Shown: piece after piece, positions 1 to 64,000 of the stretch | How the letters are laid out: every line of letters begins with the position of its first letter | Position numbering within the stretch: the first letter of the stretch is position 1 | IMG/VR virus record: IMGVR_UViG_3300028864_000014 | Coordinates: 171,319 to 235,318 of that record | Reading direction: 5' to 3' (one strand) | DNA length: 64,000 bases | Position numbers and translations under genes: made by a program | Notes under the pieces: model-generated | The model's input: the letters and a program-made list of their open reading frames with translations, nothing else | Database searches by the model: none | What the model was told of the DNA's origin: nothing

Positions 1-1
1 A

Positions 2-142
2 TATGATGACTGTTCAGAATTTAATAGAATATTATCTGATTATGATGAATATCATAATAGTAATTGGGTAGGAGTGTATTATCCTGAAATTGGAAATAAA
101 AGAAACAAAATGAAAACTTTTGATATAAGTAAAATAAAATAA
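2..142 (+). CDS. hypothetical protein, 3' fragment (start outside window)
   Basis: Open frame YDDCSEF...DISKIK* ending TAA 1 nt before next ATG; read by hand. Confidence 0.6.
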   Translation, partial: YDDCSEFNRILSDYDEYHNSNWVGVYYPEIGNKRNKMKTFDISKIK

Positions 143-143
143 G

Positions 144-530
144 ATGATAGAATTAGAAAAATATGAAAGTTCTCTAAGAGAGTGCTTATTAAATGAAACA
201 GGATTACCTTTTAATCAATGGATTCATGAAACCCGTTCTGAATTAGCTCAAGACTCAATTGATAAAGTTAATAGATTTAATAATGAAATTGAATTACACA
301 AAAACGAATTAGTTATTGACTTATCTAAAGTTGTTAGACTTGTTGATGTTGTTGATGGAGTAGAAGATTATTATTGGGTATATGATGAGTGGGTAGGCAT
401 GATGAATAGTAAAATATATGAAGCATCATGTGTAGGTCATCACACGTATTTAAAAGGATTTTTACCTGATGATAAATATAATGAATTAGTTAGAGTTTGG
501 AATTTAAACCAGTCAGAAAAAGCAGTTTAA
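144..530 (+). CDS. hypothetical phage protein
   Basis: 128 aa ORF, operon spacing, genome-typical codon use. Confidence 0.75.
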   Translation: MIELEKYESSLRECLLNETGLPFNQWIHETRSELAQDSIDKVNRFNNEIELHKNELVIDLSKVVRLVDVVDGVEDYYWVYDEWVGMMNSKIYEASCVGHHTYLKGFLPDDKYNELVRVWNLNQSEKAV

Positions 531-563
531 TATTTTTTATAATCAATTTAAATAACTATTTGT

Positions 564-812
564 ATGGATAAATATATTGCATTAGAAATTCCAGAAAAAG
601 ATAATAGTGGACACCGTATTGCTTGGTGGGTACCTGATATGTGCTTAAAAGTAATTGAAATATTAGAAACAGAAAATCCAGATTATGAATTTTTTCAAAT
701 TGTAACTACAGGTAATATTTCATGCAGTAGCAAATTTGCATTGATGAAAATTAAAGATGAAAAAAAAATTAAAAATAAAGAAGTTCAGTTAATTGAAACT
801 GTAAAAAAATAA
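564..812 (+). CDS. hypothetical phage protein
   Basis: 82 aa ORF in operon. Confidence 0.7.
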   Translation: MDKYIALEIPEKDNSGHRIAWWVPDMCLKVIEILETENPDYEFFQIVTTGNISCSSKFALMKIKDEKKIKNKEVQLIETVKK

Positions 813-818
813 ATAAAT

Positions 819-1250
819 ATGATAGACTTATTATGCCTAATAAAAAAGGCAATGCTCGCAAGAAATACATTTGAATTAGGTGTATTAAGATTGATGAAAA
901 CTGAAATAGTTAATTTTGAAAATTCAGTAAATGCTACTAAACTAACAGATTCAGATGAAACAAAAATTATCATAAAAATGATAAAACAACGTAAAGATTC
1001 AGTTGAAAAATATAATGAAGCAAATCGTAATGATTTAGCTATTAAAGAGCAAGAAGAAATTAATTTTTTGAGTAAATTTTTACCAAAAGAATCATCAAAA
1101 GAAGATATTTTAGCATATGTAATTGAAGTTATTTCTAAGGGAGGTGGCAATATGGGCTCTTATATAAAAGAAGTCAAATTGAAATATCCTACATCTGACG
1201 GTAAATTTGTATCAGAAGAAGTTAAGAAAAATATGATAAAAAATTTATAA
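819..1250 (+). CDS. yqeY: GatB/YqeY domain protein
   Basis: IKKAMLARN..ELGVLRLMK, IIIKMIKQRKDSVEKYNEANRNDLAIKEQEEINFLSKFLP, terminal DGKFVS match the YqeY pattern. Confidence 0.9.
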   Translation: MIDLLCLIKKAMLARNTFELGVLRLMKTEIVNFENSVNATKLTDSDETKIIIKMIKQRKDSVEKYNEANRNDLAIKEQEEINFLSKFLPKESSKEDILAYVIEVISKGGGNMGSYIKEVKLKYPTSDGKFVSEEVKKNMIKNL

Positions 1251-1281
1251 TATATAAGTCGAAAATAATGACTTATATAAA

Positions 1282-1476
1282 ATGGATTTAGAAAAAAAAG
1301 GAATGATTTTAAATCAAAATGAAAAATTAGTAATCTTAATAAGAACCAATTTAGAAAGAAATTTTGGATATTGTACATTTTCTCAACCTGATGTTTCATT
1401 ACATGATACAATATGTCCTTGTAAAAATTTTAGATTATATGATAAGTGCTATTGTAATCTTTATGTAAAAAAATAG
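1282..1476 (+). CDS. ferredoxin-thioredoxin reductase catalytic beta-chain-like protein (one Cys lost)
   Basis: LNQNEKLV..I..NLERNFGYC-TF, ICPCKNFR, KCYCNLYVK follows the short FTR-beta CPC/CPC/CHC layout. Confidence 0.7.
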   Translation: MDLEKKGMILNQNEKLVILIRTNLERNFGYCTFSQPDVSLHDTICPCKNFRLYDKCYCNLYVKK

Positions 1477-1503
1477 AAAGTAATTTAATTACTTTCTTTT
1501 TTT
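1475..1503 (+). terminator. intrinsic terminator
   Basis: AGAAAGTAAT-tta-ATTACTTTCT plus T-run after stop. Confidence 0.75.
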
Positions 1504-1534
1504 GTGTATAATTAAATAAATAGCGTTATCTTTG
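1501..1534 (+). promoter_or_regulatory. Bacteroidota-type sigma70 promoter (-33 TTTG / -7 TAnnTTTG)
   Basis: TTTG 1501-04, TATCTTTG 1527-34, 22 nt spacer, 30 nt before ATG. Confidence 0.7.
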
Positions 1535-1563
1535 TATTTATAATAATTATAAATTTATATGAT

Positions 1564-1815
1564 ATGGAAGCAATTTATAATACAAGCGATTATATTGAAA
1601 TGATATTTATGTTTGTGATGATGGTATTATTACTTATTGTTATTAAATATATACATGGAGACTATTCAGCAGAATCAATTGAAGAAATTAGTAAAGATGA
1701 ATTATCAATCACAAATGATAAAGGTGATGTAATAGGAAAAAAGTATATCAATACATATAAATACACATATAAAAATGGTAGTATTAAATATAAAACAAAA
1801 ACTATTAATTTATGA
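1564..1815 (+). CDS. hypothetical membrane protein
   Basis: N-terminal hydrophobic segment MIFMFVMMVLLLIVI. Confidence 0.7.
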   Translation: MEAIYNTSDYIEMIFMFVMMVLLLIVIKYIHGDYSAESIEEISKDELSITNDKGDVIGKKYINTYKYTYKNGSIKYKTKTINL

Positions 1816-2048
1816 TAACATCTCTAACCAATCTAACTAAATTGGATAATATTGCATATGAATTATATACTGATAATTATATTTCTAAAACATATGATCC
1901 TTTATCATTATTTTCGTTTCATTATATTTATTATAAGAAATGTAGTTGGGGAGGAACATCTTATGACGATGTTAAAAAAATTTATGATAACGCAAAAATT
2001 ACAATAAGAAAATTAAAATTAATTGAAATAGAAAATATTAAATTATGA
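1812..2048 (+). CDS. RKxKL-tagged micro-ORF (LDxIAYxLY subfamily)
   Basis: LDNIAYELY; ends IRKLKLIEI. Confidence 0.75.
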   Translation: MITSLTNLTKLDNIAYELYTDNYISKTYDPLSLFSFHYIYYKKCSWGGTSYDDVKKIYDNAKITIRKLKLIEIENIKL

Positions 2049-2281
2049 TAACATCAAATAAATTAGACGATATTGCATATAAATTATATATGAATAGAAT
2101 TGATTTTGATTGCGTATATAATTCAATGAGTAAAAATGAATTTAAAAATATTCTTTATGATAAAAAATTTGACATTGATTATTATAACAGAGAAAGAACT
2201 GTTATAAAAAGTTTTTATTATAAAGCTAATATTATTTTAAGAAAAGAAAAACTTATAGAAATATCAAAAAATATAAAATGA
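2045..2281 (+). CDS. RKxKL-tagged micro-ORF (LDxIAYxLY subfamily)
   Basis: LDDIAYKLY; ends LRKEKLIEI; tandem paralog of previous. Confidence 0.75.
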   Translation: MITSNKLDDIAYKLYMNRIDFDCVYNSMSKNEFKNILYDKKFDIDYYNRERTVIKSFYYKANIILRKEKLIEISKNIK

Positions 2282-2526
2282 TATATCTTGATGATGTTAT
2301 ACATTATGTCAAACATAATAAAGTTCGTTTAGATATTGTATCTGATTATAAACATATTTATGATTATGATTTTCACATAGAAGAAAATACTGAAGTTTCA
2401 GTGTATTTACATTTAAATAAAAAACAATACGGCGGTGAAGTTTGTTATATTAAAATTATTAAAATTAAATTATCAGATATAATATCTCAAATAAGAAAAG
2501 AAAAACTCAAAAAAATAAAATCATGA
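2278..2526 (+). CDS. RKxKL-tagged micro-ORF
   Basis: ends IRKEKLKKI. Confidence 0.75.
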   Translation: MIYLDDVIHYVKHNKVRLDIVSDYKHIYDYDFHIEENTEVSVYLHLNKKQYGGEVCYIKIIKIKLSDIISQIRKEKLKKIKS

Positions 2527-2717
2527 CAATCTTTAAAGGAATAAAAATAAAAATATCAGAAACCACAAGTTATCCAACTCCTTATGGATATGAGTATAAC
2601 GCAAAGGGTTGTTATGTAAATAAAAAATTCTTAATTGTTGTTGGACATTTAGAACAAGACAACACAATAAGAATTAAATATCCAATGAAAGATATTATAA
2701 ATATAGAAATTATATAG
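2523..2717 (+). CDS. hypothetical protein
   Basis: 64 aa, ATGA overlap with previous. Confidence 0.7.
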   Translation: MTIFKGIKIKISETTSYPTPYGYEYNAKGCYVNKKFLIVVGHLEQDNTIRIKYPMKDIINIEII

Positions 2718-2722
2718 TAATC

Positions 2723-2872
2723 ATGAAAACAAATAAGCAAAACACAGAAACCGTAAATGGTTTATCATTTAGACATGCTGCACAAATTGTCAGACGTAAA
2801 ATGATGACTAAGACTTATACCGAAAAAAATGAATACAACAGGAAAGATAAATCTTGGAAAAATTTACTTTAA
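2723..2872 (+). CDS. small basic protein (49 aa)
   Basis: Hand-read: MKTNKQ...VRRKMMTKTYTEKNEYNRKDKSWKNLL*. Confidence 0.65.
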   Translation: MKTNKQNTETVNGLSFRHAAQIVRRKMMTKTYTEKNEYNRKDKSWKNLL

Positions 2873-2930
2873 TAAATTGTAAAAAAAGTTAAATAGCTGA
2901 TTTATTTATATATAAATCAGCTATTTTTAT

Positions 2931-2938
2931 TACCTTTG
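2931..2938 (+). promoter_or_regulatory. -7 element of Bacteroidota-type promoter
   Basis: TACCTTTG directly after an AATAGCTGATTT/AAATCAGCTATT hairpin. Confidence 0.6.
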
Positions 2939-2965
2939 CACTTGATAATTAAACATTCAAATATT

Positions 2966-3697
2966 ATGGAAGATAACAAAATTTACTGTCCTGTTTGTGG
3001 TTCTGAGTTAAAAGTTACTCATCGTGATAATTATGAAGATATTCAAGATCATGTATCATGTGATGGCGGAACTCCATCTCTAAAAGATGGTTATCAATGT
3101 GTAAATAAAAAATGTTTAGCATCTGAATATGGTTTGACTTGGATTCAAGATGGTGATTTATATACTAACAGAGATTTTTTTCCACCTGATGTTACTTATT
3201 CAATGGTTAATTCAAGAATAAAAGAATTGTGCGAAAATGGTAATACATTTGCAAAAAATTCATGGAATTACTATTACAAAAAAGGCTGTGATGCTGTAAA
3301 AAAGAGAACTATTATAATTAATATTTTTAAATATAAAATTGATATTATTCCAAAAAGATATGGATATAAATATCCAAATAATAAACGTGAAATGCCAAGA
3401 TTAATTGGTTGGAAATTTGAATTTTGGAAGAAAACTGGAGATTATAGCTATAGTTGTATTGTTCCAATACACACAATGGTAAAGCACGATATCAGTACTT
3501 TTAAAAATGCAATAAAAAGATTAAAGAAAAGTGAAAACCCACTTAATATGAAATCTGATATTGATGAAGTTATAAATAAAATTAAAGGTAATAATCATTG
3601 GGGACAACCAGATGAAAGAAATTATGCTAAGATATCATCGTTTATTATAAACATTTTTTATAAGAAAGAAATTAATTTTATTTTAAATTTAAAATAA
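2966..3697 (+). CDS. hypothetical protein with N-terminal CxxC
   Basis: YCPVCGS...CVNKKC; start moved from TTG 2936 (inside promoter) to ATG 2966. Confidence 0.75.
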   Translation: MEDNKIYCPVCGSELKVTHRDNYEDIQDHVSCDGGTPSLKDGYQCVNKKCLASEYGLTWIQDGDLYTNRDFFPPDVTYSMVNSRIKELCENGNTFAKNSWNYYYKKGCDAVKKRTIIINIFKYKIDIIPKRYGYKYPNNKREMPRLIGWKFEFWKKTGDYSYSCIVPIHTMVKHDISTFKNAIKRLKKSENPLNMKSDIDEVINKIKGNNHWGQPDERNYAKISSFIINIFYKKEINFILNLK

Positions 3698-3712
3698 ACT
3701 TCATTGTTATAT

Positions 3713-3722
3713 TTTATATATA
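3713..3722 (+). promoter_or_regulatory. putative late promoter TTWATATATA
   Basis: TTTATATATA 22 nt before ATG 3745; same motif precedes structural genes. Confidence 0.5.
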
Positions 3723-3744
3723 AATCTAAACAAATAAAATATAC

Positions 3745-4233
3745 ATGACAAAATTTGAAAAAAGATTAGACACGTCTTTAACTATATTGAACTCATATGT
3801 GTCATCAGGTAAAATATCAATAAATTCAACGAATGAGGTTATTGATGATTATGTAGTATTTTCAGTTAAACTTGCTGATAGACTTATTAATGAATTGACA
3901 ATATTGAATCCATATAAAGAACCTGTGATAATTAATGATAAATTTGATTATTATGATTTAGGAAATATAGAAGTTGATAGAATAATGGAGCTACCTTATG
4001 TTAATTCAGTGGTTATAAATTTAAAAGAAGAAATATTAAAACCAAATCTTAACATCAAAGAAAAATTTAAAGAAGACTATTATAGTCATTTAAATGCTCT
4101 ATTTTTGAATGTTCTTCTTAATAGATTGAATAGTTATCCAAATTATGAAAGTGCTGAAAATAGAGCATTAGACGCAAGAAAAGCTACTTCTGATATTATA
4201 CAAGATATTAGAGCGAAAATACAAAATAACTAA
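3745..4233 (+). CDS. hypothetical protein
   Basis: 162 aa ORF. Confidence 0.75.
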   Translation: MTKFEKRLDTSLTILNSYVSSGKISINSTNEVIDDYVVFSVKLADRLINELTILNPYKEPVIINDKFDYYDLGNIEVDRIMELPYVNSVVINLKEEILKPNLNIKEKFKEDYYSHLNALFLNVLLNRLNSYPNYESAENRALDARKATSDIIQDIRAKIQNN

Positions 4234-4250
4234 TTTAAATATTATTCTTA

Positions 4251-5033
4251 ATGATAAAAAAATTTGATAAATTTAATGATAATTCATATTTAGATTATTT
4301 TACATATCTATATGAACTTGCTCCAAAAGAATTGAAAGATTTAATTGATGCAACAAAAGGAGTTAATCAAAGTGAATTGTGGCACAGTGAAGGTGACGCA
4401 TACACTCATATCAGATTAGTTGTTAATCGCTTACATGATAAGTATCATGATATAAATTTAGATTTAGCAGGATTATATCATGATTTAGGAAAAGCTAGTA
4501 CTACTGAGTGGAGTGAGGAAAAAAATTCGTGGATTTCACCTGGACATGAATATGTTTCTTGTGAAATGTTAGATGATCAATCAAATTTTGTTAAAGAAAT
4601 GGGAGGAGATTATAAATTAATTTATTATATAGTTGAGAATCATATGAAAATTAAATATTTAGATAACTTTAGAATACAAAATAAAATTGATATTCTAAAT
4701 CATAAATATTTTAATGACTTGATGAAATTTGACACAGCAGATTTTGGCGGAACAGACTTGAATTGTAAGTCTGTTCGAGATTTGTCTAATATCAGAATAG
4801 AAATAAAAGAATATGATGAAATTGAACTTGAGAATAAAGAAATTTCTAAAAAGTTCAATGGAAATATAATAATGAATAACTATCCAGAATTAAAAGGTAA
4901 AGAGTTAGGAAACAAAATGACAAAATTTAAAGAATATATTTCAAATAAATTTAATACTAATCTTAGAATTTTTATTTTAAAAAATCATTCTAGCGATATT
5001 ATGAATGAATTTGATATATTTATGAAAAATTAA
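4251..5033 (+). CDS. HD-domain phosphohydrolase (CCA-enzyme-type HD region, no nucleotidyltransferase domain)
   Basis: QSELWHSEGDAYTH, LAGLYHDLGK, PGHEYVS, IVENHM, KGKELG. Confidence 0.8.
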   Translation: MIKKFDKFNDNSYLDYFTYLYELAPKELKDLIDATKGVNQSELWHSEGDAYTHIRLVVNRLHDKYHDINLDLAGLYHDLGKASTTEWSEEKNSWISPGHEYVSCEMLDDQSNFVKEMGGDYKLIYYIVENHMKIKYLDNFRIQNKIDILNHKYFNDLMKFDTADFGGTDLNCKSVRDLSNIRIEIKEYDEIELENKEISKKFNGNIIMNNYPELKGKELGNKMTKFKEYISNKFNTNLRIFILKNHSSDIMNEFDIFMKN

Positions 5034-5056
5034 AATTGAATATTTAACTATAAAAC

Positions 5057-5089
5057 AAACCAAATGATTGTATAATCATTTGGTTTTTT
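5057..5089 (+). terminator. intrinsic terminator
   Basis: AAACCAAATGATT-gtat-AATCATTTGGTTT plus T-run. Confidence 0.8.
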
Positions 5090-5110
5090 CATTTATTTTT
5101 CATATATTTG
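5079..5110 (+). promoter_or_regulatory. Bacteroidota-type sigma70 promoter
   Basis: TTTG-N20-TATATTTG, exact consensus spacing. Confidence 0.75.
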
Positions 5111-5128
5111 TATAAATATAAAATATAA

Positions 5129-5296
5129 ATGGAGTCACATATAATTATACCAATAAGAGAAATTAAAGATAGAATGGCTCAAATAGAAAGTCAGATAGAG
5201 GTATTTAAACCCGATAGTGTATATTCATATGCATTATCTAAAATGCACTCATTATTGACAGAATTATTAGATACATCAAAAAAAATTGATTTATGA
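5129..5296 (+). CDS. hypothetical protein (55 aa)
   Basis: Hand-read ORF after promoter, ATGA-coupled to next. Confidence 0.65.
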   Translation: MESHIIIPIREIKDRMAQIESQIEVFKPDSVYSYALSKMHSLLTELLDTSKKIDL

Positions 5297-5754
5297 AACT
5301 TACAAAATATACAATTGAATATATGCCATTGTATTGTAATGGTAATGACTTTAATGCTCCTTTATCTTATAGATTAAAGCTTGTGATATCAGGTGATGAA
5401 TTATTTTTAATAAAAGAATATTTTAAGTCTGGATTTAATGATAGTGAATGTTGGGATGATTGGTGGATTTGTAAAGGTTATCATTATATAAATTGGGTTT
5501 CTATTATAACTAGAAATTTTGATGAAAAGTATTTAAAAGAATTAGAAATTAAGATATTTGAAATGTTTTATGATGCATCAGAAAAAATGATAGCTGAAAT
5601 AAATGAAGAACTGTTAAAATCTATTACTACAATGAATAAACAATTATCTAAGCAAAAAGAAATATCAAAGTTTGCTGATACATTCAATAGAAGAAGAAAA
5701 TTAAAAAATATAAATAAAATAGATAAATATGAAAGTGATGCAAGTATCGTTTGA
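5293..5754 (+). CDS. hypothetical protein with RKxKL-like motif near C-terminus
   Basis: NRRRKLKNI. Confidence 0.75.
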   Translation: MKLTKYTIEYMPLYCNGNDFNAPLSYRLKLVISGDELFLIKEYFKSGFNDSECWDDWWICKGYHYINWVSIITRNFDEKYLKELEIKIFEMFYDASEKMIAEINEELLKSITTMNKQLSKQKEISKFADTFNRRRKLKNINKIDKYESDASIV

Positions 5755-5941
5755 TACATCAATAATAACAGTAATTATTGATGACAACGAAAGTTTAATA
5801 AATATATTAAAAGAAGAAGATGACTCATTCAAAGAAATTGGAAATAAAATTTGTTATGAGTATGAAACAGATTACAATGAAGAATGTGTAGTTAATGATG
5901 TAACAAATAAAAGAGGAATTATTCAATTTGAGAGTCATTAA
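5729..5941 (+). CDS. hypothetical acidic protein
   Basis: 70 aa ORF in operon. Confidence 0.7.
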   Translation: MKVMQVSFDTSIITVIIDDNESLINILKEEDDSFKEIGNKICYEYETDYNEECVVNDVTNKRGIIQFESH

Positions 5942-6439
<498 letters not shown>

Positions 6440-6451
6440 TTATATTAAAAG

Positions 6452-6646
6452 ATGAAAACTGTACTACAGATAATATTATTAGTATTAATCATATTATATA
6501 TGATTTTTAGTTCTATAAACTTTTGTGACGGATATTCAAAAGAATCCATATCACAATTCAAATCAGAAAGAAATTCAAAATTAATATCAGCAACAATACT
6601 CATTATTATACTTTACTTTTGTGGTACATTTAGTAATATATTTTAA
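6452..6646 (+). CDS. small two-TM membrane protein
   Basis: two hydrophobic segments. Confidence 0.7.
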   Translation: MKTVLQIILLVLIILYMIFSSINFCDGYSKESISQFKSERNSKLISATILIIILYFCGTFSNIF

Positions 6647-6672
6647 TAAACTTTATAATAATATATCTATAA

Positions 6673-6942
6673 ATGAAGGATGAAAAATTAATTTATAAAG
6701 AAACTGAAATATTAAATTATATTAGAAGTTATTGTAAAATAAAATATTATAGTACTACAAATTCAACGGATGAAAGAATACAGGTAGATTATAATCTCTA
6801 TTATTCAATGTATTATGATATAGAAACTGAAGGATTAATAAGATTCTATTATGGATATAAAGTTGATTTTATTGATTTATCAATAGAATTTAAGAAATAT
6901 CAAAGAAAAACAAAATTAGAAAATTTAAATAAAATATTATGA
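6673..6942 (+). CDS. RKxKL-tagged micro-ORF
   Basis: ends QRKTKLENL. Confidence 0.75.
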   Translation: MKDEKLIYKETEILNYIRSYCKIKYYSTTNSTDERIQVDYNLYYSMYYDIETEGLIRFYYGYKVDFIDLSIEFKKYQRKTKLENLNKIL

Positions 6943-7208
6943 ACAAAGAATTATTGACCAAATTTATAGAAAAAAAGACAGGACTTAATATTAAAGAAAT
7001 ATCAAGTGTAGTATTAAAAGATACAGATGATGAATATGGCTGTATAGGAGAGCATTATGTTGTTGATTGTACAACTCAAAGTGATAACTATTTCATAGGT
7101 AATGATAATGAAATTGAAACTGAAATATATAAAAAAAAATGCTTAATTAGAGTAGATGAATATGATAGATATTTAAGCTCAATTAATTCTATAATTTGGC
7201 TAATCTAA
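6939..7208 (+). CDS. hypothetical protein
   Basis: 89 aa, coupled. Confidence 0.7.
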   Translation: MNKELLTKFIEKKTGLNIKEISSVVLKDTDDEYGCIGEHYVVDCTTQSDNYFIGNDNEIETEIYKKKCLIRVDEYDRYLSSINSIIWLI

Positions 7209-7212
7209 AATA

Positions 7213-7458
7213 ATGGAACATTTAAAAGTTAGTGATAATTTAAAAATAGGTGATAAAATAATCATTTTAAATATAGAAGGAACAAGTTTAATTTATGGTC
7301 AATCTTGTACAATAATTGAGCCTTATCACAGAAGAATTGGATTAATAAGAATAAAAGAATTTCCTGATTTAACTTTATTTATAAGTAGGTTTTCTGATAT
7401 CAAAGTAGTCAGAAAATATAAATTAGAAAAAATAAATAAATATGCCATCAAAAAGTAA
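7213..7458 (+). CDS. RKxKL-tagged micro-ORF (IGDKV, SH3/KOW-like subfamily)
   Basis: LKIGDKIII...SRF..VRKYKLEKI. Confidence 0.75.
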   Translation: MEHLKVSDNLKIGDKIIILNIEGTSLIYGQSCTIIEPYHRRIGLIRIKEFPDLTLFISRFSDIKVVRKYKLEKINKYAIKK

Positions 7459-7621
7459 ATATTTGCCTGATTATTGGAGTAATGGTAATAATAAAGCGAC
7501 TGAAGTATATGAAATAATAAAAAATTCTTCAAATGAAGAAATAGTAGAAGTTTTGAATATGTTTGATATTAAAGATATAGAGAAATTTTTAAGAAATAAA
7601 AAATTAAAAAAATTAAAATGA
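7442..7621 (+). CDS. RKxKL-tagged micro-ORF (DIKDIEK subfamily)
   Basis: Hand-read 59 aa, ends FDIKDIEKFLRNKKLKKLK. Confidence 0.7.
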   Translation: MPSKSKYLPDYWSNGNNKATEVYEIIKNSSNEEIVEVLNMFDIKDIEKFLRNKKLKKLK

Positions 7622-7836
7622 GAGAAATATCAAGAGTTTCTATGTCAGAATCAGAATTATATTCAACTATATCAAGAGCCATTAATTATGACATTGTTGG
7701 AGAAATACCAATTAGAATTGATAATCTTATTAAATATGCATCAAAAGAAGATATAAATGATTCTTTAGAAAAATTTGAAATTAAAGATATTGAGAAATTT
7801 TTAAGAACTAAGAAATTGAAAAATTTAAATAAATAA
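7618..7836 (+). CDS. RKxKL-tagged micro-ORF (DIKDIEK subfamily)
   Basis: FEIKDIEKFLRTKKLKNL. Confidence 0.75.
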   Translation: MREISRVSMSESELYSTISRAINYDIVGEIPIRIDNLIKYASKEDINDSLEKFEIKDIEKFLRTKKLKNLNK

Positions 7837-7838
7837 TT

Positions 7839-8045
7839 ATGTCATTTATGTCATTTGGAATTACAAATTCAATTAGAGATTCAATTAGAGATTATCTGAA
7901 TGTTCATGAAGTCTCAGATAAAATTGGAGTACTTATTGAAAATTTATCAAAAGAAGAAATTAATAATTCTTTAGATAAATTTGATATTAAGGACATTGAA
8001 AAATATTTAAGAAACAAGAAGTTAAATAAATTATTAAATGACTAA
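7839..8045 (+). CDS. RKxKL-tagged micro-ORF (DIKDIEK subfamily)
   Basis: FDIKDIEKYLRNKKLNKL. Confidence 0.75.
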   Translation: MSFMSFGITNSIRDSIRDYLNVHEVSDKIGVLIENLSKEEINNSLDKFDIKDIEKYLRNKKLNKLLND

Positions 8046-8304
8046 TTATAAAGGATATAAAGGTTATGGAAATTATGACTATACTATAGGAGTATGGAAT
8101 TTAGAAGATAATGATTTATATAATATATCATATCAGCTATATTTATTTTCTGACGGAAATGAGAATTATGTGAATATATCTTATGATCAAAATATATTTA
8201 TTAACATGATTGAAATTGGTGATCCTTATTGTAATAAATTTTTAAAAATCGCAAAATCATTAATAAGAAAAGAAAAATTAAATATTATAAATAACTTAAT
8301 ATGA
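8038..8304 (+). CDS. RKxKL-tagged micro-ORF
   Basis: ends IRKEKLNII. Confidence 0.75.
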   Translation: MTNYKGYKGYGNYDYTIGVWNLEDNDLYNISYQLYLFSDGNENYVNISYDQNIFINMIEIGDPYCNKFLKIAKSLIRKEKLNIINNLI

Positions 8305-8540
8305 CAATTCAATTAGAATATGATATTGATAAAATTGCATATGGATTATATTTGATATATTGTAAAAAAAACCAAAATTGGGGTCCAACATTTATATTTG
8401 AGGATTATGTATATATCAAATCACAGATGAAAAATTATACTTCTGAATATGATAAAAAAATAATAGTCGATAACTATAATAAAGCTAATATAATTTTAAG
8501 AAAAATGAAATTAGAAAAATTAGAAAATGATAATAGATAA
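8301..8540 (+). CDS. RKxKL-tagged micro-ORF (DxIAYxLY subfamily)
   Basis: IDKIAYGLY; LRKMKLEKL. Confidence 0.75.
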   Translation: MTIQLEYDIDKIAYGLYLIYCKKNQNWGPTFIFEDYVYIKSQMKNYTSEYDKKIIVDNYNKANIILRKMKLEKLENDNR

Positions 8541-8775
8541 GACAAAAGGTAATTGGTGCAAAGAAGGTGAATCTGATTATATAGATGACATAGCTTTTCA
8601 ATTATATCTAAATTATTATTATAAAGAATATGGAGATTTTAATGATGATTCTCCTCAGAATAATTTTAAAACAGTAAGATATACTCATAATAGCCCGTGG
8701 TATTCATTTTATATTAAATCATTTAAAAATTTAAGAATTGAAAAATTAAAAAAATTAGAAAATGTTAATAGATAA
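8527..8775 (+). CDS. RKxKL-tagged micro-ORF (IDKxxGxW / DDIAFQLY subfamily)
   Basis: IDKTKGNW, DDIAFQLY, LRIEKLKKL. Confidence 0.75.
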   Translation: MIIDKTKGNWCKEGESDYIDDIAFQLYLNYYYKEYGDFNDDSPQNNFKTVRYTHNSPWYSFYIKSFKNLRIEKLKKLENVNR

Positions 8776-9025
8776 AACAATAGGATATTGGTGTCAAAAC
8801 AATGAGTCTGATTGTGTAGATGATATTGCTTTTCAATTATATCTAAATTGTCATTTTGATATATATGGTTCAGTCTCTACTTCTGACCAAAATGACTTTA
8901 TGTGTTTAAGATATTATCATTCTATTTACTATTTATCTGGTTTTTATGAAAAAGCATTTAAAATTTCAAAAAATTTAATAAGAAAAGAAAAATTGAAAAA
9001 GTTGAAATATGAAATCAGTGCATGA
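8762..9025 (+). CDS. RKxKL-tagged micro-ORF (IDKxxGxW / DDIAFQLY subfamily)
   Basis: IDKTIGYW, DDIAFQLY, IRKEKLKKL. Confidence 0.75.
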   Translation: MLIDKTIGYWCQNNESDCVDDIAFQLYLNCHFDIYGSVSTSDQNDFMCLRYYHSIYYLSGFYEKAFKISKNLIRKEKLKKLKYEISA

Positions 9026-9311
9026 AATTGAATATTCAAATATTCACATAGATAAATCAATAGGAAGATGGTCTAAAGATATTCTTTATTCTGAACTTGA
9101 AGATGTGTTTTATCAGATATACGTTCATTGGTATTATAATGAATATATTATTGAAAATGATTCTGAAAATCCTTTATTGTCTCAAACATATTTCATGTCT
9201 TATATGAATACTATTAAAGAAACTAAGAATCACCATTCTTATGATGATTATTATAATAAAGCAACTCACATATTACGAAAAATAAAATTAGAAAAATTGA
9301 AAAATGAATAG
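9009..9311 (+). CDS. RKxKL-tagged micro-ORF (IDKxxGxW subfamily)
   Basis: IDKSIGRW, EDVFYQIY, LRKIKLEKL. Confidence 0.75.
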   Translation: MKSVHEIEYSNIHIDKSIGRWSKDILYSELEDVFYQIYVHWYYNEYIIENDSENPLLSQTYFMSYMNTIKETKNHHSYDDYYNKATHILRKIKLEKLKNE

Positions 9312-9555
9312 TGATTTTAAAATAGGAGATAAGGTATTTTTATGTGATGCAAGAAATTGTTTTACTGCAGAGTTGAATAAACAATATACTATCATTAGCA
9401 TAAAATATGATGATTATAACAAATATACAAAAATAGCATTTAATGAAAATATATCTGAATCAGAAGAATTGTGTTATTTGGATTCCAGAAGATTTAAAAA
9501 AGATATAAAATATGAAAGAAAAATAAAATTAAAAGAAATATTAAATAATGATTAA
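9304..9555 (+). CDS. RKxKL-tagged micro-ORF (IGDKV subfamily)
   Basis: FKIGDKVF...RRFKKDIKYERKIKLKEI. Confidence 0.75.
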   Translation: MNSDFKIGDKVFLCDARNCFTAELNKQYTIISIKYDDYNKYTKIAFNENISESEELCYLDSRRFKKDIKYERKIKLKEILNND

Positions 9556-9775
9556 TAAATTTAAATCAGGAGATAAAGTTATATGTATAGATAATACAAA
9601 TGCTTTTGAATTAATACCTTATATAAAATCATACACAATATCTCATATAAAAACTATTTTTATTTTTTTAGTTGATGAAGAATCCAAATTTCCTTATGTT
9701 TATACTAGATTTGAATTCGATATTAAAACAATGAGAAAGGATAAATTGAAAAAAATACCTAATCATGAAAATTGA
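9548..9775 (+). CDS. RKxKL-tagged micro-ORF (IGDKV subfamily)
   Basis: FKSGDKVI...RFEFDIKTMRKDKLKKI. Confidence 0.75.
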   Translation: MINKFKSGDKVICIDNTNAFELIPYIKSYTISHIKTIFIFLVDEESKFPYVYTRFEFDIKTMRKDKLKKIPNHEN

Positions 9776-10004
9776 AAAAATTAAATGTAATTTAAAAATA
9801 GGAGAACAAATTGTTATAATTAAAGATACTATTGGTAATTCGGAATTAAAAATGAATAAAATTTACATAGTTGAATATATTCATGAATATGTTAATCATA
9901 TTAAGTTAGTAGGATTTGAAGAACGTATATATCAAAGTAAATTATTTAGCAATGATATTAGATTAATAAGAAAAATTAAAATAGAAGAATTAAATGAACA
10001 ATGA
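9765..10004 (+). CDS. RKxKL-tagged micro-ORF (IGDKV subfamily)
   Basis: LKIGEQIV...DIRLIRKIKIEEL. Confidence 0.75.
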   Translation: MKIEKIKCNLKIGEQIVIIKDTIGNSELKMNKIYIVEYIHEYVNHIKLVGFEERIYQSKLFSNDIRLIRKIKIEELNEQ

Positions 10005-10185
10005 TATTGAGAATTACGATATGTTAGTTGAATATTTTAATCAAAAATTAAGTTTAGCGTCTGGTATTCCAAAAAAATATTTATATCCAGATCCACTTGA
10101 TTCAATTGATTTTGATGTCATATTAAAATATTTAAGAAAAAAGAAATTAGAATACATAAAAAATAACAATTTAAATAATGATTAA
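9994..10185 (+). CDS. RKxKL-tagged micro-ORF
   Basis: DSIDFDVILKYLRKKKLEYI. Confidence 0.75.
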   Translation: MNNDIENYDMLVEYFNQKLSLASGIPKKYLYPDPLDSIDFDVILKYLRKKKLEYIKNNNLNND

Positions 10186-10339
10186 TGAAAATGAAGAATT
10201 AGAAATTATTAAATCAGAACTATCTGAACTGAAAATAAAATATGAACAATTGAAAAATGATTATGATTTTATAAAATCTCAAAATAATAATCTTAGAAAT
10301 GATATTACAGTAAATTATTGTATGGATAATCAACGTTAA
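10178..10339 (+). CDS. small coiled-coil protein (53 aa)
   Basis: Hand-read heptad pattern ELEIIKSELSELKIKYEQLK. Confidence 0.6.
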   Translation: MINENEELEIIKSELSELKIKYEQLKNDYDFIKSQNNNLRNDITVNYCMDNQR

Positions 10340-10354
10340 ATAACTATAATTTGT

Positions 10355-10385
10355 TTTGATAGTTATTTATAATTTATTACTTTTG
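10355..10385 (+). promoter_or_regulatory. Bacteroidota-type sigma70 promoter
   Basis: TTTG-N19-TACTTTTG. Confidence 0.75.
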
Positions 10386-10419
10386 TGAGTTAAATATAAA
10401 CAATTTAAAAAATAAATTT

Positions 10420-10884
10420 ATGAAAAAATTTTTGTTCTCTATTCTTATTATTCTACCATTTATGCTATCTGCAAGAGGTGGCGTGTCATGCTCTTCCCAT
10501 TCATCAATTTCTACCTCACATGTAAGTTCATCACATGTAAGTCCATCACATTCATTTACATCTGAATCACATTCATATCATCCAAGTTCAACAAGTAGGA
10601 ATAATAGTGAAGGTAACAGAGCAGTAAGAACATTCACTCATATAAATTCAGTTAGTCCATTTCATTCATCTGAACCTATTAATAAGATGACACCAAATAC
10701 TATTAAATTCTACAGTAATAACCCAAGTTATATTAGGTACAAAAATAATTATATTCCTTTCTATCAGCACAATTCATTTTTTTGGCATTACGTAATTCTT
10801 AATAATCGTAGACATCGAAATGATACAATCAGAGCAAAAAATAAAACTGACTTAATTCAAAAAGTTAATAATCATAAACAGTAA
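10420..10884 (+). CDS. exported Ser/His-rich protein
   Basis: signal peptide MKKFLFSILIILPFMLSA, SHSS low-complexity tract, aromatic C-terminal patch. Confidence 0.75.
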   Translation: MKKFLFSILIILPFMLSARGGVSCSSHSSISTSHVSSSHVSPSHSFTSESHSYHPSSTSRNNSEGNRAVRTFTHINSVSPFHSSEPINKMTPNTIKFYSNNPSYIRYKNNYIPFYQHNSFFWHYVILNNRRHRNDTIRAKNKTDLIQKVNNHKQ

Positions 10885-10890
10885 TTTAAT

Positions 10891-11133
10891 ATGAATGATA
10901 AAAAACTATCATTAATATATGATAAAAGACAAAAAGATTTTGTAGTTAAATATCCACTACGTTGTGATGGTGCATTAATATTAAATCATATTTGTGGTGA
11001 TGTTCTTAAATATAATATCAGCAAAGATTATCCTTATAATTTTGATAATTTTAATTTAAAAGAAGAATTAGAAAAAAGAGGATATGATTTATCAACTTTA
11101 AAATTTAGCATTGAACTAAAAAAAGATGCTTAA
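10891..11133 (+). CDS. hypothetical phage protein
   Basis: 80 aa ORF in operon. Confidence 0.7.
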   Translation: MNDKKLSLIYDKRQKDFVVKYPLRCDGALILNHICGDVLKYNISKDYPYNFDNFNLKEELEKRGYDLSTLKFSIELKKDA

Positions 11134-11146
11134 AATTCATAATAAA

Positions 11147-11178
11147 TTTGGTTTGTATTTAAAATTATATTATCTTTG
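11147..11178 (+). promoter_or_regulatory. Bacteroidota-type sigma70 promoter
   Basis: TTTG-N20-TATCTTTG. Confidence 0.75.
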
Positions 11179-11205
11179 TGAATAATAATAAAACAACAAA
11201 TATTT

Positions 11206-11412
11206 ATGGATTGGTTAATAATGATATTAAGTTTATCTTCGTATTACTTGATTTGTGTTAAAAAGAAAATTGGGTTTATAGTTGGCTTAATAGGAAGTAT
11301 AATAGGAATAATATATTTTTTAAATTCTAGTGTTTCTCTTGTTATTATGTATTTCTCTTTTGCTGTATTAAATATAATAGGACACTTAAAATGGAATAAA
11401 TCTAAAATCTAA
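11206..11412 (+). CDS. PnuC-like (half-size, 3-TM) membrane protein
   Basis: MDW..ILSL..YL..KKKIGFIVG...GHLKWNK resembles short phage PnuC-like proteins. Confidence 0.55.
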   Translation: MDWLIMILSLSSYYLICVKKKIGFIVGLIGSIIGIIYFLNSSVSLVIMYFSFAVLNIIGHLKWNKSKI

Positions 11413-11417
11413 ATATA

Positions 11418-11630
11418 ATGAAAATAGGAGATAAAATAACAATGTTTTTTCATGCTGCAGGTGTTACTTCAGAAGAAGTTTGTGAAGTTGTAGAATTCAC
11501 AGAAAATAGGGTATCTATTGATGATTATAATAGTGACAATGAATGTAGAGTTTTTAGTAGATTATCAGGAGTGTGCATAAATGATAATAATTCATTTGGT
11601 GCATCAAGGACGATTGACAGATGTGTATAA
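11418..11630 (+). CDS. hypothetical protein (IGDK start)
   Basis: 70 aa ORF. Confidence 0.7.
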   Translation: MKIGDKITMFFHAAGVTSEEVCEVVEFTENRVSIDDYNSDNECRVFSRLSGVCINDNNSFGASRTIDRCV

Positions 11631-11639
11631 ATTTAAAGA

Positions 11640-11825
11640 GGCTAGTCTTAGTTATTCAAATGAAAAATTCAATCTAATCAATTAGATGAAGTAATTTGAA
11701 TAGATACTAATAAATTAATTGTTAGGTCCTGGTTTACATAATAGCTAAGAATAATAGATGAAGAACACACCGACAAAGTATCAGGTGATTCTGAGATGAT
11801 AAAGGTGTGTTTGAATCTATGAATA
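11640..11825 (+). ncRNA. candidate structured RNA / cis-regulatory leader
   Basis: Intergenic; stems 11646-56/11740-50 (G-U on + strand), 11652-61/11694-703, 11764-71/11804-11, 11754-59/11815-20. Confidence 0.45.
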
Positions 11826-11839
11826 ATTAAAAAATTAAT

Positions 11840-12028
11840 ATGATAAAAGTTAAAGCAACTCAAGACGAAAACGGACATTGGTATGTGTTACCAAATGAAG
11901 TAGTAGAAGATTTTGATAAAGATGGACAGAATGAAGATTTTGTAGATTCTGGTAAATTTGACAATAAATACAACAAATATAGAACTGGCGGAGATTTAAA
12001 TAACATACAATTATATGCTAACATCTAA
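11840..12028 (+). CDS. hypothetical phage protein
   Basis: 62 aa ORF. Confidence 0.7.
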   Translation: MIKVKATQDENGHWYVLPNEVVEDFDKDGQNEDFVDSGKFDNKYNKYRTGGDLNNIQLYANI

Positions 12029-12086
12029 TTATGTTATTCTATACATAAAAATTATGATATATTTTAAAAATTAAAAATTAAAATAA

Positions 12087-12692
12087 ATGGGAAAAATAAA
12101 GTTAGTTAATAGTTATGAACCATCTAATTCAGATATGGTAATTGATGTTGAATATATCTTAGATAAAGGAAATTCTTTGATGGCAATTTTAAGTATTGTT
12201 TTTTCCGATGTTAGTAGAATTTGTGGTATGAAAGATAATAGTTATCAAATCAAATTTGAGTTTGAATCATATAAAGAATCAATATCAAAAGGAATATCAA
12301 TGGATTCAGATTATTTTGATAAGAAAAAATTAAGAACAATTGATTGTAATGACTTTCAGGATCCAGAATATTTGATGAGTATTAATTTAAAAAATGTATC
12401 TTGCTCTATTAATGCAGTAAAAACATTAAGCTCGATTTTAAATAGATATAAGCAAATTTCAAATAAGGATGAATTTAAAATTGTTCTAATTGCATCAGAT
12501 TTTGAAATAAATACATATATTGATATTTATGAATTGTGTAATAAATATCTACGTCTTATAGATGGAATAGATATTGTTATTGTTGGCAATGAAAAAATAT
12601 TTTCAATCGCTCTTGATTCATATTTAACATATAAAAATGGTTTCAAAAATGACGGATTAGGTTCTAGTTTAGTATCTAAATTGATTAGATAA
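12087..12692 (+). CDS. hypothetical alpha/beta protein
   Basis: 201 aa; hydrophobic strands KIVLIASD, IDIVIVGN; no complete catalytic motif. Confidence 0.75.
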   Translation: MGKIKLVNSYEPSNSDMVIDVEYILDKGNSLMAILSIVFSDVSRICGMKDNSYQIKFEFESYKESISKGISMDSDYFDKKKLRTIDCNDFQDPEYLMSINLKNVSCSINAVKTLSSILNRYKQISNKDEFKIVLIASDFEINTYIDIYELCNKYLRLIDGIDIVIVGNEKIFSIALDSYLTYKNGFKNDGLGSSLVSKLIR

Positions 12693-12711
12693 ATTTTTTC
12701 AATATAAAAAT

Positions 12712-13003
12712 AAATGGTTAGTGAAACTACAGTAAAGATTGTAATTATTAGATTAATTTTTGATGTTATGATTTGTAGATATAATCAGTGAATGGAGAGT
12801 CCATTGTGGCAAGTAAAGTTGGGGGGATGATATTAATACATAAGAAAGGATGTATTTTTAAACAAGCCCGCTACTGACAGCGGTGGAGGCATGGGTGAAA
12901 ATCCAGAACCAACCTAAAACGAGGCGTTGAATATCTAGTTTATTGAGCAGTTGCAAATGTTTAAGAAAACAAAATTTAGCTACGCCTATCCTTCATACCA
13001 TTT
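12712..13003 (+). ncRNA. candidate large structured ncRNA (about 290 nt)
   Basis: GC-rich ORF-free block; ends pair (AAATGGT..TGAA / TTCA.ACCATTT) then T-run; at least five internal helices. Confidence 0.6.
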
Positions 13004-13039
13004 GTTTTTTATTTTTTTTAACTTATAATTTAAAAAGTC

Positions 13040-13384
13040 ATGGACAAAAAAACTTTATTATTATTCTCATTTTGTATTCTTCCAGGATTAGGAATGTTGT
13101 GGACACTAATTGATCCTCAATTTAGTAATGTTCAATCTACTGAATGGTTCACAACAGTTACAGCACGTATTATATTTACTATTTTTTGTATTGCAGTTTC
13201 AATAATATCAATAGTATTAATATTACTCAAAAAATATAGCACAGTTGATTCACTTCAAGATAGTAGAGATAAAGTTGAGATTGATAAAATAACAAGTTTT
13301 ATTGACAACTACTTATCAGAATCACATACGTTATCAGATAAAGAATCTATTAATGAATGGGTAACAAAGAACTTCAAAAAATAA
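13040..13384 (+). CDS. two-TM membrane protein
   Basis: two hydrophobic segments in N-half. Confidence 0.75.
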   Translation: MDKKTLLLFSFCILPGLGMLWTLIDPQFSNVQSTEWFTTVTARIIFTIFCIAVSIISIVLILLKKYSTVDSLQDSRDKVEIDKITSFIDNYLSESHTLSDKESINEWVTKNFKK

Positions 13385-13390
13385 TAATTT

Positions 13391-13843
13391 ATGGCTGTTA
13401 ATAAATATATAATAAGTGGTAAAGGTTTTTTAGAAGATGTAAAAGGGGATAAAAATTCTGAATGCGTTTGGACTAAAAGCATAAGAACTGCAAAATCATT
13501 CACTTTTAATCAAGCTAACTCTTTTATTGAATTCATAAAAAATAATACTACTTTTCATGATGATTGTTTTATATGGTCACCGTTTGAAGAAAACTATGTA
13601 AAGGGTTTGTATGAAGTTGTTAGAAGAAGTACATATTATAGTATTTTGGATGATAATGAATGTGATGTATTAGAATGGTATGCTAAAAAAGTATCATCAG
13701 CAGATAGTGATTTTATATTCCTTAATAGTTCAAAAGAAATCAAAAAAGAGTCAAAATATTATTCTTATGAAGAAGCTACTGAAATTGCTAAATCAAAAAA
13801 CATTAGAATATTAAAGGCTATATCAAAAATTGTAAATAATTAA
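13391..13843 (+). CDS. hypothetical protein
   Basis: 150 aa ORF. Confidence 0.75.
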   Translation: MAVNKYIISGKGFLEDVKGDKNSECVWTKSIRTAKSFTFNQANSFIEFIKNNTTFHDDCFIWSPFEENYVKGLYEVVRRSTYYSILDDNECDVLEWYAKKVSSADSDFIFLNSSKEIKKESKYYSYEEATEIAKSKNIRILKAISKIVNN

Positions 13844-13853
13844 AAATTACAAA

Positions 13854-14102
13854 ATGAAAAATAATAATCCTAATAATATAAACATCAATGATTATATCAG
13901 TCAGATTAGCAATGATGATTTGTTGTTATGCGTTGAAGATTATTTATATTGGCAAAAAACAGGAGAAAGAAAATTTGATCACACAGAATTAGATGTTATT
14001 TATGATATGTATTTTGCTTGGCTTGAAGAAAATAGAATGTTTGGTACATATGATGTTATTACAAGAGAAATTTCTAAAAGATTATTTAATAAACAAATTT
14101 AA
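13854..14102 (+). CDS. hypothetical protein
   Basis: 82 aa ORF. Confidence 0.7.
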   Translation: MKNNNPNNININDYISQISNDDLLLCVEDYLYWQKTGERKFDHTELDVIYDMYFAWLEENRMFGTYDVITREISKRLFNKQI

Positions 14103-14116
14103 ATATATTTAACCAC

Positions 14117-14155
14117 AAAAAATTCTACTTATGTAGAATTTTTTTTGTATCTTTG
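14117..14155 (+). promoter_or_regulatory. terminator hairpin followed by -7 promoter element
   Basis: AAAAAATTCTAC-ttat-GTAGAATTTTTT then TATCTTTG 14148-55. Confidence 0.65.
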
Positions 14156-14173
14156 TATAAATAAAATATTGAA

Positions 14174-14371
14174 ATGTGGGAGGTAGGAAATAAAATAATT
14201 AGTGATGATAAATATTCAAAAGAACAAATAGGTATTATTTGGAAAATTACTGATGAAGCTGTTCATGTTAAATTTGGTACTAATATAGAAAATATCACAT
14301 TTCAAAAATTCTTTTTTTATCCAAAACATCATATGCAATCAAACATATTAGATATAAAACCATATAATTAA
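14174..14371 (+). CDS. hypothetical SH3/KOW-like protein
   Basis: WEVGNKII...IGIIWKITDEAVHVKF. Confidence 0.7.
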   Translation: MWEVGNKIISDDKYSKEQIGIIWKITDEAVHVKFGTNIENITFQKFFFYPKHHMQSNILDIKPYN

Positions 14372-14372
14372 T

Positions 14373-14564
14373 ATGAAAAAAGAAAATCAATATGGTCCAG
14401 CAAATTGTATGATATGCGGAAATCCATGTGATATAACAGAAATACTAAATATAAATACAGATGAAGAAGAAGGCTGGTGTTATTGTAAAAAATGTAAAAT
14501 AGATACTTTTATTAGGCCACTTACAGAAGAAGAAATTGAAGAATTAGAAAATAAAATAAAATAA
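14373..14564 (+). CDS. small zinc-ribbon protein
   Basis: CMICGNPC...CYCKKC. Confidence 0.7.
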   Translation: MKKENQYGPANCMICGNPCDITEILNINTDEEEGWCYCKKCKIDTFIRPLTEEEIEELENKIK

Positions 14565-14573
14565 AATAATAAT

Positions 14574-14741
14574 ATGACATCATCCGTACATTTAAAATCA
14601 CAATCACAACCTATCAAATTTATAGATGTTATAAATACATATACAAAAGATGGTTTATATTGTGTATATACAATTGATGAATTAGTGTATAAATTTCCTA
14701 TTTTAGATATTTTTCAAATAGTAGAATCTTATAAAAAATAA
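14574..14741 (+). CDS. hypothetical protein (55 aa)
   Basis: Hand-read ORF filling gap. Confidence 0.65.
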   Translation: MTSSVHLKSQSQPIKFIDVINTYTKDGLYCVYTIDELVYKFPILDIFQIVESYKK

Positions 14742-14748
14742 TAATGTT

Positions 14749-15660
14749 ATGAATATTCAAAGTTTAAGTATTGTAGTACCAACGAATAACAAGTGTGTAA
14801 ATCATTGTCAATTTTGTGTGAGTAGAACTCACACCAATCCGTATGTTGATAAGATAAATTATGTTGTCAATGAGTACATTGAAGGAAGTGACATCATTGA
14901 AAATTCAATTGAATATAAAGATTATTTCAATCGTTTACAGTTTGCCAGAGACAATGGATGTAATGTTGTAGTTCTTACTGGAACAGGTGAGCCAGTTCAA
15001 AATAGAGATTTCTTAGACTTTTTTTCAGAGATGAATTCTAAACTTCATACTCCTTTTAAAAGTATAGAAGTTCAAACAACTGGTGTTCTATTGACAGATG
15101 AATATCTTGGACATTTGAGAGAAATTGGAATTACAACTATTTCCTTTTCAATCTCTAATATTTTTGATAATGATAAAAATTTGAAAATTATAGGTTGTAA
15201 TGAAAAATTAAAATTTGATGTTTTTGATACTATTAAATTAGTTAAAAATCATGACTTCAATTTGAGATTATCATTAAATATGGTTAATGATTATGATGAA
15301 CACACAGTAGATGAGGTTCTATTGAGATGTAAAGAACTTGGTGCAGATCAAATAACTTTCAGAAAATTGTACAAATCTGAATTAAATAATGGTATTGATA
15401 AATGGATAGAAAATAATGCAAGTAAGATTTTTTATGATAGATTGATTTCATATATGAATGTATATGAAAATCGTAACGCTAATAAATTTTTAGGCACTCT
15501 TCCTTTTGGTCCTAAAATTTATGATGTTAATGATATGTCTGTTTCTATTGATTCTGATTGTATGAATTTAATGAAAAAAGATACATACAAATATCTCATT
15601 TTAAGAGAGAATGCAAAACTGTATTTTCTTTGGAATACACCATCCAGTTTGATATTTTGA
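14749..15660 (+). CDS. radical SAM superfamily protein
   Basis: CVNHCQFC (CxxxCxxC), LTGTGEP, VQTTG, TISFSIS. Confidence 0.9.
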   Translation: MNIQSLSIVVPTNNKCVNHCQFCVSRTHTNPYVDKINYVVNEYIEGSDIIENSIEYKDYFNRLQFARDNGCNVVVLTGTGEPVQNRDFLDFFSEMNSKLHTPFKSIEVQTTGVLLTDEYLGHLREIGITTISFSISNIFDNDKNLKIIGCNEKLKFDVFDTIKLVKNHDFNLRLSLNMVNDYDEHTVDEVLLRCKELGADQITFRKLYKSELNNGIDKWIENNASKIFYDRLISYMNVYENRNANKFLGTLPFGPKIYDVNDMSVSIDSDCMNLMKKDTYKYLILRENAKLYFLWNTPSSLIF

Positions 15661-15685
15661 AAAAATTAAAAATAAATTTAAAAAT

Positions 15686-16522
15686 ATGAATGAACAAGAA
15701 ATTACATTACAGCATGAAATTGCAGAACAAAATAAAATTGTATTACAAATTCATGAAGCCATAGACACCGCTCAAGATAGATTATTAGAAAGAGCAAGAA
15801 CTATATTAAGTGAGAATAGTATAAAAACTTCACTTTTAGATAAAGTACTGAGGCTTAAAAGATTAGGCTTCGTCAATACTACTGAAGTTGTTGAAACTGA
15901 TAAAAAAATTGCATTTATTGATATGACTGAAAAAGAAGCAAAAATTATTCAGCATTATAAACAAACTTATATAGATCTAAAATTCTTACCAATTGAAGAA
16001 TTTGATAAAATTTGTGATAAATATAATTTGATTTATGCACCAGTTTCAAATTATAAAAATGATGTTCCAGAACAGAATTTAATTGAAATTGAATCAGCAA
16101 AATCATTAAAGAAATCTGATTCATATGAAAATTATTATAAGTATGTCATATCATCATATTGGCGTGGAGTACCTGAAGAAGCAAAAAATTGGATAAATAA
16201 TAATATGTTTGATAGTCCAGATTATAGTGAATTTGATATCGCAAAAATGTGTCCGATAAAAATAAAATCATATGTATATGATACAGGAGGGTTAAAAATA
16301 GTTAAAATTGGTAGTAATGAACTATTTATTGCTGCTCCTAAATCTCATTTCATTCTTGAAAATTTGGTTTTTGATAATACTAAAGGATATTATGACTCAA
16401 GAAATGCAGTAGAACCAAAGGATCCTATTGTTTTTAGATACGTTGTTGGAGGAATACAAATTTTATCTAAATGGGGAATTGAATCTTTGGATCAAAGATT
16501 GAATATATCTAATATTAATTAA
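15686..16522 (+). CDS. conserved phage hypothetical protein
   Basis: 278 aa; IAAPKSHF, PKDPIVF, ILSKWG. Confidence 0.75.
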   Translation: MNEQEITLQHEIAEQNKIVLQIHEAIDTAQDRLLERARTILSENSIKTSLLDKVLRLKRLGFVNTTEVVETDKKIAFIDMTEKEAKIIQHYKQTYIDLKFLPIEEFDKICDKYNLIYAPVSNYKNDVPEQNLIEIESAKSLKKSDSYENYYKYVISSYWRGVPEEAKNWINNNMFDSPDYSEFDIAKMCPIKIKSYVYDTGGLKIVKIGSNELFIAAPKSHFILENLVFDNTKGYYDSRNAVEPKDPIVFRYVVGGIQILSKWGIESLDQRLNISNIN

Positions 16523-16523
16523 T

Positions 16524-16859
16524 ATGAATATAGTTAGACATAGCATAGGAGATAAAGTTGTTGCATTAACAAATCCATTAAATAATTTGTGTCAAAATAG
16601 AGTGAAAGGAACAGTGTATACTGTTCTTGATTATACATATTGTTCTAAGTGTGGAATTCAATCAATTAATATTGGAGTATTTACAACTCTTGAAAAATCT
16701 GAATGTAGTTGTGGAAATATTTCATTGAGTAAAGGTAAATATTGGACAGATTCTTTTCATTTTGCGAACGTTGATAATATTAAAGAAGCACTATCAGAAT
16801 CAATAAAAACAGAAAATTACGAATTATCATCATTATTAAGAGACATTAATATAATTTAA
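16524..16859 (+). CDS. SH3-like + Zn-binding + UVR (UvrB/C motif) protein
   Basis: IGDKVV, CSKC..CSC, C-terminal ESIKTENYELSSLLRD. Confidence 0.7.
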   Translation: MNIVRHSIGDKVVALTNPLNNLCQNRVKGTVYTVLDYTYCSKCGIQSINIGVFTTLEKSECSCGNISLSKGKYWTDSFHFANVDNIKEALSESIKTENYELSSLLRDINII

Positions 16860-16873
16860 AAAAAATTTAAAAT

Positions 16874-17215
16874 ATGAAAAAAGAATTTAACATTGGTGAT
16901 GAAGTAGTATCTTTATCAAATACAACTAACATTAAAAGTCAATTACGGATTGAAGGTAAAAAATACATTGTTATGGATGCTATGTATTGTCCAACATGTG
17001 GAGCACAGTGTATTAATATTGGAGGTGTTGCAAAATATCGTCAGGTAAAATGTGGATGTGGAGATGTTCAAGATAGTCGTGGTAAATCTTGGACTAATTC
17101 TACTGAGTTCTCTAAAGTTAATCACATTGAGAAAGAAATGTTAGATGCAGTTAAAATTGAAAATTACGAAGAAGCTGCAGTATTAAGAGATATTATGAAA
17201 GTTATGAATGCTTAA
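16874..17215 (+). CDS. SH3-like + Zn-binding + UVR (UvrB/C motif) protein, tandem paralog
   Basis: IGDEVV, CPTC..CGC, C-terminal DAVKIENYEEAAVLRD. Confidence 0.75.
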   Translation: MKKEFNIGDEVVSLSNTTNIKSQLRIEGKKYIVMDAMYCPTCGAQCINIGGVAKYRQVKCGCGDVQDSRGKSWTNSTEFSKVNHIEKEMLDAVKIENYEEAAVLRDIMKVMNA

Positions 17216-17218
17216 TTT

Positions 17219-17371
17219 ATGACAATATTTCATCTTTGTACTATTTTTTCTGTAATAGGTTCTGGTATAATGATTCTTTTTTTTATTGTTGCTATATTGT
17301 CTGCCTTAACTAATCCATCTAAATTTGTATTAGGTGATATGTTATATGATAATAATTTATCTGAAAAATGA
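17219..17371 (+). CDS. small membrane protein (50 aa)
   Basis: Hand-read; hydrophobic; ends TGA followed by in-frame open sequence. Confidence 0.55.
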   Translation: MTIFHLCTIFSVIGSGIMILFFIVAILSALTNPSKFVLGDMLYDNNLSEK

Positions 17372-17578
17372 ATTTTTATATTTCTTATTTTTAATATAAT
17401 ATGTTTTTTGTTTTATAAAAAAATAAAAACATTAAGACGTATAGATTTATATAAGAATAAAATATCTTATTATAAAGATTTATTATATAAAGATTATATT
17501 ACTCTACGTGAGAAAAAAGAATACAATAAAGAAATTAGTAAATATTCAAGATTATTAAAATTGAAATTGTTAAAATAA
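17372..17578 (+). pseudogene. start-less frame encoding TM segment + basic C-terminus
   Basis: IFIFLIFNIICFLFYKK...SRLLKLKLLK*; nearest ATG (17368) is out of frame. Confidence 0.35.
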
Positions 17579-17583
17579 AAATT

Positions 17584-17970
17584 ATGAAAATCAAAAAAGA
17601 AGATTTAAAGATGTATTTAAAAGTTATTGAAACTTTTCAATTGATGTCATTGTTTGCGATTATTGTCACATATATTCTTGATTTTAAACATATTCAATTA
17701 AATTCAATGAATTATATCACAGATTCAATTATTATTCAATTGTCAATGCTTATTATTCCTGTATTATCTTGTTTGGTTTTTTATTTTTTAAAACATCATT
17801 ATGATAATAAATATGAAGAATTCAGAAAAAATATTCCTGAATATGTTTATAAAAATGAATATTATTCAACAGAGCCTTTATCAGATAAGTCTGAAAAAAT
17901 AAAAATAACCAACATAAAGGAAAAATGTAATATAAATGGTTATGGATATTATGATCCTAATAACTCTTAA
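17584..17970 (+). CDS. membrane protein with IPEYVY/INGYG C-domain
   Basis: two TM segments then domain shared with next ORF. Confidence 0.75.
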   Translation: MKIKKEDLKMYLKVIETFQLMSLFAIIVTYILDFKHIQLNSMNYITDSIIIQLSMLIIPVLSCLVFYFLKHHYDNKYEEFRKNIPEYVYKNEYYSTEPLSDKSEKIKITNIKEKCNINGYGYYDPNNS

Positions 17971-17973
17971 TAT

Positions 17974-18183
17974 ATGATAACAACTAATAGTTTAAATATT
18001 CCTGAATATGTTTATATGCACAGTGTTGTACATAATAAAGAAACAATTTCATCAGCATCATCATTTGATGACGGCTTAATTATAATATCAATTAAGCCTT
18101 TAAATGATGATGCAATAAAGGTAAAATTAACAACTATTAAAAAGAAGTGTTATATTAATGGTTATGGTATTTATGAACCATAA
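17974..18183 (+). CDS. soluble paralog of previous C-domain
   Basis: IPEYVY...KKCYINGYGIYEP. Confidence 0.75.
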   Translation: MITTNSLNIPEYVYMHSVVHNKETISSASSFDDGLIIISIKPLNDDAIKVKLTTIKKKCYINGYGIYEP

Positions 18184-18197
18184 AAAATATTAAAAAT

Positions 18198-18569
18198 ATG
18201 AATTATTGTTGGATTAGATTTGAACTTGATTTATTTAATCATAAGCAAAAAATTTTAAAATCATTAGGCACTGATGATATAGAATATGAATTGAAAAAAC
18301 GCAAAGAATCTGATATTTACGTTAAAGATAGAAGTATTTTATATACAGAAATAGATTTAGAATTGAGTGATTATGATTCAGAGATATTATATGACTTGAC
18401 TGATGATGAAATGTTAAATGAATTGAAAATAAGGGGTTATAAGGTATTTAACAAAAATGAATATCCATCATTAGATTTGGCTACAAAAGAAGATATTTGC
18501 ACTATTTTAGGATTGAAAAAATGGGCAACAAAAGAGCAAATTTTATCTGAACTAAATATAATATTATGA
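18198..18569 (+). CDS. hypothetical protein
   Basis: 123 aa with internal repeat (TDDIEYELKKR / TDDEMLNELKIRG). Confidence 0.75.
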   Translation: MNYCWIRFELDLFNHKQKILKSLGTDDIEYELKKRKESDIYVKDRSILYTEIDLELSDYDSEILYDLTDDEMLNELKIRGYKVFNKNEYPSLDLATKEDICTILGLKKWATKEQILSELNIIL

Positions 18570-18703
18570 TTATAAACTATAATAAACCATATGTTCATAT
18601 TAGGCAACTATCTAAATCTACAGAATCTGAAATAAAATTTAAGATTAATATGATGTTAAGAAAACAGAAGCTTTTAAATATTAAAAACTGTAATGAAAAC
18701 TGA
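18566..18703 (+). CDS. RKxKL-tagged micro-ORF (45 aa)
   Basis: Hand-read; LRKQKLLNI. Confidence 0.65.
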   Translation: MIINYNKPYVHIRQLSKSTESEIKFKINMMLRKQKLLNIKNCNEN

Positions 18704-18818
18704 AAGTAAAATTGTTCTGAATGCAGTACAGACTTTAAAATATTACTGTTTAATGCTGAAGAATAAAAAAAGAAAACAGAAACTTAAAAAACTGAGTAAT
18801 GTTCAATTTAGGAGATAA
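18693..18818 (+). CDS. RKxKL-tagged micro-ORF (41 aa)
   Basis: Hand-read; KRKQKLKKL. Confidence 0.65.
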   Translation: MKTESKIVLNAVQTLKYYCLMLKNKKRKQKLKKLSNVQFRR

Positions 18819-18986
18819 AATTATTGATAAGTCATTTAGCAATGAAGTTTTTACATTTAAAAAATATAGTGCTAATAATATATTATCCCATTATTTTTTT
18901 ATATATGAAGATGAATATTTTCATTATGTAGATAATTGCATTACATTATCAGAATTTAGAAAACAGAAACTTAAAAAACTGAGTAA
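18771..18986. repeat. exact 29-bp direct repeat encoding the RKQKLKKLS tag
   Basis: AGAAAACAGAAACTTAAAAAACTGAGTAA at 18771-99 and 18958-86. Confidence 0.9.
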
Positions 18987-18993
18987 ATGTTAA
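18799..18993 (+). CDS. RKxKL-tagged micro-ORF (IGDKV subfamily)
   Basis: FNLGDKII; FRKQKLKKL. Confidence 0.75.
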   Translation: MFNLGDKIIDKSFSNEVFTFKKYSANNILSHYFFIYEDEYFHYVDNCITLSEFRKQKLKKLSKC

Positions 18994-19175
18994 GAAAAGG
19001 AGATGTATTAAGGTACAGATATGACGATAATAAGATTGTTACATTTGATTCTTATGTACTTGATGATCCTAATTTCTTTTTCACTCAAGAAATTCCAGGT
19101 ATGTTTAATTATATTCCTAATTTTATAACAGCATCTGAAATTAGAAAGCATAAATTAGAAAAACTAAATAAATGA
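18987..19175 (+). CDS. RKxKL-tagged micro-ORF (IGDKV subfamily)
   Basis: LRKGDVL; IRKHKLEKL. Confidence 0.75.
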   Translation: MLRKGDVLRYRYDDNKIVTFDSYVLDDPNFFFTQEIPGMFNYIPNFITASEIRKHKLEKLNK

Positions 19176-19417
19176 TACAAAATATAGACATTAAAAATAT
19201 TCATATTAATGATACTGTTATTGCAGTTAATATAGGTAACACTAGTTTAGAATTAAATAAAAAATATTATATTAAAGAAATTGATTATTTTCATAGTATA
19301 GAGCAATACTATTTTAAATTATATCATATGGGAGATGAAGGATTTTTAATTAGTAGATTTGATATTGATTTGAATGATATTAGAAAAAATAAATTAGAAA
19401 AAATAAATAAATGCTAA
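19172..19417 (+). CDS. RKxKL-tagged micro-ORF (IGDKV subfamily)
   Basis: INDTVIAV; RFDIDLNDIRKNKLEKI. Confidence 0.75.
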   Translation: MIQNIDIKNIHINDTVIAVNIGNTSLELNKKYYIKEIDYFHSIEQYYFKLYHMGDEGFLISRFDIDLNDIRKNKLEKINKC

Positions 19418-19659
19418 AACCAATTGATATTAAAAATATACAAGTCAATTCTGAAGTTGTTGCAGTTTCTACTGATATGAGCAATTTAGAAATTGGTAAA
19501 ATATATAAAATCAAAGAAATTGTTCACATAGAAGAATTTAATGTATATCAATTTAAACTTTTCAAAATGAGAGATACTAGATATTTAATAGATAGATTTA
19601 ATTCTGATATTAAATCAATCAGGATGGAAAAATTAAATAAAATATCAAATCATGATTGA
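19411..19659 (+). CDS. RKxKL-tagged micro-ORF (IGDKV subfamily)
   Basis: RFNSDIKSIRMEKLNKI. Confidence 0.75.
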   Translation: MLKPIDIKNIQVNSEVVAVSTDMSNLEIGKIYKIKEIVHIEEFNVYQFKLFKMRDTRYLIDRFNSDIKSIRMEKLNKISNHD

Positions 19660-19888
19660 CATTAAAAAATTAAAAATAGGAAATAAAGTAATTGCAGTCA
19701 ATGTTAATTTTTCTGAATTAATATTAAATAAAAAATACACAATTAGTTATATTGATGTTTGTGATAATTCATGTAATGACCGAATTAGATTGATTGAGAC
19801 TGGTAATAAGTTATATTATGATTTTAGATTTGATATTGATTTAAACTACATCCGAAAGGAAAAATTAAATAAAATATCAAATGATTAA
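19652..19888 (+). CDS. RKxKL-tagged micro-ORF (IGDKV subfamily)
   Basis: KIGNKVIAV; RFDIDLNYIRKEKLNKI. Confidence 0.75.
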   Translation: MIDIKKLKIGNKVIAVNVNFSELILNKKYTISYIDVCDNSCNDRIRLIETGNKLYYDFRFDIDLNYIRKEKLNKISND

Positions 19889-20126
19889 CCTCAAAACATC
19901 AAAAATTGGTGATAAAGTAATTGCTACTGATGTCACTCATTCTTTATTGACATTAAATAAAAAATATACAATTAGTGAAATTATTTATAATAACTCTGAT
20001 TTTGATGACTATAATTTTTGTGTAAGACTTAAAGAAACTGCATTAATTATATATTTTCCGTATAGATTTAAATATGATTTGAAAACATCAAGAAATAAAA
20101 AACTTAAACAACTATGCAAAAAATAA
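19881..20126 (+). CDS. RKxKL-tagged micro-ORF (IGDKV subfamily)
   Basis: KIGDKVIA; RFKYDLKTSRNKKLKQL. Confidence 0.75.
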   Translation: MINLKTSKIGDKVIATDVTHSLLTLNKKYTISEIIYNNSDFDDYNFCVRLKETALIIYFPYRFKYDLKTSRNKKLKQLCKK

Positions 20127-20365
20127 AATCTTTTAAAATTGGAGATAAAGTTATTGTTATTGATGATAGTAATAACAATTTAATTCTGACTAAAAAATAT
20201 ACAATTAGTGGAGTTTTTCATAGAGAATCATTAGATAATATTCCTGAACATAATCATTATTTAACATTCATAGAGTCTGGTGAACAAAAATATTTCAGTT
20301 ATAGATTTGATTTTGATTTAAAAACATCAAGAAAGAAAAAAATTGAAATCTTATGTCAAAAATAA
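20114..20365 (+). CDS. RKxKL-tagged micro-ORF (IGDKV subfamily)
   Basis: KIGDKVIV; RFDFDLKTSRKKKIEIL. Confidence 0.75.
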   Translation: MQKIKSFKIGDKVIVIDDSNNNLILTKKYTISGVFHRESLDNIPEHNHYLTFIESGEQKYFSYRFDFDLKTSRKKKIEILCQK

Positions 20366-20604
20366 AAATTGAATATTTGAAAATTGGTGATGATGTAGTT
20401 GTAATTAATAATAACAATACAATATTAGAATTTGGTAAAAAATATAAAATTAAACAAATTCATTTCAGTGTAAAATTTAATAAATATTACTTATCATTAG
20501 TAGGAAATTCCGATTTGAGATATAAAATTAAACGATTCAAATTAGATATTAAAACTGAAAGAAAACAAAAAATAGATAAACTTAAAGAATATGAAAGTAT
20601 ATAA
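20353..20604 (+). CDS. RKxKL-tagged micro-ORF (IGDKV subfamily)
   Basis: KIGDDVVV; RFKLDIKTERKQKIDKL. Confidence 0.75.
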   Translation: MSKIKIEYLKIGDDVVVINNNNTILEFGKKYKIKQIHFSVKFNKYYLSLVGNSDLRYKIKRFKLDIKTERKQKIDKLKEYESI

Positions 20605-20887
20605 AATTTACGAAATATCATATAGATATGGAGATGAACAAACCCCAGATGAAACGATCTTCACAACACCAGAAGTTAGAGATGAGTATTTTAAAGAACT
20701 TCTTAAAATTAGCAAAGAAAATGATCGTCTAACTGAAAGATTAGATTCAACAACAGAAAATGAATTTGTATTTGATGATGGCGGTAAATGGTCATATGAA
20801 ACTAAAAAATCAGATGAAGATATGAAAATAATTGAATCATTTACCATTAATGAAAAAGGATTGTTTAGGTTTTCATATATGAAATAA
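20591..20887 (+). CDS. hypothetical acidic protein
   Basis: 98 aa coupled ORF. Confidence 0.7.
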   Translation: MKVYKIYEISYRYGDEQTPDETIFTTPEVRDEYFKELLKISKENDRLTERLDSTTENEFVFDDGGKWSYETKKSDEDMKIIESFTINEKGLFRFSYMK

Positions 20888-20888
20888 T

Positions 20889-21137
20889 ATGGTAATTGAT
20901 AAACAATTTGGAATATGGGATTATAATGTTTCAACTTTATTAGATGATTTAGCATATTTCTTCTGTATTCAAGATTTTCATTCTGAAAATTATTATGAAG
21001 AGAAAATACCAACACAAAATCAATTTATTAAATGGTATAAGAGAAGTGATTATGGAATTAAAATGTATAAAAAAGCAAATAAATATCATTATAGAGAATT
21101 AATAAAACAAAAAATAGAAACTTTGAATAACATATAA
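20889..21137 (+). CDS. micro-ORF of IDKxxGxW subfamily (degenerate tag)
   Basis: IDKQFGIW, LLDDLAYFF, LIKQKIETL. Confidence 0.75.
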   Translation: MVIDKQFGIWDYNVSTLLDDLAYFFCIQDFHSENYYEEKIPTQNQFIKWYKRSDYGIKMYKKANKYHYRELIKQKIETLNNI

Positions 21138-21139
21138 TA

Positions 21140-21259
21140 ATGTCAGAAACTACAGATCAAATAAAATTATTAAGAGAATTGGCAATTAAACTTCACAAGA
21201 AATTTGTCAATAATATCAGAAAAAATAAATTACAAAAACTAAATGATAAGTTATGCTGA
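21140..21259 (+). CDS. RKxKL-tagged micro-ORF (39 aa)
   Basis: Hand-read; IRKNKLQKL. Confidence 0.65.
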   Translation: MSETTDQIKLLRELAIKLHKKFVNNIRKNKLQKLNDKLC

Positions 21260-21390
21260 TTAGTAAAAAAATAAATGGAGTTCCAGATATTGATAAAAAA
21301 ATCTTAGAAGAATTTACAAGGAAAATGAATAAACATTTCCGTAATAAAGATAGGAAAGAAAAATTAAATAAATTAAATGAAAAAAGATAA
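21253..21390 (+). CDS. RKxKL-tagged micro-ORF (45 aa)
   Basis: Hand-read; DRKEKLNKL. Confidence 0.65.
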   Translation: MLISKKINGVPDIDKKILEEFTRKMNKHFRNKDRKEKLNKLNEKR

Positions 21391-21559
21391 AACATTTGCA
21401 TGGTTTCCATTATTGACAGAAGATAATGAATTGATTTGGCTAAAACATCTAAACGTAGAAGATAAACATTTTGAGCACAATTTTGAATTTTGGTGGTTTG
21501 GCGAATATATGAATTTATGTATTGGTTATAATAGAAATGTGTTTTCTAAAATAAAATAA
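21377..21559 (+). CDS. hypothetical phage protein
   Basis: FAWFP..T.DNELIWLK pattern. Confidence 0.7.
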   Translation: MKKDKTFAWFPLLTEDNELIWLKHLNVEDKHFEHNFEFWWFGEYMNLCIGYNRNVFSKIK

Positions 21560-21561
21560 TA

Positions 21562-21759
21562 ATGGCAGCATCAAAAACAAAAGTTAAAATAGACGATGGT
21601 ATTTATAATGCTATTTGGATATCAGATAATTTAACTATATTATCTAATGATAATAAAGAATTAGTTACAATTAAATCTATTATGAGAATAATTGGTGATA
21701 ATCTTCAAAAAGAAAAAGTTGAGATAATAAAAGGTATTGTGAGTTTTTACTATAAATAA
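21562..21759 (+). CDS. hypothetical protein (tandem pair, copy 1)
   Basis: IDDGIYNAIW...LTILS. Confidence 0.75.
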   Translation: MAASKTKVKIDDGIYNAIWISDNLTILSNDNKELVTIKSIMRIIGDNLQKEKVEIIKGIVSFYYK

Positions 21760-21768
21760 AAAATAAAT

Positions 21769-21972
21769 ATGAAAAACAGTTTATCAAAAAGAAATGTAGA
21801 TATTAAAAATGGAGAGTACAATGCTCTTTGGAGTGGATATGAGTTAGAAATATTATCAAATGAAGATGTGTCAGATGATATATTAGCAATCATTCCAACT
21901 ATCAATGGAGTGAGAGGGATGAACTGTAAGGTTCGAGTTGAGGTTATTGATGGATTAGTTTATGAGTTATAA
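21769..21972 (+). CDS. hypothetical protein (tandem pair, copy 2)
   Basis: IKNGEYNALW...LEILS. Confidence 0.75.
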   Translation: MKNSLSKRNVDIKNGEYNALWSGYELEILSNEDVSDDILAIIPTINGVRGMNCKVRVEVIDGLVYEL

Positions 21973-22100
21973 AAATATTAAATAAATAGATAAATAGAAA
22001 TATTTAACTATTTATTTTTCTTTATATGATAACTATTTACTATCTTCGTAATATATCAAAATCGTTTTTTATCTAGTATAAATTATCAAATCTTTATAAT

Positions 22101-22349
22101 ATGAAAGCAAAAAAAGTAAATTCTGTTTTCCCTATAAATTTCAATTATAAAAAATCAGTTGATGCATTTGATAATTATATTAAATCTAATAGTGATTGGA
22201 TTAAATTCAAAAACAAATATAAAATTCCAGATAAATATATCACAGATGAAAATAAAGATTTATTTATTTTCATGAAAAATTCTGGATTGAACGCTGAACA
22301 AGCATTTTTAAGTAAAATTAAAGAAATAGAAAATATATGCAAAAAATAA
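22101..22349 (+). CDS. hypothetical protein
   Basis: 82 aa after variant -7 element TATCTTCG (22041-48). Confidence 0.7.
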   Translation: MKAKKVNSVFPINFNYKKSVDAFDNYIKSNSDWIKFKNKYKIPDKYITDENKDLFIFMKNSGLNAEQAFLSKIKEIENICKK

Positions 22350-22504
22350 CAAGTTTGTTAGACATCAATTATATTATTAATAATAAAGTTGATTTAAAAG
22401 ACGATAGAGGTTATGTGATACCTTTTATGAGATTTATGAGTTATTCATTAATTCAAGTTGTTAGATTAATTAATTCTGGAAATCATACATACAATTTAAA
22501 ATAA
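22337..22504 (+). CDS. hypothetical protein (55 aa)
   Basis: Hand-read coupled ORF. Confidence 0.6.
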   Translation: MQKITSLLDINYIINNKVDLKDDRGYVIPFMRFMSYSLIQVVRLINSGNHTYNLK

Positions 22505-22506
22505 AT

Positions 22507-22737
22507 ATGCGGAAAGGAAAAATTTTTACATCTGAAATGGTTAAAAATGGAGTTTTTGAAAAAGTAAAAAATAGACTTGATATCATAACTGTCAATTATC
22601 ACATCAAAAATAATATAATATATTTTGATGAAAAAGAATTGATAAAATTACCTACTTATGAAAAAGAATATTATATTCCATATGATGATGAAACTGGATA
22701 TAGTATATATACAATACACGAAAAAGATTTAATATAA
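22507..22737 (+). CDS. hypothetical protein
   Basis: 76 aa. Confidence 0.7.
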   Translation: MRKGKIFTSEMVKNGVFEKVKNRLDIITVNYHIKNNIIYFDEKELIKLPTYEKEYYIPYDDETGYSIYTIHEKDLI

Positions 22738-22742
22738 AAATA

Positions 22743-23159
22743 ATGGAAAAAGAAGAATTAATAACATTTGAGACCGCAAATTTAGCAAAGAAAAAAGGCT
22801 ATAACATACCAAGTAAATATTATTTCGAAGACCTTACTGATTGCATTTTCAGCGAAGAAAACAAAGAAGACTCAATATTTGAAAGTAGATTTGAACATCC
22901 AAATATATATGCAAGACCTACACAATCAGAACTACAATCTTGGCTAAGAAAACAAAAACAGATTTTTTTAGAGATTGATACTGATTGTACAACAGCTCCT
23001 AAATTTTGCTTTAGTATCGATAAATTTATTGGTAATCCATTGGACTTAACTGAAAAAGAATGGTGCTGGTATCATCACAAAGATTTTGAATTTTCACTTT
23101 ATAGAAAATATGAAGAAGCCTTTGAATATGGACTTAAAGAAGCACTTAAAATTATATAA
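22743..23159 (+). CDS. conserved hypothetical protein typical of Bacteroidota phages
   Basis: ITFETANLAKKKG, RPTQSELQSWLR, YEEAFEYGLKEALK (pattern recalled, not searched). Confidence 0.7.
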   Translation: MEKEELITFETANLAKKKGYNIPSKYYFEDLTDCIFSEENKEDSIFESRFEHPNIYARPTQSELQSWLRKQKQIFLEIDTDCTTAPKFCFSIDKFIGNPLDLTEKEWCWYHHKDFEFSLYRKYEEAFEYGLKEALKII

Positions 23160-23162
23160 ATT

Positions 23163-23681
23163 ATGAATGAAAACGATTGTGTTTTAATAAAAAACAAAGA
23201 TTTAGAAGCACTAAAAGAACCTTATTATGTTGCTAAAAAAGAATTTGATTTATCACTAAAAGAACAAAAAAAATTATATCAGGAGGAAGAAACAAAACTA
23301 CGTAATGAAATTTACGAGTTAAAAATGAAAATAAAAAATAATCCTCCTTCTATTGATCCAATGAAAATTAAAATTATTTTTGAGGATTATAATCGTGAAC
23401 GTAATTATAATGATCGTACTACTCCTTATAATTATATTGACCCAGTTAATATAAAATTAGATCAACCTTTACATAGACAAATCAATAGAATACTTTCTAG
23501 TTTTTCTGAAAAATTGTTTAATAAATCAATTGAAAAATCAGAAGAAATAAAGAAAATTAATATTAAAACATTAACAGAAGAAGTACAAAAGAAATGTTAC
23601 ACTGAAGTTTCAAACATGGAGTACTTTGAAAGAAGAAACTTTTTAAAGAAATTTAAAATTAAACGAACAGAAAAAGTATGA
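23163..23681 (+). CDS. coiled-coil hypothetical protein
   Basis: 172 aa, E/K-rich heptads. Confidence 0.75.
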   Translation: MNENDCVLIKNKDLEALKEPYYVAKKEFDLSLKEQKKLYQEEETKLRNEIYELKMKIKNNPPSIDPMKIKIIFEDYNRERNYNDRTTPYNYIDPVNIKLDQPLHRQINRILSSFSEKLFNKSIEKSEEIKKINIKTLTEEVQKKCYTEVSNMEYFERRNFLKKFKIKRTEKV

Positions 23682-23977
23682 AAAAACTAAAAATATATTG
23701 TGGAGTAACAATCGAAGATTTGTGTGATAAACAACGTCATCCTTTAACTGAAGTAATAAATGCTGAATTTTTAGTTAGAAATTTGAAAGATAAATCAGAT
23801 GGTATTGCATATTCAAATAGTCCAGACTTTGTATCAACTGTTAAACATTTATCTTATAAGTATAATATTGAAACTGAGTTCTTCCTTGATGGAATTTCAA
23901 CTGGTGAAGACATAGATGATATATTTGAAGACTTTAATAAATCATATGAATTAATGGATAAACTAATAGAACAATAA
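23678..23977 (+). CDS. hypothetical protein
   Basis: 99 aa coupled ORF. Confidence 0.75.
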   Translation: MKKLKIYCGVTIEDLCDKQRHPLTEVINAEFLVRNLKDKSDGIAYSNSPDFVSTVKHLSYKYNIETEFFLDGISTGEDIDDIFEDFNKSYELMDKLIEQ

Positions 23978-23978
23978 A

Positions 23979-24110
23979 ATGAACAATGAATTTAATTTAA
24001 AAAAATTACAAGAAGTAAGTAGTATTGTAATGTTTATTTATTTGTGGTCCCTTACAAAAGAGGATCACAATAATAAAAATAATCATAATGAAGAAGAAGA
24101 AGGATATTGA
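23979..24110 (+). CDS. small hypothetical protein (43 aa)
   Basis: Hand-read, last ORF before terminator. Confidence 0.5.
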   Translation: MNNEFNLKKLQEVSSIVMFIYLWSLTKEDHNNKNNHNEEEEGY

Positions 24111-24134
24111 CTTTTTTTCGAAATAAAAATGATT

Positions 24135-24170
24135 AAAAAAAGAGAGCAAATTAATTTGCTCTCTTTTTTT
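24135..24170. terminator. bidirectional terminator / perfect 36-bp palindrome (GAGAGC class)
   Basis: AAAAAAAGAGAGCAAATT|AATTTGCTCTCTTTTTTT between convergent genes. Confidence 0.85.
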
Positions 24171-24173
24171 TTG

Positions 24174-26069
<1,896 letters not shown>

Positions 26070-26121
26070 TTATTATTATTTTTATTGTATATATTAAATA
26101 ATAAAATTGAAAAAATGAATA

Positions 26122-26154
26122 AAAAAAGAGAGCAAATTATTTGCTCTCTTTTTT
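26122..26154. terminator. palindrome nearly identical to 24135-24170
   Basis: AAAAAAGAGAGCAAAT-t-ATTTGCTCTCTTTTTT. Confidence 0.85.
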
Positions 26155-26584
26155 ATCTAATTGAATAATCAATTATTTTTAATTCTTTGAATGATTTTAA
26201 TAATAGAATTTTATTCATCTCATGATCATAATAACCAAAATAATTATAATCATTAAATTCCTTCTTATTGATTAATATTTTCTCAATTAATATATTTATC
26301 TTATACTCATTTTCATTATAATTCGATTCTAAAAAATTCCAAATATATTTATGATCACACCAAATGAATTTATTGTCTGTATCTTGAATGAATAAACATT
26401 CTCCATTTATTTTATGATTTAATAAATCATCATTAGAAATATTATTCAATTTTAATAATTTATTTTTCCTTATATAAGATTCATCATAATACCAATAAAT
26501 TTGATGATATAAATTTTCACTAACCACTGGATAACATGACAACAATTTGTCTAATAACCAATTTCTTAAATCATCTGTTGACAT
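26153..26584 (-). CDS. Family X paralog (dispersed copy)
   Basis: NWLLDKLLSCYPV..YWYYDESYIRKNKLLKLNN..CLFIQD..WNFLESNY. Confidence 0.8.
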   Translation of the reverse strand: MSTDDLRNWLLDKLLSCYPVVSENLYHQIYWYYDESYIRKNKLLKLNNISNDDLLNHKINGECLFIQDTDNKFIWCDHKYIWNFLESNYNENEYKINILIEKILINKKEFNDYNYFGYYDHEMNKILLLKSFKELKIIDYSIR

Positions 26585-26585
26585 A

Positions 26586-27197
26586 TCAAATATTATTGTC
26601 AGTTTTAAATTTACTTAAATATTCTACTTGCTTGTAATGAGATGAATTAATCAAATCTTTTATGATATAATATACATCAGTAGTAGAATATTTAAGAATA
26701 TTATTTTCAGATTCGATATCAATATTTTTATTTGAAATTTTTATGTCAATTTCTTTTTTTATTTTTTCTTCTTCTTTCTTCTTATTTTCTTTAATACTTA
26801 AAAAATAAACAGACATAAATAAATGATTTAATTCAACTATACTATTTTTAGTTATAATATTTTTATCACTACTACCAATAATTTTACTTGAATCATCTTT
26901 ACCCCAATAAAACTCTTTACCTCTAATATCTACTATATATTCGACATGATTTCCTATTATATCTAATCTTAGAACCTTTGCTATTATATTGGCTGTGCTT
27001 GGATAATATGAATAAATCCAATCACCTGGTACTACATCAGATTCATCATCTAAAACATACATATTAAAATTATTATTTTTAACATCAAGATATCTCTTTG
27101 ATGCAAAATAATTATTATTTATGTCAGTATGCACATAAGACTTACCAATAGTAGGTAATATAACTATATCAGTATATTCTTCAATTTGTTTCATCAT
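26586..27197 (-). CDS. hypothetical protein
   Basis: 203 aa. Confidence 0.75.
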   Translation of the reverse strand: MMKQIEEYTDIVILPTIGKSYVHTDINNNYFASKRYLDVKNNNFNMYVLDDESDVVPGDWIYSYYPSTANIIAKVLRLDIIGNHVEYIVDIRGKEFYWGKDDSSKIIGSSDKNIITKNSIVELNHLFMSVYFLSIKENKKKEEEKIKKEIDIKISNKNIDIESENNILKYSTTDVYYIIKDLINSSHYKQVEYLSKFKTDNNI

Positions 27198-27547
27198 TTA
27201 ATTTTTTTATTAGAAAACTTAACTTTTATTCTCTGAAGTAAATTTAACTTATTATTATATTCTGATTTATATTTATTCATATCTCCAATATTATATATAT
27301 TAAGAGTGTTTTCTTCACTCATTATGTCCCTGTCAAATTTATAAACTTTCAACTGAATCAATATAAAAGAAAACTGAATAATGATAAATAGCCATGCAAT
27401 TAATCTTATTGTATTATTATTTGTGAATGTTGCAATTATATTTAATATAATTGATATTAAACAACAAACCCAAGTCATTAAAACATAAACTGGTTGCTTC
27501 TTAACAAATACTAAAATTTTCTTCATAACTAATAAAAAATTCTTCAT
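27194..27547 (-). CDS. two-TM membrane protein
   Basis: start moved to ATG 27547; TATATTTG -7 element at 27563-70 (minus). Confidence 0.7.
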   Translation of the reverse strand: MKNFLLVMKKILVFVKKQPVYVLMTWVCCLISIILNIIATFTNNNTIRLIAWLFIIIQFSFILIQLKVYKFDRDIMSEENTLNIYNIGDMNKYKSEYNNKLNLLQRIKVKFSNKKIK

Positions 27548-27607
27548 AATATATATTTTGTGCAAATATACTAATTAAATTTCAAATATGAAAACATATT
27601 TATAAAA

Positions 27608-27635
27608 AAAGAGAGATAAATTATTATCTCTCTTT
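27608..27635. terminator. GAGAG-class terminator
   Basis: AAAGAGAGATAA-atta-TTATCTCTCTTT. Confidence 0.75.
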
Positions 27636-27752
27636 AATTTGTTGTTTCTTATGAACAACTATGCTTTCTTGGCTTTGTCAAAGTTCGTGATGTTTTATAT
27701 CATCACAAATTAACTACATTAATTTATATCTCTATTTTATTTAAAAGTTTAA

Positions 27753-28085
27753 TTAAATGTTGAATTTGTTAGTATCAAATATATTCTTTAATTCTTCTTT
27801 GTTCTTGGACCAATTGATTATTTCAAATCTTGAAAATGGTATTGTATTTGAATATTTATAATCTCTAACATTTTTATATTTTCTTAAAGAATCTGGAACG
27901 TTAATGAAATGTACTTGATAAGGTTCTACTCTATTATCTTCATTATCAATTCCTATTATTTTTCCTATTTGATTACTAAGATATAAATTCAAATCAGGAC
28001 TATATTTGGTATTACAAATTACATAATCACCAACTTCTGGTTCTCCTTCATTAAAAGATTCGTATAGTTTAAATCCTGTTATCAT
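27753..28085 (-). CDS. late SH3/KOW-like protein with KxxE N-terminus and NKFNI C-terminus (copy 3)
   Basis: MITGFKLYESFNEGEPEVGDYVI...DTNKFNI. Confidence 0.8.
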   Translation of the reverse strand: MITGFKLYESFNEGEPEVGDYVICNTKYSPDLNLYLSNQIGKIIGIDNEDNRVEPYQVHFINVPDSLRKYKNVRDYKYSNTIPFSRFEIINWSKNKEELKNIFDTNKFNI

Positions 28086-28408
28086 ATATTAAATTTATTT
28101 GCATTTATTAAATATTCTAAATCTTCTTTTTTTTCAGAATAACCAACCATTTGAGAATGATAAAATGGTTTTATATATCCACTATCAATCTTTGTGAAAA
28201 ACTGAACTAATTCTTCTGGTACATTATCATATCTTATAACTAAGTTTTTTTTATCGTATTCTTCACCATATAAAACTCCTATTGTGCTATCAATAAATCC
28301 TTTCAAATTATATAGTATATCATTTCCACTATTCCAATTATATTCAATTACTATATAATCTCCAACTTTATATTTAGATAACCTTTCAAATTGTTTTATG
28401 TATTTCAT
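28082..28408 (-). CDS. late SH3/KOW-like protein, same family (copy 2)
   Basis: MKYIKQFE..KYKVGDYIV...NANKFNI. Confidence 0.8.
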   Translation of the reverse strand: MKYIKQFERLSKYKVGDYIVIEYNWNSGNDILYNLKGFIDSTIGVLYGEEYDKKNLVIRYDNVPEELVQFFTKIDSGYIKPFYHSQMVGYSEKKEDLEYLINANKFNI

Positions 28409-28692
28409 ATATTAAATTTGTTTGATTGTAGTAAAGGTTCTAATTCTTTTGAATTTTTTGCCCAATATATTATATTTTTTCTATTTACGAACCAAGTACC
28501 TGAAAAATCAATAACATATGAAGTAGAGTTAGCTTCATATAGTATATCAATTAATCTATGAATACCATTATTCACTAAGTCAATTGTTCCTTTTTGATAA
28601 TATGTATCATCTTCGATATCAACAATTACAAAGTCACCTTTCTCTGGCTCTCCTTCATTTATTGATTCATATATTTTAAATTTTGTAATCAT
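28405..28692 (-). CDS. late SH3/KOW-like protein, same family (copy 1)
   Basis: MITKFKIYESINEGEPEKGDFVI...QSNKFNI; TTAATATATA upstream. Confidence 0.8.
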   Translation of the reverse strand: MITKFKIYESINEGEPEKGDFVIVDIEDDTYYQKGTIDLVNNGIHRLIDILYEANSTSYVIDFSGTWFVNRKNIIYWAKNSKELEPLLQSNKFNI

Positions 28693-28726
28693 ATATTATA
28701 TATATTAATTTTTTATATTAAAAATA

Positions 28727-28757
28727 AAAAAGAGTAGATTTTAAATCTACTCTTTTT
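28727..28757 (-). terminator. terminator closing the structural operon
   Basis: AAAAAGAGTAGATTT-t-AAATCTACTCTTTTT. Confidence 0.8.
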
Positions 28758-28760
28758 ATG

Positions 28761-28967
28761 TTAATTGAATTGATATTCTATTACACTCTGTTCTGCATTA
28801 GTTAATCCAATTCCTAATATATTAATTCTTCCTCTATAAAAATTCTTAGGTGGTATAACACCATAATCTAACTTAATACTCATCGTATGTAATTTACCAA
28901 CTACTTTATTTAATGGTTGAATAACACCCATGTCTAACGATATATTCAAATTGTTTATTTTAGTCAT
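28761..28967 (-). CDS. module C peptide (ends VIEYQFN)
   Basis: 68 aa; internal repeat ISLDMGVI/IKLDYGVI. Confidence 0.75.
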   Translation of the reverse strand: MTKINNLNISLDMGVIQPLNKVVGKLHTMSIKLDYGVIPPKNFYRGRINILGIGLTNAEQSVIEYQFN

Positions 28968-28990
28968 TATTTTATTTTATTTTATTTTTA

Positions 28991-30703
28991 TTAAGCGTAA
29001 TCTTCATCAAAATGAGCATTTAGTTCAATTCTAAAAAATTTAATAGCTGGAATTTTATAATAATAATTAACAGAATCAGCAGATAAAATAACAAATTCAT
29101 TGTCTGCAGTTGTAATTGCATAATCACTATAATACGATATTTTATCACTTGTTATTTCACTAAATAACACAGGTAAATCTATTCTATCTCCTATTTTATG
29201 AAATAACATTAACACAATTCCGAAAAAAGGACAGCTAAATTTAGGAAAGCTAACAGAAGGAGTATTAATGTCGTCATAAGGTATAATTTCTTCTGATTCA
29301 AATGGAATGCTCAACACTTTACGTACTATTGTACCAGATCCTTCATTTAACAATGAATAGTTTAGAACATCAGTTCCTGTTTTGAAAAAATAATCTGGTA
29401 AATATTGAGTACCATTATATAATACTGCTGAAAATACGTCCTTAATTGTATTACACACTTTGTATAATGTATCGGCTTCTAAAGTACTTCCAGTTGTTAA
29501 TATAGTAATATCCAATAGATTTTGTTTTTTACCGAAGTAATAACCAAATGCACTACCATCATCTTCCATTGATTGACTACCTTTAAATTTAACACCGTTA
29601 GGTATAGATATTGTGGTATGACTTCTCATTCTATTCCATATTTGATCAGATGCTGTATTAAAATCAAAAGTATTATCAACATTACCTCTGAGTAAAGTAG
29701 CTGCATTAACTACATCATCAGAACCATCAGAATTAACATTAATTTGAACATCTAAATCTGTAGGTAATATAGGATTAGCAGGACCAAAACATCCTACATA
29801 TCCACCTAAGTCAGATGCATATAACGCTTCATTATTCGACTGCGGATTTAAAGAATAATCTAATATACTACCATCAGTATTATACATATTGAAAATGTTG
29901 CCTGATGTTCCGCCATTTCTTGATTCTTTTATAATTCTACAAGTTTCATTTCCAAAAGAATCTATCATAAAAAGAGAATCTAAGTTTTGCTGGCTCATTC
30001 CAGATTCTAAATATAGATTTCTAATTATCTGTATATTTGTTTTTGAATCATTAGTCCATTCAGGCTGTATTAATGGAATATTATTATATTTAAATATACA
30101 AGTTGATGGGAATACAACATATTTATTTGTTCCATTACTTGTATTAATCCAATTATATTCAGATACTTGAATACAATTTTTTATTGTACAACTACCTATT
30201 TCGTTTCCTAAAAAAGTAGATTGTAATATATTCCTGTCTCTTCTACCATCATTAGAAGAACCACGAGCGATATTCTCAACTAATAAATAACTAAAATTAT
30301 TTAATGATGAAACATTATATGATTTTATTATTGAATGAGACCAAGCTCTACTATTAACTGATCCACTCACGGAATCTACTGTCATATTATTGCAAAATGG
30401 TCCTTCATATATAACTGGATTATAATTTAAGAATAATAATTGTTGATTAATATCATCTCCAATTAAATTTTTATTATTTAATTGAAAATATTCATTTATT
30501 ACACCTCTAAAAATTATATATGTTACTCCAATTTTTTGATTAGCCTTAAATATAGATTTATATGGATATTCACGAGTACCATCTCCTGAAAAATCATCTC
30601 CAATATAAGTATGTACAAATACAGTATTTATATTAGTTATTTGTGTGACTGAATCTGTACCATCATCATTTGGAACGAAACGTGTTTTAAATAAATTTGT
30701 CAT
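28991..30703 (-). CDS. module B beta-helix-type virion protein
   Basis: GDDFSGDGTREYPYKSIFKA cap; GGYVGCF, NVNSDGSDD, EIIPYD, RIELN shared with two paralogs. Confidence 0.75.
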   Translation of the reverse strand: MTNLFKTRFVPNDDGTDSVTQITNINTVFVHTYIGDDFSGDGTREYPYKSIFKANQKIGVTYIIFRGVINEYFQLNNKNLIGDDINQQLLFLNYNPVIYEGPFCNNMTVDSVSGSVNSRAWSHSIIKSYNVSSLNNFSYLLVENIARGSSNDGRRDRNILQSTFLGNEIGSCTIKNCIQVSEYNWINTSNGTNKYVVFPSTCIFKYNNIPLIQPEWTNDSKTNIQIIRNLYLESGMSQQNLDSLFMIDSFGNETCRIIKESRNGGTSGNIFNMYNTDGSILDYSLNPQSNNEALYASDLGGYVGCFGPANPILPTDLDVQINVNSDGSDDVVNAATLLRGNVDNTFDFNTASDQIWNRMRSHTTISIPNGVKFKGSQSMEDDGSAFGYYFGKKQNLLDITILTTGSTLEADTLYKVCNTIKDVFSAVLYNGTQYLPDYFFKTGTDVLNYSLLNEGSGTIVRKVLSIPFESEEIIPYDDINTPSVSFPKFSCPFFGIVLMLFHKIGDRIDLPVLFSEITSDKISYYSDYAITTADNEFVILSADSVNYYYKIPAIKFFRIELNAHFDEDYA

Positions 30704-30705
30704 AA

Positions 30706-30972
30706 TTAATTAATTTTTATTTTTATTTGTAAATCTGAGCAAGCCCAACTACTTTGATCACTATAAATATATTGAGGATAAATTGTTATTGTAAATTTAT
30801 CAAATATAACGGTATAAGAAATTGGTCTATTAAATATATCTAAAGAATCTGGAATTAGTTTATCATTAATTAAAATATTAACATTCTTATTATACCATTC
30901 TTTAAATTCTGAACTTTGCATAGATAGTAGTTTGGTTTCATCAAACTCTGTTGTGCCTGTTATTTGTATCAT
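30706..30972 (-). CDS. module A small protein (MIQITxTxEFDE)
   Basis: paralog of 34482-34748. Confidence 0.75.
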   Translation of the reverse strand: MIQITGTTEFDETKLLSMQSSEFKEWYNKNVNILINDKLIPDSLDIFNRPISYTVIFDKFTITIYPQYIYSDQSSWACSDLQIKIKIN

Positions 30973-30989
30973 TTTTTTTTATATTTTTT

Positions 30990-31211
30990 TTAATTAAATT
31001 GATATTCTATTATACTTGGTGGAGCCACATCACAACTAGGTCCAAATGTACTAAGAGTACAAATAATAGGTTTATCTACACTTATACCTAAAAACATCAT
31101 TTCAGGTTTATGTATAATACTAGTTGATAATCCTAAAAAACCCAATTCATGATCATGTGCAGCATTAGTTGATAATCCTAAAAAATTCAATGAAAGGTTA
31201 TTATTCCGCAT
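30990..31211 (-). CDS. module C peptide (ends IIEYQFN)
   Basis: 73 aa; 15-aa repeats FLGLST/FLGLST/FLGISV/FGPSC. Confidence 0.75.
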   Translation of the reverse strand: MRNNNLSLNFLGLSTNAAHDHELGFLGLSTSIIHKPEMMFLGISVDKPIICTLSTFGPSCDVAPPSIIEYQFN

Positions 31212-32712
31212 AATTTAAATTTAATTCTATTTTAATATAAACTATAACTTGGGGTCTTAATGTAACTCCTGTTATAAAATTTAAATCAAATGATTCATTA
31301 TCAGCATTTGTTACTGCCCAATTTCCATATTCAGTTAAATTTATATCTGAAATTACACCTAATTCAGACAATTCATTAAATAGAACAGGAACATTCGCAT
31401 CTATGTGATACCAAATTTGACAGATATCATTAAATGGTGTTGAATATCTTGGATAAGAACTAATTTGTGTTAAAGAATCATAAGGTATAATTTCAACACT
31501 TTCACAAGGAACTGATGATGTTGTAAATGTTCTATTCTTTCCAAAATAAAATCTATCTATTAACCCACTTTTTAGTTGAGCTTGACCACCTCCAGGTTTC
31601 ATACCTCTTGCATATGATAATACGTTACTTCTTGTTCTATTTCTAGTTTGAATAGAATCTTGTGAAGCGTAGAATCCAACTTTTCCGTTGCTAATCAATA
31701 AATCTGGTGTTGTTACTAAATCGTCACTACCATCTGAATTAACATTGTTTATATCACCAAACACTAATGGATTACTACTAAACTCACCAGATATATTAGG
31801 TTTGTAACAACCAACATACTGATGATCAAGTAATGTAGGATTAGCCATATAAAGAGCAATATTATTTCCATTAACATTAAGAGTATAATCAGATATAGAT
31901 CCATCAACATTATACCTATTAAATATTGGATATATAGAATCATCTACAATCTTATTAGTTTGTCCTATAGATATATCTGAATAAAATGATGTGTCTATTA
32001 ATAACCTCATATAAGTTTGAGATGTGCCAGATAATGTATTAGTAGCATAATTAGTTAATGATGATAACAACTCAGGTATTGAATTTATATTATCAGTATC
32101 TGGAATTATTTCTCCATTCCATTTCCAAACAGTTGTTTTTCTAAATAAACAATATTTGAATATTGGATAACAACTTAATGCTACTCTTGGAAATAAATCA
32201 ATCATTGATACATATATATTAGAATCCTGTATCATACCAGTTGAATCTGTCCAATTATCAAAATTTAAAAATGTTGTATTAGAATCACCATTAGAATAAG
32301 ATGCAGCTCGTGATGATGATTCTACAAAATTAAAACTATTTTGTCCATATGAACCTAATCCTTTTCTAGTAACGAAACAATTTTTTACTTCTCCATAATT
32401 GCCTGTAACTTCTAATACTCTAAGATTATATAAATTTGCGGTATAACTTCCATTACATATTCCATTAATATCAGCAGATACATTATCACCTATTATATCA
32501 ACATATGATGATATATTTTCTATTGTAGGACCGCTTAAAACAATTGATGATGCTGTACCCATAGCGGATATAGCCTTGGTTAAAGTGGCATATGGCAACT
32601 CTCTTGTTCCTGGATTAGTGTTTAATCCAACTATTGTACTAACAAATTTAGTGTTTGTATTTGTTAGTACAATGTTACTTTTTGGATGATAGTATATTCT
32701 AAATATTCCCAT
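31201..32712 (-). CDS. module B beta-helix-type virion protein
   Basis: NPGTRELPYATLTKA; EYGNWAVTNAD; IKIELNLNY. Confidence 0.75.
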   Translation of the reverse strand: MGIFRIYYHPKSNIVLTNTNTKFVSTIVGLNTNPGTRELPYATLTKAISAMGTASSIVLSGPTIENISSYVDIIGDNVSADINGICNGSYTANLYNLRVLEVTGNYGEVKNCFVTRKGLGSYGQNSFNFVESSSRAASYSNGDSNTTFLNFDNWTDSTGMIQDSNIYVSMIDLFPRVALSCYPIFKYCLFRKTTVWKWNGEIIPDTDNINSIPELLSSLTNYATNTLSGTSQTYMRLLIDTSFYSDISIGQTNKIVDDSIYPIFNRYNVDGSISDYTLNVNGNNIALYMANPTLLDHQYVGCYKPNISGEFSSNPLVFGDINNVNSDGSDDLVTTPDLLISNGKVGFYASQDSIQTRNRTRSNVLSYARGMKPGGGQAQLKSGLIDRFYFGKNRTFTTSSVPCESVEIIPYDSLTQISSYPRYSTPFNDICQIWYHIDANVPVLFNELSELGVISDINLTEYGNWAVTNADNESFDLNFITGVTLRPQVIVYIKIELNLNYAE

Positions 32713-32735
32713 AAATTATATATTTTTTATTATTT

Positions 32736-32918
32736 TTAATTAAATTGATATTCTATTATACTTGGTAATGCAGGATCTGTACTTATACCAAAAAATGTTA
32801 TATCACCTGGTACTAATGTTTCAACTGTTATGTTGATAAGTGATATTTCTGCAGGCATACCGCTAACAAATTGAGTGCAAGAAATAAAATCTATTGATAT
32901 GTTATTAATACGTTCCAT
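32736..32918 (-). CDS. module C peptide (ends IIEYQFN)
   Basis: 60 aa; FFGIST..PSIIEYQFN. Confidence 0.75.
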   Translation of the reverse strand: MERINNISIDFISCTQFVSGMPAEISLINITVETLVPGDITFFGISTDPALPSIIEYQFN

Positions 32919-34495
32919 TATAAATAATAATTAAGATTTATTTCTACTTTAGCATAATAGATTTTTATGTTATTTAGTTTTATACCAGGTAATGAGCTTA
33001 ATAAAAAACTTTCATAATCAGCATTTGTAACAGCCCAATTTCCGTACTCAGTTAAATTTTTATCAGTCACTATTCCAAATGATAAAAGATCATTAAATAA
33101 AATAGGTAAATTTGTTGTTGAGTTATACCACATTTGACACACACCATTAAACATAACTGAAAATCTCGGAAATGATGAAGGTTCTGTCATACTGTCATAT
33201 GGAATAATCTCTAATGATTCTTGAGGTAAAGATGGAGAATCTGTCACATTATATGCTTGAAATTTACCAAAAGAGAATCTACTTTCTAATCCAGATTTAA
33301 CTTGTCCTTGCATTCCAGCTAAAGAAAAACCACGTTTAAAAGTAAATACATTAGAACGAATTCTATTTCTTATCTGAACTGAATCAGCGGAACTAACAGT
33401 AAAATTACTATTGCCATTAAAAACTAGCATATCAGGAATTGTAACTAAGTCGTCAGAACCATCAGAATTCACATTTAATACATTGTTAAATGTTATCACA
33501 TCAGCATTTGCTTTGTAACATCCAACATAGTTTTTTTGATCGCTCATAGTTAAAGCAATGTTTTCAGAATTCAAAAACAAAGAATAATCAATAGGATTGT
33601 CATTTGTGTATCTATTAAATATTTTTTTGCTTCCTTCAATAGATGGTCTATCCTCAACTACCTTACATGTTTGTCCATTAATATCTATGTAAAATAAAGG
33701 AGACGTAATTTCATTTGGAAACATAGTCTGACAGTATGCTTTTTCCGTTGCATCTACAATGGTATTAGAAAAAATATACCATGCTGAAATTACATCTGTC
33801 ATATAATCATTCAATATATTACCATAAGTACCATAGTTAATAGGAACTATAATACCTTTCCATTTCCAAATTATTGTTTTTCTAAATAAACAATATTTGA
33901 AAATTTGAAAATTTGATATATTTGATACTGATGTATAATTATATAAATCTACTTCAATAACAAATATGAAATTTAATAAATTGACACCTGATATTTTACA
34001 ATAATTTTTAAAATTTAATACTGTATTATTTTTAATATTCAATCCATTACTTATTCCATTATTTGAACCTCCTTCTACTAAGCTATTGTAATTGTTAATA
34101 AAGTTACTCTCAACTATTGATGAACTCATTAACATTGTGTTTATACTTGAATTTATTATACCTCCAAGTCCAGTGAATTGTAATATTTTTATACCATAAA
34201 AAATGCTTGATCCATAATAATTACATGTCCAACTACCATTTAAATATGCATCTTCTCCATCTCCTATTAAATATCCATGAAAAAATGATGCTGGATTTTC
34301 AATAGTTTCTCCTCTATATAATATATTACGAGCATTATCATCATATAATGATGTAAATTTTGTCAATGTCGCAATTGGAAATTCTCTTGTTCCTGGATTA
34401 TTGTTGTTGCCAGTTATTGAACATACAAATGTGGTGTTTGCATCAGTGAGAACAGTATTTGTAACTGGATTATAGTATCTTTTAAATATTCCCAT
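32918..34495 (-). CDS. module B beta-helix-type virion protein
   Basis: NPGTREFPIATLTK; EYGNWAVTNAD; AKVEINLNY. Confidence 0.75.
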   Translation of the reverse strand: MGIFKRYYNPVTNTVLTDANTTFVCSITGNNNNPGTREFPIATLTKFTSLYDDNARNILYRGETIENPASFFHGYLIGDGEDAYLNGSWTCNYYGSSIFYGIKILQFTGLGGIINSSINTMLMSSSIVESNFINNYNSLVEGGSNNGISNGLNIKNNTVLNFKNYCKISGVNLLNFIFVIEVDLYNYTSVSNISNFQIFKYCLFRKTIIWKWKGIIVPINYGTYGNILNDYMTDVISAWYIFSNTIVDATEKAYCQTMFPNEITSPLFYIDINGQTCKVVEDRPSIEGSKKIFNRYTNDNPIDYSLFLNSENIALTMSDQKNYVGCYKANADVITFNNVLNVNSDGSDDLVTIPDMLVFNGNSNFTVSSADSVQIRNRIRSNVFTFKRGFSLAGMQGQVKSGLESRFSFGKFQAYNVTDSPSLPQESLEIIPYDSMTEPSSFPRFSVMFNGVCQMWYNSTTNLPILFNDLLSFGIVTDKNLTEYGNWAVTNADYESFLLSSLPGIKLNNIKIYYAKVEINLNYYL

Positions 34496-34748
34496 AAACT
34501 AGATATTTTTTAAAATTAAAATCTTGATTTCCAACAATTGGATAATATTCAGCCTCTACTGTTATATTACCAAATATCCAAGTCGATGGTCTTCCAAATT
34601 TATCAAATGTTGAACAAGTTTTTGATTCATCATTCTTAAAATTTATTTTACTTAAGCATTCAGTTTGAAACCATATCGTAAATCCAGATGATTGAAATTC
34701 TAAATCTTTAGATTCATCAAACTCTATTGTGTCTGTTATTTGTATCAT
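34482..34748 (-). CDS. module A small protein (MIQITxTxEFDE)
   Basis: paralog of 30706-30972. Confidence 0.75.
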   Translation of the reverse strand: MIQITDTIEFDESKDLEFQSSGFTIWFQTECLSKINFKNDESKTCSTFDKFGRPSTWIFGNITVEAEYYPIVGNQDFNFKKYLVYGNI

Positions 34749-34762
34749 ATTTTATTTGTTTT

Positions 34763-37700
34763 TTAGAAAATTATAATCGCATTAGCATTGTCATATCCAG
34801 TTTGTATTGCAATATCTAAAATAACTAAGTCAGTTAAAGCAGGTAAAGTTACTCCAACTAATGTTATTTCATCGTAAGTAATATCACTAATTGAAACAGT
34901 TACTCCTGAACAGTTAGTTGTTAATAATACTCTTGATATTGTTTTATCTGTTATCCATTGAAATCTTTGAGGACTTGGTGTGCTATTTGCTCCAATTTTA
35001 CTTAAAGATAAACTTTGAGGTATAATTGATGAATCAACAGTAATTCCATTTCCGTCAATACAAAGATGAATTTCACCACCATTAATAGGAGTAGGGTAAG
35101 AACCATCATTTTTCTTACAATAATATAATTTTCCTCCTGATATTTCAACAAACTGTCCTACACAATTATTATAAGTACCTCCATTTATCGTAGTAAATGA
35201 AGAAGATAATCCTTCACAATTAGTAAAAGTACCAGAGCAAATTCCATTAAAACTACCGTTATTCCCTTTACAATTTAAAAATGTACCAGTTAAATTATTT
35301 ACTTGAAAAATTAATACAGAATTTACATCTGTAAATGTTCCAGATAATGTATCAATTGAACTTGAAAATAATGGCAAATTATTAGAACTGAATATGTTTT
35401 TGAAAATACCTGAGCAATTAAAAATACCTGAAAACCCAGATCCCATTGTAATATTTATATTCTTAAATGTTCCAGATGCAGTAACATCACCATTAGTAGT
35501 ATCAGCTTGAATTTGTCCAGAGCAATTTTCAATATATAATTCTGGAAAATTTCCTGTTAGTTTTAAGCCACCGTCAATAAAGTTAATACCATTTATTTTT
35601 ATTTTATTATTAGTAATTATAACACCAGAACCACCAATATTTACATCGATATTTCCAGTAGATGAAACTAAATTTATATTTTGAGTATCTAAATTAAGAC
35701 TATCAGTTAGAAAACTATAATATCCAGGATATATAATAATATTAACTGGACTATCTGGTGCTGGTACTATAGCTTTCGCTATATTATACACATTTTGCAA
35801 TTCATTTCCATTTATTCCAGGATTACTATTTCCACCTTTTACTGTTAAAAATTGAGTTCCTATTGTTGGAGCAAAATCACCTCCCCCAATTATTTTTCCA
35901 TAACCGTCAATACATAATATAATTGTACCTCCACTTGAAGGTATTTCAAATGTACCTGGAGTAGTCAATCTACAATTATATAAACTTCCTGTTAATGCTC
36001 CACCTCGTGTAGAGTCACCAAAAGATTTACTTTTTGCTGTACAATTTATAAATGTTCCAGATGCAATACCATCAATTCCAAATGAAGTATTTCCAGCAGT
36101 ACAATTTATAAATGTTCCAGATACATTTGCTCCAACTTCATTTGTTCCAAATGAGAAATCTCCAGAATTACAATTAATAAATGTACCAGATAAAGATGTT
36201 GAAGAAAATCCAGTTTCAGCAGTACAATTTATAAATCTTCCAGATAAATCTCCATTCTCTCCATTAAACAACGCACCGTCTGATGTTATATTTTCAAAAT
36301 GACCAGGAAAGTCAGAAACACCTGATCCAAATGTGTTATTTGTTAATTTTAAATTTTTAAATGTTCCAGATAAAATAGTACTATTATCAATTGTGCTACC
36401 TTTAATTTGTCCTGAACAATTTTCAATCCTTAATCCAGGAAAATTTCCTCTTATTTCTAATCCCATACCTGTAAAATTTATACCAATTAATTTAATATTA
36501 TCTGTGATAATTAATATACCACTATAACCAATTTCAATATCTAATTCCCCTGTTGAAGAAATTAAATTTATATAAGGAGTATCTAAACTAATTAATGATG
36601 TCATTCCATAATAACCAGGATAAATAATTATATTAATTGGACTAATTATTGTTGGATTTAAAGCCTTAGCTATATTATAAACATTCTGTAACTCAGCTCC
36701 ATTTGTTCCAGGATCACTACTGATTCCTTTAACTGTTAAATATTGATTTCCATCTGATGGAGCAAAATCTCCTGCTCCTATTACTGCTCCATAACCGTCA
36801 ATACATAACAGAATAGTACCTCCACTTGAAGGAAGTCCAAATGTACCTGGCGTAGTCAATCTACAATTATATAAACTACCTGTTAATGTTCCACCTTGTT
36901 TAGAATCACCAAAAGATCCAGTATTACCTTTTGCTGTACAATTCACAAATGTTCCAGATGTCATACAATGAGCACCAAATGAAGAATTTCCAGCATTACA
37001 ATTAATAAATGTACCAGACACTTCTATTCCACTATTACCAAATGAATTATCACCAGAATTGCAATTAATAAAAGTAGTTCCAGATGATATAATACAACCT
37101 CCTCCTCCTCCAAATCCAGCATCATCACATGTACAATTTTCAAATGTCGCACCAGATGATATGACAGCTCCTCCTACACCAAATCCGTTTGCAGCATTAC
37201 AATTTTTGAATATACCAGATATAATTTTAGTATCATAAAATAAATTTCCACCTTTATGATATATATTTTCAAAATATCCAGATGCTTCTTGTATATAACC
37301 AAATCCATTACCATTAACTAAATTTATATCTTTAAAAGTTCCAGATAAATTAGTATCTGGATACGTTAAAATATTACCCCCATCTATCATTCCTGAACAA
37401 TTTTCAATCCATAACCCTGGAAAATTTCCAGTGAGTTTTAATCCACTACCTCCAAAAAATATACCTGTCAATTTAATATTATCTGAAATAACAATAGCGC
37501 CAGCAAATTCAATTTTAACATCTAATTCTCCTGTTGCTGATATTAAATTTATATAAGGAGTATCTAAACTAAGTCCATTAGACATTCCGTAATATCCAGG
37601 ATATATAATTATGTTTATAGGATTATTTGAACTCGGATTTATAGATTTTGCTAAATCATATACAGTTTGTAATTCCTCTCCATTTATTCCAGAATCAACA

Positions 37701-38770
37701 TTTTTTCCTTCAACAGTTAAATATTGAGCACCATCAGATGGAGCATAATTAGTTGGAATTCCAACTACATTAGTTGCTGATATATTTGTTATTTTTGATC
37801 CATCTCCACTCATTGTACCACCACTTACAACTAAATTACAATCTACTATTACATATCCAGTACTATTAATAGGTTTTATTGCTTCATAATCTGCATGTCT
37901 TATTGACTTTAATGCATCGCCAACATTATCTATTGTTATATTTGGATTGACACTTATCATATAAGACGTCATTGTTTCAAAATCAGAATTTAAAGGTACT
38001 CTCCAACCATCTGGATTATTTTGTATTAATGTGTTAGCTGCAAATAAGCAATATATTCTACCGTATATAACATTTATATCATTTTGAGTATATCCACTAG
38101 GCATGGTAAAAGGTAAATTAAATATTGCATAATCTTCTATAATATTTTCAATTGGATATTCAGCATAAGCAGGATATTGAGTACTAGTATTATACCACCA
38201 ATCATGATCATCCAAAGTTACTAATGAAGTTGTTGCAGATGATGCATAATCATATCCATTTATAACTCTTAAATTTTCTCTAGTCCAAATTTGAGTACCA
38301 ATTTTAACACAACTATATACATTTCCGTCTATATCTGTGAATCCAGATGAAATTATTTCTCCATCAGATAATAATGTTTCACCTGAAGTCGCTTCACGAG
38401 TTAGTCTTATTGAAAATCCATTATATCCAGACCATTCATTATATGAAATAGTAGATAATTGATTATCTAAAAGTGCAGCATAAAATTTAGTAGATGTACT
38501 ACCTGGTGTTGAAGTTCCAAAATAAGTTGAAAATCCGTTATTAAAATAAACTCCTTGGTTTCCTCTAATACCTGCTGTTACAGCGTCAAAATTATAATAA
38601 TCTTTTCCATATATATTATAATCCCCACTATACCACCAAAGAGGAAATTCAGTTGTAGTTCCAATAGTTGGTGGTACTTTTTCCCAATAACTTGCAGAAC
38701 TACTTCCAGTTAATCCGCTTTCAAATCCTCTAACCCATTCCTGACTAGCTAAATATATTATTTCACTCAT
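34763..38770 (-). CDS. large mosaic fibre/adhesin: LASxEWV tag, Fib_succ_major (FISUMP)-like region, three repeated beta-helix modules
   Basis: YLASQEWV; FTDIDGNVYSCVKIGTQIWTRENL..YGRIY..GWRVP; AP(S/T)xGxQYLTV..NGxELQxVY..IIIYPGYY x3; FINCxAG repeats. Confidence 0.8.
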   Translation of the reverse strand: MSEIIYLASQEWVRGFESGLTGSSSASYWEKVPPTIGTTTEFPLWWYSGDYNIYGKDYYNFDAVTAGIRGNQGVYFNNGFSTYFGTSTPGSTSTKFYAALLDNQLSTISYNEWSGYNGFSIRLTREATSGETLLSDGEIISSGFTDIDGNVYSCVKIGTQIWTRENLRVINGYDYASSATTSLVTLDDHDWWYNTSTQYPAYAEYPIENIIEDYAIFNLPFTMPSGYTQNDINVIYGRIYCLFAANTLIQNNPDGWRVPLNSDFETMTSYMISVNPNITIDNVGDALKSIRHADYEAIKPINSTGYVIVDCNLVVSGGTMSGDGSKITNISATNVVGIPTNYAPSDGAQYLTVEGKNVDSGINGEELQTVYDLAKSINPSSNNPINIIIYPGYYGMSNGLSLDTPYINLISATGELDVKIEFAGAIVISDNIKLTGIFFGGSGLKLTGNFPGLWIENCSGMIDGGNILTYPDTNLSGTFKDINLVNGNGFGYIQEASGYFENIYHKGGNLFYDTKIISGIFKNCNAANGFGVGGAVISSGATFENCTCDDAGFGGGGGCIISSGTTFINCNSGDNSFGNSGIEVSGTFINCNAGNSSFGAHCMTSGTFVNCTAKGNTGSFGDSKQGGTLTGSLYNCRLTTPGTFGLPSSGGTILLCIDGYGAVIGAGDFAPSDGNQYLTVKGISSDPGTNGAELQNVYNIAKALNPTIISPINIIIYPGYYGMTSLISLDTPYINLISSTGELDIEIGYSGILIITDNIKLIGINFTGMGLEIRGNFPGLRIENCSGQIKGSTIDNSTILSGTFKNLKLTNNTFGSGVSDFPGHFENITSDGALFNGENGDLSGRFINCTAETGFSSTSLSGTFINCNSGDFSFGTNEVGANVSGTFINCTAGNTSFGIDGIASGTFINCTAKSKSFGDSTRGGALTGSLYNCRLTTPGTFEIPSSGGTIILCIDGYGKIIGGGDFAPTIGTQFLTVKGGNSNPGINGNELQNVYNIAKAIVPAPDSPVNIIIYPGYYSFLTDSLNLDTQNINLVSSTGNIDVNIGGSGVIITNNKIKINGINFIDGGLKLTGNFPELYIENCSGQIQADTTNGDVTASGTFKNINITMGSGFSGIFNCSGIFKNIFSSNNLPLFSSSIDTLSGTFTDVNSVLIFQVNNLTGTFLNCKGNNGSFNGICSGTFTNCEGLSSSFTTINGGTYNNCVGQFVEISGGKLYYCKKNDGSYPTPINGGEIHLCIDGNGITVDSSIIPQSLSLSKIGANSTPSPQRFQWITDKTISRVLLTTNCSGVTVSISDITYDEITLVGVTLPALTDLVILDIAIQTGYDNANAIIIF

Positions 38771-38812
38771 AATTAATATTTTTTTTTATTTTCTTTATTT
38801 TTGAATATAAAT

Positions 38813-39172
38813 TTATTCAGTAACATAAGGAAATTCAAGATCTATTTTATTTATTTCAGAAAGCCATAAATCTTTTGATTGATTAGCTTTATCTATATTA
38901 TTAAGAGCCAGATATTTTTGATATGCCATATAATATGAATCACTTCTATCTTTATACGCCATACTTCTTTTAAATTTTATCTCATCATTATTATCAATGT
39001 GAGTTGGCATTCCAACAAAAACATTTAAATCATCTTCATAAACAGTTGTTGTTCCTGTTACATATATAACTTCTTTATATCCGTTTTCAATTGAATATGT
39101 TGTTGAATCTCCTAACAGCCAATTTGGTTGTGTAAAAAATTCTATTTTTCCTTCTATTAATTTTGCTTTCAT
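38813..39172 (-). CDS. tail-fibre assembly/chaperone-like protein
   Basis: RSMAYKDRSDSYY...WLSEINKIDLEFPY; position between fibre genes. Confidence 0.55.
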   Translation of the reverse strand: MKAKLIEGKIEFFTQPNWLLGDSTTYSIENGYKEVIYVTGTTTVYEDDLNVFVGMPTHIDNNDEIKFKRSMAYKDRSDSYYMAYQKYLALNNIDKANQSKDLWLSEINKIDLEFPYVTE

Positions 39173-39192
39173 ATTATCAATTAATTTTTATA

Positions 39193-39936
39193 TTATATTC
39201 CAAATCTGGATCTTATAGCAGTAAAATTATTCATAATTTCACTATCATTTAATGCTCTATTATATCTTCTTTGAGTTGCAATATACCCAGAAAAATGCTC
39301 TTGCATTGAATTGTATGCTCCAACATAATGTCCAGATGTATCTGAAAATGGTGTTGCTGGATTATATGGAACAGAATTTGAATTTACTAATTCACCATTT
39401 ATATAAATTCTGAATCCAGTATCACTTAATACTGCTGCTACATATGTCCAGGTATTTAAATATATATGACCACCAGACATCTCTCCATTATTTGTACAAT
39501 AAATCCATAAACTTCCATTATTCTGTACTCTGAATCTATATTGATATCCAAACCCTTTTGAACATATTTGTCTATTATCATTTAAATTATCACAATAAAT
39601 AACAGAATCTAATGTTATGTTGGTATTTAATGAACTAAAATCTGGTGAGACACCAACACCCATTCCTTGTGTTCCGTCAAACCTCATGCTACCTCCTCCT
39701 ATTGTTTGAAATTCATTTCCAGTATTTAGATACGCATTATTTTCTCTTCCTGTTAAATCATACCAAATATTTCCAGATTTAGGATAAGATGCTAGATTTC
39801 CTGCATCCAAATCTAAAACTGTTATTCCAGTTGTAGTGATACCAGTTATAATATCTGCTGATGCCCATAAATTATCTACACCTTTAAATGGTATAATTTC
39901 TTCTGGGTTAAATAATTCTCCGCTATAATATTTCAT
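39193..39936 (-). CDS. LamG/concanavalin A-like jelly-roll virion protein
   Basis: LDLDAGNLASYPKSGNIWYDLTG, WTYVAAV, RIYINGELV, RYNRAL, RSRFGI. Confidence 0.85.
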   Translation of the reverse strand: MKYYSGELFNPEEIIPFKGVDNLWASADIITGITTTGITVLDLDAGNLASYPKSGNIWYDLTGRENNAYLNTGNEFQTIGGGSMRFDGTQGMGVGVSPDFSSLNTNITLDSVIYCDNLNDNRQICSKGFGYQYRFRVQNNGSLWIYCTNNGEMSGGHIYLNTWTYVAAVLSDTGFRIYINGELVNSNSVPYNPATPFSDTSGHYVGAYNSMQEHFSGYIATQRRYNRALNDSEIMNNFTAIRSRFGI

Positions 39937-39937
39937 A

Positions 39938-40354
39938 TTAAATGTTTTTAATTGCTACTGCATAAATTTCAAAAGCAGTTTCTGTAAATACCTGTTCATA
40001 AACAATTGTCCAAGTAGAATTGATTCCTAAAATAGGAATATTTCCACGCCAAACAACTCCAGTCGGTTGATAAATTGTAGGTACTGAGCTTCCTGTTTTG
40101 AATATTAAAATTGATTCATTAACTAACCCATTTGCTGGAGTAGGAAGAATAACAGTTATTGTGTTTCCACTCGATATTGTTCCAATATATGTTTCAGTCC
40201 AATTATCTAAATTTAAATTTCCAGTAGGAGAATTTATTTTTTTATATTTATATACAGTATTGATTGTGACTCCACTACCAATTGCAACAGTTAATCCACT
40301 GAAAATATCACTAACCCATTCTTCACTTGCTAAATGTATTATATCTGAAGCCAT
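39938..40354 (-). CDS. short fibre-associated protein with LASEEWV tag
   Basis: IHLASEEWV; GVVWRGNIP..WTIVY. Confidence 0.7.
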   Translation of the reverse strand: MASDIIHLASEEWVSDIFSGLTVAIGSGVTINTVYKYKKINSPTGNLNLDNWTETYIGTISSGNTITVILPTPANGLVNESILIFKTGSSVPTIYQPTGVVWRGNIPILGINSTWTIVYEQVFTETAFEIYAVAIKNI

Positions 40355-40357
40355 AGA

Positions 40358-40687
40358 TTAAAATGTTATTTTATTTATAACGCCATTCATCATATAATTT
40401 ATAAATCCAGTTACTGTATCACCTTCGATCGTTACTGCAGATGCGATAAATTTATACACATCAGTTGGATTTACTAATGCTGGTTTTTTCAAATTATATG
40501 CTAATATTGCTTTGCTTACATCAGAAGGATTTGCAGTGTTTCCAGATGCGATTAATGCTAATATATCATTTTTAGCTGCAGTATCTCCAGAATTTGTACT
40601 TGATAATATTTTTTTCTGATCTTCTGTTGGAAATACTCGATCTTTTGGCATCCAAACTCCTTCACTTAGGGATATTAAATTTGTCAT
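40358..40687 (-). CDS. hypothetical late protein
   Basis: 109 aa; TTTATATATA upstream (40718-27). Confidence 0.7.
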   Translation of the reverse strand: MTNLISLSEGVWMPKDRVFPTEDQKKILSSTNSGDTAAKNDILALIASGNTANPSDVSKAILAYNLKKPALVNPTDVYKFIASAVTIEGDTVTGFINYMMNGVINKITF

Positions 40688-40763
40688 TTTTGTTATATTT
40701 TTTTTTGTTTATAATAGTATATATAAAAAACTCAAAGCAAAATAAGTCTATAATGATAAAAAA

Positions 40764-40793
40764 AAACTCAATTAACTATTATTAACTGAGTTT
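40764..40793 (-). terminator. ACTCAGTTAA-class palindrome (copy 1)
   Basis: Single mismatch is G-U only in minus-strand RNA, matching gene direction. Confidence 0.75.
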
Positions 40794-40811
40794 CTTATCT
40801 ATTTTTATATT

Positions 40812-43469
40812 TTATAAATTTGCATCTACAATAACCATTTTATCATAAATTAATTTTTGCTCTCCGTTTGAATTAACAAATAATTCTTTTGTGTAAGTAT
40901 TATAAATATACGTTGATGATGTTAAATCTAAATTAAAATAATTAAAATTGTCACATACAGTATTCATATTAAAATTACTACCAATTATAATATTTTGAAA
41001 ACTACTACCAATTGTGTTATTATTAAAACTATCACCAATAGTATTCTCAGAAAAATTACTACCAACAATATTATTCTTAAAATCTTCTCCAACTGTATTA
41101 GATTGAGAATAATTATTAATAGTATTATTTTTAAAATTATTTCCTACTGTAAATTCACAGCCACTACCGAATGTATTATATTGAAAATTGTCTAATGTTG
41201 TTAAATTACATTGACTTCCAATTGTATTATTTTGAAAATTACTACCGATTGTAAAATTGCATTGTCCAACAAATGTATTATTATAACAATTATCAGAAAT
41301 AGAACCGTTAATCTGACTACCAAAATTATTATTTGAAAATTGACTTCCTATTGTCAAATTACATTGATTTCCAAATACATTATCATAACAATTATCTCCA
41401 ATTGACAAATTACATTGACTACCAAATATATTATTAGAAAATCCTGATCCTCCTAATGACAAATTACATGAACTATTAAAAATATTATTGGAATAATTAT
41501 CACCTAGATTACATTTAGCCTGACTACCAAATGTATTATAACTAAAATAATTACCTAAAATACTATCTACAATAATTCCACCAAATATATTATACTGACA
41601 ATAATTTCCAATTTTGTTACGCACAAAATTGTTTTCAATTGTATTATTCCAAAAATCAGTACCAATTGTATCAAATTGACAATAATTTTTAAATGTATTA
41701 TATTTACTATTATTGCCTATATTAATCGTATTACATTGAATACCAAATATATTACCTTGTCCATTTAATATAGTAATATTTGAAGAGTTGCTTCCAATTG
41801 AATTATTAAAGCAACTACCAGAAAATATATTAAAGCTACATTGATATTCAATAACATTATTACTACAATTACCATCAAATGTATTATTCATACTATAACT
41901 TTCAATCGTATTATTAACATTATTAATACCAAATGTGTTACGAGAACATGAGTTTTTAATGATATTACTATTATTACCATTTCCAAATATATTATTACTG
42001 CACATGTTGCCTATTATATTATCATGAAAACTATTTCCTATTGTATTATATTGACAATCATGATCAATAATATTATCTTTACTATCATTACCAATTATAT
42101 TATAACTAAACTGGTGATTAATATTATTTTGATAAAAAGTAGTTCCAATTGTATTATTATAAAATGAATCTCCAATTGTATTATTATTAAAATTAGTATC
42201 TGTGGTATTATTACGATACTCATTTTTTATATTATTATATTGAAAATAATCTCTGTTTTTATTACTACCAAAATTATTTCCAATTATATTATCTGAAAAA
42301 TAGCTTTTGATATTATTATCTCCAAAATAATTTCCAGTTGTATTTGATACAAAATAATATCCAATACTATTATTTTGAAAACTTTTTCCAATATTATTAA
42401 AAATAAAATTATAGCTAATACTATTCTGATTGAAACTATTTTCTATTGTATTATTTTGAAAATCCATACCAATATTATTATTATAATATTGATTTATAAT
42501 ATTATTAAAAATAAAATTATTTCCAATAATATTATCAAAAATATAATCACCAATATTATTATTTTGAAAAAAATCACCAACACTATTATTATTAAAATAA
42601 TTTCCAATTATATTATTTTGAAAATAACCACCTATGCTATTATTAATAAAATTATTTCCAATAATTTTATTATATTGAAAATAACTTCCAAAAATTATAG
42701 TATTTTTATTGCTTATAATATCACCATTATTGGTATTACTATTATGTTGTTCTATCTTATTAGAATGAGAATAATTATAATTATTAATATCAGACCACAT
42801 ATTATAGTCAGTGTAACCTGTACTACATGAAATGTTTGAATTCCCAATGCTCCATACATTTTCAGTTGGACTCACATAAGACAAGTTATTCCATTTAAAT
42901 TGATTCCAATTATATGAAAAATTATTATCTCCAATAGTATTATTATATAAACAAATATAAATTGATCCATTGTATAAAACAACATCATTTTTTTGATATG
43001 TTGTTCCTGAATTCCAAACATTATTTACAATTATCTGCCATCTTCTAAATTTAACTTGTCTAAAATCAAATGATATATCATTATCTTGAATCGTATCTAT
43101 TCTTCTATAAATATATCCATATTGACAGCCAGGTACCATATTAGAATCATTTCTATAATTATAATATATTATATCCTGAGGATATAAACTTGAATGAGCC
43201 TCAACATTTAATGTATTAAAACTACTTGATATTACCAATAACGGTTCATTTATACCGTAATTAATATCACTTGTGTTTGTTATCTGATGTACTGTTTGAT
43301 AATCAGTAATCAAATATGCTTGGTTAGGAATTAAACTATTCGAGTTAATTAAATTTAGTAAATCATTATAAGTTAAATCTATAACTGATGTTCCGCCAGA
43401 ACCTCCACCTGTGGATCCAGTCAATTGACTATTAACCCACTCTTCACTAGCTAATTGAATATTTATCAT
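40812..43469 (-). CDS. Family F beta-solenoid fibre/adhesin (F5, 885 aa)
   Basis: MINIQLASEEWV; [43 protein letters not shown]; dozens of 9-11 aa NxIGxxF repeats; YTKELFV..YDKMVIVDANL. Confidence 0.8.
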   Translation of the reverse strand: MINIQLASEEWVNSQLTGSTGGGSGGTSVIDLTYNDLLNLINSNSLIPNQAYLITDYQTVHQITNTSDINYGINEPLLVISSSFNTLNVEAHSSLYPQDIIYYNYRNDSNMVPGCQYGYIYRRIDTIQDNDISFDFRQVKFRRWQIIVNNVWNSGTTYQKNDVVLYNGSIYICLYNNTIGDNNFSYNWNQFKWNNLSYVSPTENVWSIGNSNISCSTGYTDYNMWSDINNYNYSHSNKIEQHNSNTNNGDIISNKNTIIFGSYFQYNKIIGNNFINNSIGGYFQNNIIGNYFNNNSVGDFFQNNNIGDYIFDNIIGNNFIFNNIINQYYNNNIGMDFQNNTIENSFNQNSISYNFIFNNIGKSFQNNSIGYYFVSNTTGNYFGDNNIKSYFSDNIIGNNFGSNKNRDYFQYNNIKNEYRNNTTDTNFNNNTIGDSFYNNTIGTTFYQNNINHQFSYNIIGNDSKDNIIDHDCQYNTIGNSFHDNIIGNMCSNNIFGNGNNSNIIKNSCSRNTFGINNVNNTIESYSMNNTFDGNCSNNVIEYQCSFNIFSGSCFNNSIGSNSSNITILNGQGNIFGIQCNTINIGNNSKYNTFKNYCQFDTIGTDFWNNTIENNFVRNKIGNYCQYNIFGGIIVDSILGNYFSYNTFGSQAKCNLGDNYSNNIFNSSCNLSLGGSGFSNNIFGSQCNLSIGDNCYDNVFGNQCNLTIGSQFSNNNFGSQINGSISDNCYNNTFVGQCNFTIGSNFQNNTIGSQCNLTTLDNFQYNTFGSGCEFTVGNNFKNNTINNYSQSNTVGEDFKNNIVGSNFSENTIGDSFNNNTIGSSFQNIIIGSNFNMNTVCDNFNYFNLDLTSSTYIYNTYTKELFVNSNGEQKLIYDKMVIVDANL

Positions 43470-43594
43470 ATATTAAAAAATTATTTATTCTATATATTAA
43501 AAATTAGAAATAAAAATAATTTTTTAAGAAGATTTAACTATTGATAATTGTCAATTTTTTAAAAGGAGTTTATGGTATAAATATATATACTTAT

Positions 43595-43897
43595 ATGAAT
43601 GGAATATATAAAAACCCAAGAGTAGGGGTCAATCAGTATGGTAACAATGTTGCTCCTATTAAACAGACAGATGAATTTAATTATTTAATTAATCTAAATG
43701 TAAATAGCATTATAAATTTTGATAACGGTACTGATGAGTTGAAAGATAGCGGAGAAATAATACTTCCTAGAAAATATCATATATTTGTAGGTACTAAGGA
43801 CGATGAATTGAAATTTAAACCTTATGAATATGATCAATATAGAATTGTAGTTACCACTTATAAAGATATTATAATTAGTATAGATTCATTAGGATAA
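43595..43897 (+). CDS. hypothetical protein
   Basis: track ORF 43541 (TTG); ATG 43595 after TATATATA preferred; start uncertain. Confidence 0.6.
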   Translation: MNGIYKNPRVGVNQYGNNVAPIKQTDEFNYLINLNVNSIINFDNGTDELKDSGEIILPRKYHIFVGTKDDELKFKPYEYDQYRIVVTTYKDIIISIDSLG

Positions 43898-43974
43898 TTT
43901 TAAATTGTTTTACAAAAAAATGGTATGCATTATATCCCTATAAAAGGTATTTATTGCATACCATTTTATAATTA

Positions 43975-44235
43975 TTATAATTTAAAACTTTCATCATCAT
44001 CAAAATCAAATTCATCACATGGTTCATCATCAAATAAATCCAAATTAAAATCCAAATTATCTAACTTAATTTTATTAGGTAGATTAAGTGGTATAGTTGT
44101 AGATGCTGAATTAATAATAACAGAATTTGAATTATTTATTTCTTCAAGTTTTCTTCTACGAATATATTGTTCAAGATCCTTTACATCAATTGAATTCAAT
44201 ATATCATCTATGTCAATGTTTACATTTAAGTTCAT
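43975..44235 (-). CDS. DIKDIEK-subfamily protein with RKxKL motif and acidic tail
   Basis: LNSIDVKDLEQYIRRRKLEEI...DDEPCDEFDFDDDE. Confidence 0.75.
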   Translation of the reverse strand: MNLNVNIDIDDILNSIDVKDLEQYIRRRKLEEINNSNSVIINSASTTIPLNLPNKIKLDNLDFNLDLFDDEPCDEFDFDDDESFKL

Positions 44236-44239
44236 TTTA

Positions 44240-44458
44240 TTATATATTAACGTATGTGTTTTGATATGAGTTTAAAGGAAAATCTATATTATAATCATCT
44301 GTACAAAATATAGGGTTTAATTCAAGTGGAGGTAGTTCAGTAGGATTTAAACAGTTTTCTAATTTTTTATTGCGAAGATACCTTTCAATAAGTCTTGGAT
44401 CAATTGAATTAAGTACCTGATCAACGTCTTCTAAATCAATTTCAAATTTTAATTTCAT
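44240..44458 (-). CDS. DIKDIEK-subfamily protein with RKxKL motif
   Basis: LNSIDPRLIERYLRNKKLENC. Confidence 0.75.
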   Translation of the reverse strand: MKLKFEIDLEDVDQVLNSIDPRLIERYLRNKKLENCLNPTELPPLELNPIFCTDDYNIDFPLNSYQNTYVNI

Positions 44459-44483
44459 GTTTTTTAGTTTTAATAAATGCCTA

Positions 44484-44557
44484 AAAAGCTATCACTTTTA
44501 CATGATAGCTTTTGTCCCTGGCGAGGAAGTCACATGATTATCGAGGTTTCATGTAAC
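44484..44557 (-). ncRNA. two-hairpin intergenic element (terminator plus upstream stem)
   Basis: 9-bp stem 44529-57 with G-U on minus strand; 11-bp stem 44484-513. Confidence 0.4.
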
Positions 44558-44568
44558 CGTGAATATTT

Positions 44569-44784
44569 TTAATTAGATACGCAAGATCTTAAATTGTTCT
44601 CTTTAATATCATCAATTGAATTTTGATAATCTTTTAATTTATAATCAAATTCATTATACAATTCTCTGAGATGATCATCTTCTATATTATCTCTTTTCAA
44701 AACATTAAATGCTTTTCCAATTCCATCTCTGGCTTCAGTTAATAACTTAATCTCTTTCTCTAATAATTCAATTGTTTTTGTCAT
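44569..44784 (-). CDS. small coiled-coil protein
   Basis: 71 aa heptad pattern. Confidence 0.7.
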   Translation of the reverse strand: MTKTIELLEKEIKLLTEARDGIGKAFNVLKRDNIEDDHLRELYNEFDYKLKDYQNSIDDIKENNLRSCVSN

Positions 44785-44838
44785 ATTTATTATATGAGAT
44801 GTTTATAAAAAAGTTTTTCAATTATTAGTTAATAATAT

Positions 44839-45342
<504 letters not shown>

Positions 45343-45466
45343 TCACAACCACTTCTCTTCAACTAATTTTTTAATATGATTTAAAAATTAAACACAGAAA
45401 ACGAACTATGCTCAAAATATTGTATGATTATATTATAAAAAAGTTTATTAATCAGATTTATTTTTG

Positions 45467-45474
45467 TATCTTTG
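45467..45474 (+). promoter_or_regulatory. -7 element of Bacteroidota-type promoter driving the Family X array
   Basis: TATCTTTG 18 nt before ATG 45493. Confidence 0.65.
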
Positions 45475-45492
45475 TAAATTAAATATTATCAT

Positions 45493-46266
<774 letters not shown>

Positions 46267-46267
<1 letters not shown>

Positions 46268-46677
46268 TGACAAAAGAAGAATTAAGTGATTTTATATTGG
46301 AGACATTAAAAAAATGCTATAAAGTTAAACATGAGGATTATCCAAGTATAATTTTTTGGATATATGATGAACAATTCATTAGAAAAATTAAATTAGGCAA
46401 AATAAATAATCAAGACATAAAAATTACAAATGAAATTAACGGAACTTGTATATTTCAACAAGATTTTAAAAAATTAAAATTTCGTTGTAATGATGATATT
46501 TGGACTTTTTTATTCAGATACTATTCCGATGATTACTATGATAATCAGAAATTCATGAAAGATATACTAAAAAATATTACTAATTTAAATATGTATTTAC
46601 CAACAATGAATTCATCAACAGCTAATATATCATTGAAAAATTACAAGAAAATAAGTTTATATTTAAATGATGTATAA
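46267..46677 (+). CDS. Family X paralog, array 3/13
   Basis: same motif set. Confidence 0.85.
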
Positions 46678-47065
46678 AAAAGATTTATATGATTGGTTCT
46701 GGAATAAATATAATTCCTGCTATCAAGTTAAAGTAGAATTATATCCAGATAGTGTATTCTTAGTTTATGACGAAAAATATATAAGAAAACTTAAATTGTT
46801 TAAATTAAATAATACAGAAGAGTTAATTTCAATTAATAATGTTGAAGGAACATTTTTATTTAATCAGGATAATAAATTTAGAATTTTATGGCTGAGTGAA
46901 GAATTGTGGAAGTTCTTTGAAAAAAACTATTCATATGACTACTATGATATTCAAAAACTAATAAAAAAACTACTAAAAGATCATCCAATTTTATTCGATT
47001 ATAATCCTTTACCTGGTATGATTAAAAATATATATGAAAATAGTATTATAAAATCAAGATTATAA
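46667..47065 (+). CDS. Family X paralog, array 4/13
   Basis: same motif set. Confidence 0.85.
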   Translation: MMYKKDLYDWFWNKYNSCYQVKVELYPDSVFLVYDEKYIRKLKLFKLNNTEELISINNVEGTFLFNQDNKFRILWLSEELWKFFEKNYSYDYYDIQKLIKKLLKDHPILFDYNPLPGMIKNIYENSIIKSRL

Positions 47066-47985
<920 letters not shown>

Positions 47986-47989
47986 TAAT

Positions 47990-50626
<2,637 letters not shown>

Positions 50627-50634
<8 letters not shown>

Positions 50635-51091
50635 AGAAGAATTATCAAATTGGTTGATTAGCAAAATTTTATATTGCTATCCAGTAGTAGATAAAGAATG
50701 GAATGATTACGTTTTTTATTTCTATGACGAACAATATATTAGAAAACTTAAATTGTTTAAGTTATATAATATAAAAATAACATCGCCAAATCAAGTTAAT
50801 GGAATATGCTTATTTAGTTTAAATATTAAATATAAAATTATTTACTTTCATTATGAATATGTTTGGAAATTCTTTGAAAATAATTATATAAATAATTATA
50901 TACAAATTGAAAAATTTATAACTGAAATTATAAATGATTATAAACAACTAAATAAGTATTCACCAAAAAAAAATTCACAAGGATTTAGATATCCTGAACT
51001 AATAAGAAGTAAGAAAAATTTAGAAATTAGAGAAGCTGATTGGTCATCTCTACTTCCAAGTTCATATAAAAAATTAATAGTATTGAAATAA
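50627..51091 (+). CDS. Family X paralog, array 13/13
   Basis: same motif set. Confidence 0.85.
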
Positions 51092-51121
51092 AAAAACTCA
51101 GTTAAATTAACTGAGTTTTTT
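51091..51121. terminator. ACTCAGTTAA-class palindrome (copy 2), bidirectional
   Basis: AAAAAACTCAGTTAA-a-TTAACTGAGTTTTTT between convergent genes. Confidence 0.85.
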
Positions 51122-51124
51122 ATT

Positions 51125-52870
51125 TTATGCATTTGCATTAACAATAGTATTTCTATCGTATGCTAACTTTTGAATCACAGATGAATCAACATATAAATCT
51201 TTTGTGTAACTATTATAAATATATGTAGATGCTGTAAAATCTGATAAATGATAATTGTTAATACCAACATCATAATTACCAATATTGAAATTATCACAAA
51301 CATTATTCATCTTAAAATTGCTACCAATTACATTACGATTAAACGCGTTACCAATAGTATTATAGCTAAAAACATTTCCAATGTTATTGATGTCAAATCC
51401 ATTTCCAATAGTATTAAATTGAAAATAATTCCCAATAATATTACCATTAAAATATCCACCAAAAGAATTTCCTGTATTATTATTTTGAAAATTAGAACCA
51501 ATCCTATTATTTTGCGAGCCATTTCCAATAGTATTACATAGAGCAGCATATCCAATACTATTATAACTAAAATATGATTCAATAGTATTACGAGAAAACG
51601 CTTCACCAATATAATTATGAATAAAATATTCTCCAATACTATTATAAAAAAACACATCTGAAATAGTATTATATTGAAACATGCTTCTTATTGTATTATT
51701 ATAAAAACTAGCTCCAATACTATTATTCATAATATTACTTTCAATTGTATTAAATGTAAAATTAACTCCGATACTATTGTGTTCAAAATTTCCTCCTATT
51801 GTATTATTAAAAAAACTAGCTCCAATACTATTATAACTAAAATATGATTCAATTGTATTGCAGTTAATATTATTTCCAAAAAATACAGTATTATTACAAT
51901 TAAGTATATCTCCATCTCCAATGTAATCTTGTTTTATTCTATTAGAATAAATTGTACTATCATATGTATTAAACATCAGATAATCAGTATATAAAGTGGA
52001 TGTTGGAATACTAAAATAAAGATACCAATTTGTTATATTTGGACTAGAATAACTTAAATTAGCCCATTCAAAACGTTTCCAAATAATTTGATTTGTTTGT
52101 GTTGATGGATTCACACCAATTACATTATCAATTAAACATATATAAATTTGTGTTGTCCCACTGATTAAAACAACATCACTTCTCATATATGTTGATCCTG
52201 AATTCCAAATGTTTGTAACATTCAATTGCCATCTTCTAAATTTTACTTGTCTGAAGTCAAATGGAATATCATTATTTTTTAATGTATCAACTCTTCTATA
52301 AATATATCCTTTTGCACATCCAGGCATCATACTTTGATTATTATTGAAATCATAATATATTATATCATTCGGATATAATCTTGAATACGTCTCAGGCTTT
52401 AATGTATTAACACTACTTGCAGTTACTAATAAAGGTTCTGTTGTTCCTGAATTTATAATAGTTGTTTCAGGTATTCTATGTATAGTTTGATAATCAGTAA
52501 TTAAATATGCTTGATTAGTAGTTAATCCACTATTATTAATTAATGTTACTAATCCACTATATGTGACATTTGTAACTGAATTTGTACCTCCACTAGAACT
52601 TATACTAATACCTGATGTTCCTGATGTACCATTTTGTCCAGAACTTCCATATCCAACTGAACCATTCTGTCCTGAAGTTCCTGACGTTCCTGAATTACCG
52701 GAACTTCCTGTGTTTCCAGTTGATCCATTCTGTCCAGATGTTCCAGATTTACCTGCTGTTCCACTAGTCCCATTTTGACCTGATGTACCAGAGGTGCCTG
52801 TTGATCCACCTGTTGTTCCAGATAATCTTCCTTCAACCCATTCTTCACTCGCTAACTGTATATTTACCAT
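51125..52870 (-). CDS. Family F beta-solenoid fibre/adhesin (F4)
   Basis: MVNIQLASEEWV, GTSG linker, core domain, NxIG repeats, conserved C-terminus. Confidence 0.8.
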   Translation of the reverse strand: MVNIQLASEEWVEGRLSGTTGGSTGTSGTSGQNGTSGTAGKSGTSGQNGSTGNTGSSGNSGTSGTSGQNGSVGYGSSGQNGTSGTSGISISSSGGTNSVTNVTYSGLVTLINNSGLTTNQAYLITDYQTIHRIPETTIINSGTTEPLLVTASSVNTLKPETYSRLYPNDIIYYDFNNNQSMMPGCAKGYIYRRVDTLKNNDIPFDFRQVKFRRWQLNVTNIWNSGSTYMRSDVVLISGTTQIYICLIDNVIGVNPSTQTNQIIWKRFEWANLSYSSPNITNWYLYFSIPTSTLYTDYLMFNTYDSTIYSNRIKQDYIGDGDILNCNNTVFFGNNINCNTIESYFSYNSIGASFFNNTIGGNFEHNSIGVNFTFNTIESNIMNNSIGASFYNNTIRSMFQYNTISDVFFYNSIGEYFIHNYIGEAFSRNTIESYFSYNSIGYAALCNTIGNGSQNNRIGSNFQNNNTGNSFGGYFNGNIIGNYFQFNTIGNGFDINNIGNVFSYNTIGNAFNRNVIGSNFKMNNVCDNFNIGNYDVGINNYHLSDFTASTYIYNSYTKDLYVDSSVIQKLAYDRNTIVNANA

Positions 52871-52908
52871 TAATTTTTTTTATTTGTATATATTAAAAAA
52901 CAATAAAT

Positions 52909-52939
52909 AAAAAACTCAGTTAAATTAACTGAGTTTTTT
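52909..52939. terminator. ACTCAGTTAA-class palindrome (copy 3)
   Basis: identical to copy 2. Confidence 0.85.
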
Positions 52940-52941
52940 TA

Positions 52942-53334
52942 TTAATTTCCTATGATTTTAAGTTTTATACTTTTTTTACATATCTCACAAAATACATTAA
53001 ATTGATTAAAAATTGCTTCATCTATTCCAGCTAATTTTTTTCGTTGAATTGCTAATTGCTGATCATATGTATATTCAGAATTAATAAGTCCTGATACTTG
53101 TGATTCATATGATAAAGAATCATATTCATATAATCCTTCTTGAATATAATCACCCATATCAGTGTAAATTTTCCAACCAGTACTTCCAGATGAAAATCTC
53201 AATTCTTTGTAACCATTTTCAATACATAAATCAGAATTGTTATTAAATCCAACTATTCCATCTTTACTTTTTGGTGCTTTTTCGATAGTAACTTTATCTA
53301 TCATTTTTACATACGTTCTTTTAAATATATTCAT
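52942..53334 (-). CDS. fibre-associated small protein / chaperone-like
   Basis: VSGLINSEYTYDQQLAIQR..FNQFNVFCEICK, pattern typical of tail-region proteins in Bacteroidota phages. Confidence 0.55.
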   Translation of the reverse strand: MNIFKRTYVKMIDKVTIEKAPKSKDGIVGFNNNSDLCIENGYKELRFSSGSTGWKIYTDMGDYIQEGLYEYDSLSYESQVSGLINSEYTYDQQLAIQRKKLAGIDEAIFNQFNVFCEICKKSIKLKIIGN

Positions 53335-53343
53335 AATTATTAT

Positions 53344-55305
53344 TTATTTTTGAAATTCATAAGCTCCAATATCAATAGTAGTTCCACTAATTCTATTATT
53401 TGATTTTACATCAAAAACAGATCCATAACCAGAAGTATTATCGCTATTTATTCCGTTGTCTATTAAAAAAGATTGTTCTGAAATATTAAGATTACAAACT
53501 AATACATCATCTACTACTCCTGAATTTAAAGATATTATATCAAAATAAGGACTATTAGTATCTCCACTATTATTAGTAGAAATTGATATATTTCCAATAC
53601 CTGGTCGTTCGTCATTTTCAAATGCAGAATATTCTTCAATACTTGAATTTGTATTAACTACATTATTTTGAGTTCCAGCTATTGATTTATTTCCCCAAAC
53701 TACAGTATTCTTTAATACACAGTTATTTGTACCACCTCCTGAATTTCTGACAACTGAACAATTTATAAGATTAGCAGATTCTGCTCCTCCAACTAGACTT
53801 GCTCCGTAGTTGTTAAAAATTGAGCATGATATTAATGTTCCACCACTTACTCCTCCTACATTACCATTTGAATAATTATTATATACAATTGAACTGATCA
53901 AATTTGAATTATATGATCCTGCTGAGTAACTTAAATAGTTAAGAGATTCATTAGAGTTAATAGAGCAATTTACTAAATTCGAAATAAAAAGTGTTGTTCC
54001 TTTAGCAGCAGTGCTAATGTTTTTATTTATATCAGAATTTGAAAATGATGATAAAAAACCTGCTGAAACACTTCCAACTGTAGAATTATTACTTATAAAG
54101 CAGTTCGTTAGTGATGAATTTATTGCTCCTGCTGATCCACTATATCCATATCGGTCTCCCATATCAGAATTAACTGTTCCAGTATTAACATTACTTGAAA
54201 TTATAGAATTACTAATTGATGAATTTATAACTCCTACTCCACCATTTATATTTCCAATTGATGAATTAAAAGATACTAAGCAGTTATTAAGATTTGCTCC
54301 ATAAACACCACTCCATGATGAATACCAGTAATCGTAAGATTCAATATTATTAATTATTTGACAATTTGATAATATTAATGTACCTGAAGAATGAATTCCT
54401 GCACATAAATATGGTATTGAGTCATTGAAAGAATCCGATATTTGAAATCCGTTTACAACTGATTTTATACCTGAACTACAATAAAGAGTAGTATATGAAG
54501 AAGTTATCTGAGAACCTAATAAATTACCAGACATTATACTTTTATTTTTTGGTACAGGAACAAATAAATCTATATTTCCAGATGGTAATCTTAATATTTC
54601 TTTGTAAGATACCATATCACGCTCATATAGAGAACTTTCAGTACCAATAAATCCTCCGAATATATTTATTCCAGTCTTAAGAAGAAATGATGCAGATCTG
54701 GCATCTCCAATTGTTCTTAATGTAGTAGGTAAATAAGTAATTCCACTTTCAGATCCTTTAACAAAAATTGCATCACCAGAATTTGACAAATCAATAGCTG
54801 TTTGAATATTCTTATACGAATTTGTCCATGATAATCCATCATTAGTATCTAATCCATTATCTCCATCAACATATCTTATAACTGAACCTATTATCTCAAA
54901 TCCATTTTCATCAATTCCAACAGTAGCGATATTTTTATAAATAAGTCCTAGCCTCCAAGTAATGCCATTATCTGATGATGACATTGTATACATATATTCA
55001 CCTACTTCTGTTGGATATTCTAAATTGTCAAATAAAAAATTATTTGGAAAACTTAATGACACATAATCGTTAAGTTTAATTTTTAAATATAATTGAACAT
55101 ATTTACTCATATCAACATTTCCTGTATTTACAGTTACTGTTAATCCTGACGCTGTTGATATATCATATACTTTAATATTCTTGTCTAATATAATAGAACC
55201 TGATACAACTTGTTCAGTGTTATATTGAATTGTGTTACCATCTGTTAAATTTCCTACTATATCAGTTACCCAGTTTTGATTAGCTAAATATATTATTTCA
55301 TCCAT
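53344..55305 (-). CDS. right-handed parallel beta-helix (pectin-lyase-like) tail spike/adhesin
   Basis: IYLANQNWV tag; YVDGDNGLDTNDGLSWTNSYKNIQTAID; GINIFGGFIGTE; terminal RISGTTIDIGAYEF (choice-of-anchor Q-like). Confidence 0.8.
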   Translation of the reverse strand: MDEIIYLANQNWVTDIVGNLTDGNTIQYNTEQVVSGSIILDKNIKVYDISTASGLTVTVNTGNVDMSKYVQLYLKIKLNDYVSLSFPNNFLFDNLEYPTEVGEYMYTMSSSDNGITWRLGLIYKNIATVGIDENGFEIIGSVIRYVDGDNGLDTNDGLSWTNSYKNIQTAIDLSNSGDAIFVKGSESGITYLPTTLRTIGDARSASFLLKTGINIFGGFIGTESSLYERDMVSYKEILRLPSGNIDLFVPVPKNKSIMSGNLLGSQITSSYTTLYCSSGIKSVVNGFQISDSFNDSIPYLCAGIHSSGTLILSNCQIINNIESYDYWYSSWSGVYGANLNNCLVSFNSSIGNINGGVGVINSSISNSIISSNVNTGTVNSDMGDRYGYSGSAGAINSSLTNCFISNNSTVGSVSAGFLSSFSNSDINKNISTAAKGTTLFISNLVNCSINSNESLNYLSYSAGSYNSNLISSIVYNNYSNGNVGGVSGGTLISCSIFNNYGASLVGGAESANLINCSVVRNSGGGTNNCVLKNTVVWGNKSIAGTQNNVVNTNSSIEEYSAFENDERPGIGNISISTNNSGDTNSPYFDIISLNSGVVDDVLVCNLNISEQSFLIDNGINSDNTSGYGSVFDVKSNNRISGTTIDIGAYEFQK

Positions 55306-55355
55306 TTATATTTTTATTTCTATATATAAATTAAATAAAATTAACAATTGAAAAT

Positions 55356-55391
55356 AAAAAACTCAGTTAAAATATTTTAACTGAGTTTTTT
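55356..55391. terminator. ACTCAGTTAA-class palindrome (copy 4), perfect 36 bp
   Basis: AAAAAACTCAGTTAAAAT|ATTTTAACTGAGTTTTTT. Confidence 0.85.
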
Positions 55392-55406
55392 TAGGTATTT
55401 TATGAG

Positions 55407-57197
55407 TTAAGCATTTGCACTCACAATAACAGTCTTATCATATATTAACTTTAACTGTGATGAAGAATTACTAAATATTTCTTTTGTATATGAATTATAA
55501 ACATAAGTAGATGATAAAAAATTTGTTCCAGTAACACCACATTGAATAAAATTGTGAGCAAAATTACTTCCTATTGTATTACCACTAAATGTCTCTATTA
55601 TTGAATTATTTGTAAAATAATTTCCTACTGTATTAATACCAAAATAATTTGATATTGAATTATGTCCAAAATCAGTTCCTATTATATTAGTACCAAATCC
55701 ACTTTTTATTGTATTATACATAAAATTAGTTCCTATTGTATTAGCACCAAAATTACTTCCTATTGAATTATATCCAAAATTAGTTCCTATTTTATTATTA
55801 CCAAAATTTCCTCCTATTACATTCAAAGAAGAATTGTTTCCTATCGTGTTAGTACCAAAATTTCCTCCTACCACATTTAAAGTGAAAGCGTTTCCTATTA
55901 TATTATATCCAAAATTGATATCTATAATATTATTAGTGAGTCCATATCCTATAAAATTAAATTGACAATTACGTTCAATTGAATTATAAGTAAAACTATC
56001 ACCTATTACATTAAAATTAAAACTATTTCCTATTGTATTATCAGAAAAACTTCCTCCTATTGAATTAATAGCGAAACTGTTTCCTAATTTATTTTTATTA
56101 AATGCATATGAAATAGAATTATTATAAAAACTATCTCCTATTGTATTAGTATTAAAACTATTTCCTATTGTGTTCTCATAAAAATTGTTTCCTATAGTAT
56201 TATTATAAAAACCAGATCCAAGTGTGACTGAATTATTGTTTGATATTATATTTGTTGATGACTGTTCAATTGAAATATTGAAACTCGATGAATAATCCCA
56301 AAACATATTATAATCTGTATATCCAGTCGAACATGGAATATTAACACTGAACAAAGCCCAACTATTTTTATATGGACTTGTGTAACTTAAATTACCCCAT
56401 TCAAATAATTTCCAAATTGAATCAATGGATGGATCAATTCCAGTCACAAGATTATTCATACAAATATAAATCTTAGTTGTTCCACCACTTAAAACAACAT
56501 CATTCTTATTGTATGTCGTACTATTATTCCAAATGTTAGTAACATTCAATTGAAATCTTCTGAACTTTACCTTTCTAAAATCAAAAGGTATGTCATTAAC
56601 CTGAATTGTGTCTATCCTTCTATAAATATATCCTTTAGTACAACCAGATACCATACTTTGATTATTAGTATAATTATAATAAATAATATCCTGAGGATAT
56701 AATGCTGAATATGCTTCTGGTTTTAATGAATTAATACCACTTGCTGTAACTAATAAAGGTTCTGTTGTTCCTGAACTTAACTCAGTTGTTTTAGGAATTA
56801 CATATACTGTCTGATAATCTGTTATTAAATATTGATTACCTATTGTTAATCCATTTGAAGATATTAAATTAGATAAACTATTATATGTCAAATTTGTAAC
56901 TGTACTTGTACTTCCACTAGGAGAATTACCAGATGTTCCAGATGTTCCTGAACCTGATGTACCAGAAGTTCCTGAATTTCCAGCAGATCCATTCTGTCCT
57001 GAAGTTCCTGACGTTCCTGAATTACCAGAACTTCCTGTGTTTCCAGTTGATCCATTCTGTCCAGATGTGCCTGATCTACCTGCTGTTCCACTAGTTCCAT
57101 TTTGACCTGATGTACCAGACGTACCTGTTGATCCACCTGTTGTTCCAGATAACCTTCCTTCAACCCATTCTTCACTCACCAATTGAATATTTATCAT
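55407..57197 (-). CDS. Family F beta-solenoid fibre/adhesin (F3)
   Basis: MINIQLVSEEWV; first ~190 bp nearly identical to F4. Confidence 0.8.
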   Translation of the reverse strand: MINIQLVSEEWVEGRLSGTTGGSTGTSGTSGQNGTSGTAGRSGTSGQNGSTGNTGSSGNSGTSGTSGQNGSAGNSGTSGTSGSGTSGTSGNSPSGSTSTVTNLTYNSLSNLISSNGLTIGNQYLITDYQTVYVIPKTTELSSGTTEPLLVTASGINSLKPEAYSALYPQDIIYYNYTNNQSMVSGCTKGYIYRRIDTIQVNDIPFDFRKVKFRRFQLNVTNIWNNSTTYNKNDVVLSGGTTKIYICMNNLVTGIDPSIDSIWKLFEWGNLSYTSPYKNSWALFSVNIPCSTGYTDYNMFWDYSSSFNISIEQSSTNIISNNNSVTLGSGFYNNTIGNNFYENTIGNSFNTNTIGDSFYNNSISYAFNKNKLGNSFAINSIGGSFSDNTIGNSFNFNVIGDSFTYNSIERNCQFNFIGYGLTNNIIDINFGYNIIGNAFTLNVVGGNFGTNTIGNNSSLNVIGGNFGNNKIGTNFGYNSIGSNFGANTIGTNFMYNTIKSGFGTNIIGTDFGHNSISNYFGINTVGNYFTNNSIIETFSGNTIGSNFAHNFIQCGVTGTNFLSSTYVYNSYTKEIFSNSSSQLKLIYDKTVIVSANA

Positions 57198-57249
57198 AGT
57201 TAATTTTATTTCTATATATAAATTAAACTAACTGATTAAACAATAAATA

Positions 57250-57278
57250 AAAAACTCAGTTAAATTAACTGAGTTTTT
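57250..57278. terminator. ACTCAGTTAA-class palindrome (copy 5)
   Basis: with flank CAATAAAT, 38 bp identical to copy 3 region. Confidence 0.85.
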
Positions 57279-57296
57279 AATTTTTTATAAATCTAA

Positions 57297-58874
57297 TTAT
57301 TCAATGACATCTACTATTGTTGTCACATCATATACTAACTTGTTAAGCCCTGTTGAATCAACATATAAGTTTTTAGTATAGGCTAAATAGATATATGTTG
57401 ATGATGATAAATCTAATCCAGATCCAAAATTATCACATATATTGTTCATAGTAAAATTACTTCCAATTGTATTAGTATTAAAGTTACTTCCAATTGAATT
57501 ATTTTGAAAGTTACTTCCAATTGAATTATAATTAAAATCACTTACAATTGTATTACCACTAAAAATACTTTCAATAGAATTATTATTAAAATTACTTCCA
57601 ATTGCATTTCTTTCAAATCCATATCCAATTGAAGTATTAGTATTAAAATCACTTCCAATTGAATTTTTTTGAAAGTTACTTAATATAGTATTATATTGAA
57701 AGTTGCTTCCTATATTATTATATTGATAATAATTATCCACACTATTAAAATTGAAATTATTTGAAATTGTATTATAGTTGAAATTTGCGCCAATTGTATC
57801 ATTATTGGAAAATAGACTTCCAATTGAATTATTATTAAAATTATTTCCAATATTAGAGTTGGAACTAAAATCTGCTCCAATTAAATTATTATAAAAACTA
57901 CTTGCAATATTATTACTAGTAAAATTACCTCCAATTATATTATTGTAAAAATTATTTGAAATTGTATTATAGTTGAAATTATTTGAAATTGTATTACCAC
58001 TAAAATTAATATCAATATTATTATTTTGAAAATATGATTCAATATTATTAGAGTTAAAATTATCTCCTATGTTGTCATTTTTATTAAAATCACTTCCAAT
58101 TATATTATTGTAAAAATTATTTGAAATTGTATTATGGTAAAAATTATTTGAAATTGTATTACCACTAAAAAATTTTCCAATTGAATTATACATAAAGTAA
58201 TTTTCAATACTATTATCATTAAAATTGTCTCCTATTGTATTACCTGAAAAACCAGTTCCTATTTTATTATTCTTAAAATTGCTTCCTATTGTATTACTAT
58301 TAAAACCATCTCCTATTGTATTATCACGAAAATTACTTCCTAAAATTATAGAATTATTTTGATCTATTCTATAATTTAGTGCTCCTATTTTATTATTAAA
58401 AGCAGTTGAATAATCAACAAAAAAATTATAAACTGTAACTCCACTACTTATATAATTATTTACAATCTTAAAATTTCTAAAATCAAAAGGCATATCATTA
58501 TTCTGTATTGTATCTATCCTTCTATAAATATATCCTTTAGTAGAACCATGTATAACATTAGTATTATTATTGAAATCATAATATATAATATCCTTAGGAT
58601 ATAATGCTGAATATGCTTCTGGTTTTAATGTATTAACTCCACTAGCTGTTACTAATAAAGGTTCAATTATACCAGTGAAAGTATTTCCATAATATGCATC
58701 AATATAAATAGTCTGATAATCTGTAATCAAATACTGACTTCCAATTGTTAATACACTATTATTAATCAAATCGCCCAATTCATTATATGTAACATTAGTT
58801 ACTGAAGAACCACCAGTACCTCCGCCTAATTGTCCTTCAACCCACTCTTCACTTGCTAATTGTATATTTATCAT
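57297..58874 (-). CDS. Family F beta-solenoid fibre/adhesin (F2)
   Basis: MINIQLASEEWV; core lacks the RRWQ insert; very regular 9-aa repeats. Confidence 0.8.
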   Translation of the reverse strand: MINIQLASEEWVEGQLGGGTGGSSVTNVTYNELGDLINNSVLTIGSQYLITDYQTIYIDAYYGNTFTGIIEPLLVTASGVNTLKPEAYSALYPKDIIYYDFNNNTNVIHGSTKGYIYRRIDTIQNNDMPFDFRNFKIVNNYISSGVTVYNFFVDYSTAFNNKIGALNYRIDQNNSIILGSNFRDNTIGDGFNSNTIGSNFKNNKIGTGFSGNTIGDNFNDNSIENYFMYNSIGKFFSGNTISNNFYHNTISNNFYNNIIGSDFNKNDNIGDNFNSNNIESYFQNNNIDINFSGNTISNNFNYNTISNNFYNNIIGGNFTSNNIASSFYNNLIGADFSSNSNIGNNFNNNSIGSLFSNNDTIGANFNYNTISNNFNFNSVDNYYQYNNIGSNFQYNTILSNFQKNSIGSDFNTNTSIGYGFERNAIGSNFNNNSIESIFSGNTIVSDFNYNSIGSNFQNNSIGSNFNTNTIGSNFTMNNICDNFGSGLDLSSSTYIYLAYTKNLYVDSTGLNKLVYDVTTIVDVIE

Positions 58875-58910
58875 TTATCATTTTATTTCTATATATAAAT
58901 TAACAAACTA

Positions 58911-58944
58911 AAAAACTCAGTTAAATTATTTTAACTGAGTTTTT
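58911..58944. terminator. ACTCAGTTAA-class palindrome (copy 6)
   Basis: AAAAACTCAGTTAA-attatt-TTAACTGAGTTTTT. Confidence 0.85.
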
Positions 58945-58946
58945 GT

Positions 58947-59561
58947 TTAATTAATATCAGATGTTATATTTAACGATTGATCAAATATTCCCTCACAATA
59001 CATATACTTATTGTCCAATTTTATAATATATAAAATACTATCAATATTTAAATCAGATGATGCAAAATCCTTTATACATTTAAAAGATTCTTTATGAATA
59101 GCATAACTATGAGTGAATAATTTACCTGGAATTTTTTCAATTCCTTTATGTACTTTATCTCTGAATATTCCTTTAATGATATTATTCTCCTTCCTGAATT
59201 GTATCATATTATCAAAATAAAATAAATTCCAATTATTGTTCTTTAAAAAATTAAAACAAATATCTAAATGATAATCTAATTTTTTTTCAATCTCTATGTT
59301 ATCCTGATTAAAACAAACATCATCCTCAAATATAAATATCTTATCATAATCATTTTCTATAGCATCATCTATACAACTAATATGAGATGATTTACAAGAT
59401 TTAGTAGAACTAATATCATCAGTGATAGGAACAATTTTCTTATATTTAGTTATATTTAATATTCTAAACATATTCATTATGTTATCATATCTATCAGTCC
59501 TAATTGGTAAATTTATAAAATATACCATATCAAAATATTCAAAATAATTATGCAGTAGCAT
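58947..59561 (-). CDS. glycosyltransferase family 25
   Basis: VYFINLPIRTDR, SCKSSH, IFIFEDD, WNLFY, THSYAI, IFDQ..SDI. Confidence 0.85.
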   Translation of the reverse strand: MLLHNYFEYFDMVYFINLPIRTDRYDNIMNMFRILNITKYKKIVPITDDISSTKSCKSSHISCIDDAIENDYDKIFIFEDDVCFNQDNIEIEKKLDYHLDICFNFLKNNNWNLFYFDNMIQFRKENNIIKGIFRDKVHKGIEKIPGKLFTHSYAIHKESFKCIKDFASSDLNIDSILYIIKLDNKYMYCEGIFDQSLNITSDIN

Positions 59562-61074
59562 CTACTATTGTTACTTTATCATAAATTAATTTTCTTTGAC
59601 CTGATGAATTAACAAATAAATCTTTAGAATATTGATTATAAACATGAGTGGATGATGTGAAATTTAATCCACTATGATCAAAATTAAAATAATCACAAAC
59701 ATTATTCATTGTAAAATTGCTTCCAATTGTATTACTATTAAAATAACTTCCAATTGTATTATATTGAAAATTACTTCCAATTGTATTACTATTAAAATAA
59801 CTTTCTATACTATTATTTTGAAAATACATTATAATATTATTAAATGTAAATACATTTTCAATCGTATTATTTTGAAAATTACTTCCGATAGTATTATAAT
59901 AAAAATTACCAAAAATAGTATTATTATTAAATAAACTTCCTATACTATTATTTTGAAAAGCATTTCCAATTGTATTATACTGAAAATTATTCAAAATTGT
60001 ATTCCAATTAATCATACCTCCAATTGTATTAAATCTAAAATTTATTCCAATAATATTACTGTCAAAATAATCATCTATTGAATTATTTTGAAAAAAATCA
60101 TCTAATAAATTATCAGAAAAATTGTTTTTTATTGAATTATTATTAAATCCAAAACCAATCAAATTATTGAAAAAATATGAACCTATTTTATTAAAACTAA
60201 ATGAATTAAAAATAGTATTGTTGAAAAAATATGAACCTATTTTATTGTTATTAAATTGATAACCAAATATTACATTATTTGAATATGTAATCATATCTGA
60301 TCCATATATATTTGACATAGGAATTAAAAATTGTTTATCTATAATATTATTAAAACTAGTATTATAATCATTCCAATTACTCCACATATTATAATCTGTA
60401 TAACCAGTAGAACAAGGTAAATATAAAGCATTAAACTGATATCCTACACTTGTCGTACTTACATATGATTTGTTACTTATCATATAAAATGTATTCCAAT
60501 AATTAGTATTACTTAACTGATTACCTGTATTTCCACTTACTATACTAACATACAGAATATTATTTGTATTACCGCTTAAAACAACATTATTACGATTATA
60601 TGTTGTTCCAGAATTCCAAACTTCACTAACATTTATTTGCCATCTTCTAAACTTAACATTCCTAAAATCAAAAGGAATATCATTGTTCTGTGCAGTATCT
60701 ATCCTTCTATAAATGTAACCTTTAGTACATCCAATTACCATAGTCTGATCACTATAGTAATTATAGTAAATTATATCCTGAGGAAATAAACTTGAATATG
60801 CCTCAGGCTTTAATTTATTAACTCCACTTGCTGTAACTAATAAAGGTTCTGTCATTCCACTATTTATATCAGTTGTATTAGGTATCTTATGTACTGTTTG
60901 ATAATCAGTAATTAAATATTGTCCACCAATAGTTAAATTATTAGTATTAATTAATGATGTTAATTCATTATATGTAACATCAGTTACTGAATTTGTGTTG
61001 CCTGTTGATCCACCAGTACCTCCGCCAAACTGTTCCTCAACCCATTCTTCACTTGCTAATTGTATATTTATCAT
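59548..61074 (-). CDS. Family F beta-solenoid fibre/adhesin (F1)
   Basis: MINIQLASEEWV; core, repeats and C-terminus as other F genes. Confidence 0.8.
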   Translation of the reverse strand: MINIQLASEEWVEEQFGGGTGGSTGNTNSVTDVTYNELTSLINTNNLTIGGQYLITDYQTVHKIPNTTDINSGMTEPLLVTASGVNKLKPEAYSSLFPQDIIYYNYYSDQTMVIGCTKGYIYRRIDTAQNNDIPFDFRNVKFRRWQINVSEVWNSGTTYNRNNVVLSGNTNNILYVSIVSGNTGNQLSNTNYWNTFYMISNKSYVSTTSVGYQFNALYLPCSTGYTDYNMWSNWNDYNTSFNNIIDKQFLIPMSNIYGSDMITYSNNVIFGYQFNNNKIGSYFFNNTIFNSFSFNKIGSYFFNNLIGFGFNNNSIKNNFSDNLLDDFFQNNSIDDYFDSNIIGINFRFNTIGGMINWNTILNNFQYNTIGNAFQNNSIGSLFNNNTIFGNFYYNTIGSNFQNNTIENVFTFNNIIMYFQNNSIESYFNSNTIGSNFQYNTIGSYFNSNTIGSNFTMNNVCDYFNFDHSGLNFTSSTHVYNQYSKDLFVNSSGQRKLIYDKVTIVDATA

Positions 61075-61088
61075 TTATTATTTTTATT

Positions 61089-61100
61089 TCTATATATAAA
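61089..61100 (-). promoter_or_regulatory. putative late promoter TTWATATATA(G/C) (representative copy)
   Basis: TATATA core also at 26088, ~28697, 40718, 43491, 52887, 55321, 57213, 58890, 61405, each shortly upstream of a minus-strand ATG. Confidence 0.7.
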
Positions 61101-61118
61101 ATCTTATATTTGAAGAAC

Positions 61119-61198
61119 AGCCTAATCAATTAGAGACGCGTTCCCCAAAAGTCATCAATTACACTCAAGCCTAATCAATTAGAGACGCGTTCCCCAAA
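61119..61198. repeat. exact 31-bp direct repeat x2, 18-bp spacer
   Basis: AGCCTAATCAATTAGAGACGCGTTCCCCAAA at 61119-49 and 61168-98. Confidence 0.95.
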
Positions 61199-61307
61199 CT
61201 ACCAACTCTGAACACTTGAAATAACCTCACCTTATGACTAACACAACACGCAAAATAAACCCACCATGAAATATATGATGAGCAACTTCAATAGCTTAAA
61301 AATGTTT

Positions 61308-61391
61308 TTAACCTACTACAATAGGATCATCTCCAGGTGAAGTTCCCTTAAATGCCTTAGTAGTCGTACTGGTTGTGATAATGTCTTCCAT
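61308..61391 (-). CDS. 27-aa peptide behind late promoter
   Basis: MEDIITTSTTTKAFKGTSPGDDPIVVG*; TTTATATATAGA ~14 nt upstream. Confidence 0.45.
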   Translation of the reverse strand: MEDIITTSTTTKAFKGTSPGDDPIVVG

Positions 61392-61490
61392 ATTACTTTT
61401 CTTCTATATATAAAAAAACCTTCTATTATACTTCAGATAATTTTTTTATTCCAAAATTTTTTATTACCTTTATAACTTAAATATAATTGT

Positions 61491-62683
<1,193 letters not shown>

Positions 62684-62692
62684 CACTGAGAA

Positions 62693-63035
62693 TAATACCT
62701 CAAATTTTTTTCCCAAAAAAATTTTTTGATTCCTAAATATAACTCTTTATTGTACAAAATTACTTAACATAAAAAAACTCTGAGAAATAACTCTAAAATT
62801 TTTCCCCAAAAAAAAATTTTGAATTTAACATATAGTAACAATTTAACTGGGTAAAATAACTCTAAATTTTTACCAAAAAAAATTTTTTGAATTTCAATAT
62901 CCAACTTAATTTATTTAAAAAATACTCTGATACAAAATACTCAAAAAATTTCCAAAAAAAAAAAATTGATTTCTCATATTTCAATATTTTAACTGGGTAA
63001 AATACCTCTAAAATTTTTCCAAAAAAAAAATTCAA
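62693..63035. repeat. about five degenerate A/T-tract repeats (AATAxCTCTAAAATTTTTCCAAAAAAA)
   Basis: Visible at ~62693, 62788, 62855, 62935, 63001; TTTAACTGGGTAAAATA exact at 62842 and 62988. Confidence 0.75.
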
Positions 63036-63101
63036 ATATTGATATAAAAAACACATGGGGAATTTTTCAAATATTAACATACTCAAATATTAACAATTTT
63101 T

Positions 63102-63307
63102 CGCCATGGCTGCCCTATACCTGCATACACACTCTACACGCGCAAGTCGCTCAACACCATCACCAAGTCTAGTAGGCAAGTGTTCATGAACATCCGACTC
63201 AAGTGCGAATTCGTATTAACACTTAGTAAGTCACGGCCGACTTTCGCGCGTCGTCATCTCCGACAAATGTTCATGAACTTCTTCGCTCCCTCTCTTGATG
63301 GACAACC
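63102..63307 (-). ncRNA. candidate GC-rich structured RNA (or ssDNA hairpin), about 205 nt
   Basis: 12-bp helix 63138-49/63238-51, nested hairpin 63196-232, terminal stem with two G-U on minus strand, two GTTCATGAAC palindromes. Confidence 0.55.
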
Positions 63308-63564
63308 TTGTGAAGAACTCTTTAAAAATTTCTAAGATTTCTATCATGGTACTTAGATACCTTAGCAGCAGTATTGATATGTTGATACCAGATACCACCC
63401 AGTGGATAGCACCCCAGTAGTACCCAAGTATTACACACAACCTGTGTATATCATTCATCCACCATGACAACATAGTTATAACTATGCATAGTATTATAAT
63501 CAATGACATCAGTATAGTTATATGTATAAGCATACAAGTATGATAGACTACTGTATATTATATT

Positions 63565-63830
63565 TATATACATATAAAGATATACTGTGTAGTGTATAGA
63601 AAACAATAAACTTTTTATTAATGTAGATACATATGTATAATAAATTAAACTTATTAATAAAATGTATCTATACATTTTATATAGGGTTGAGTTCACCCGA
63701 ATTAACGCATCAGGAGAGTAAGTTCATTAGACCCTCGTTGAATGATGAAAGAAAAGTATATCACATGATGTGGTGTTACGGAACTATATACATATAAAGA
63801 TATACTGTGTAGTGTATAGAAAACAATAAA
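63565..63830. repeat. exact 46-bp direct repeat x2
   Basis: TATATACATATAAAGATATACTGTGTAGTGTATAGAAAACAATAAA at 63565-610 and 63785-830. Confidence 0.95.
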
Positions 63831-63914
63831 TGCTCTCAACAAATAAAATGTTAAGAGCATTTATTGTGTAGATAATGTTCAGGACATTTATATGTACGTG
63901 TTGTCCTTATGATA

Positions 63915-63983
63915 TGTTAAGGTATATGTCTATGGCATTTGTGTGGTCACGTGTGAATAATGTTAAGGTATGTGTTAAGGTAT
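63915..63983. repeat. TGTTAAGGTAT x3
   Basis: 63915-25, 63961-71, 63973-83. Confidence 0.85.
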
Positions 63984-64000
63984 GTACATATGTAATGGTA

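What the first reader, a model, noticed from the sequence alone, without database searches (positions are those of the whole stretch)
57297..58874. Concertina-like 9-residue beta-solenoid repeats between conserved ends
Seen: F proteins share a ~110-130 aa core and a ~45-aa C-terminus, but the N-x-I-G-x-x-F-x-x repeat block differs greatly in length (proteins 508-885 aa) and in its x positions. F2 contains a recent ~75-bp internal duplication (about 57930-58005 versus 58095-58170). Inference: 27-bp units expand, contract and swap, tuning rod length and the exposed binding surface, comparable to repeat-based antigenic variation.
Basis: partly seen in the sequence, partly recalled or inferred. 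Interest (0 to 1): 0.6.

Follow-up and report, generated by a model that had tools for sequence, protein, structure and literature searches.

The report
Nine-residue solenoid repeats in phage fibres
A very large phage from peat carries eight related tail-fibre-like genes whose middle part is a run of 21 to 62 nine-residue repeats, predicted to fold into a rigid rod, and this rod changes length by whole repeats over evolutionary time; the repeat type is uncatalogued but of an ordinary kind.

Summary
F2 (window 57297-58874, minus strand, 525 aa) holds about 35 tandem nine-residue units with consensus N-x-I-G-x-x-F-x-x. The claimed 75-bp internal duplication exists (72 of 75 bases, offset 165 bp). 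Eight paralogues in this 235-kb peat phage contig share a 115-aa core, the repeat block (21-62 units) and a 40-50 aa C-terminus.

AlphaFold2 predicts a right-handed beta-solenoid. Its best match is a pentapeptide-repeat-type solenoid (Z 17.9, rmsd 2.3 Å). The matched lengths fit 18 residues, or two units, per coil. No Pfam, NCBIfam, PHROG or PDB sequence entry matches the repeat, yet more than 735 metagenomic homologues exist. One cultured relative is the tail fibre of Clostridium phage phiCT453A.

The concertina idea is partly supported:
- Most indels of 9 aa or more between close homologues are whole units (19 of 24).
- A sister phage has two alleles with identical flanks that differ by exactly eight units.
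- Variable (x) positions diverge about twice as fast as the non-repeat parts.

However, F2 itself showed no length variant. Units are only about 60% identical in DNA. No recent swapping between paralogues was seen. This is slow birth-and-death evolution, not a fast antigenic-variation switch. Trimer state and the binding role were not tested.

The parts
57297..58874 (-). F2 gene, 525 aa: adaptor peptide, core domain, nonapeptide solenoid, C-terminal domain
   Evidence: ORF list and translation; identical protein found on 21 peat-metagenome contigs
58827..58874 (-). N-terminal adaptor peptide MINIQLASEEWVEGQL (aa 1-16)
   Evidence: Shared almost letter for letter by five F genes, and in looser form by orf653 and orf1335; short helix at aa 7-15 in the model
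58458..58802 (-). Conserved core domain, aa 25-139
   Evidence: A2 alignment; pLDDT mostly 74-95; tblastn hits to Sphingomonas phage PAU gp99 and the Clostridium phage phiCT453A tail fibre; BFVD top hit H9NBX6 (1048 aa), E 1.3e-10
57420..58394 (-). Nonapeptide array, about 35 units N-x-I-G-x-x-F-x-x (aa 161-485); predicted right-handed beta-solenoid
58096..58170 (-). Copy A of the recent 75-bp duplication
   Evidence: 72/75 identical to copy B at offset 165 bp
57931..58005 (-). Copy B of the recent 75-bp duplication
   Evidence: wider 165-bp repeat at 57920-58235, 82% matching
57300..57419 (-). Conserved C-terminal domain (aa 486-525), low model confidence
   Evidence: A3 alignment; pLDDT 25-55
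59548..61074 (-). Paralogue F_59548, 508 aa, 22 units
55407..57197 (-). Paralogue F_55407, 596 aa, 25 units, with collagen-like tract
   Evidence: 63-bp deletion in the collagen-like tract in locus L016
51125..52870 (-). Paralogue F_51125, 581 aa, 21 units, with collagen-like tract
40812..43469 (-). Paralogue F_40812, 885 aa, 62 units, with CBM5/12-like insert
24174..26066 (-). Paralogue F_24174, 630 aa, 25 units, with T4 gp9/10-type N-terminus and collagen-like tracts
58947..59561 (-). Family-25 glycosyltransferase gene; its start overlaps the 3' end of F_59548 by 14 nt
   Evidence: Pfam PF01755, E 5e-8; the same F-GT25 overlap is seen in the sister phage

Best explanation
F2 is one of eight paralogous tail-fibre-type receptor-binding proteins of a very large peat phage.

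Each protein is modular:
- a short N-terminal docking peptide, of three types in this genome;
- an optional collagen-like spacer;
- a conserved 115-aa core domain;
- an optional carbohydrate-binding-like insert;
- a rod built from nine-residue units;
- a conserved 40-50 aa C-terminal end.

The fold is predicted. Two units appear to make one 18-residue coil of a right-handed, four-sided beta-solenoid resembling pentapeptide-repeat proteins. I infer that Ile3 and Phe7 pack the core, that Asn1 forms a ladder at a turn, and that Gly4 allows the other turn.

Positions 2, 5, 6, 8 and 9 would then lie on the surface. They are rich in Asn, Ser, Tyr, Gln and Thr. I infer that this surface is the long, flat specificity surface, probably for a repetitive host-envelope glycan.

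The evolutionary pattern is shown. Arrays grow and shrink by whole units through homology-mediated duplication or deletion between in-register units, and the surface positions then diverge quickly. This happens on evolutionary time, not as a programmed switch. I infer that several paralogues with different surfaces and lengths widen or hedge host recognition.
For: Phage identity: the contig is a 235-kb IMG/VR virus record. It encodes a baseplate hub with an M23 peptidase, ribonucleotide reductase and an NAD-dependent ligase.

Tail-fibre assignment:
- Collagen-like tracts hit PHROG tail-fibre families.
- Paralogue and homologue N-termini are of T4 gp9/10_N, Mtd_N or Phage_fiber_rpt type.
- The core occurs in the phiCT453A 'tail fiber protein', which lies directly after baseplate J and XkdU. 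That protein also has degenerate 9-aa repeats.

Fold:
- Repeat-block pLDDT is 80-91.
- DSSP shows two short strands per unit, at x2-I3 and F7-x8.
- The best VIA match is the synthetic pentapeptide-repeat solenoid 4yfo (Z 17.9, rmsd 2.3 Å, 194 aa). Natural pentapeptide-repeat proteins follow at rmsd 2.6-3.2 Å.
- 194 model residues span 215 residues of 4yfo, which fits 18 against 20 residues per coil.
- Left-handed helices fit only at rmsd above 11 Å.
- Even-numbered lags give slightly higher x-position identity than odd lags.

Evolution: whole-unit indels, the clean 8-unit allele pair, local duplication and fast x positions.

Glycan link: a CBM5/12 hit in F_40812, and Laminin_G_3 and Fib_succ_major proteins in the same cluster.
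Against: - No virion, adsorption or binding data exist.
Collagen-like tracts imply trimers, and a monomer model cannot exclude an intertwined three-chain arrangement.
- Foldseek found nothing below E 0.1 in the PDB.
- The C-terminal domain, not the rod, could be the receptor-binding tip. It is conserved and poorly modelled.
- Fast x positions could partly reflect alignments that are off by one unit.
- No array-length variant of F2 itself was seen.
Confidence: 0.62

Rival explanations
1. The array is only a rigid spacer. Receptor specificity lies in the C-terminal 40-50 aa domain or in the core and insert. Unit number merely sets reach, and x-position change is relaxed constraint on a surface that binds nothing.
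For: Shaft repeats of many fibres carry no specificity (established knowledge of adenovirus and T4 fibres). The C-terminal domain lies at the distal end and is retained in all eight paralogues. Several orthologue pairs keep exactly the same array length at 95-98% identity.
Against: The C-terminal domain is the most conserved part after the core, whereas receptor-binding tips are usually the most variable part. The x positions diverge about twice as fast as the non-repeat regions, in 14 of 19 pairs. Their composition (Asn, Tyr, Ser, Gln) is typical of sugar-binding surfaces.
Confidence: 0.22
2. The block forms an intertwined trimeric beta-structure (a triple beta-helix with nine residues per face), as in the T4 gp5 C-terminal needle with its eight-residue repeats. 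The monomeric solenoid would then be a prediction artefact.
For: Collagen-like Gly-X-Y tracts in four paralogues imply trimers. N1, I3 and F7 fall on the same side of an extended strand. Some stretches are modelled as 7-residue strands with 2-residue turns. Triple beta-helices with short repeats are known (PMC4576200).
Against: The monomer model is confident (pLDDT 85-91 with only eight sequences). It superposes at 2.3 Å on a solved single-chain solenoid. Even lags exceed odd lags slightly, as expected for a two-unit coil.
Confidence: 0.12
3. The arrays are fast contingency loci. Slippage in the 27-bp repeats produces frequent length variants within a phage population, in the manner of antigenic or phase variation.
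For: One allele pair differs by 8 units with identical flanks. A second pair at 99.7% identity differs by 3 units. A Lentimicrobiaceae contig carries about 17 near-identical units.
Against: Units average 60% DNA identity, so slippage substrates are short; the breakpoint homology was about 21 bp. F2 and its neighbours show no array indel in nine assemblies from different samples. Cluster members all have equal length. Pairs at 95-99% identity mostly have equal length. The contig-level read test was uninformative.
Confidence: 0.04

Closest known systems
Pentapeptide-repeat proteins (Rfr fold: MfpA, Qnr, AlbG, Np275/276, synthetic SynRFR/beta1)
   Same: Right-handed four-sided beta-solenoid. This is the best structural match (4yfo Z 17.9, rmsd 2.3 Å; 2j8k rmsd 2.6 Å). 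The half-unit x5-x6-F7-x8-x9 (commonly S-N-F-x-x) resembles the A(D/N)(L/F)xx pentapeptide.
   Different: The sequence period is 9, not 5. The coil has 18 residues rather than 20, with alternating 4- and 5-residue faces. Asn1 is invariant. There is no Pfam pentapeptide hit. The context is a phage fibre, not a cytoplasmic DNA mimic.
RTX nonapeptide beta-roll (GGxGxDxUx; HemolysinCabind) and the Ca-dependent antifreeze solenoid MpAFP RIV
   Same: Nine-residue unit, two units per 18-residue turn (RTX; PMC3034196). MpAFP 3p4g is the second-best structural match (Z 15.2, rmsd 2.9 Å).
   Different: The consensus has no Gly-Gly or Asp calcium-binding residues. There is no Pfam hit. The core is built from Ile and Phe with an Asn ladder, so no calcium dependence is expected.
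Beta-helical phage tailspikes and tail fibres (P22-type, CBA120 TSPs, Klebsiella and Acinetobacter depolymerases)
   Same: A phage receptor-binding protein built on a right-handed beta-solenoid. Several paralogues occur per genome. N-terminal adaptors are modular.
   Different: Tailspikes have irregular coils of about 22-27 residues with enzymatic grooves. Here the coil is a strict short sequence repeat, with no sign of a catalytic site.
Clostridium phage phiCT453A gp53 tail fibre
   Same: It shares the core domain (42% identity). A 9/18/27-periodic N-x-[FL]-G-x-x-C-type block follows the core. The gene lies after baseplate J and XkdU.
   Different: Its repeats are degenerate and Cys-rich, its N-terminus is a DUF3751 domain, and the phage is a small 42-kb temperate myophage.
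YadA-type head repeats (NSVAIGxxS motif, left-handed parallel beta-roll). Recalled from memory, so a lead only.
   Same: An N-S/T-(x)-I-G motif in a trimeric surface adhesin solenoid.
   Different: Those repeats are 14-16 residues long and left-handed. No Pfam match was found, and none appears among the top 50 structural matches. The model fits left-handed helices poorly.

Membership tests
Pentapeptide-repeat family (Pfam PF00805/PF13599) | Tandem five-residue sequence repeat A(D/N)LXX | tested here: not met
   Autocorrelation peaks at lags 9, 18, 27 and 36; lags 5 and 10 are not among the top lags
Pentapeptide-repeat family (Pfam PF00805/PF13599) | Match to the family profile | tested here: not met
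   No Pfam family at E <= 0.1 for F2 or F_59548
Pentapeptide-repeat family (Pfam PF00805/PF13599) | Right-handed quadrilateral beta-helix fold | tested here: met
   Predicted model only: 4yfo Z 17.9, rmsd 2.3 Å over 194 aa; 2j8k, 2w7z, 6fls and 2xt2 at rmsd 2.6-3.2 Å
RTX / HemolysinCabind nonapeptide beta-roll | GGxGxDxUx consensus with calcium-binding Gly and Asp | tested here: not met
   Consensus is N-x-I-G-x-x-F-x-x; no Pfam hit
Phage tail fibre / receptor-binding protein | N-terminal baseplate or fibre adaptor domain | tested here: met
   PF07880 T4_gp9_10_N, PF18454 Mtd_N and PF22337 at the N-termini of homologues. F_24174 and the paralogue at G000 143364 carry the same gp9/10-type sequence
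Phage tail fibre / receptor-binding protein | Homologue at a tail-fibre position next to baseplate genes in a characterised phage | tested here: met
   phiCT453A gp53, after baseplate J and XkdU
Phage tail fibre / receptor-binding protein | Trimeric assembly | not testable with these tools
Collagen-like tracts in paralogues are indirect support
Phage tail fibre / receptor-binding protein | Presence in virions and a role in adsorption | not testable with these tools
   Uncultured phage from peat metagenomes
Repeat-based contingency / antigenic-variation locus | Near-identical tandem units that slip at high frequency | tested here: not met
   Mean unit-to-unit DNA identity is 0.60 within genes
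Repeat-based contingency / antigenic-variation locus | Copy-number heterogeneity within populations | tested here: inconclusive
   None for F2 or its neighbours in nine assemblies or in the F_59548 cluster. One clean 8-unit allele pair exists in a sister phage. Logan contigs break inside the arrays
DGR-diversified receptor-binding protein (Mtd type) | Reverse transcriptase with a template/variable repeat pair | tested here: not met
   No PF00078 match in the 235-kb contig, which is about a third of the genome. The mismatches in the F2 duplication are not adenine-specific

The most novel reading that the evidence does not exclude
N-x-I-G-x-x-F-x-x is an undescribed class of beta-solenoid repeat. 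It would be a rectangular 18-residue coil made of alternating 4- and 5-residue faces with an Asn ladder. It forms the specificity rod of tail fibres in many environmental phages, including megaphage-size contigs, and its length and surface are adjusted by whole-unit gain and loss.
Probability: 0.45. Interest if true: 0.55.

Novelty: new variant of a known kind. Interest (0 to 1): 0.45.

Why it matters
The family is large: more than 735 proteins, several of them on contigs of 240-710 kb. It has no entry in Pfam, NCBIfam, PHROGs or the PDB. Defining it would allow annotation of receptor-binding proteins in poorly understood environmental jumbo phages and megaphages.

A strictly periodic 18-residue coil with five free surface positions per half-coil would also be an attractive design scaffold. 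It gives a simple natural system for asking how fibre length and surface pattern set host range. It does not change any general concept, because solenoid fibres and unit-wise repeat evolution are already known.

Tried and rejected
- Family and sequence scans of F2 against Pfam, PHROGs, NCBIfam and PDB sequences found nothing for the repeat block. A core-domain profile against the PDB, and the individual core sequences against Pfam, also found nothing.
- Foldseek against the PDB gave no match below E 0.1 for either model. BFVD found only the PAU gp99 core and uncharacterised phage proteins.
- The read-level polymorphism test was uninformative. All runs are held only as Logan contigs, which break inside the arrays. 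Every joint had fewer than 31-32 supporting letters on one side, so none is trustworthy.
- The DGR idea was prompted by Mtd_N-like neighbours in the Atlas. It was rejected for lack of a reverse transcriptase.
- Recent gene conversion between paralogue arrays was not seen.
- A preference for indels in multiples of 18 aa (whole coils) was examined and is not clear.
- The search for related loci with the full alignment failed. The core alignment found only four genome loci, in Lentimicrobiaceae, Ignavibacteriota and Bacillota MAGs, so the host remains uncertain.
- Three literature searches found no description of this repeat.

Full report
**Context.** The window is the last 64 kb of a 235,318-bp IMG/VR virus record. 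It has 24% G+C, and CheckV estimates it to be about one third complete. Outside the window it encodes ribonucleotide reductase, an NAD-dependent ligase, a Lon-like protease and a baseplate hub with an M23 peptidase. It is therefore a tailed phage with a very large genome. All sequencing runs that hold the F2 stretch are peat metagenomes.

**Checking the observation.** F2 is an intact 525-codon ORF on the minus strand at 57297-58874.
- Tandem Repeats Finder reports a 27-bp array at 57452-58340 with 32.5 copies.
- Protein autocorrelation peaks at lags 9, 18, 27 and 36 in all eight paralogues of the genome.
- A register parse gives 35 units in F2 (aa 161-485) and 21-62 units in the paralogues.
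- Asn1 is present in 99% of units, Ile3 in 84%, Gly4 in 62% and Phe7 in 88% (Cys in 9%). Positions 2, 5, 6, 8 and 9 have entropies of 2.7-3.4 bits. The parse uses a matrix trained on the motif, so the Asn1 figure is somewhat inflated.
- The claimed duplication is exact. Window 58096-58170 matches 57931-58005 at 72 of 75 bases, offset 165 bp. The next-best 75-bp self-match is 84%.
- The 115-aa core is 46-64% identical to F2 among the six window paralogues. The last 40-50 residues are conserved in all eight.

Protein length also varies because of collagen-like Gly-X-Y tracts (Pfam Collagen in F_55407 and F_51125) and a CBM5/12-like insert (significant in F_40812) ahead of the array.

**What the proteins are.** The genome has eight paralogues. 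Six lie in the window and two elsewhere, at G000 143364-145169 and 69089-71434. Several lines point to tail-fibre-type receptor-binding proteins.
- The collagen-like tracts hit PHROG tail-fibre families.
- N-termini come in three types. Five F genes share MINIQLASEEWV, which also appears in looser form in the neighbouring orf653 and orf1335. F_24174 and the paralogue at G000 143364 share a T4 gp9/10-type sequence. Near-identical N-termini of the homologues P0003, P0005 and P0006 score above the PF07880 threshold. The third type is also found on a Lentimicrobiaceae contig.
- Other homologues start with Mtd_N or Phage_fiber_rpt.
- The core domain matches Sphingomonas phage PAU gp99 and the annotated tail fibre gp53 of Clostridium phage phiCT453A.
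- gp53 lies directly after baseplate J and XkdU. After its core it has a degenerate block of N-x-[FL]-G-x-x-C type, with autocorrelation peaks at 18, 27 and 9.

This module therefore occupies a classical tail-fibre position in a cultured phage. Presence in virions and adsorption could not be tested.

**Fold.**
- AlphaFold2 on the full protein gave pLDDT mostly 80-90 in the array, apart from a dip at aa 263-286, and mostly 74-95 in the core. The linker and the C-terminal 40 residues scored low.
- DSSP shows two short strands per unit, at x2-I3 and F7-x8. They are separated by a three-residue turn at G4-x5-x6 and a two-residue turn at x9-N1.
- A second model of the last 232 residues reached pLDDT 85-91 in the array.
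- Foldseek found nothing significant in the PDB.
- The exhaustive structural aligner placed a synthetic pentapeptide-repeat solenoid first: 4yfo, Z 17.9, rmsd 2.3 Å over 194 residues.
- The calcium-dependent antifreeze solenoid 3p4g came next (Z 15.2). Natural pentapeptide-repeat proteins followed at rmsd 2.6-3.2 Å and nearly full coverage.
- Left-handed helices fitted only at rmsd above 11 Å.
- 194 model residues cover 215 residues of a protein with 20 residues per coil. That equals about 10.8 coils on both sides if the model has 18 residues per coil.
- Identity at x positions is slightly higher at even lags than at neighbouring odd lags.

I conclude, as a prediction, that the block is a right-handed four-sided solenoid with two units per coil, with Ile3 and Phe7 inside and an Asn1 ladder. 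At 4.8 Å per coil (established for beta-solenoids), 21-62 units correspond to rods of roughly 5-15 nm.

**Is it known?** Pfam-A, NCBIfam, PHROGs and PDB sequences give no hit to the block. Even so, the word-based protein search found 735 proteins at E <= 1e-5 among the 8000 candidates it scored. Almost all are unnamed. Several lie on contigs of 242-711 kb, and most carry dozens of motif copies. Atlas neighbours are unnamed clusters of phage and Bacteroidota origin. Three literature searches found no description. By fold it resembles pentapeptide-repeat proteins, and by period it resembles RTX repeats (PMC3034196). It fails the sequence definitions of both.

**Testing the concertina inference.**

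*Within this phage population.* Nine other assemblies carry the same locus with at most about 0.1% mismatches (seven at 99.98-100%). None has an indel in a nonapeptide array. The only indel is a 63-bp in-frame deletion in the collagen-like tract of F_55407 in locus L016. The 90% cluster of F_59548 has four members, all 508 aa. The look-up by identity can only find identical F2 proteins, so this test is biased towards finding sameness. Laying Logan contigs on the region was uninformative, because the contigs break inside the arrays and every joint had too little support.

*Across the family.* The picture is different.
- Of 24 in-array gaps of 9 aa or more between close homologues, 19 are multiples of nine.
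- P0009 and P0020 are identical apart from 72 residues. Their loci share 4179 and 3671 identical flanking bases and differ by a clean 216-bp, eight-unit indel. Its breakpoints lie in a 21-bp stretch that is 20/21 identical between two in-register units. The shorter allele occurs on four contigs from separate assemblies, so an assembly artefact is unlikely.
- P0018 and P0029 (99.7% identical) differ by three units, plus 72 aa of collagen-like tract.
- Within this genome, the nearest relative of a unit lies in the same gene 66 times of 198, against 26 expected. Several genes hold 26-27 of 27 identical unit pairs.
- A Lentimicrobiaceae contig carries about 17 almost identical NTIGNGFYY units.

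*Against a fast switch.* Units average only 60% DNA identity. Orthologue pairs at 95-99% identity usually have equal length. No recent exchange between paralogue arrays is visible. No reverse transcriptase was found.

**Variable positions.** In 19 independent pairs of close homologues, scaffold positions differ at 6%, x positions at 33% and non-repeat regions at 17%. The x positions exceed the non-repeat regions in 14 pairs, including gap-free pairs such as P0065/P0120 (13% against 4%). Alignments that are off by one unit could inflate this figure in gapped pairs. The refutation criterion 'x positions conserved between orthologues' is not met.

**Mechanism.** Shown: modular architecture, strict periodicity, whole-unit indels through short in-register homology, local duplication and fast-changing x positions. 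Predicted: the solenoid fold. Inferred: the rod surface is the specificity determinant for a repetitive envelope glycan, rod length is adjusted in coil steps, and eight paralogues broaden host recognition. The main rival is that the rod is only a spacer and that the conserved C-terminal domain binds the receptor.

**Verdict.** This is a real and neatly organised repeat family, uncatalogued and widespread. It is a new variant of a known kind, the beta-solenoid phage fibre. The analogy with antigenic variation is not supported.

Noticed in passing
window 45493-51091 (+): Thirteen tandem paralogous small ORFs (116-168 aa, all starting M.KEELS.WF..KFN.CY). All 78 pairs are significant by blastp. 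The two members scanned gave no significant Pfam match.
   Followed up: partly
window 58947-59561 (-); also L025 5048-5686: A family-25 glycosyltransferase gene whose start overlaps the 3' end of an F gene by 14 nt. The same arrangement occurs in a sister phage, which suggests coupled expression and possibly glycosylation of the fibre.
   Followed up: partly
window about 57011-57016 (F_55407 collagen-like tract); L016: A 63-bp in-frame deletion in the Gly-X-Y tract in one peat assembly. It is the only length polymorphism seen in this phage population. Logan contigs hint at a further 117-bp variant, but with weak support.
   Followed up: partly
L025 4175-4390 versus L026: Two alleles of a sister-phage F gene (686 and 614 aa) differ only by a clean 216-bp eight-unit indel between 21-bp near-identical in-register stretches. 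The flanks are identical over 7.8 kb.
   Followed up: yes
window 53344-55305 (-) and 34763-38770 (-): Two unrelated large proteins carry an N-terminal peptide (IIYLA[SN]Q.WV) resembling that of the F proteins. One is a 653-aa protein with no family or fold assignment. The other is a 1335-aa protein with Fib_succ_major and, by eye, three internal copies of roughly 330 aa. The shared peptide suggests a common docking site.
   Followed up: partly
window 28991-30703, 31201-32712, 32918-34495 (-): Three adjacent ORFs of 503-570 aa that look paralogous by eye (shared motifs such as NVNSDGSDD and IIPYD; not aligned). No significant Pfam match for any, and no PHROG match for the two that were scanned. 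A Laminin_G_3 lectin-like protein lies nearby at 39193-39936.
   Followed up: partly
L021 3125-5305: A Lentimicrobiaceae MAG contig (26% G+C) encodes a homologue with about 17 nearly identical NTIGNGFYY units, that is, a recently expanded or homogenised array. Its N-terminus is of the third type seen in the paralogue at G000 69089.
   Followed up: partly
L023 3500-5665: The Clostridium phage phiCT453A tail fibre gp53 holds the same core domain, followed by degenerate Cys-rich nine-residue repeats. A Bacillota MAG locus (L022) has a cleaner N-T-F-G-S-x-C-x-x version.
   Followed up: partly
window 59911-60006 (F_59548) in L010 and L011: Of the 12 SNP differences listed across the eight loci compared base by base, six lie in F_59548, including W357S and F388L inside the array, and four lie in the GT25 gene.
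   Followed up: no
window 1-64000: No tRNA genes were found. Strand and GC-skew switches occur near 24 kb and 46 kb. A tRNA nucleotidyltransferase-like gene lies at 4251-5033.
   Followed up: no

What the first reader, a model, noticed from the sequence alone, without database searches (positions are those of the whole stretch)
61119..61410. Late micro-transcript: 27-aa peptide followed by two exact 31-bp repeats
Seen: late-type promoter (61405), ORF MEDIITTSTTTKAFKGTSPGDDPIVVG, then non-coding G-rich RNA with two identical 31-nt units at 49-nt period, just upstream of the fibre array. Each unit holds CTAAT-CA-ATTAG. The 13-mer CTAATCAATTAGA also occurs in the 11.67-kb RNA candidate. Established: phages use solitary CRISPR-like repeats (Racr) and ToxI-like repeat mimics as anti-defence RNAs. 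Inference: RNA decoy, protein operator pair, or recombination site for the cassettes.
Basis: partly seen in the sequence, partly recalled or inferred. Interest (0 to 1): 0.6.

Follow-up and report, generated by a model that had tools for sequence, protein, structure and literature searches.

The report
Conserved box heading phage fibre arrays
The two identical 31-base repeats are real. They carry a 20-base G+C-rich box that a related giant peat phage keeps at the same spot, just upstream of its tail-fibre genes, so the box is probably a regulatory recognition site and not an anti-defence RNA decoy.

Summary
In detail: there are two exact 31-mers (61119-61149, 61168-61198; period 49), a 27-codon ORF behind a recurrent promoter-like box, and G-rich spacer RNA-sense sequence upstream of the first fibre gene.

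The window is the end of a 235-kb fragment of a roughly 0.7-Mb, 24% G+C, T4-like peat phage. Only 20 nt of each repeat is conserved (core TTGGGGAAYGCGTCTCTAAT).
- A related phage (B) has two non-identical copies, 32 nt apart, at the orthologous spacer.
- The window's phage (A) has a third copy 9.3 kb away, beyond the window end, in front of an array of six small LRR genes.
- A third relative (E) lacks the box as a clean indel of about 52 nt.

The palindrome, the ACGCGT site, the micro-ORF and the 49-nt period are not conserved.

No CRISPR-like array, ToxN-like gene or Rfam family matches, and no RNA data exist.

My best reading (0.35) is a sequence-specific protein-binding box on DNA that marks the heads of host-interaction gene arrays. 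The main rival (0.2) is a transcribed, ops-like leader site for the phage's own NusG-family protein. The function is unproven, and interest is modest.

The parts
61168..61198 (-). Repeat copy 1 (far from the fibre gene). The conserved 20-nt core is 61197-61178.
   Evidence: The core is conserved in phage B and at the second locus of phage A.
61119..61149 (-). Repeat copy 2, identical to copy 1. Its core is 61148-61129 and ends 29 nt before the fibre gene's promoter-like box.
61150..61167 (-). 18-nt spacer between the copies. It is unrelated to the sequence after copy 2 and is not conserved in the relative.
61088..61101 (-). Promoter-like AT box of the first fibre gene (TTTTATATATAGAA type).
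59548..61074 (-). First gene (508 aa) of the seven-gene fibre array 51125-61074. Its N-terminal adaptor is shared with the other array genes.
61199..61307 (-). G-rich non-coding stretch specific to this phage. It includes a weak terminator-like hairpin at 61283-61259.
61308..61391 (-). 27-codon micro-ORF. Its coding status is doubtful and it is absent in relatives.
61402..61412 (-). Promoter-like AT box in front of the micro-ORF.
61491..62147 (+). Divergent 218-aa gene of the multi-copy paralogue family. It bounds the spacer on the other side.
58911..58944 (.). One of five near-identical two-way intrinsic terminators between array genes. The others are at 57250-57278, 55356-55391, 52909-52939 and 51091-51121.
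   Evidence: 11 terminator-like sites found; 1.1 expected

Best explanation
The 31-mers are this phage's version of a conserved 20-nt G+C-rich box (TTGGGGAAYGCGTCTCTAAT). The box lies in one or two direct copies, always on the sense strand, 20-32 nt upstream of the promoter-like AT box of the first gene in an array of host-interaction genes (tail fibres or small LRR proteins).

I take it to be a recognition site on duplex DNA for a sequence-specific regulator, phage- or host-encoded, that adds an extra control input to the promoter(s) at the array head. The exact 31-nt identity in this phage reflects a recent re-duplication or gene conversion of an older two-copy element.

- **Shown:** the existence of the box, its conservation, its rarity, its position and orientation, and its presence or absence among relatives.
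- **Inferred:** that a protein binds it, that binding is to DNA, and that it regulates transcription.
For: - **Conservation.** Phage B has two copies at the orthologous divergent spacer, one 19/20 identical and one 18/19 with a 1-nt gap. The rest of the spacer is rearranged. Flanking proteins are 62% (fibre) and 83% (GT25) identical (alignment z 10.2).
- **Second locus.** A third copy (17/20) in phage A lies 9.3 kb away, 32 nt before the AT box and ATG of the first of six LRR genes. Homologous flanks extend the module to about 60-100 nt (z 8.9 against B).
- **Rarity.** There are no other copies with up to 3-4 mismatches in the 235-kb record or in about 430 kb of related contigs. In IMG/VR and the metagenome set the box occurs only in these two phages.
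- **Chance.** The 11-mer GCGTCTCTAAT has a chance probability of about 7e-8 per position at this composition (my own estimate).
- **Dispensable add-on.** Relative E keeps the promoter box and the array but lacks the element as a clean indel of about 52 nt.
- **Position.** It sits directly upstream of a position-specific promoter-like box.
Against: - The spacing is not fixed. Copy to copy it is 49 against 32 nt. Core to promoter box it is 29, 20 and 32 nt. This argues against a face-of-helix activator or a rigid dimer on direct repeats.
- The conserved core is asymmetric, with no dyad.
- No cognate DNA-binding protein has been identified.
- T4-type late promoters are not known to need upstream sites (my own knowledge).
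- Only two independent lineages carry the box, and no RNA or binding data exist.
- The strong G>C skew of all three modules on the sense strand would also fit a transcribed element.
Confidence: 0.35

Rival explanations
1. The box is a transcribed leader element that works like ops or nut. It would be read by RNA polymerase coming from an upstream promoter. It would then be recognised, as non-template DNA or nascent RNA, by an elongation factor such as the phage's own NusG-family protein. That would make transcription of the array processive, with read-through of the intrinsic terminators between array genes or resistance to Rho.
For: - The phage encodes a 170-aa NGN+KOW protein. Pfam NusG scores 45.8 bits, above its cut-off. 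It scores below every NCBIfam equivalog cut-off for NusG, LoaP, UpxY and RfaH, as expected of a divergent paralogue.
- This protein is conserved at 80% and 52% identity in related contigs, and at 31-37% in the 634-735-kb reference huge phages.
- The box always lies on the sense strand at array heads, and its spacing is free, which suits a site read during elongation.
- In phage A, both loci have an upstream co-directional unit with only a weak terminator-like hairpin before the box.
- The fibre array holds five strong terminators, and phage B's array holds one internal terminator.
- Known NusG paralogues act at leader sites of long surface-structure operons (PMC11685472).
Against: - The box does not match ops (GGCGGTAGCGTG) or the Bacteroides opsX hairpin YGCGNAGCR quoted in PMC11685472. 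By my reading it also does not match the elemental pause consensus.
- No conserved hairpin or covariation was found (7 predicted pairs, none compensatory).
- In phage B no recognisable promoter box lies upstream of the element, and the only one lies downstream.
- Each fibre gene has its own promoter box, and the LRR array has no internal terminator, so read-through is not obviously needed.
- The NusG gene is about 125 kb away and may serve general transcription.
Confidence: 0.2
2. The box is a small mobile or recombination-prone regulatory cassette, like the PeSL units of T4-type phages. It would spread with its adjoining promoter between array heads and have little function of its own.
For: - Presence or absence behaves as a discrete indel among close relatives.
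- The same 60-100-nt module, with its adjoining promoter box, sits at two unrelated arrays in one genome.
- A degenerate copy lies in another spacer of relative E.
- The genome holds other repeated cassettes: a 28-nt direct repeat flanking a 92-aa ORF, and terminator-promoter units between fibres.
- PeSLs are documented in PMC2839356 and PMC4122927.
Against: - The core is far better conserved than its flanks across lineages, which points to selection on the sequence itself.
- It has no terminal inverted repeats and no stem-loop.
- There are only two loci per genome.
- Identity between the loci (about 20-30 nt) is short for homologous recombination.
Confidence: 0.15
3. The box is a strand-specific DNA processing site. 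One possibility is a nicking site that loads the sliding clamp as a T4-type late 'enhancer' for the promoters downstream. Another is part of a transcription-primed replication origin.
For: - The core is asymmetric and contains GTCTC/CGTCTC-type words.
- Its orientation is conserved, its spacing is free, and it lies upstream of a run of separate late-type promoters.
- The sense strand is G-rich and could form R-loops.
- T4 late activation by a tracking clamp loaded at nicks is established knowledge (my own recollection, not checked here).
Against: No nickase has been linked to the box, and no read-end pile-ups could be assessed because only contigs were available. The idea is purely by analogy.
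Confidence: 0.07
4. The repeats encode an anti-defence RNA decoy, either a CRISPR-repeat mimic (Racr or solitary repeat unit) or a ToxI-like antitoxin repeat.
For: The element has a repeat-spacer-repeat look in this one phage, and there is a promoter box upstream.
Against: - An 18-mer core scan of 185,579 species genomes gave 7 single hits of chance type and no arrays.
- Spacers are 18 and 12-13 nt.
- Phage B's two copies differ by an indel and in their 3' tails.
- The second locus has one copy.
- No Rfam match was found, and the fold z-score is -1.2.
- The downstream gene is a fibre with no ToxN-type family hit.
- No CRISPR-like array is present in the 235 kb.
Confidence: 0.03
5. It is a neutral, recent duplication with no function.
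For: The two 31-mers are 100% identical, and no population variants were seen.
Against: The core is conserved in a second lineage and at a second locus while the surrounding spacer has diverged. The A-B-A layout is not a simple tandem duplication.
Confidence: 0.05

Closest known systems
Repeated regulator sites in a divergent early/late spacer of a phage (for example the phi29 p4 sites, or P2/P4 late activator sites)
   Same: Short conserved boxes in more than one copy, between divergently transcribed gene blocks and just upstream of a late-type promoter. They are rare in the genome.
   Different: Those sites are dyad-symmetric with fixed phasing to the promoter. Here the core is asymmetric and its spacing varies. 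The comparison is from my own knowledge and was not tested.
ops / opsX leader sites read by NusG paralogues (RfaH; Bacteroides UpxY), PMC11685472
   Same: A short specific box at the head of long gene sets for surface structures, oriented with transcription. A NusG-family gene is present in the genome.
   Different: There is no sequence match to ops or to the opsX hairpin. No pause hairpin was found. It has not been shown that the box is transcribed. The NusG gene is not the first gene of the array, as upxY is.
PeSL promoter-terminator cassettes of T4-type phages (PMC2839356, PMC4122927)
   Same: A repeated non-coding module tied to a promoter, with presence or absence varying between close relatives, in variable regions of a T4-like genome.
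   Different: PeSLs are stem-loop plus promoter units present in many copies. This box has no stem-loop and occurs at two loci. The terminator-plus-promoter units between the fibre genes resemble PeSLs more closely.
Solitary CRISPR repeats / Racr RNAs, and ToxI-type antitoxin repeats
   Same: Short direct repeats in a phage spacer.
   Different: There is no matching CRISPR repeat anywhere searched. Repeat and spacer lengths do not fit. There is no partner nuclease gene. The copies are not uniform in the relative.
lambda nut / rrn boxA
   Same: By eye, part of the core (GCGTCTCTAA) resembles boxA (GCTCTTTAA) with one gap, and it sits at an operon head.
   Different: The resemblance is recalled from memory only. 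There is no boxB-like conserved hairpin. The host is unknown, so its rrn boxA could not be compared.

Membership tests
CRISPR-like solitary repeat / Racr | Near-identity to a CRISPR repeat of a host or of another genome | tested here: not met
   The 18-mer core scan of genome contigs gave 7 single hits in unrelated taxa and no arrays. Only exact matching was possible, so diverged repeats could be missed.
CRISPR-like solitary repeat / Racr | Uniform repeats with spacers of CRISPR length, or a single repeat with the repeat's own hairpin | tested here: not met
   Spacers are 18 nt (phage A) and 12-13 nt (phage B). B's copies differ by an indel and in their 3' tails. No conserved hairpin was found.
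CRISPR-like solitary repeat / Racr | A cognate Cas system in the host that the RNA would titrate | not testable with these tools
   The host is unknown. Only weak hints point to Bacteroidota.
ToxI-like type III antitoxin | Abutting tandem repeats of about 34-36 nt, followed by a terminator and a ToxN/AbiE-type endoribonuclease gene | tested here: not met
   The repeats are separated by unrelated sequence, and Tandem Repeats Finder finds no array. The next gene is a 508-aa fibre with no such family hit.
ops / RfaH-type recruitment site | The 12-nt ops consensus or the opsX non-template hairpin YGCGNAGCR with a pause hairpin | tested here: not met
   Compared by eye with the sequences quoted in PMC11685472. 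Only YGCG is shared. No hairpin is supported.
ops / RfaH-type recruitment site | Location in the transcribed leader, between transcription start and first start codon | tested here: inconclusive
   Upstream promoter-like units exist at both loci of phage A. In phage B the only recognisable promoter box lies downstream of the element. No RNA data exist.
ops / RfaH-type recruitment site | A specialised NusG paralogue encoded in the same genome | tested here: met
   A 170-aa NGN+KOW protein is present. It scores above the Pfam cut-off and below all NCBIfam equivalog cut-offs.
PeSL mobile regulatory cassette | A composite stem-loop (terminator) plus promoter, repeated around ORFs of variable regions | tested here: not met
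   The core has no stem-loop and occurs at only two loci. The inter-fibre terminator-plus-box units do fit this description.
Any Rfam RNA family | A covariance-model match | tested here: not met
   There were no gathering-score hits in the window. Only chance-level miRNA or snoRNA hits (E 0.4-9) appeared in 60900-61600.

The most novel reading that the evidence does not exclude
The box is the recruitment site of a phage-encoded specialised NusG paralogue, a viral counterpart of ops/RfaH or opsX/UpxY. On this reading, a giant phage carries its own elongation switch. The switch would be loaded at the heads of its host-range gene arrays (fibres, LRR proteins) and would decide whether polymerase reads through the terminators that otherwise isolate each cassette.
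Probability: 0.15. Interest if true: 0.7.

Novelty: new member of a known kind. Interest (0 to 1): 0.35.

Why it matters
Phages of about 0.7 Mb carry long arrays of exchangeable fibre and LRR genes that probably set host range, and nothing is known about how these arrays are controlled. A rare, conserved, oriented box at two array heads is a concrete handle on that question. It can be used as bait to find the factor that reads it, and as a marker to find array heads in related genomes. If the factor proved to be the phage's NusG-family protein, it would to my knowledge be the first virus-encoded specialised NusG system. If it is an ordinary operator, the finding is a routine piece of annotation.

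Tried and rejected
- **Alternative genetic code.** Opening TAG adds almost nothing to long frames, and aragorn's 16 tRNAs include no suppressor. I kept the standard code.
- **Giant eukaryotic virus.** The NCLDV capsid family was not found (though the control was silent). A T4-type portal in a relative, gp9/10-like fibre parts, tRNA arrays and a T4-like layout point to a huge myovirus.
- **Pseudogene or DGR template.** Neither blastn nor tblastx of 61100-61420 against the 235 kb found anything beyond the promoter box.
- **Stable RNA.** Fold z-scores are -1.2 (sense) and -0.4 (antisense).
- **Two-copy pattern scan of metagenomes.** It gave 52 loci, but all except the two phages are unrelated tandem repeats that happen to contain the 11-mer.
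- **Upstream AT part of the module as a promoter class.** Its matches in this AT-rich genome show no consistent placement before ORFs.
- **Host-type -33/-7 promoter inside the box.** I considered this by eye and rejected it. The best-conserved bases would then fall in the spacer, not in the hexamers.
- **Known phage genomes.** blastn of the module against 50,697 phage records, including the 634-735-kb ones, found nothing.
- **Relatives and other records.** Relatives cannot be drawn for a virus record, and metagenome records cannot be searched whole.
- **RNA evidence.** No listed run is on record as RNA. Laying four peat runs gave contigs only, which break at the 31-mer as k=31 assemblies must.

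Full report
**What is there**

On the - strand, reading from the divergent 218-aa gene (61491-62147, +) towards the first fibre gene (59548-61074, -), the 416-nt spacer holds, in order:
- a promoter-like AT box (61412-61402);
- a 27-codon ORF (61391-61308);
- a weak terminator-like hairpin (61283-61259);
- a G-rich stretch;
- two exact 31-mers (61198-61168 and 61149-61119) separated by 18 unrelated bases;
- a second AT box (61101-61088);
- the ATG at 61074.

The 31-mer occurs nowhere else in the window or in the 235-kb record.

**Genome context**

The window is the last 64 kb of a 235,318-bp IMG/VR virus record with 24% G+C, which CheckV rates 33% complete. The record carries 16 tRNA genes, ribonucleotide reductase, ClpB, a fused Mre11/Rad50-type protein and an NAD ligase. 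The standard genetic code fits. The same sequence is found in many peat metagenomes. Relatives sit on contigs of up to 711 kb, and one carries a T4-type portal. This is therefore a T4-like phage of roughly 0.7 Mb from peat, not a gut phage. A Bacteroidota host is hinted at only weakly: a Bacteroidales-labelled homologue and -7-like TAnnTTTG boxes before the paralogue genes.

The AT box of the TATATA[GA][AT]A type precedes 41 of 280 ORFs, against 2-5 at control positions, mostly 20-29 nt before the ATG. It stands before each fibre gene. The fibre genes are separated by five near-identical two-way intrinsic terminators and share N-terminal adaptors at 73-83% DNA identity. Each is therefore its own promoter-gene-terminator cassette.

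**Comparative evidence**

IMG/VR holds only identical copies of this phage, and four peat runs show no variants in the spacer. Three other comparisons carry information.
- **Phage B.** I reached it through the closest fibre homologue, which is 62% identical; its GT25 is 83% identical. It has the same layout of divergent paralogue genes and fibre array. In the orthologous 187-nt spacer it has two direct copies of a 19-20-nt sequence that matches the 5' two-thirds of the 31-mer, 32 nt apart. The rest of the spacer is rearranged. The micro-ORF, its promoter box, the ACGCGT site and the CTAAT..ATTAG palindrome are absent.
- **Second locus in phage A.** Searching the longer IMG/VR records of phage A found a third copy (17/20) 9.3 kb away, beyond the window's end and in the opposite orientation. 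It lies 32 nt before an AT box and the ATG of the first of six tandem small LRR genes. Its flanks align with phage B's spacer (z 8.9), so the unit is a module of about 60-100 nt. A remnant of a second copy (the G run only) lies at the 32-33-nt period.
- **Phage E.** This third relative (GT25 81% identical) keeps the divergent layout and the AT box but lacks the element as a clean gap of about 52 nt. A degenerate 11-nt match lies in another of its spacers.

No further copies were found in about 430 kb of related contigs, in IMG/VR or in known phage genomes. The other metagenome hits are unrelated tandem repeats.

**What this excludes**

A neutral duplication is excluded for the core, because it is conserved where the flanks are not. 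Only the exact 31-nt identity is recent.

A CRISPR-like or ToxI-like RNA is not supported:
- there is no matching array in 185,579 species genomes;
- repeat and spacer geometry do not fit;
- the copies in phage B are not uniform;
- there is a single copy at the LRR locus;
- there is no partner nuclease gene;
- there is no Rfam hit;
- there is no stable or covarying fold.

The 13-mer shared with position 11674 lies in the non-conserved tail of the repeat, and I treat it as chance.

The micro-ORF has a GC3 of 0.26, against 0.08-0.11 in two long genes checked. I estimate a binomial probability of about 0.02 for 7 or more of 27 codons at a rate of 0.1. It is missing in relatives, so I do not count it as part of the element.

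**Mechanism**

The following is shown. A rare, oriented, asymmetric 20-nt G+C-rich box, in one or two copies, lies just upstream of the promoter-like box of the first gene in two arrays of host-interaction genes. It is conserved across two lineages and is dispensable in a third.

- **Favoured reading (0.35).** The box is a protein recognition site on DNA that adds a control input at array heads. Its position upstream of a promoter box, its rarity and its add-on character fit. The variable spacing and the lack of a dyad count against it.
- **Main rival (0.2).** The box is read during elongation. The phage encodes its own NusG-family protein, which is divergent from NusG, LoaP, UpxY and RfaH by the curated cut-offs. 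That protein is conserved in the clade and in the 634-735-kb reference phages. NusG paralogues are known to load at short leader sites of surface-structure operons (PMC11685472). Free spacing and fixed orientation suit this reading. The lack of any match to ops or opsX, the lack of a pause hairpin, the downstream position of the only recognisable promoter in phage B, and the terminator-free LRR array speak against it.
- **Minor readings.** These are a PeSL-like mobile cassette (PMC2839356, PMC4122927) and a strand-specific nick or origin site.

**Verdict**

This is a real, conserved cis-element whose reader is unknown. It is a new motif of a familiar kind. It is modestly interesting, and more so if it proves to be linked to the phage's NusG-family protein.

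Noticed in passing
G000:C1:106947-107243 region (L127:1285-1797, - strand), about 125 kb upstream of the finding: The phage encodes a NusG-family protein (170 aa, NGN+KOW) that scores below all NCBIfam equivalog cut-offs. A 79-aa S1-domain gene and a RelB-like 91-aa gene lie nearby. Homologues occur in the 634-735-kb reference huge phages.
   Followed up: partly
beyond the window end: L125:389-3402 (- strand; G002:C1:26388-29401): An array of six small LRR genes (126-192 aa) is headed by the third copy of the box. The 92-aa ORF just upstream is flanked on both sides by a 28-nt direct repeat containing a small stem-loop.
   Followed up: partly
window 51091-58944 (five sites): Near-identical two-way intrinsic terminators, each followed by the AT promoter box and a conserved fibre N-terminus. 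These composite units look like the PeSL cassettes of T4-type phages and could drive cassette shuffling.
   Followed up: partly
window 62690-63060 and 63100-63300; 63565/63785: About five copies of a 60-110-bp unit containing A-run/T-run blocks are followed by a 50% G+C non-coding island and then a 46-bp exact repeat 220 bp apart. There is no long ORF. This could be an origin or a terminal region.
   Followed up: no
window 12794-12990: A non-coding G+C-rich island (0.44 in a 24% genome) lies between two + strand genes. There is no Rfam match at E up to 1, and the fold z-score is -1.1. It is one of only a few non-tRNA G+C islands outside genes in the 235 kb.
   Followed up: partly
window 45494-51091 and 61491-62683: At least 14 tandem paralogues (about 130-220 aa) with no Pfam or PHROG hit flank the fibre array on both sides, in this phage and in relatives. 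Their upstream regions carry TAnnTTTG-like boxes typical of Bacteroidota promoters.
   Followed up: partly
L035, L041, L054, L073 and other loci from one metagenome (Ga0190315): Unrelated contigs carry tandem arrays of a hairpin unit whose 3' arm contains the same 11-mer as the box. This explains most hits of the metagenome scan and has no evident link to the phage.
   Followed up: no
L094 / L125:8380-9074 (beyond the window end): About 700 nt of non-coding sequence upstream of a 333-aa fibre-like gene includes a G+C-rich hairpin of about 38 nt.
   Followed up: no

What the first reader, a model, noticed from the sequence alone, without database searches (positions are those of the whole stretch)
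63102..63307. GC-rich structured element with two self-complementary 10-mers at the window end
Seen: roughly half G+C in a very AT-rich genome. Features: 12-bp helix with 2-nt bulge (ACGCGC-GA-AAGTCG / CGACTT-GCGCGT on minus), nested AAGTG/CACTT and GACTTA/TGAGTC stems, closing stem with G-U pairs on minus, and GTTCATGAAC twice (63182, 63269). Inference: an ncRNA able to dimerise or multimerise through palindromic segments (as phi29 pRNA or retroviral DIS do), or a primer/ssDNA hairpin of a replication origin or packaging site.
Basis: partly seen in the sequence, partly recalled or inferred. Interest (0 to 1): 0.7.

Follow-up and report, generated by a model that had tools for sequence, protein, structure and literature searches.

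The report
Conserved GC-rich non-coding element, huge phage
A roughly 210-250-base G+C-rich stretch in a long gene-free gap of a very AT-rich, roughly 0.7-Mb peat phage codes for no protein yet is at least as well conserved as the tail-sheath gene, so it is most likely a new structured RNA gene of unknown function, though no transcript has been seen.

Summary
Window 63097-63300 is 49% G+C in a 24% G+C genome. GTTCATGAAC occurs only twice in 235 kb, both times here. The 12-bp bulged helix and the 12-bp helix formed by the two palindromes are each rarer than chance (1 of 300 and 0 of 300 shuffles).

The genome is a fragment of a huge tailed phage from peat (contractile sheath, baseplate spike, 16 tRNAs; estimated about 0.7 Mb). 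It continues past the window end.

Three sequence variants exist (A, B, C), plus partial D. Across A-C the core is gapless and 86-90% identical. Flanks are 64-76% identical and the tail-sheath gene 82-86%. Every frame has stops, and substitutions show no codon periodicity.

Substitutions avoid the three helices read from sequence A alone (3 of 66 paired against 23 of 75 unpaired columns, p=5e-5). Most changes inside helices give G·U pairs on the minus strand only.

No Rfam family, tRNA or tmRNA matches. No compensatory double change exists, and no RNA run was listed.

Best reading (about 0.5): an independently transcribed structured RNA, probably from the minus strand, with a pseudoknot-type core.

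Main rival (about 0.2): a DNA site such as an origin or a protein-binding site, next to five locus-specific tandem repeats.

Dimerisation through the palindromes is not supported, because they pair with each other.

The parts
63097..63300 (-). Strictly conserved G+C-rich core. Looser conservation extends to about 63345. The strand is inferred, not shown.
   Evidence: 49% G+C. Gapless; 86.2, 90.1 and 87.7% pairwise identity among variants A, B and C, against 64-76% in 63301-63345 and 74-76% over the wider alignable non-coding flanks. Stops in all six frames of all three variants. Substitutions by codon phase are 20/17/14. No Rfam, tRNA or tmRNA match.
63182..63194 (-). Helix P, arm 1. Contains the first GTTCATGAAC; the 12-nt palindrome TGTTCATGAACA lies at 63181-63192.
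   Evidence: Pairs with 63266-63278. There are 12 Watson-Crick pairs plus one U·G on the minus strand, invariant in A, B and C. A perfect 12-bp stem appeared in 0 of 300 shuffles.
63266..63278 (-). Helix P, arm 2. Contains the second GTTCATGAAC.
   Evidence: As for arm 1. In variants C and D the change 63279 T>A adds a further pair with 63181.
63138..63149 (-).
   Evidence: Pairs with 63238-63251 around a 2-nt bulge. 97.2% of cells are paired on the minus strand and 88.9% on the plus strand. A 6+6 bulged helix appeared in 1 of 300 shuffles. It crosses helix P, so both together form a pseudoknot.
63238..63251 (-). Helix R, arm 2, with the bulge at 63244-63245.
   Evidence: Changes at 63140 (B, C), 63239 (C, D) and 63246 (D) give G·U on the minus strand. 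63238 (B) breaks the terminal pair.
63197..63227 (-). Nested hairpin Hc: ACT-C-AAGTG, a loop, then CACTT-AGT.
   Evidence: Eight pairs, invariant in all three variants. The changes (63206-63208, 63215) lie between the arms.
63232..63239 (.). Hypervariable 8-nt patch, flanked by the invariant AAGT (63228-63231) and ACTT (63240-63243).
   Evidence: All eight columns differ among A, B and C, while the flanks are invariant. Read as an unconstrained loop or linker.
63108..63115 (-). Closing stem, 3' arm. Pairs with 63300-63307. Two to three of its pairs are G·U, so it forms on the minus strand only.
   Evidence: 91.7% of cells are paired. There is one wobble-compatible change and one position broken in B and C.
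63300..63307 (-). Closing stem, 5' arm.
62686..63040 (.). Five tandem repeats, 66-94 nt apart. Each carries an A4T5-CC-A8T4 inverted A/T tract followed by TTGA.
   Evidence: families D1-D3. The motif occurs only at this locus in 235 kb (4 of the 5 repeats fit the strict pattern). The same kind of array precedes the core in variants B and C.
63551..63584 (-). Weak match to the phage's own promoter-like motif (T-run, TATATA[AT]A, A-run). A possible promoter for a minus-strand transcript.
   Evidence: Position-weight score 9.6, where 101 sites in the genome score 12 or more. No comparable site lies upstream on the plus strand. Inferred only.
63823..63867 (-). Terminator-like hairpin that ends the minus-strand LRR genes lying beyond the window end.
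   Evidence: 19 pairs, then a T-rich tail. Together with the plus-strand genes ending at 62683, it shows that the element sits alone in a 1.3-kb convergent gap.

Best explanation
The element is the gene of a previously undescribed structured non-coding RNA, carried by a small clade of huge (about 0.7 Mb), very AT-rich tailed phages from peat.

The RNA is most likely read from the minus strand as its own transcription unit in a 1.3-kb convergent gene-free gap.

Its conserved core (about 63108-63307) is built from:
- a G·U-containing closing stem;
- a 12-13-bp helix (P), made by the two copies of the palindromic 12-mer pairing with each other;
- a nested 8-bp hairpin (Hc).
An 8-nt hypervariable patch acts as an unconstrained loop or linker.

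No complementary target exists in the 244 kb available, and long single-stranded blocks are invariant. I therefore infer that it works as a protein-binding or scaffold RNA rather than as an antisense regulator.

Shown: conservation, absence of coding, the helices and their constraint.
Inferred: transcription, strand, RNA ends and function.
For: 1. Composition. 49% G+C in a 24% G+C genome. In this genome two of the five most G+C-rich gene-free gaps are tRNA arrays. Long G+C-enriched intergenic regions are an established predictor of structured RNA genes (PMC8632094).

2. Purifying selection without coding. The core is 86-90% identical and gapless among three variants. By comparison, 63301-63345 is 64-76% identical, the alignable neighbouring genes 65-84%, and the tail-sheath gene 82-86%. 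A near-identical strain has 0 changes in 63040-63353 but 6 listed in 63354-63388. All frames of all variants have stops. There is no 3-periodicity.

3. The helices, read from sequence A alone, are rarer than chance. Substitutions in B and C avoid them: 3 of 66 paired columns vary against 23 of 75 unpaired (p=5e-5). Without the palindrome helix it is 3 of 40 (p=0.005).

4. Strand. 99.0% of helix cells pair on the minus strand and 92.9% on the plus strand. Three of the four substituted sites inside helix R (63140 in B and C, 63239 in C and D, 63246 in D) give G·U on the minus strand and A·C on the plus strand. The closing stem exists only on the minus strand. Alignment-level folding gives z=-4.1 and structure conservation index (SCI) 0.91 on the minus strand, against z=-2.1 and SCI 0.78 on the plus strand.

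5. Setting. The element is single-copy. It lies between the ends of convergent genes, with a terminator-like hairpin on one side. In variant B it keeps its non-coding surroundings although the flanking genes differ.
Against: 1. No pair shows a change on both sides, so there is no true covariation. Only three full variants exist.

2. Single-sequence folding energy of the whole core is not significant. Substitutions are not depleted from, and mostly break, the full minimum-free-energy structures. Only the few named helices are supported, not a global fold.

3. The central domain folds equally well on both strands. DNA hairpins or plus-strand RNA therefore remain possible.

4. No RNA run could be listed. 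No convincing promoter or terminator was found; the best promoter-like site scores only 9.6, and the hairpin after the core has no conserved U-tail.

5. The two palindrome copies also share non-palindromic flanks (CAA..TC, family D19). That is what two copies of one protein-binding site would look like.
Confidence: 0.5

Rival explanations
1. A cis-acting DNA site, not an RNA. It could be a replication origin, a partition or condensation site, or a packaging site. The two TGTTCATGAACA palindromes would be operators for a dimeric DNA-binding protein. The five upstream tandem repeats, and the further repeats downstream, would be iterons or bending and unwinding elements.
For: Two identical 10-12-bp perfect palindromes, unique in 235 kb and sharing direct-repeat flanks. 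Five A/T-tract tandem repeats found only at this locus. More repeats downstream: a 46-nt direct repeat and a 12-nt unit, which variant B expands to a 10-copy minisatellite. A 1.3-1.8-kb gene-free region is kept in all variants. GC skew changes sign here. The helices are Watson-Crick on both strands.
Against: About 200 contiguous, gapless, G+C-rich conserved bases are far more than binding sites need. An unwinding region would be A+T-rich. GC skew follows gene direction all along the contig and turns many times, so the turn here is not special. There is no DnaA-box cluster. No ParB, integrase or obvious initiator is in the 235 kb held. The G·U asymmetry of substitutions has no meaning for duplex DNA.
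Confidence: 0.2
2. The same element is transcribed from the plus strand, or from both strands as a sense/antisense pair as in plasmid copy-control RNAs. The sharp left boundary at 63097 would then be the transcription start, and the upstream repeats would be activator or promoter-proximal sites.
For: The left edge of conservation is sharp and follows an A/T-rich stretch. Helices P, R and Hc are Watson-Crick, and the central domain is as stable on the plus strand (z -2.2 to -4.7). The repeat array lies upstream in this direction.
Against: There is no match to the phage's own promoter-like motif, nor a conserved sigma-70-like site, upstream on the plus strand. On the plus strand seven helix cells become mismatches, and the closing stem is lost. 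Alignment-level folding is weaker (z -2.1, SCI 0.78). The 5' third is C+A-rich and unpaired.
Confidence: 0.15
3. A recombination or attachment site, or a captured piece of host DNA. Its host-like G+C content and conservation would come from identity with a host target.
For: A G+C-rich patch in A+T-rich non-coding DNA, flanked by repeats, resembles attP cores with arm-type sites.
Against: No tyrosine integrase in the 235 kb. An 18-mer of the core found only this phage clade in 241 million metagenome records, including the source peat samples. The double-palindrome pattern found no related sequence in 185,579 species genomes. No Rfam match to a tRNA, tmRNA or other host RNA gene.
Confidence: 0.05
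4. No function: an assembly chimera, a decaying pseudogene, or a small or recoded protein-coding gene.
For: A 100-codon minus-strand ORF (63231-63533), a 27-codon ORF (63106-63189) and an 83-codon open frame on the plus strand exist in variant A.
Against: The same sequence with the same junctions is assembled independently in many runs and contigs. The core is more conserved than its flanks and at least as conserved as the sheath gene. The ORFs are interrupted in B and C by all three stop codons, so no recoding rescues them. Changes in the 27-codon ORF are mostly non-synonymous (positions 1/2/3 = 6/5/2), and C has a premature stop.
Confidence: 0.03

Closest known systems
Orphan structured non-coding RNA candidates found as long, G+C-enriched intergenic regions (the GC-IGR approach of the Breaker laboratory, PMC8632094); also the large phage-associated RNAs GOLLD and ROOL (recalled from my own knowledge)
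   Same: A long gene-free region, G+C well above the genome average, nucleotide-level conservation without coding, and conserved helices. It sits in a phage genome that also carries tRNA arrays.
   Different: No sequence or structure match to any of the 4227 Rfam families, GOLLD and ROOL included. It is much smaller than those. It is known from only 3-4 close variants, so it lacks the covariation that supports those families.
phi29 pRNA (packaging RNA) and retroviral dimer-initiation hairpins
   Same: A phage- or virus-encoded structured RNA of 120-200 nt in which self-complementary sequence could in principle link molecules.
   Different: Here the palindromes occur twice and pair with each other inside one molecule. 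They are helix arms, not loop sequences. There is no Rfam pRNA match. The phage has a contractile tail and a genome of hundreds of kb, unlike phi29-type podoviruses.
Iteron-type replication origins of phages and plasmids (lambda ori, P1 oriR, P4 ori/crr; recalled from my own knowledge)
   Same: A gene-free region with tandem direct repeats, A/T tracts and palindromes, with a local turn of GC skew.
   Different: The repeats are 66-94 nt apart rather than about 20. The best-conserved part is G+C-rich and 200 nt long. There are no DnaA boxes and no adjacent initiator gene. The skew turn is explained by gene direction.
H-type pseudoknotted RNAs with long stems (for example the tmRNA pseudoknot domains)
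   Same: Two conserved helices of about 12 bp that cross each other, with connecting loops of 30, 44 and 14 nt, long enough to span them.
   Different: ARAGORN and the Rfam tmRNA models do not match. There is no tRNA-like end and no tag reading frame. The pseudoknot is inferred from two individually supported helices, not demonstrated.

Membership tests
phi29-type pRNA | Match to the pRNA covariance model (Rfam) | tested here: not met
   No hit at the gathering threshold or at E up to 10 in the element.
phi29-type pRNA | Encoded by a small phi29-like podovirus with a terminal-protein genome | tested here: not met
   Contractile tail sheath of 1200 aa, baseplate spike, and a fragment of 235 kb or more.
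phi29-type pRNA | Intermolecular loop-loop pairing that builds a ring on the packaging motor | not testable with these tools
   Sequence shows the palindromes as arms of an intramolecular helix. Multimerisation would need native gels.
Retron msr/msd | Reverse transcriptase gene next to the non-coding RNA | tested here: not met
   No RVT_1 match in the 235 kb. The neighbours are LRR and small paralogous genes. The genome is incomplete.
tRNA / tmRNA | Cloverleaf or tRNA-like domain recognised by ARAGORN or Rfam | tested here: not met
   ARAGORN finds none in the window, although it finds 16 tRNAs elsewhere in the genome. No Rfam match.
Structured non-coding RNA (generic) | Nucleotide-level conservation without coding potential | tested here: met
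Structured non-coding RNA (generic) | Helices supported by compensatory (two-sided) changes | tested here: inconclusive
   No two-sided changes among the three variants. Substitutions avoid the helices, and the one-sided changes are mostly wobble-compatible on the minus strand.
Structured non-coding RNA (generic) | A discrete transcript | not testable with these tools
   No RNA run was listed for the stretch.
Iteron-type replication origin | Tandem direct repeats and an A+T-rich region | tested here: met
   Five locus-specific repeats at 62686-63040.
Iteron-type replication origin | DnaA boxes or an adjacent initiator gene | tested here: not met
   DnaA-box-like 9-mers are at chance level, and the two in the intergenic gap lie more than 500 nt from the core. 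The neighbouring genes are LRR and small paralogues.
Iteron-type replication origin | Genome-scale strand-composition switch at the site | tested here: inconclusive
   There is a local turn, but skew turns many times with gene direction, and the genome is only about a third complete.
parS / ParB centromere | ParB-family protein encoded by the element's genome | tested here: not met
   No ParB_N match in the 235 kb. The likeness of TGTTCATGAACA to the chromosomal parS palindrome is a recollection, not a test.
attP site | Integrase gene, and identity with a host target | tested here: not met
   No Phage_integrase match. No bacterial sequence shares the core.

The most novel reading that the evidence does not exclude
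The element is the founding member of a new class of pseudoknotted RNA specific to ~0.7-Mb 'megaphages'. Its two palindromic 12-mers and the crossing 12-bp helix form a compact core that recruits a phage or host protein. With the adjacent locus-specific repeat array it could form an RNA-dependent control point, for example an RNA-primed or RNA-regulated origin.
Probability: 0.3. Interest if true: 0.6.

Novelty: new member of a known kind. Interest (0 to 1): 0.45.

Why it matters
Huge phages carry tRNAs, tmRNAs and CRISPR arrays, but few other non-coding RNAs have been described for them. Here a 200-nt RNA-like element is held at least as constant as the tail sheath, with no match in Rfam.

That would mark a function these ~0.7-Mb phages cannot lose. 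It also gives a concrete, short target for transcriptomics, structure probing and pull-downs.

If instead it is the DNA of an origin or a protein-binding site, it would be one of the first cis-acting sites located in this uncultured clade.

Either way the finding is narrow: one clade, no host and no transcript evidence yet.

Tried and rejected
**Known RNA families.** Rfam was run on the whole window (gathering threshold) and, permissively, on 1.4 kb and on 261 nt. It gave only chance-level microRNA and C/D-snoRNA hits with E of 2 or more in the element. ARAGORN found nothing here.

**Coding.** Six-frame reading of A, B and C, codon-phase counts and the 27-codon ORF 63106-63189 were all rejected. 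All three stop codons occur in frame, so no alternative code applies.

**Wider family.**
- Exact-word scans of IMG/VR used four different anchors.
- One 18-mer scan covered the metagenome contigs and one double-palindrome scan the species genomes.
- Only variants A-C came back. The other hits were chance matches or unrelated 21-nt coding repeats in Pedobacter and others.
- An nhmmer profile found no second copy in the genome or in any fetched locus.
- Sixteen records of related phages, reached through the tail sheath, do not contain it. They are fragments far from the locus.

**Other checks.**
- Phage record collection: no match.
- RNA evidence: no RNA run was listed. The two read-laying runs gave only DNA contigs.
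- Antisense target: no complementarity longer than 13 nt elsewhere in 244 kb. The hypervariable loop has no partner.
- Origin tests: DnaA boxes at chance level; GC skew uninformative.
- ParB, integrase, reverse transcriptase, NCLDV capsid and family-B polymerase were not found in the fragment.
- Bacteroidota-type -7 promoter motif: no clear enrichment and none near the element.
- Terminator after the core on the minus strand: a CCATGG-closed hairpin forms in all variants but without a conserved U-tail.
- My first guess of a giant eukaryotic virus (AAAATTGA-like motifs, collagen and LRR genes) was dropped after the sheath and baseplate matches.

Full report
**What the window is.**
- The 64-kb window is the last part of a 235,318-nt viral record (G000) with 24.4% G+C. 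The record is classed as a linear fragment, about 33% complete.
- It is a tailed phage, not a giant eukaryotic virus. It has a 1200-aa tail sheath and a baseplate spike with an OB domain and an M23 peptidase.
- It also encodes ribonucleotide reductase, an Mre11/Rad50-type fusion, ClpB and NAD-ligase, and 16 tRNA genes in two arrays.
- There is no NCLDV capsid match.
- The completeness figures (235 kb = 33%; a relative's 98.8 kb = 14%) imply genomes near 0.7 Mb.
- The DNA stands in many peat metagenomes and one glacier metagenome.
- Genes lack Shine-Dalgarno sequences. Many carry a T-run/TATATATA/A-run motif 10-40 nt before the start codon.

**Checking the observation.**
- G+C reaches 0.49 in 63100-63299.
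- GTTCATGAAC starts at 63182 and 63269. It occurs nowhere else in the window (expected 0.07) or in the 235 kb.
- The bulged 12-bp helix joins 63138-63149 to 63238-63251. The nested hairpin joins 63197-63205 to 63220-63227. A closing stem that needs G·U pairs joins 63108-63115 to 63300-63307 on the minus strand.
- In 300 dinucleotide-preserving shuffles of the core, no perfect 12-bp stem appeared and a 6+6 bulged helix appeared once.
- Against this, the folding energy of the whole element is ordinary (z -1.35 and -1.0; -0.2 to -2.4 for A, B and C).
- Only the central 111 nt between the palindromes stands out (z -2.0 to -4.7), and it does so on both strands.
- The 'window end' is a contig end. 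Other assemblies of the identical phage continue for 2.5 to 9 kb, and the junctions are reproduced independently. This is not a chimera.

**Relatives.**
- Exact-word scans found the element in three sequence variants only. These are A (the window and five further contigs), B (L006, L008, L010, L037) and C (L020, L034, L041).
- Laid contigs show a fourth partial variant D, and a near-identical strain A'.
- All other pattern matches were chance or unrelated coding repeats.
- The element is single-copy.

**It is conserved and does not code.**
- The three variants align without a gap from 63097 to about 63345.
- Pairwise identity in 63097-63300 is 86.2, 90.1 and 87.7%. It falls to 64-76% in the next 45 nt and to about 74-76% over the wider alignable non-coding flanks, which also carry insertions and deletions.
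- Neighbouring genes align at 65-84%.
- The tail-sheath gene of the two closest non-identical relatives is 85.6% and 82.1% identical.
- Strain A' has no change in 63040-63353 but six listed changes in 63354-63388.
- Every frame of every variant has stops, of all three kinds.
- The 51 variable positions fall 20/17/14 by codon phase.
- The small ORF at 63106-63189 changes mostly at first and second codon positions and is cut short in C. The constraint is therefore on the nucleotides.

**Structure.**
- Consensus folding gave no pair with changes on both sides, so there is no true covariation.
- Substitutions are not depleted from the full minimum-free-energy structures, and they mostly break them. 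A global fold is therefore not supported.
- The few helices that can be read from sequence A alone fare differently.
  - The two palindrome copies are complementary to each other over 12 Watson-Crick pairs, plus one U·G on the minus strand, and are invariant (helix P).
- Between 63138 and 63278, 3 of 66 helix columns vary against 23 of 75 other columns (p=5e-5). Without helix P it is 3 of 40 (p=0.005).
- All eight positions 63232-63239 vary, while the flanking AAGT and ACTT are invariant, as expected of a loop or linker.
- Helices P and R cross, so if both form the core is a pseudoknot. Its connecting stretches are 30, 44 and 14 nt.

**Which strand.**
- The named helices pair in 99.0% of cells on the minus strand and 92.9% on the plus strand.
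- Of the four substituted sites inside helix R, three give G·U on the minus strand and A·C on the plus strand: 63140 in B and C, 63239 in C and D, and 63246 in D. The fourth (63238 in B) breaks a terminal pair.
- The closing stem exists only on the minus strand.
- Alignment-level folding against column shuffles gives z=-4.1 (SCI 0.91) on the minus strand and z=-2.1 (SCI 0.78) on the plus strand.
- A weak match to the phage's promoter-like motif lies on the minus strand at 63584-63551. There is none upstream on the plus strand.
- This favours the minus strand, but only modestly.

**Setting.**
- The element lies in a 1.3-kb convergent gap. Plus-strand genes end at 62683 and minus-strand LRR genes end just past the window. 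The LRR genes are followed by a terminator-like hairpin at 63867-63823.
- To its left are five tandem repeats (62686-63040) whose A/T-tract motif occurs nowhere else in 235 kb.
- To its right are a duplicated 46-nt module and short repeats. One of these is a 10-copy minisatellite in variant B.
- Variant B keeps this non-coding block although its flanking genes differ.
- Two of this genome's other G+C-rich gene-free gaps are tRNA arrays. Long G+C-rich intergenic regions are a recognised predictor of structured RNAs (PMC8632094).

**Interpretation.**
- The best reading (about 0.5) is a new structured non-coding RNA, probably minus-strand, with a pseudoknot-type core. Its function is unknown.
- No complementary target longer than 13 nt exists in the 244 kb held, and long unpaired blocks are invariant. 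I therefore lean to a protein-binding role.
- The main rival (about 0.2) is a DNA site: an origin, or a binding site for a dimeric protein, with the repeats as iterons.
  - For it: the unique palindromes with shared flanks, and the repeat-rich gap.
  - Against it: the length and G+C richness of the conserved block; the absence of DnaA boxes, ParB, integrase or an initiator; and a GC-skew turn that is explained by gene direction.
- Plus-strand or two-strand transcription (about 0.15), an attachment site (about 0.05), and no function or coding (about 0.03) follow.
The pRNA, retron, tRNA and tmRNA memberships each fail a tested defining feature.

**Verdict.** This is a real, conserved, non-coding and probably RNA-level element with no known family. 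It is limited to one phage clade and is without transcript or covariation evidence. Interest is moderate (0.45).

Noticed in passing
G000:2118-3597 (minus) and G000:137519-137972 (plus), outside the window: Two tRNA arrays: 11 tRNAs (Arg, Thr x3, Val x2, Gly x2, Ala, Pro, Arg) and 5 tRNA-Leu. Several are unusually long for their type (Gly 86-87 nt, Pro 88, Arg 94, Thr 85), which may mean introns or inexact ARAGORN calls.
   Followed up: partly
window 62686-63040: Five tandem repeats, 66-94 nt apart. Each has an A4T5-CC-A8T4 inverted A/T tract followed by TTGA. The motif is found only here in 235 kb, and it is present before the element in variants B and C too.
   Followed up: partly
window 61119-61149 and 61168-61198: A perfect 31-nt direct repeat (it begins AGCCTAATCAATTAG and contains a CTAAT..ATTAG inverted repeat). 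It lies in a G+C-enriched (0.36-0.37) divergent gene-free gap, 61075-61490.
   Followed up: no
window ~12780-12950: Another G+C-rich (up to 0.43) stretch without an ORF of 75 codons or more. It has no Rfam match at the gathering threshold and could be a second non-coding RNA candidate.
   Followed up: no
window 63565-63610 and 63785-63830: A perfect 46-nt direct repeat. Each copy follows a hairpin (63624-63670 and 63823-63867). It looks like a duplicated terminator module for the minus-strand LRR genes.
   Followed up: partly
L010:1804-1924 (variant B); window 63901-63912 in A: The 12-nt unit TTGTCCTTATGA is present once in A. In variant B it is expanded to 10 perfect tandem copies, plus 3 more, inside a 75-nt higher-order repeat.
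   Followed up: partly
whole record G000: Genes almost never have a Shine-Dalgarno sequence (AGGA in 5 of 279). About a quarter carry a T-run/TATATA[AT]A/A-run motif within 70 nt of the start codon, mostly 10-40 nt before it, a likely phage promoter. SD-less initiation hints at a Bacteroidota-like host, but the Bacteroidota -7 motif is not clearly enriched.
   Followed up: partly
window 45456-50928, 61491-62683; L005:3816-5184 and 7340-9838: Large paralogous gene families. They include about 20 small genes starting MNxEEL..W..NKF.SCYPV, many leucine-rich-repeat proteins ending KFNI or KFNL, and tail-fibre-like genes starting M[IV]NIQLASEEWV.
   Followed up: no
L005 start (= window 63134); L008 end (= window 63296): Two independent assemblies break inside the element. 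Several large contigs end within 1 kb of it. The likely causes are that variants A-D co-occur in the same samples and share the conserved core, and that the LRR paralogues start just beyond it.
   Followed up: yes
loci L078-L108: A wide clade of related phages, with tail sheath 46-86% identical at the protein level, occurs in many other metagenomes. Their CheckV completeness values also imply genomes of about 0.7 Mb.
   Followed up: partly
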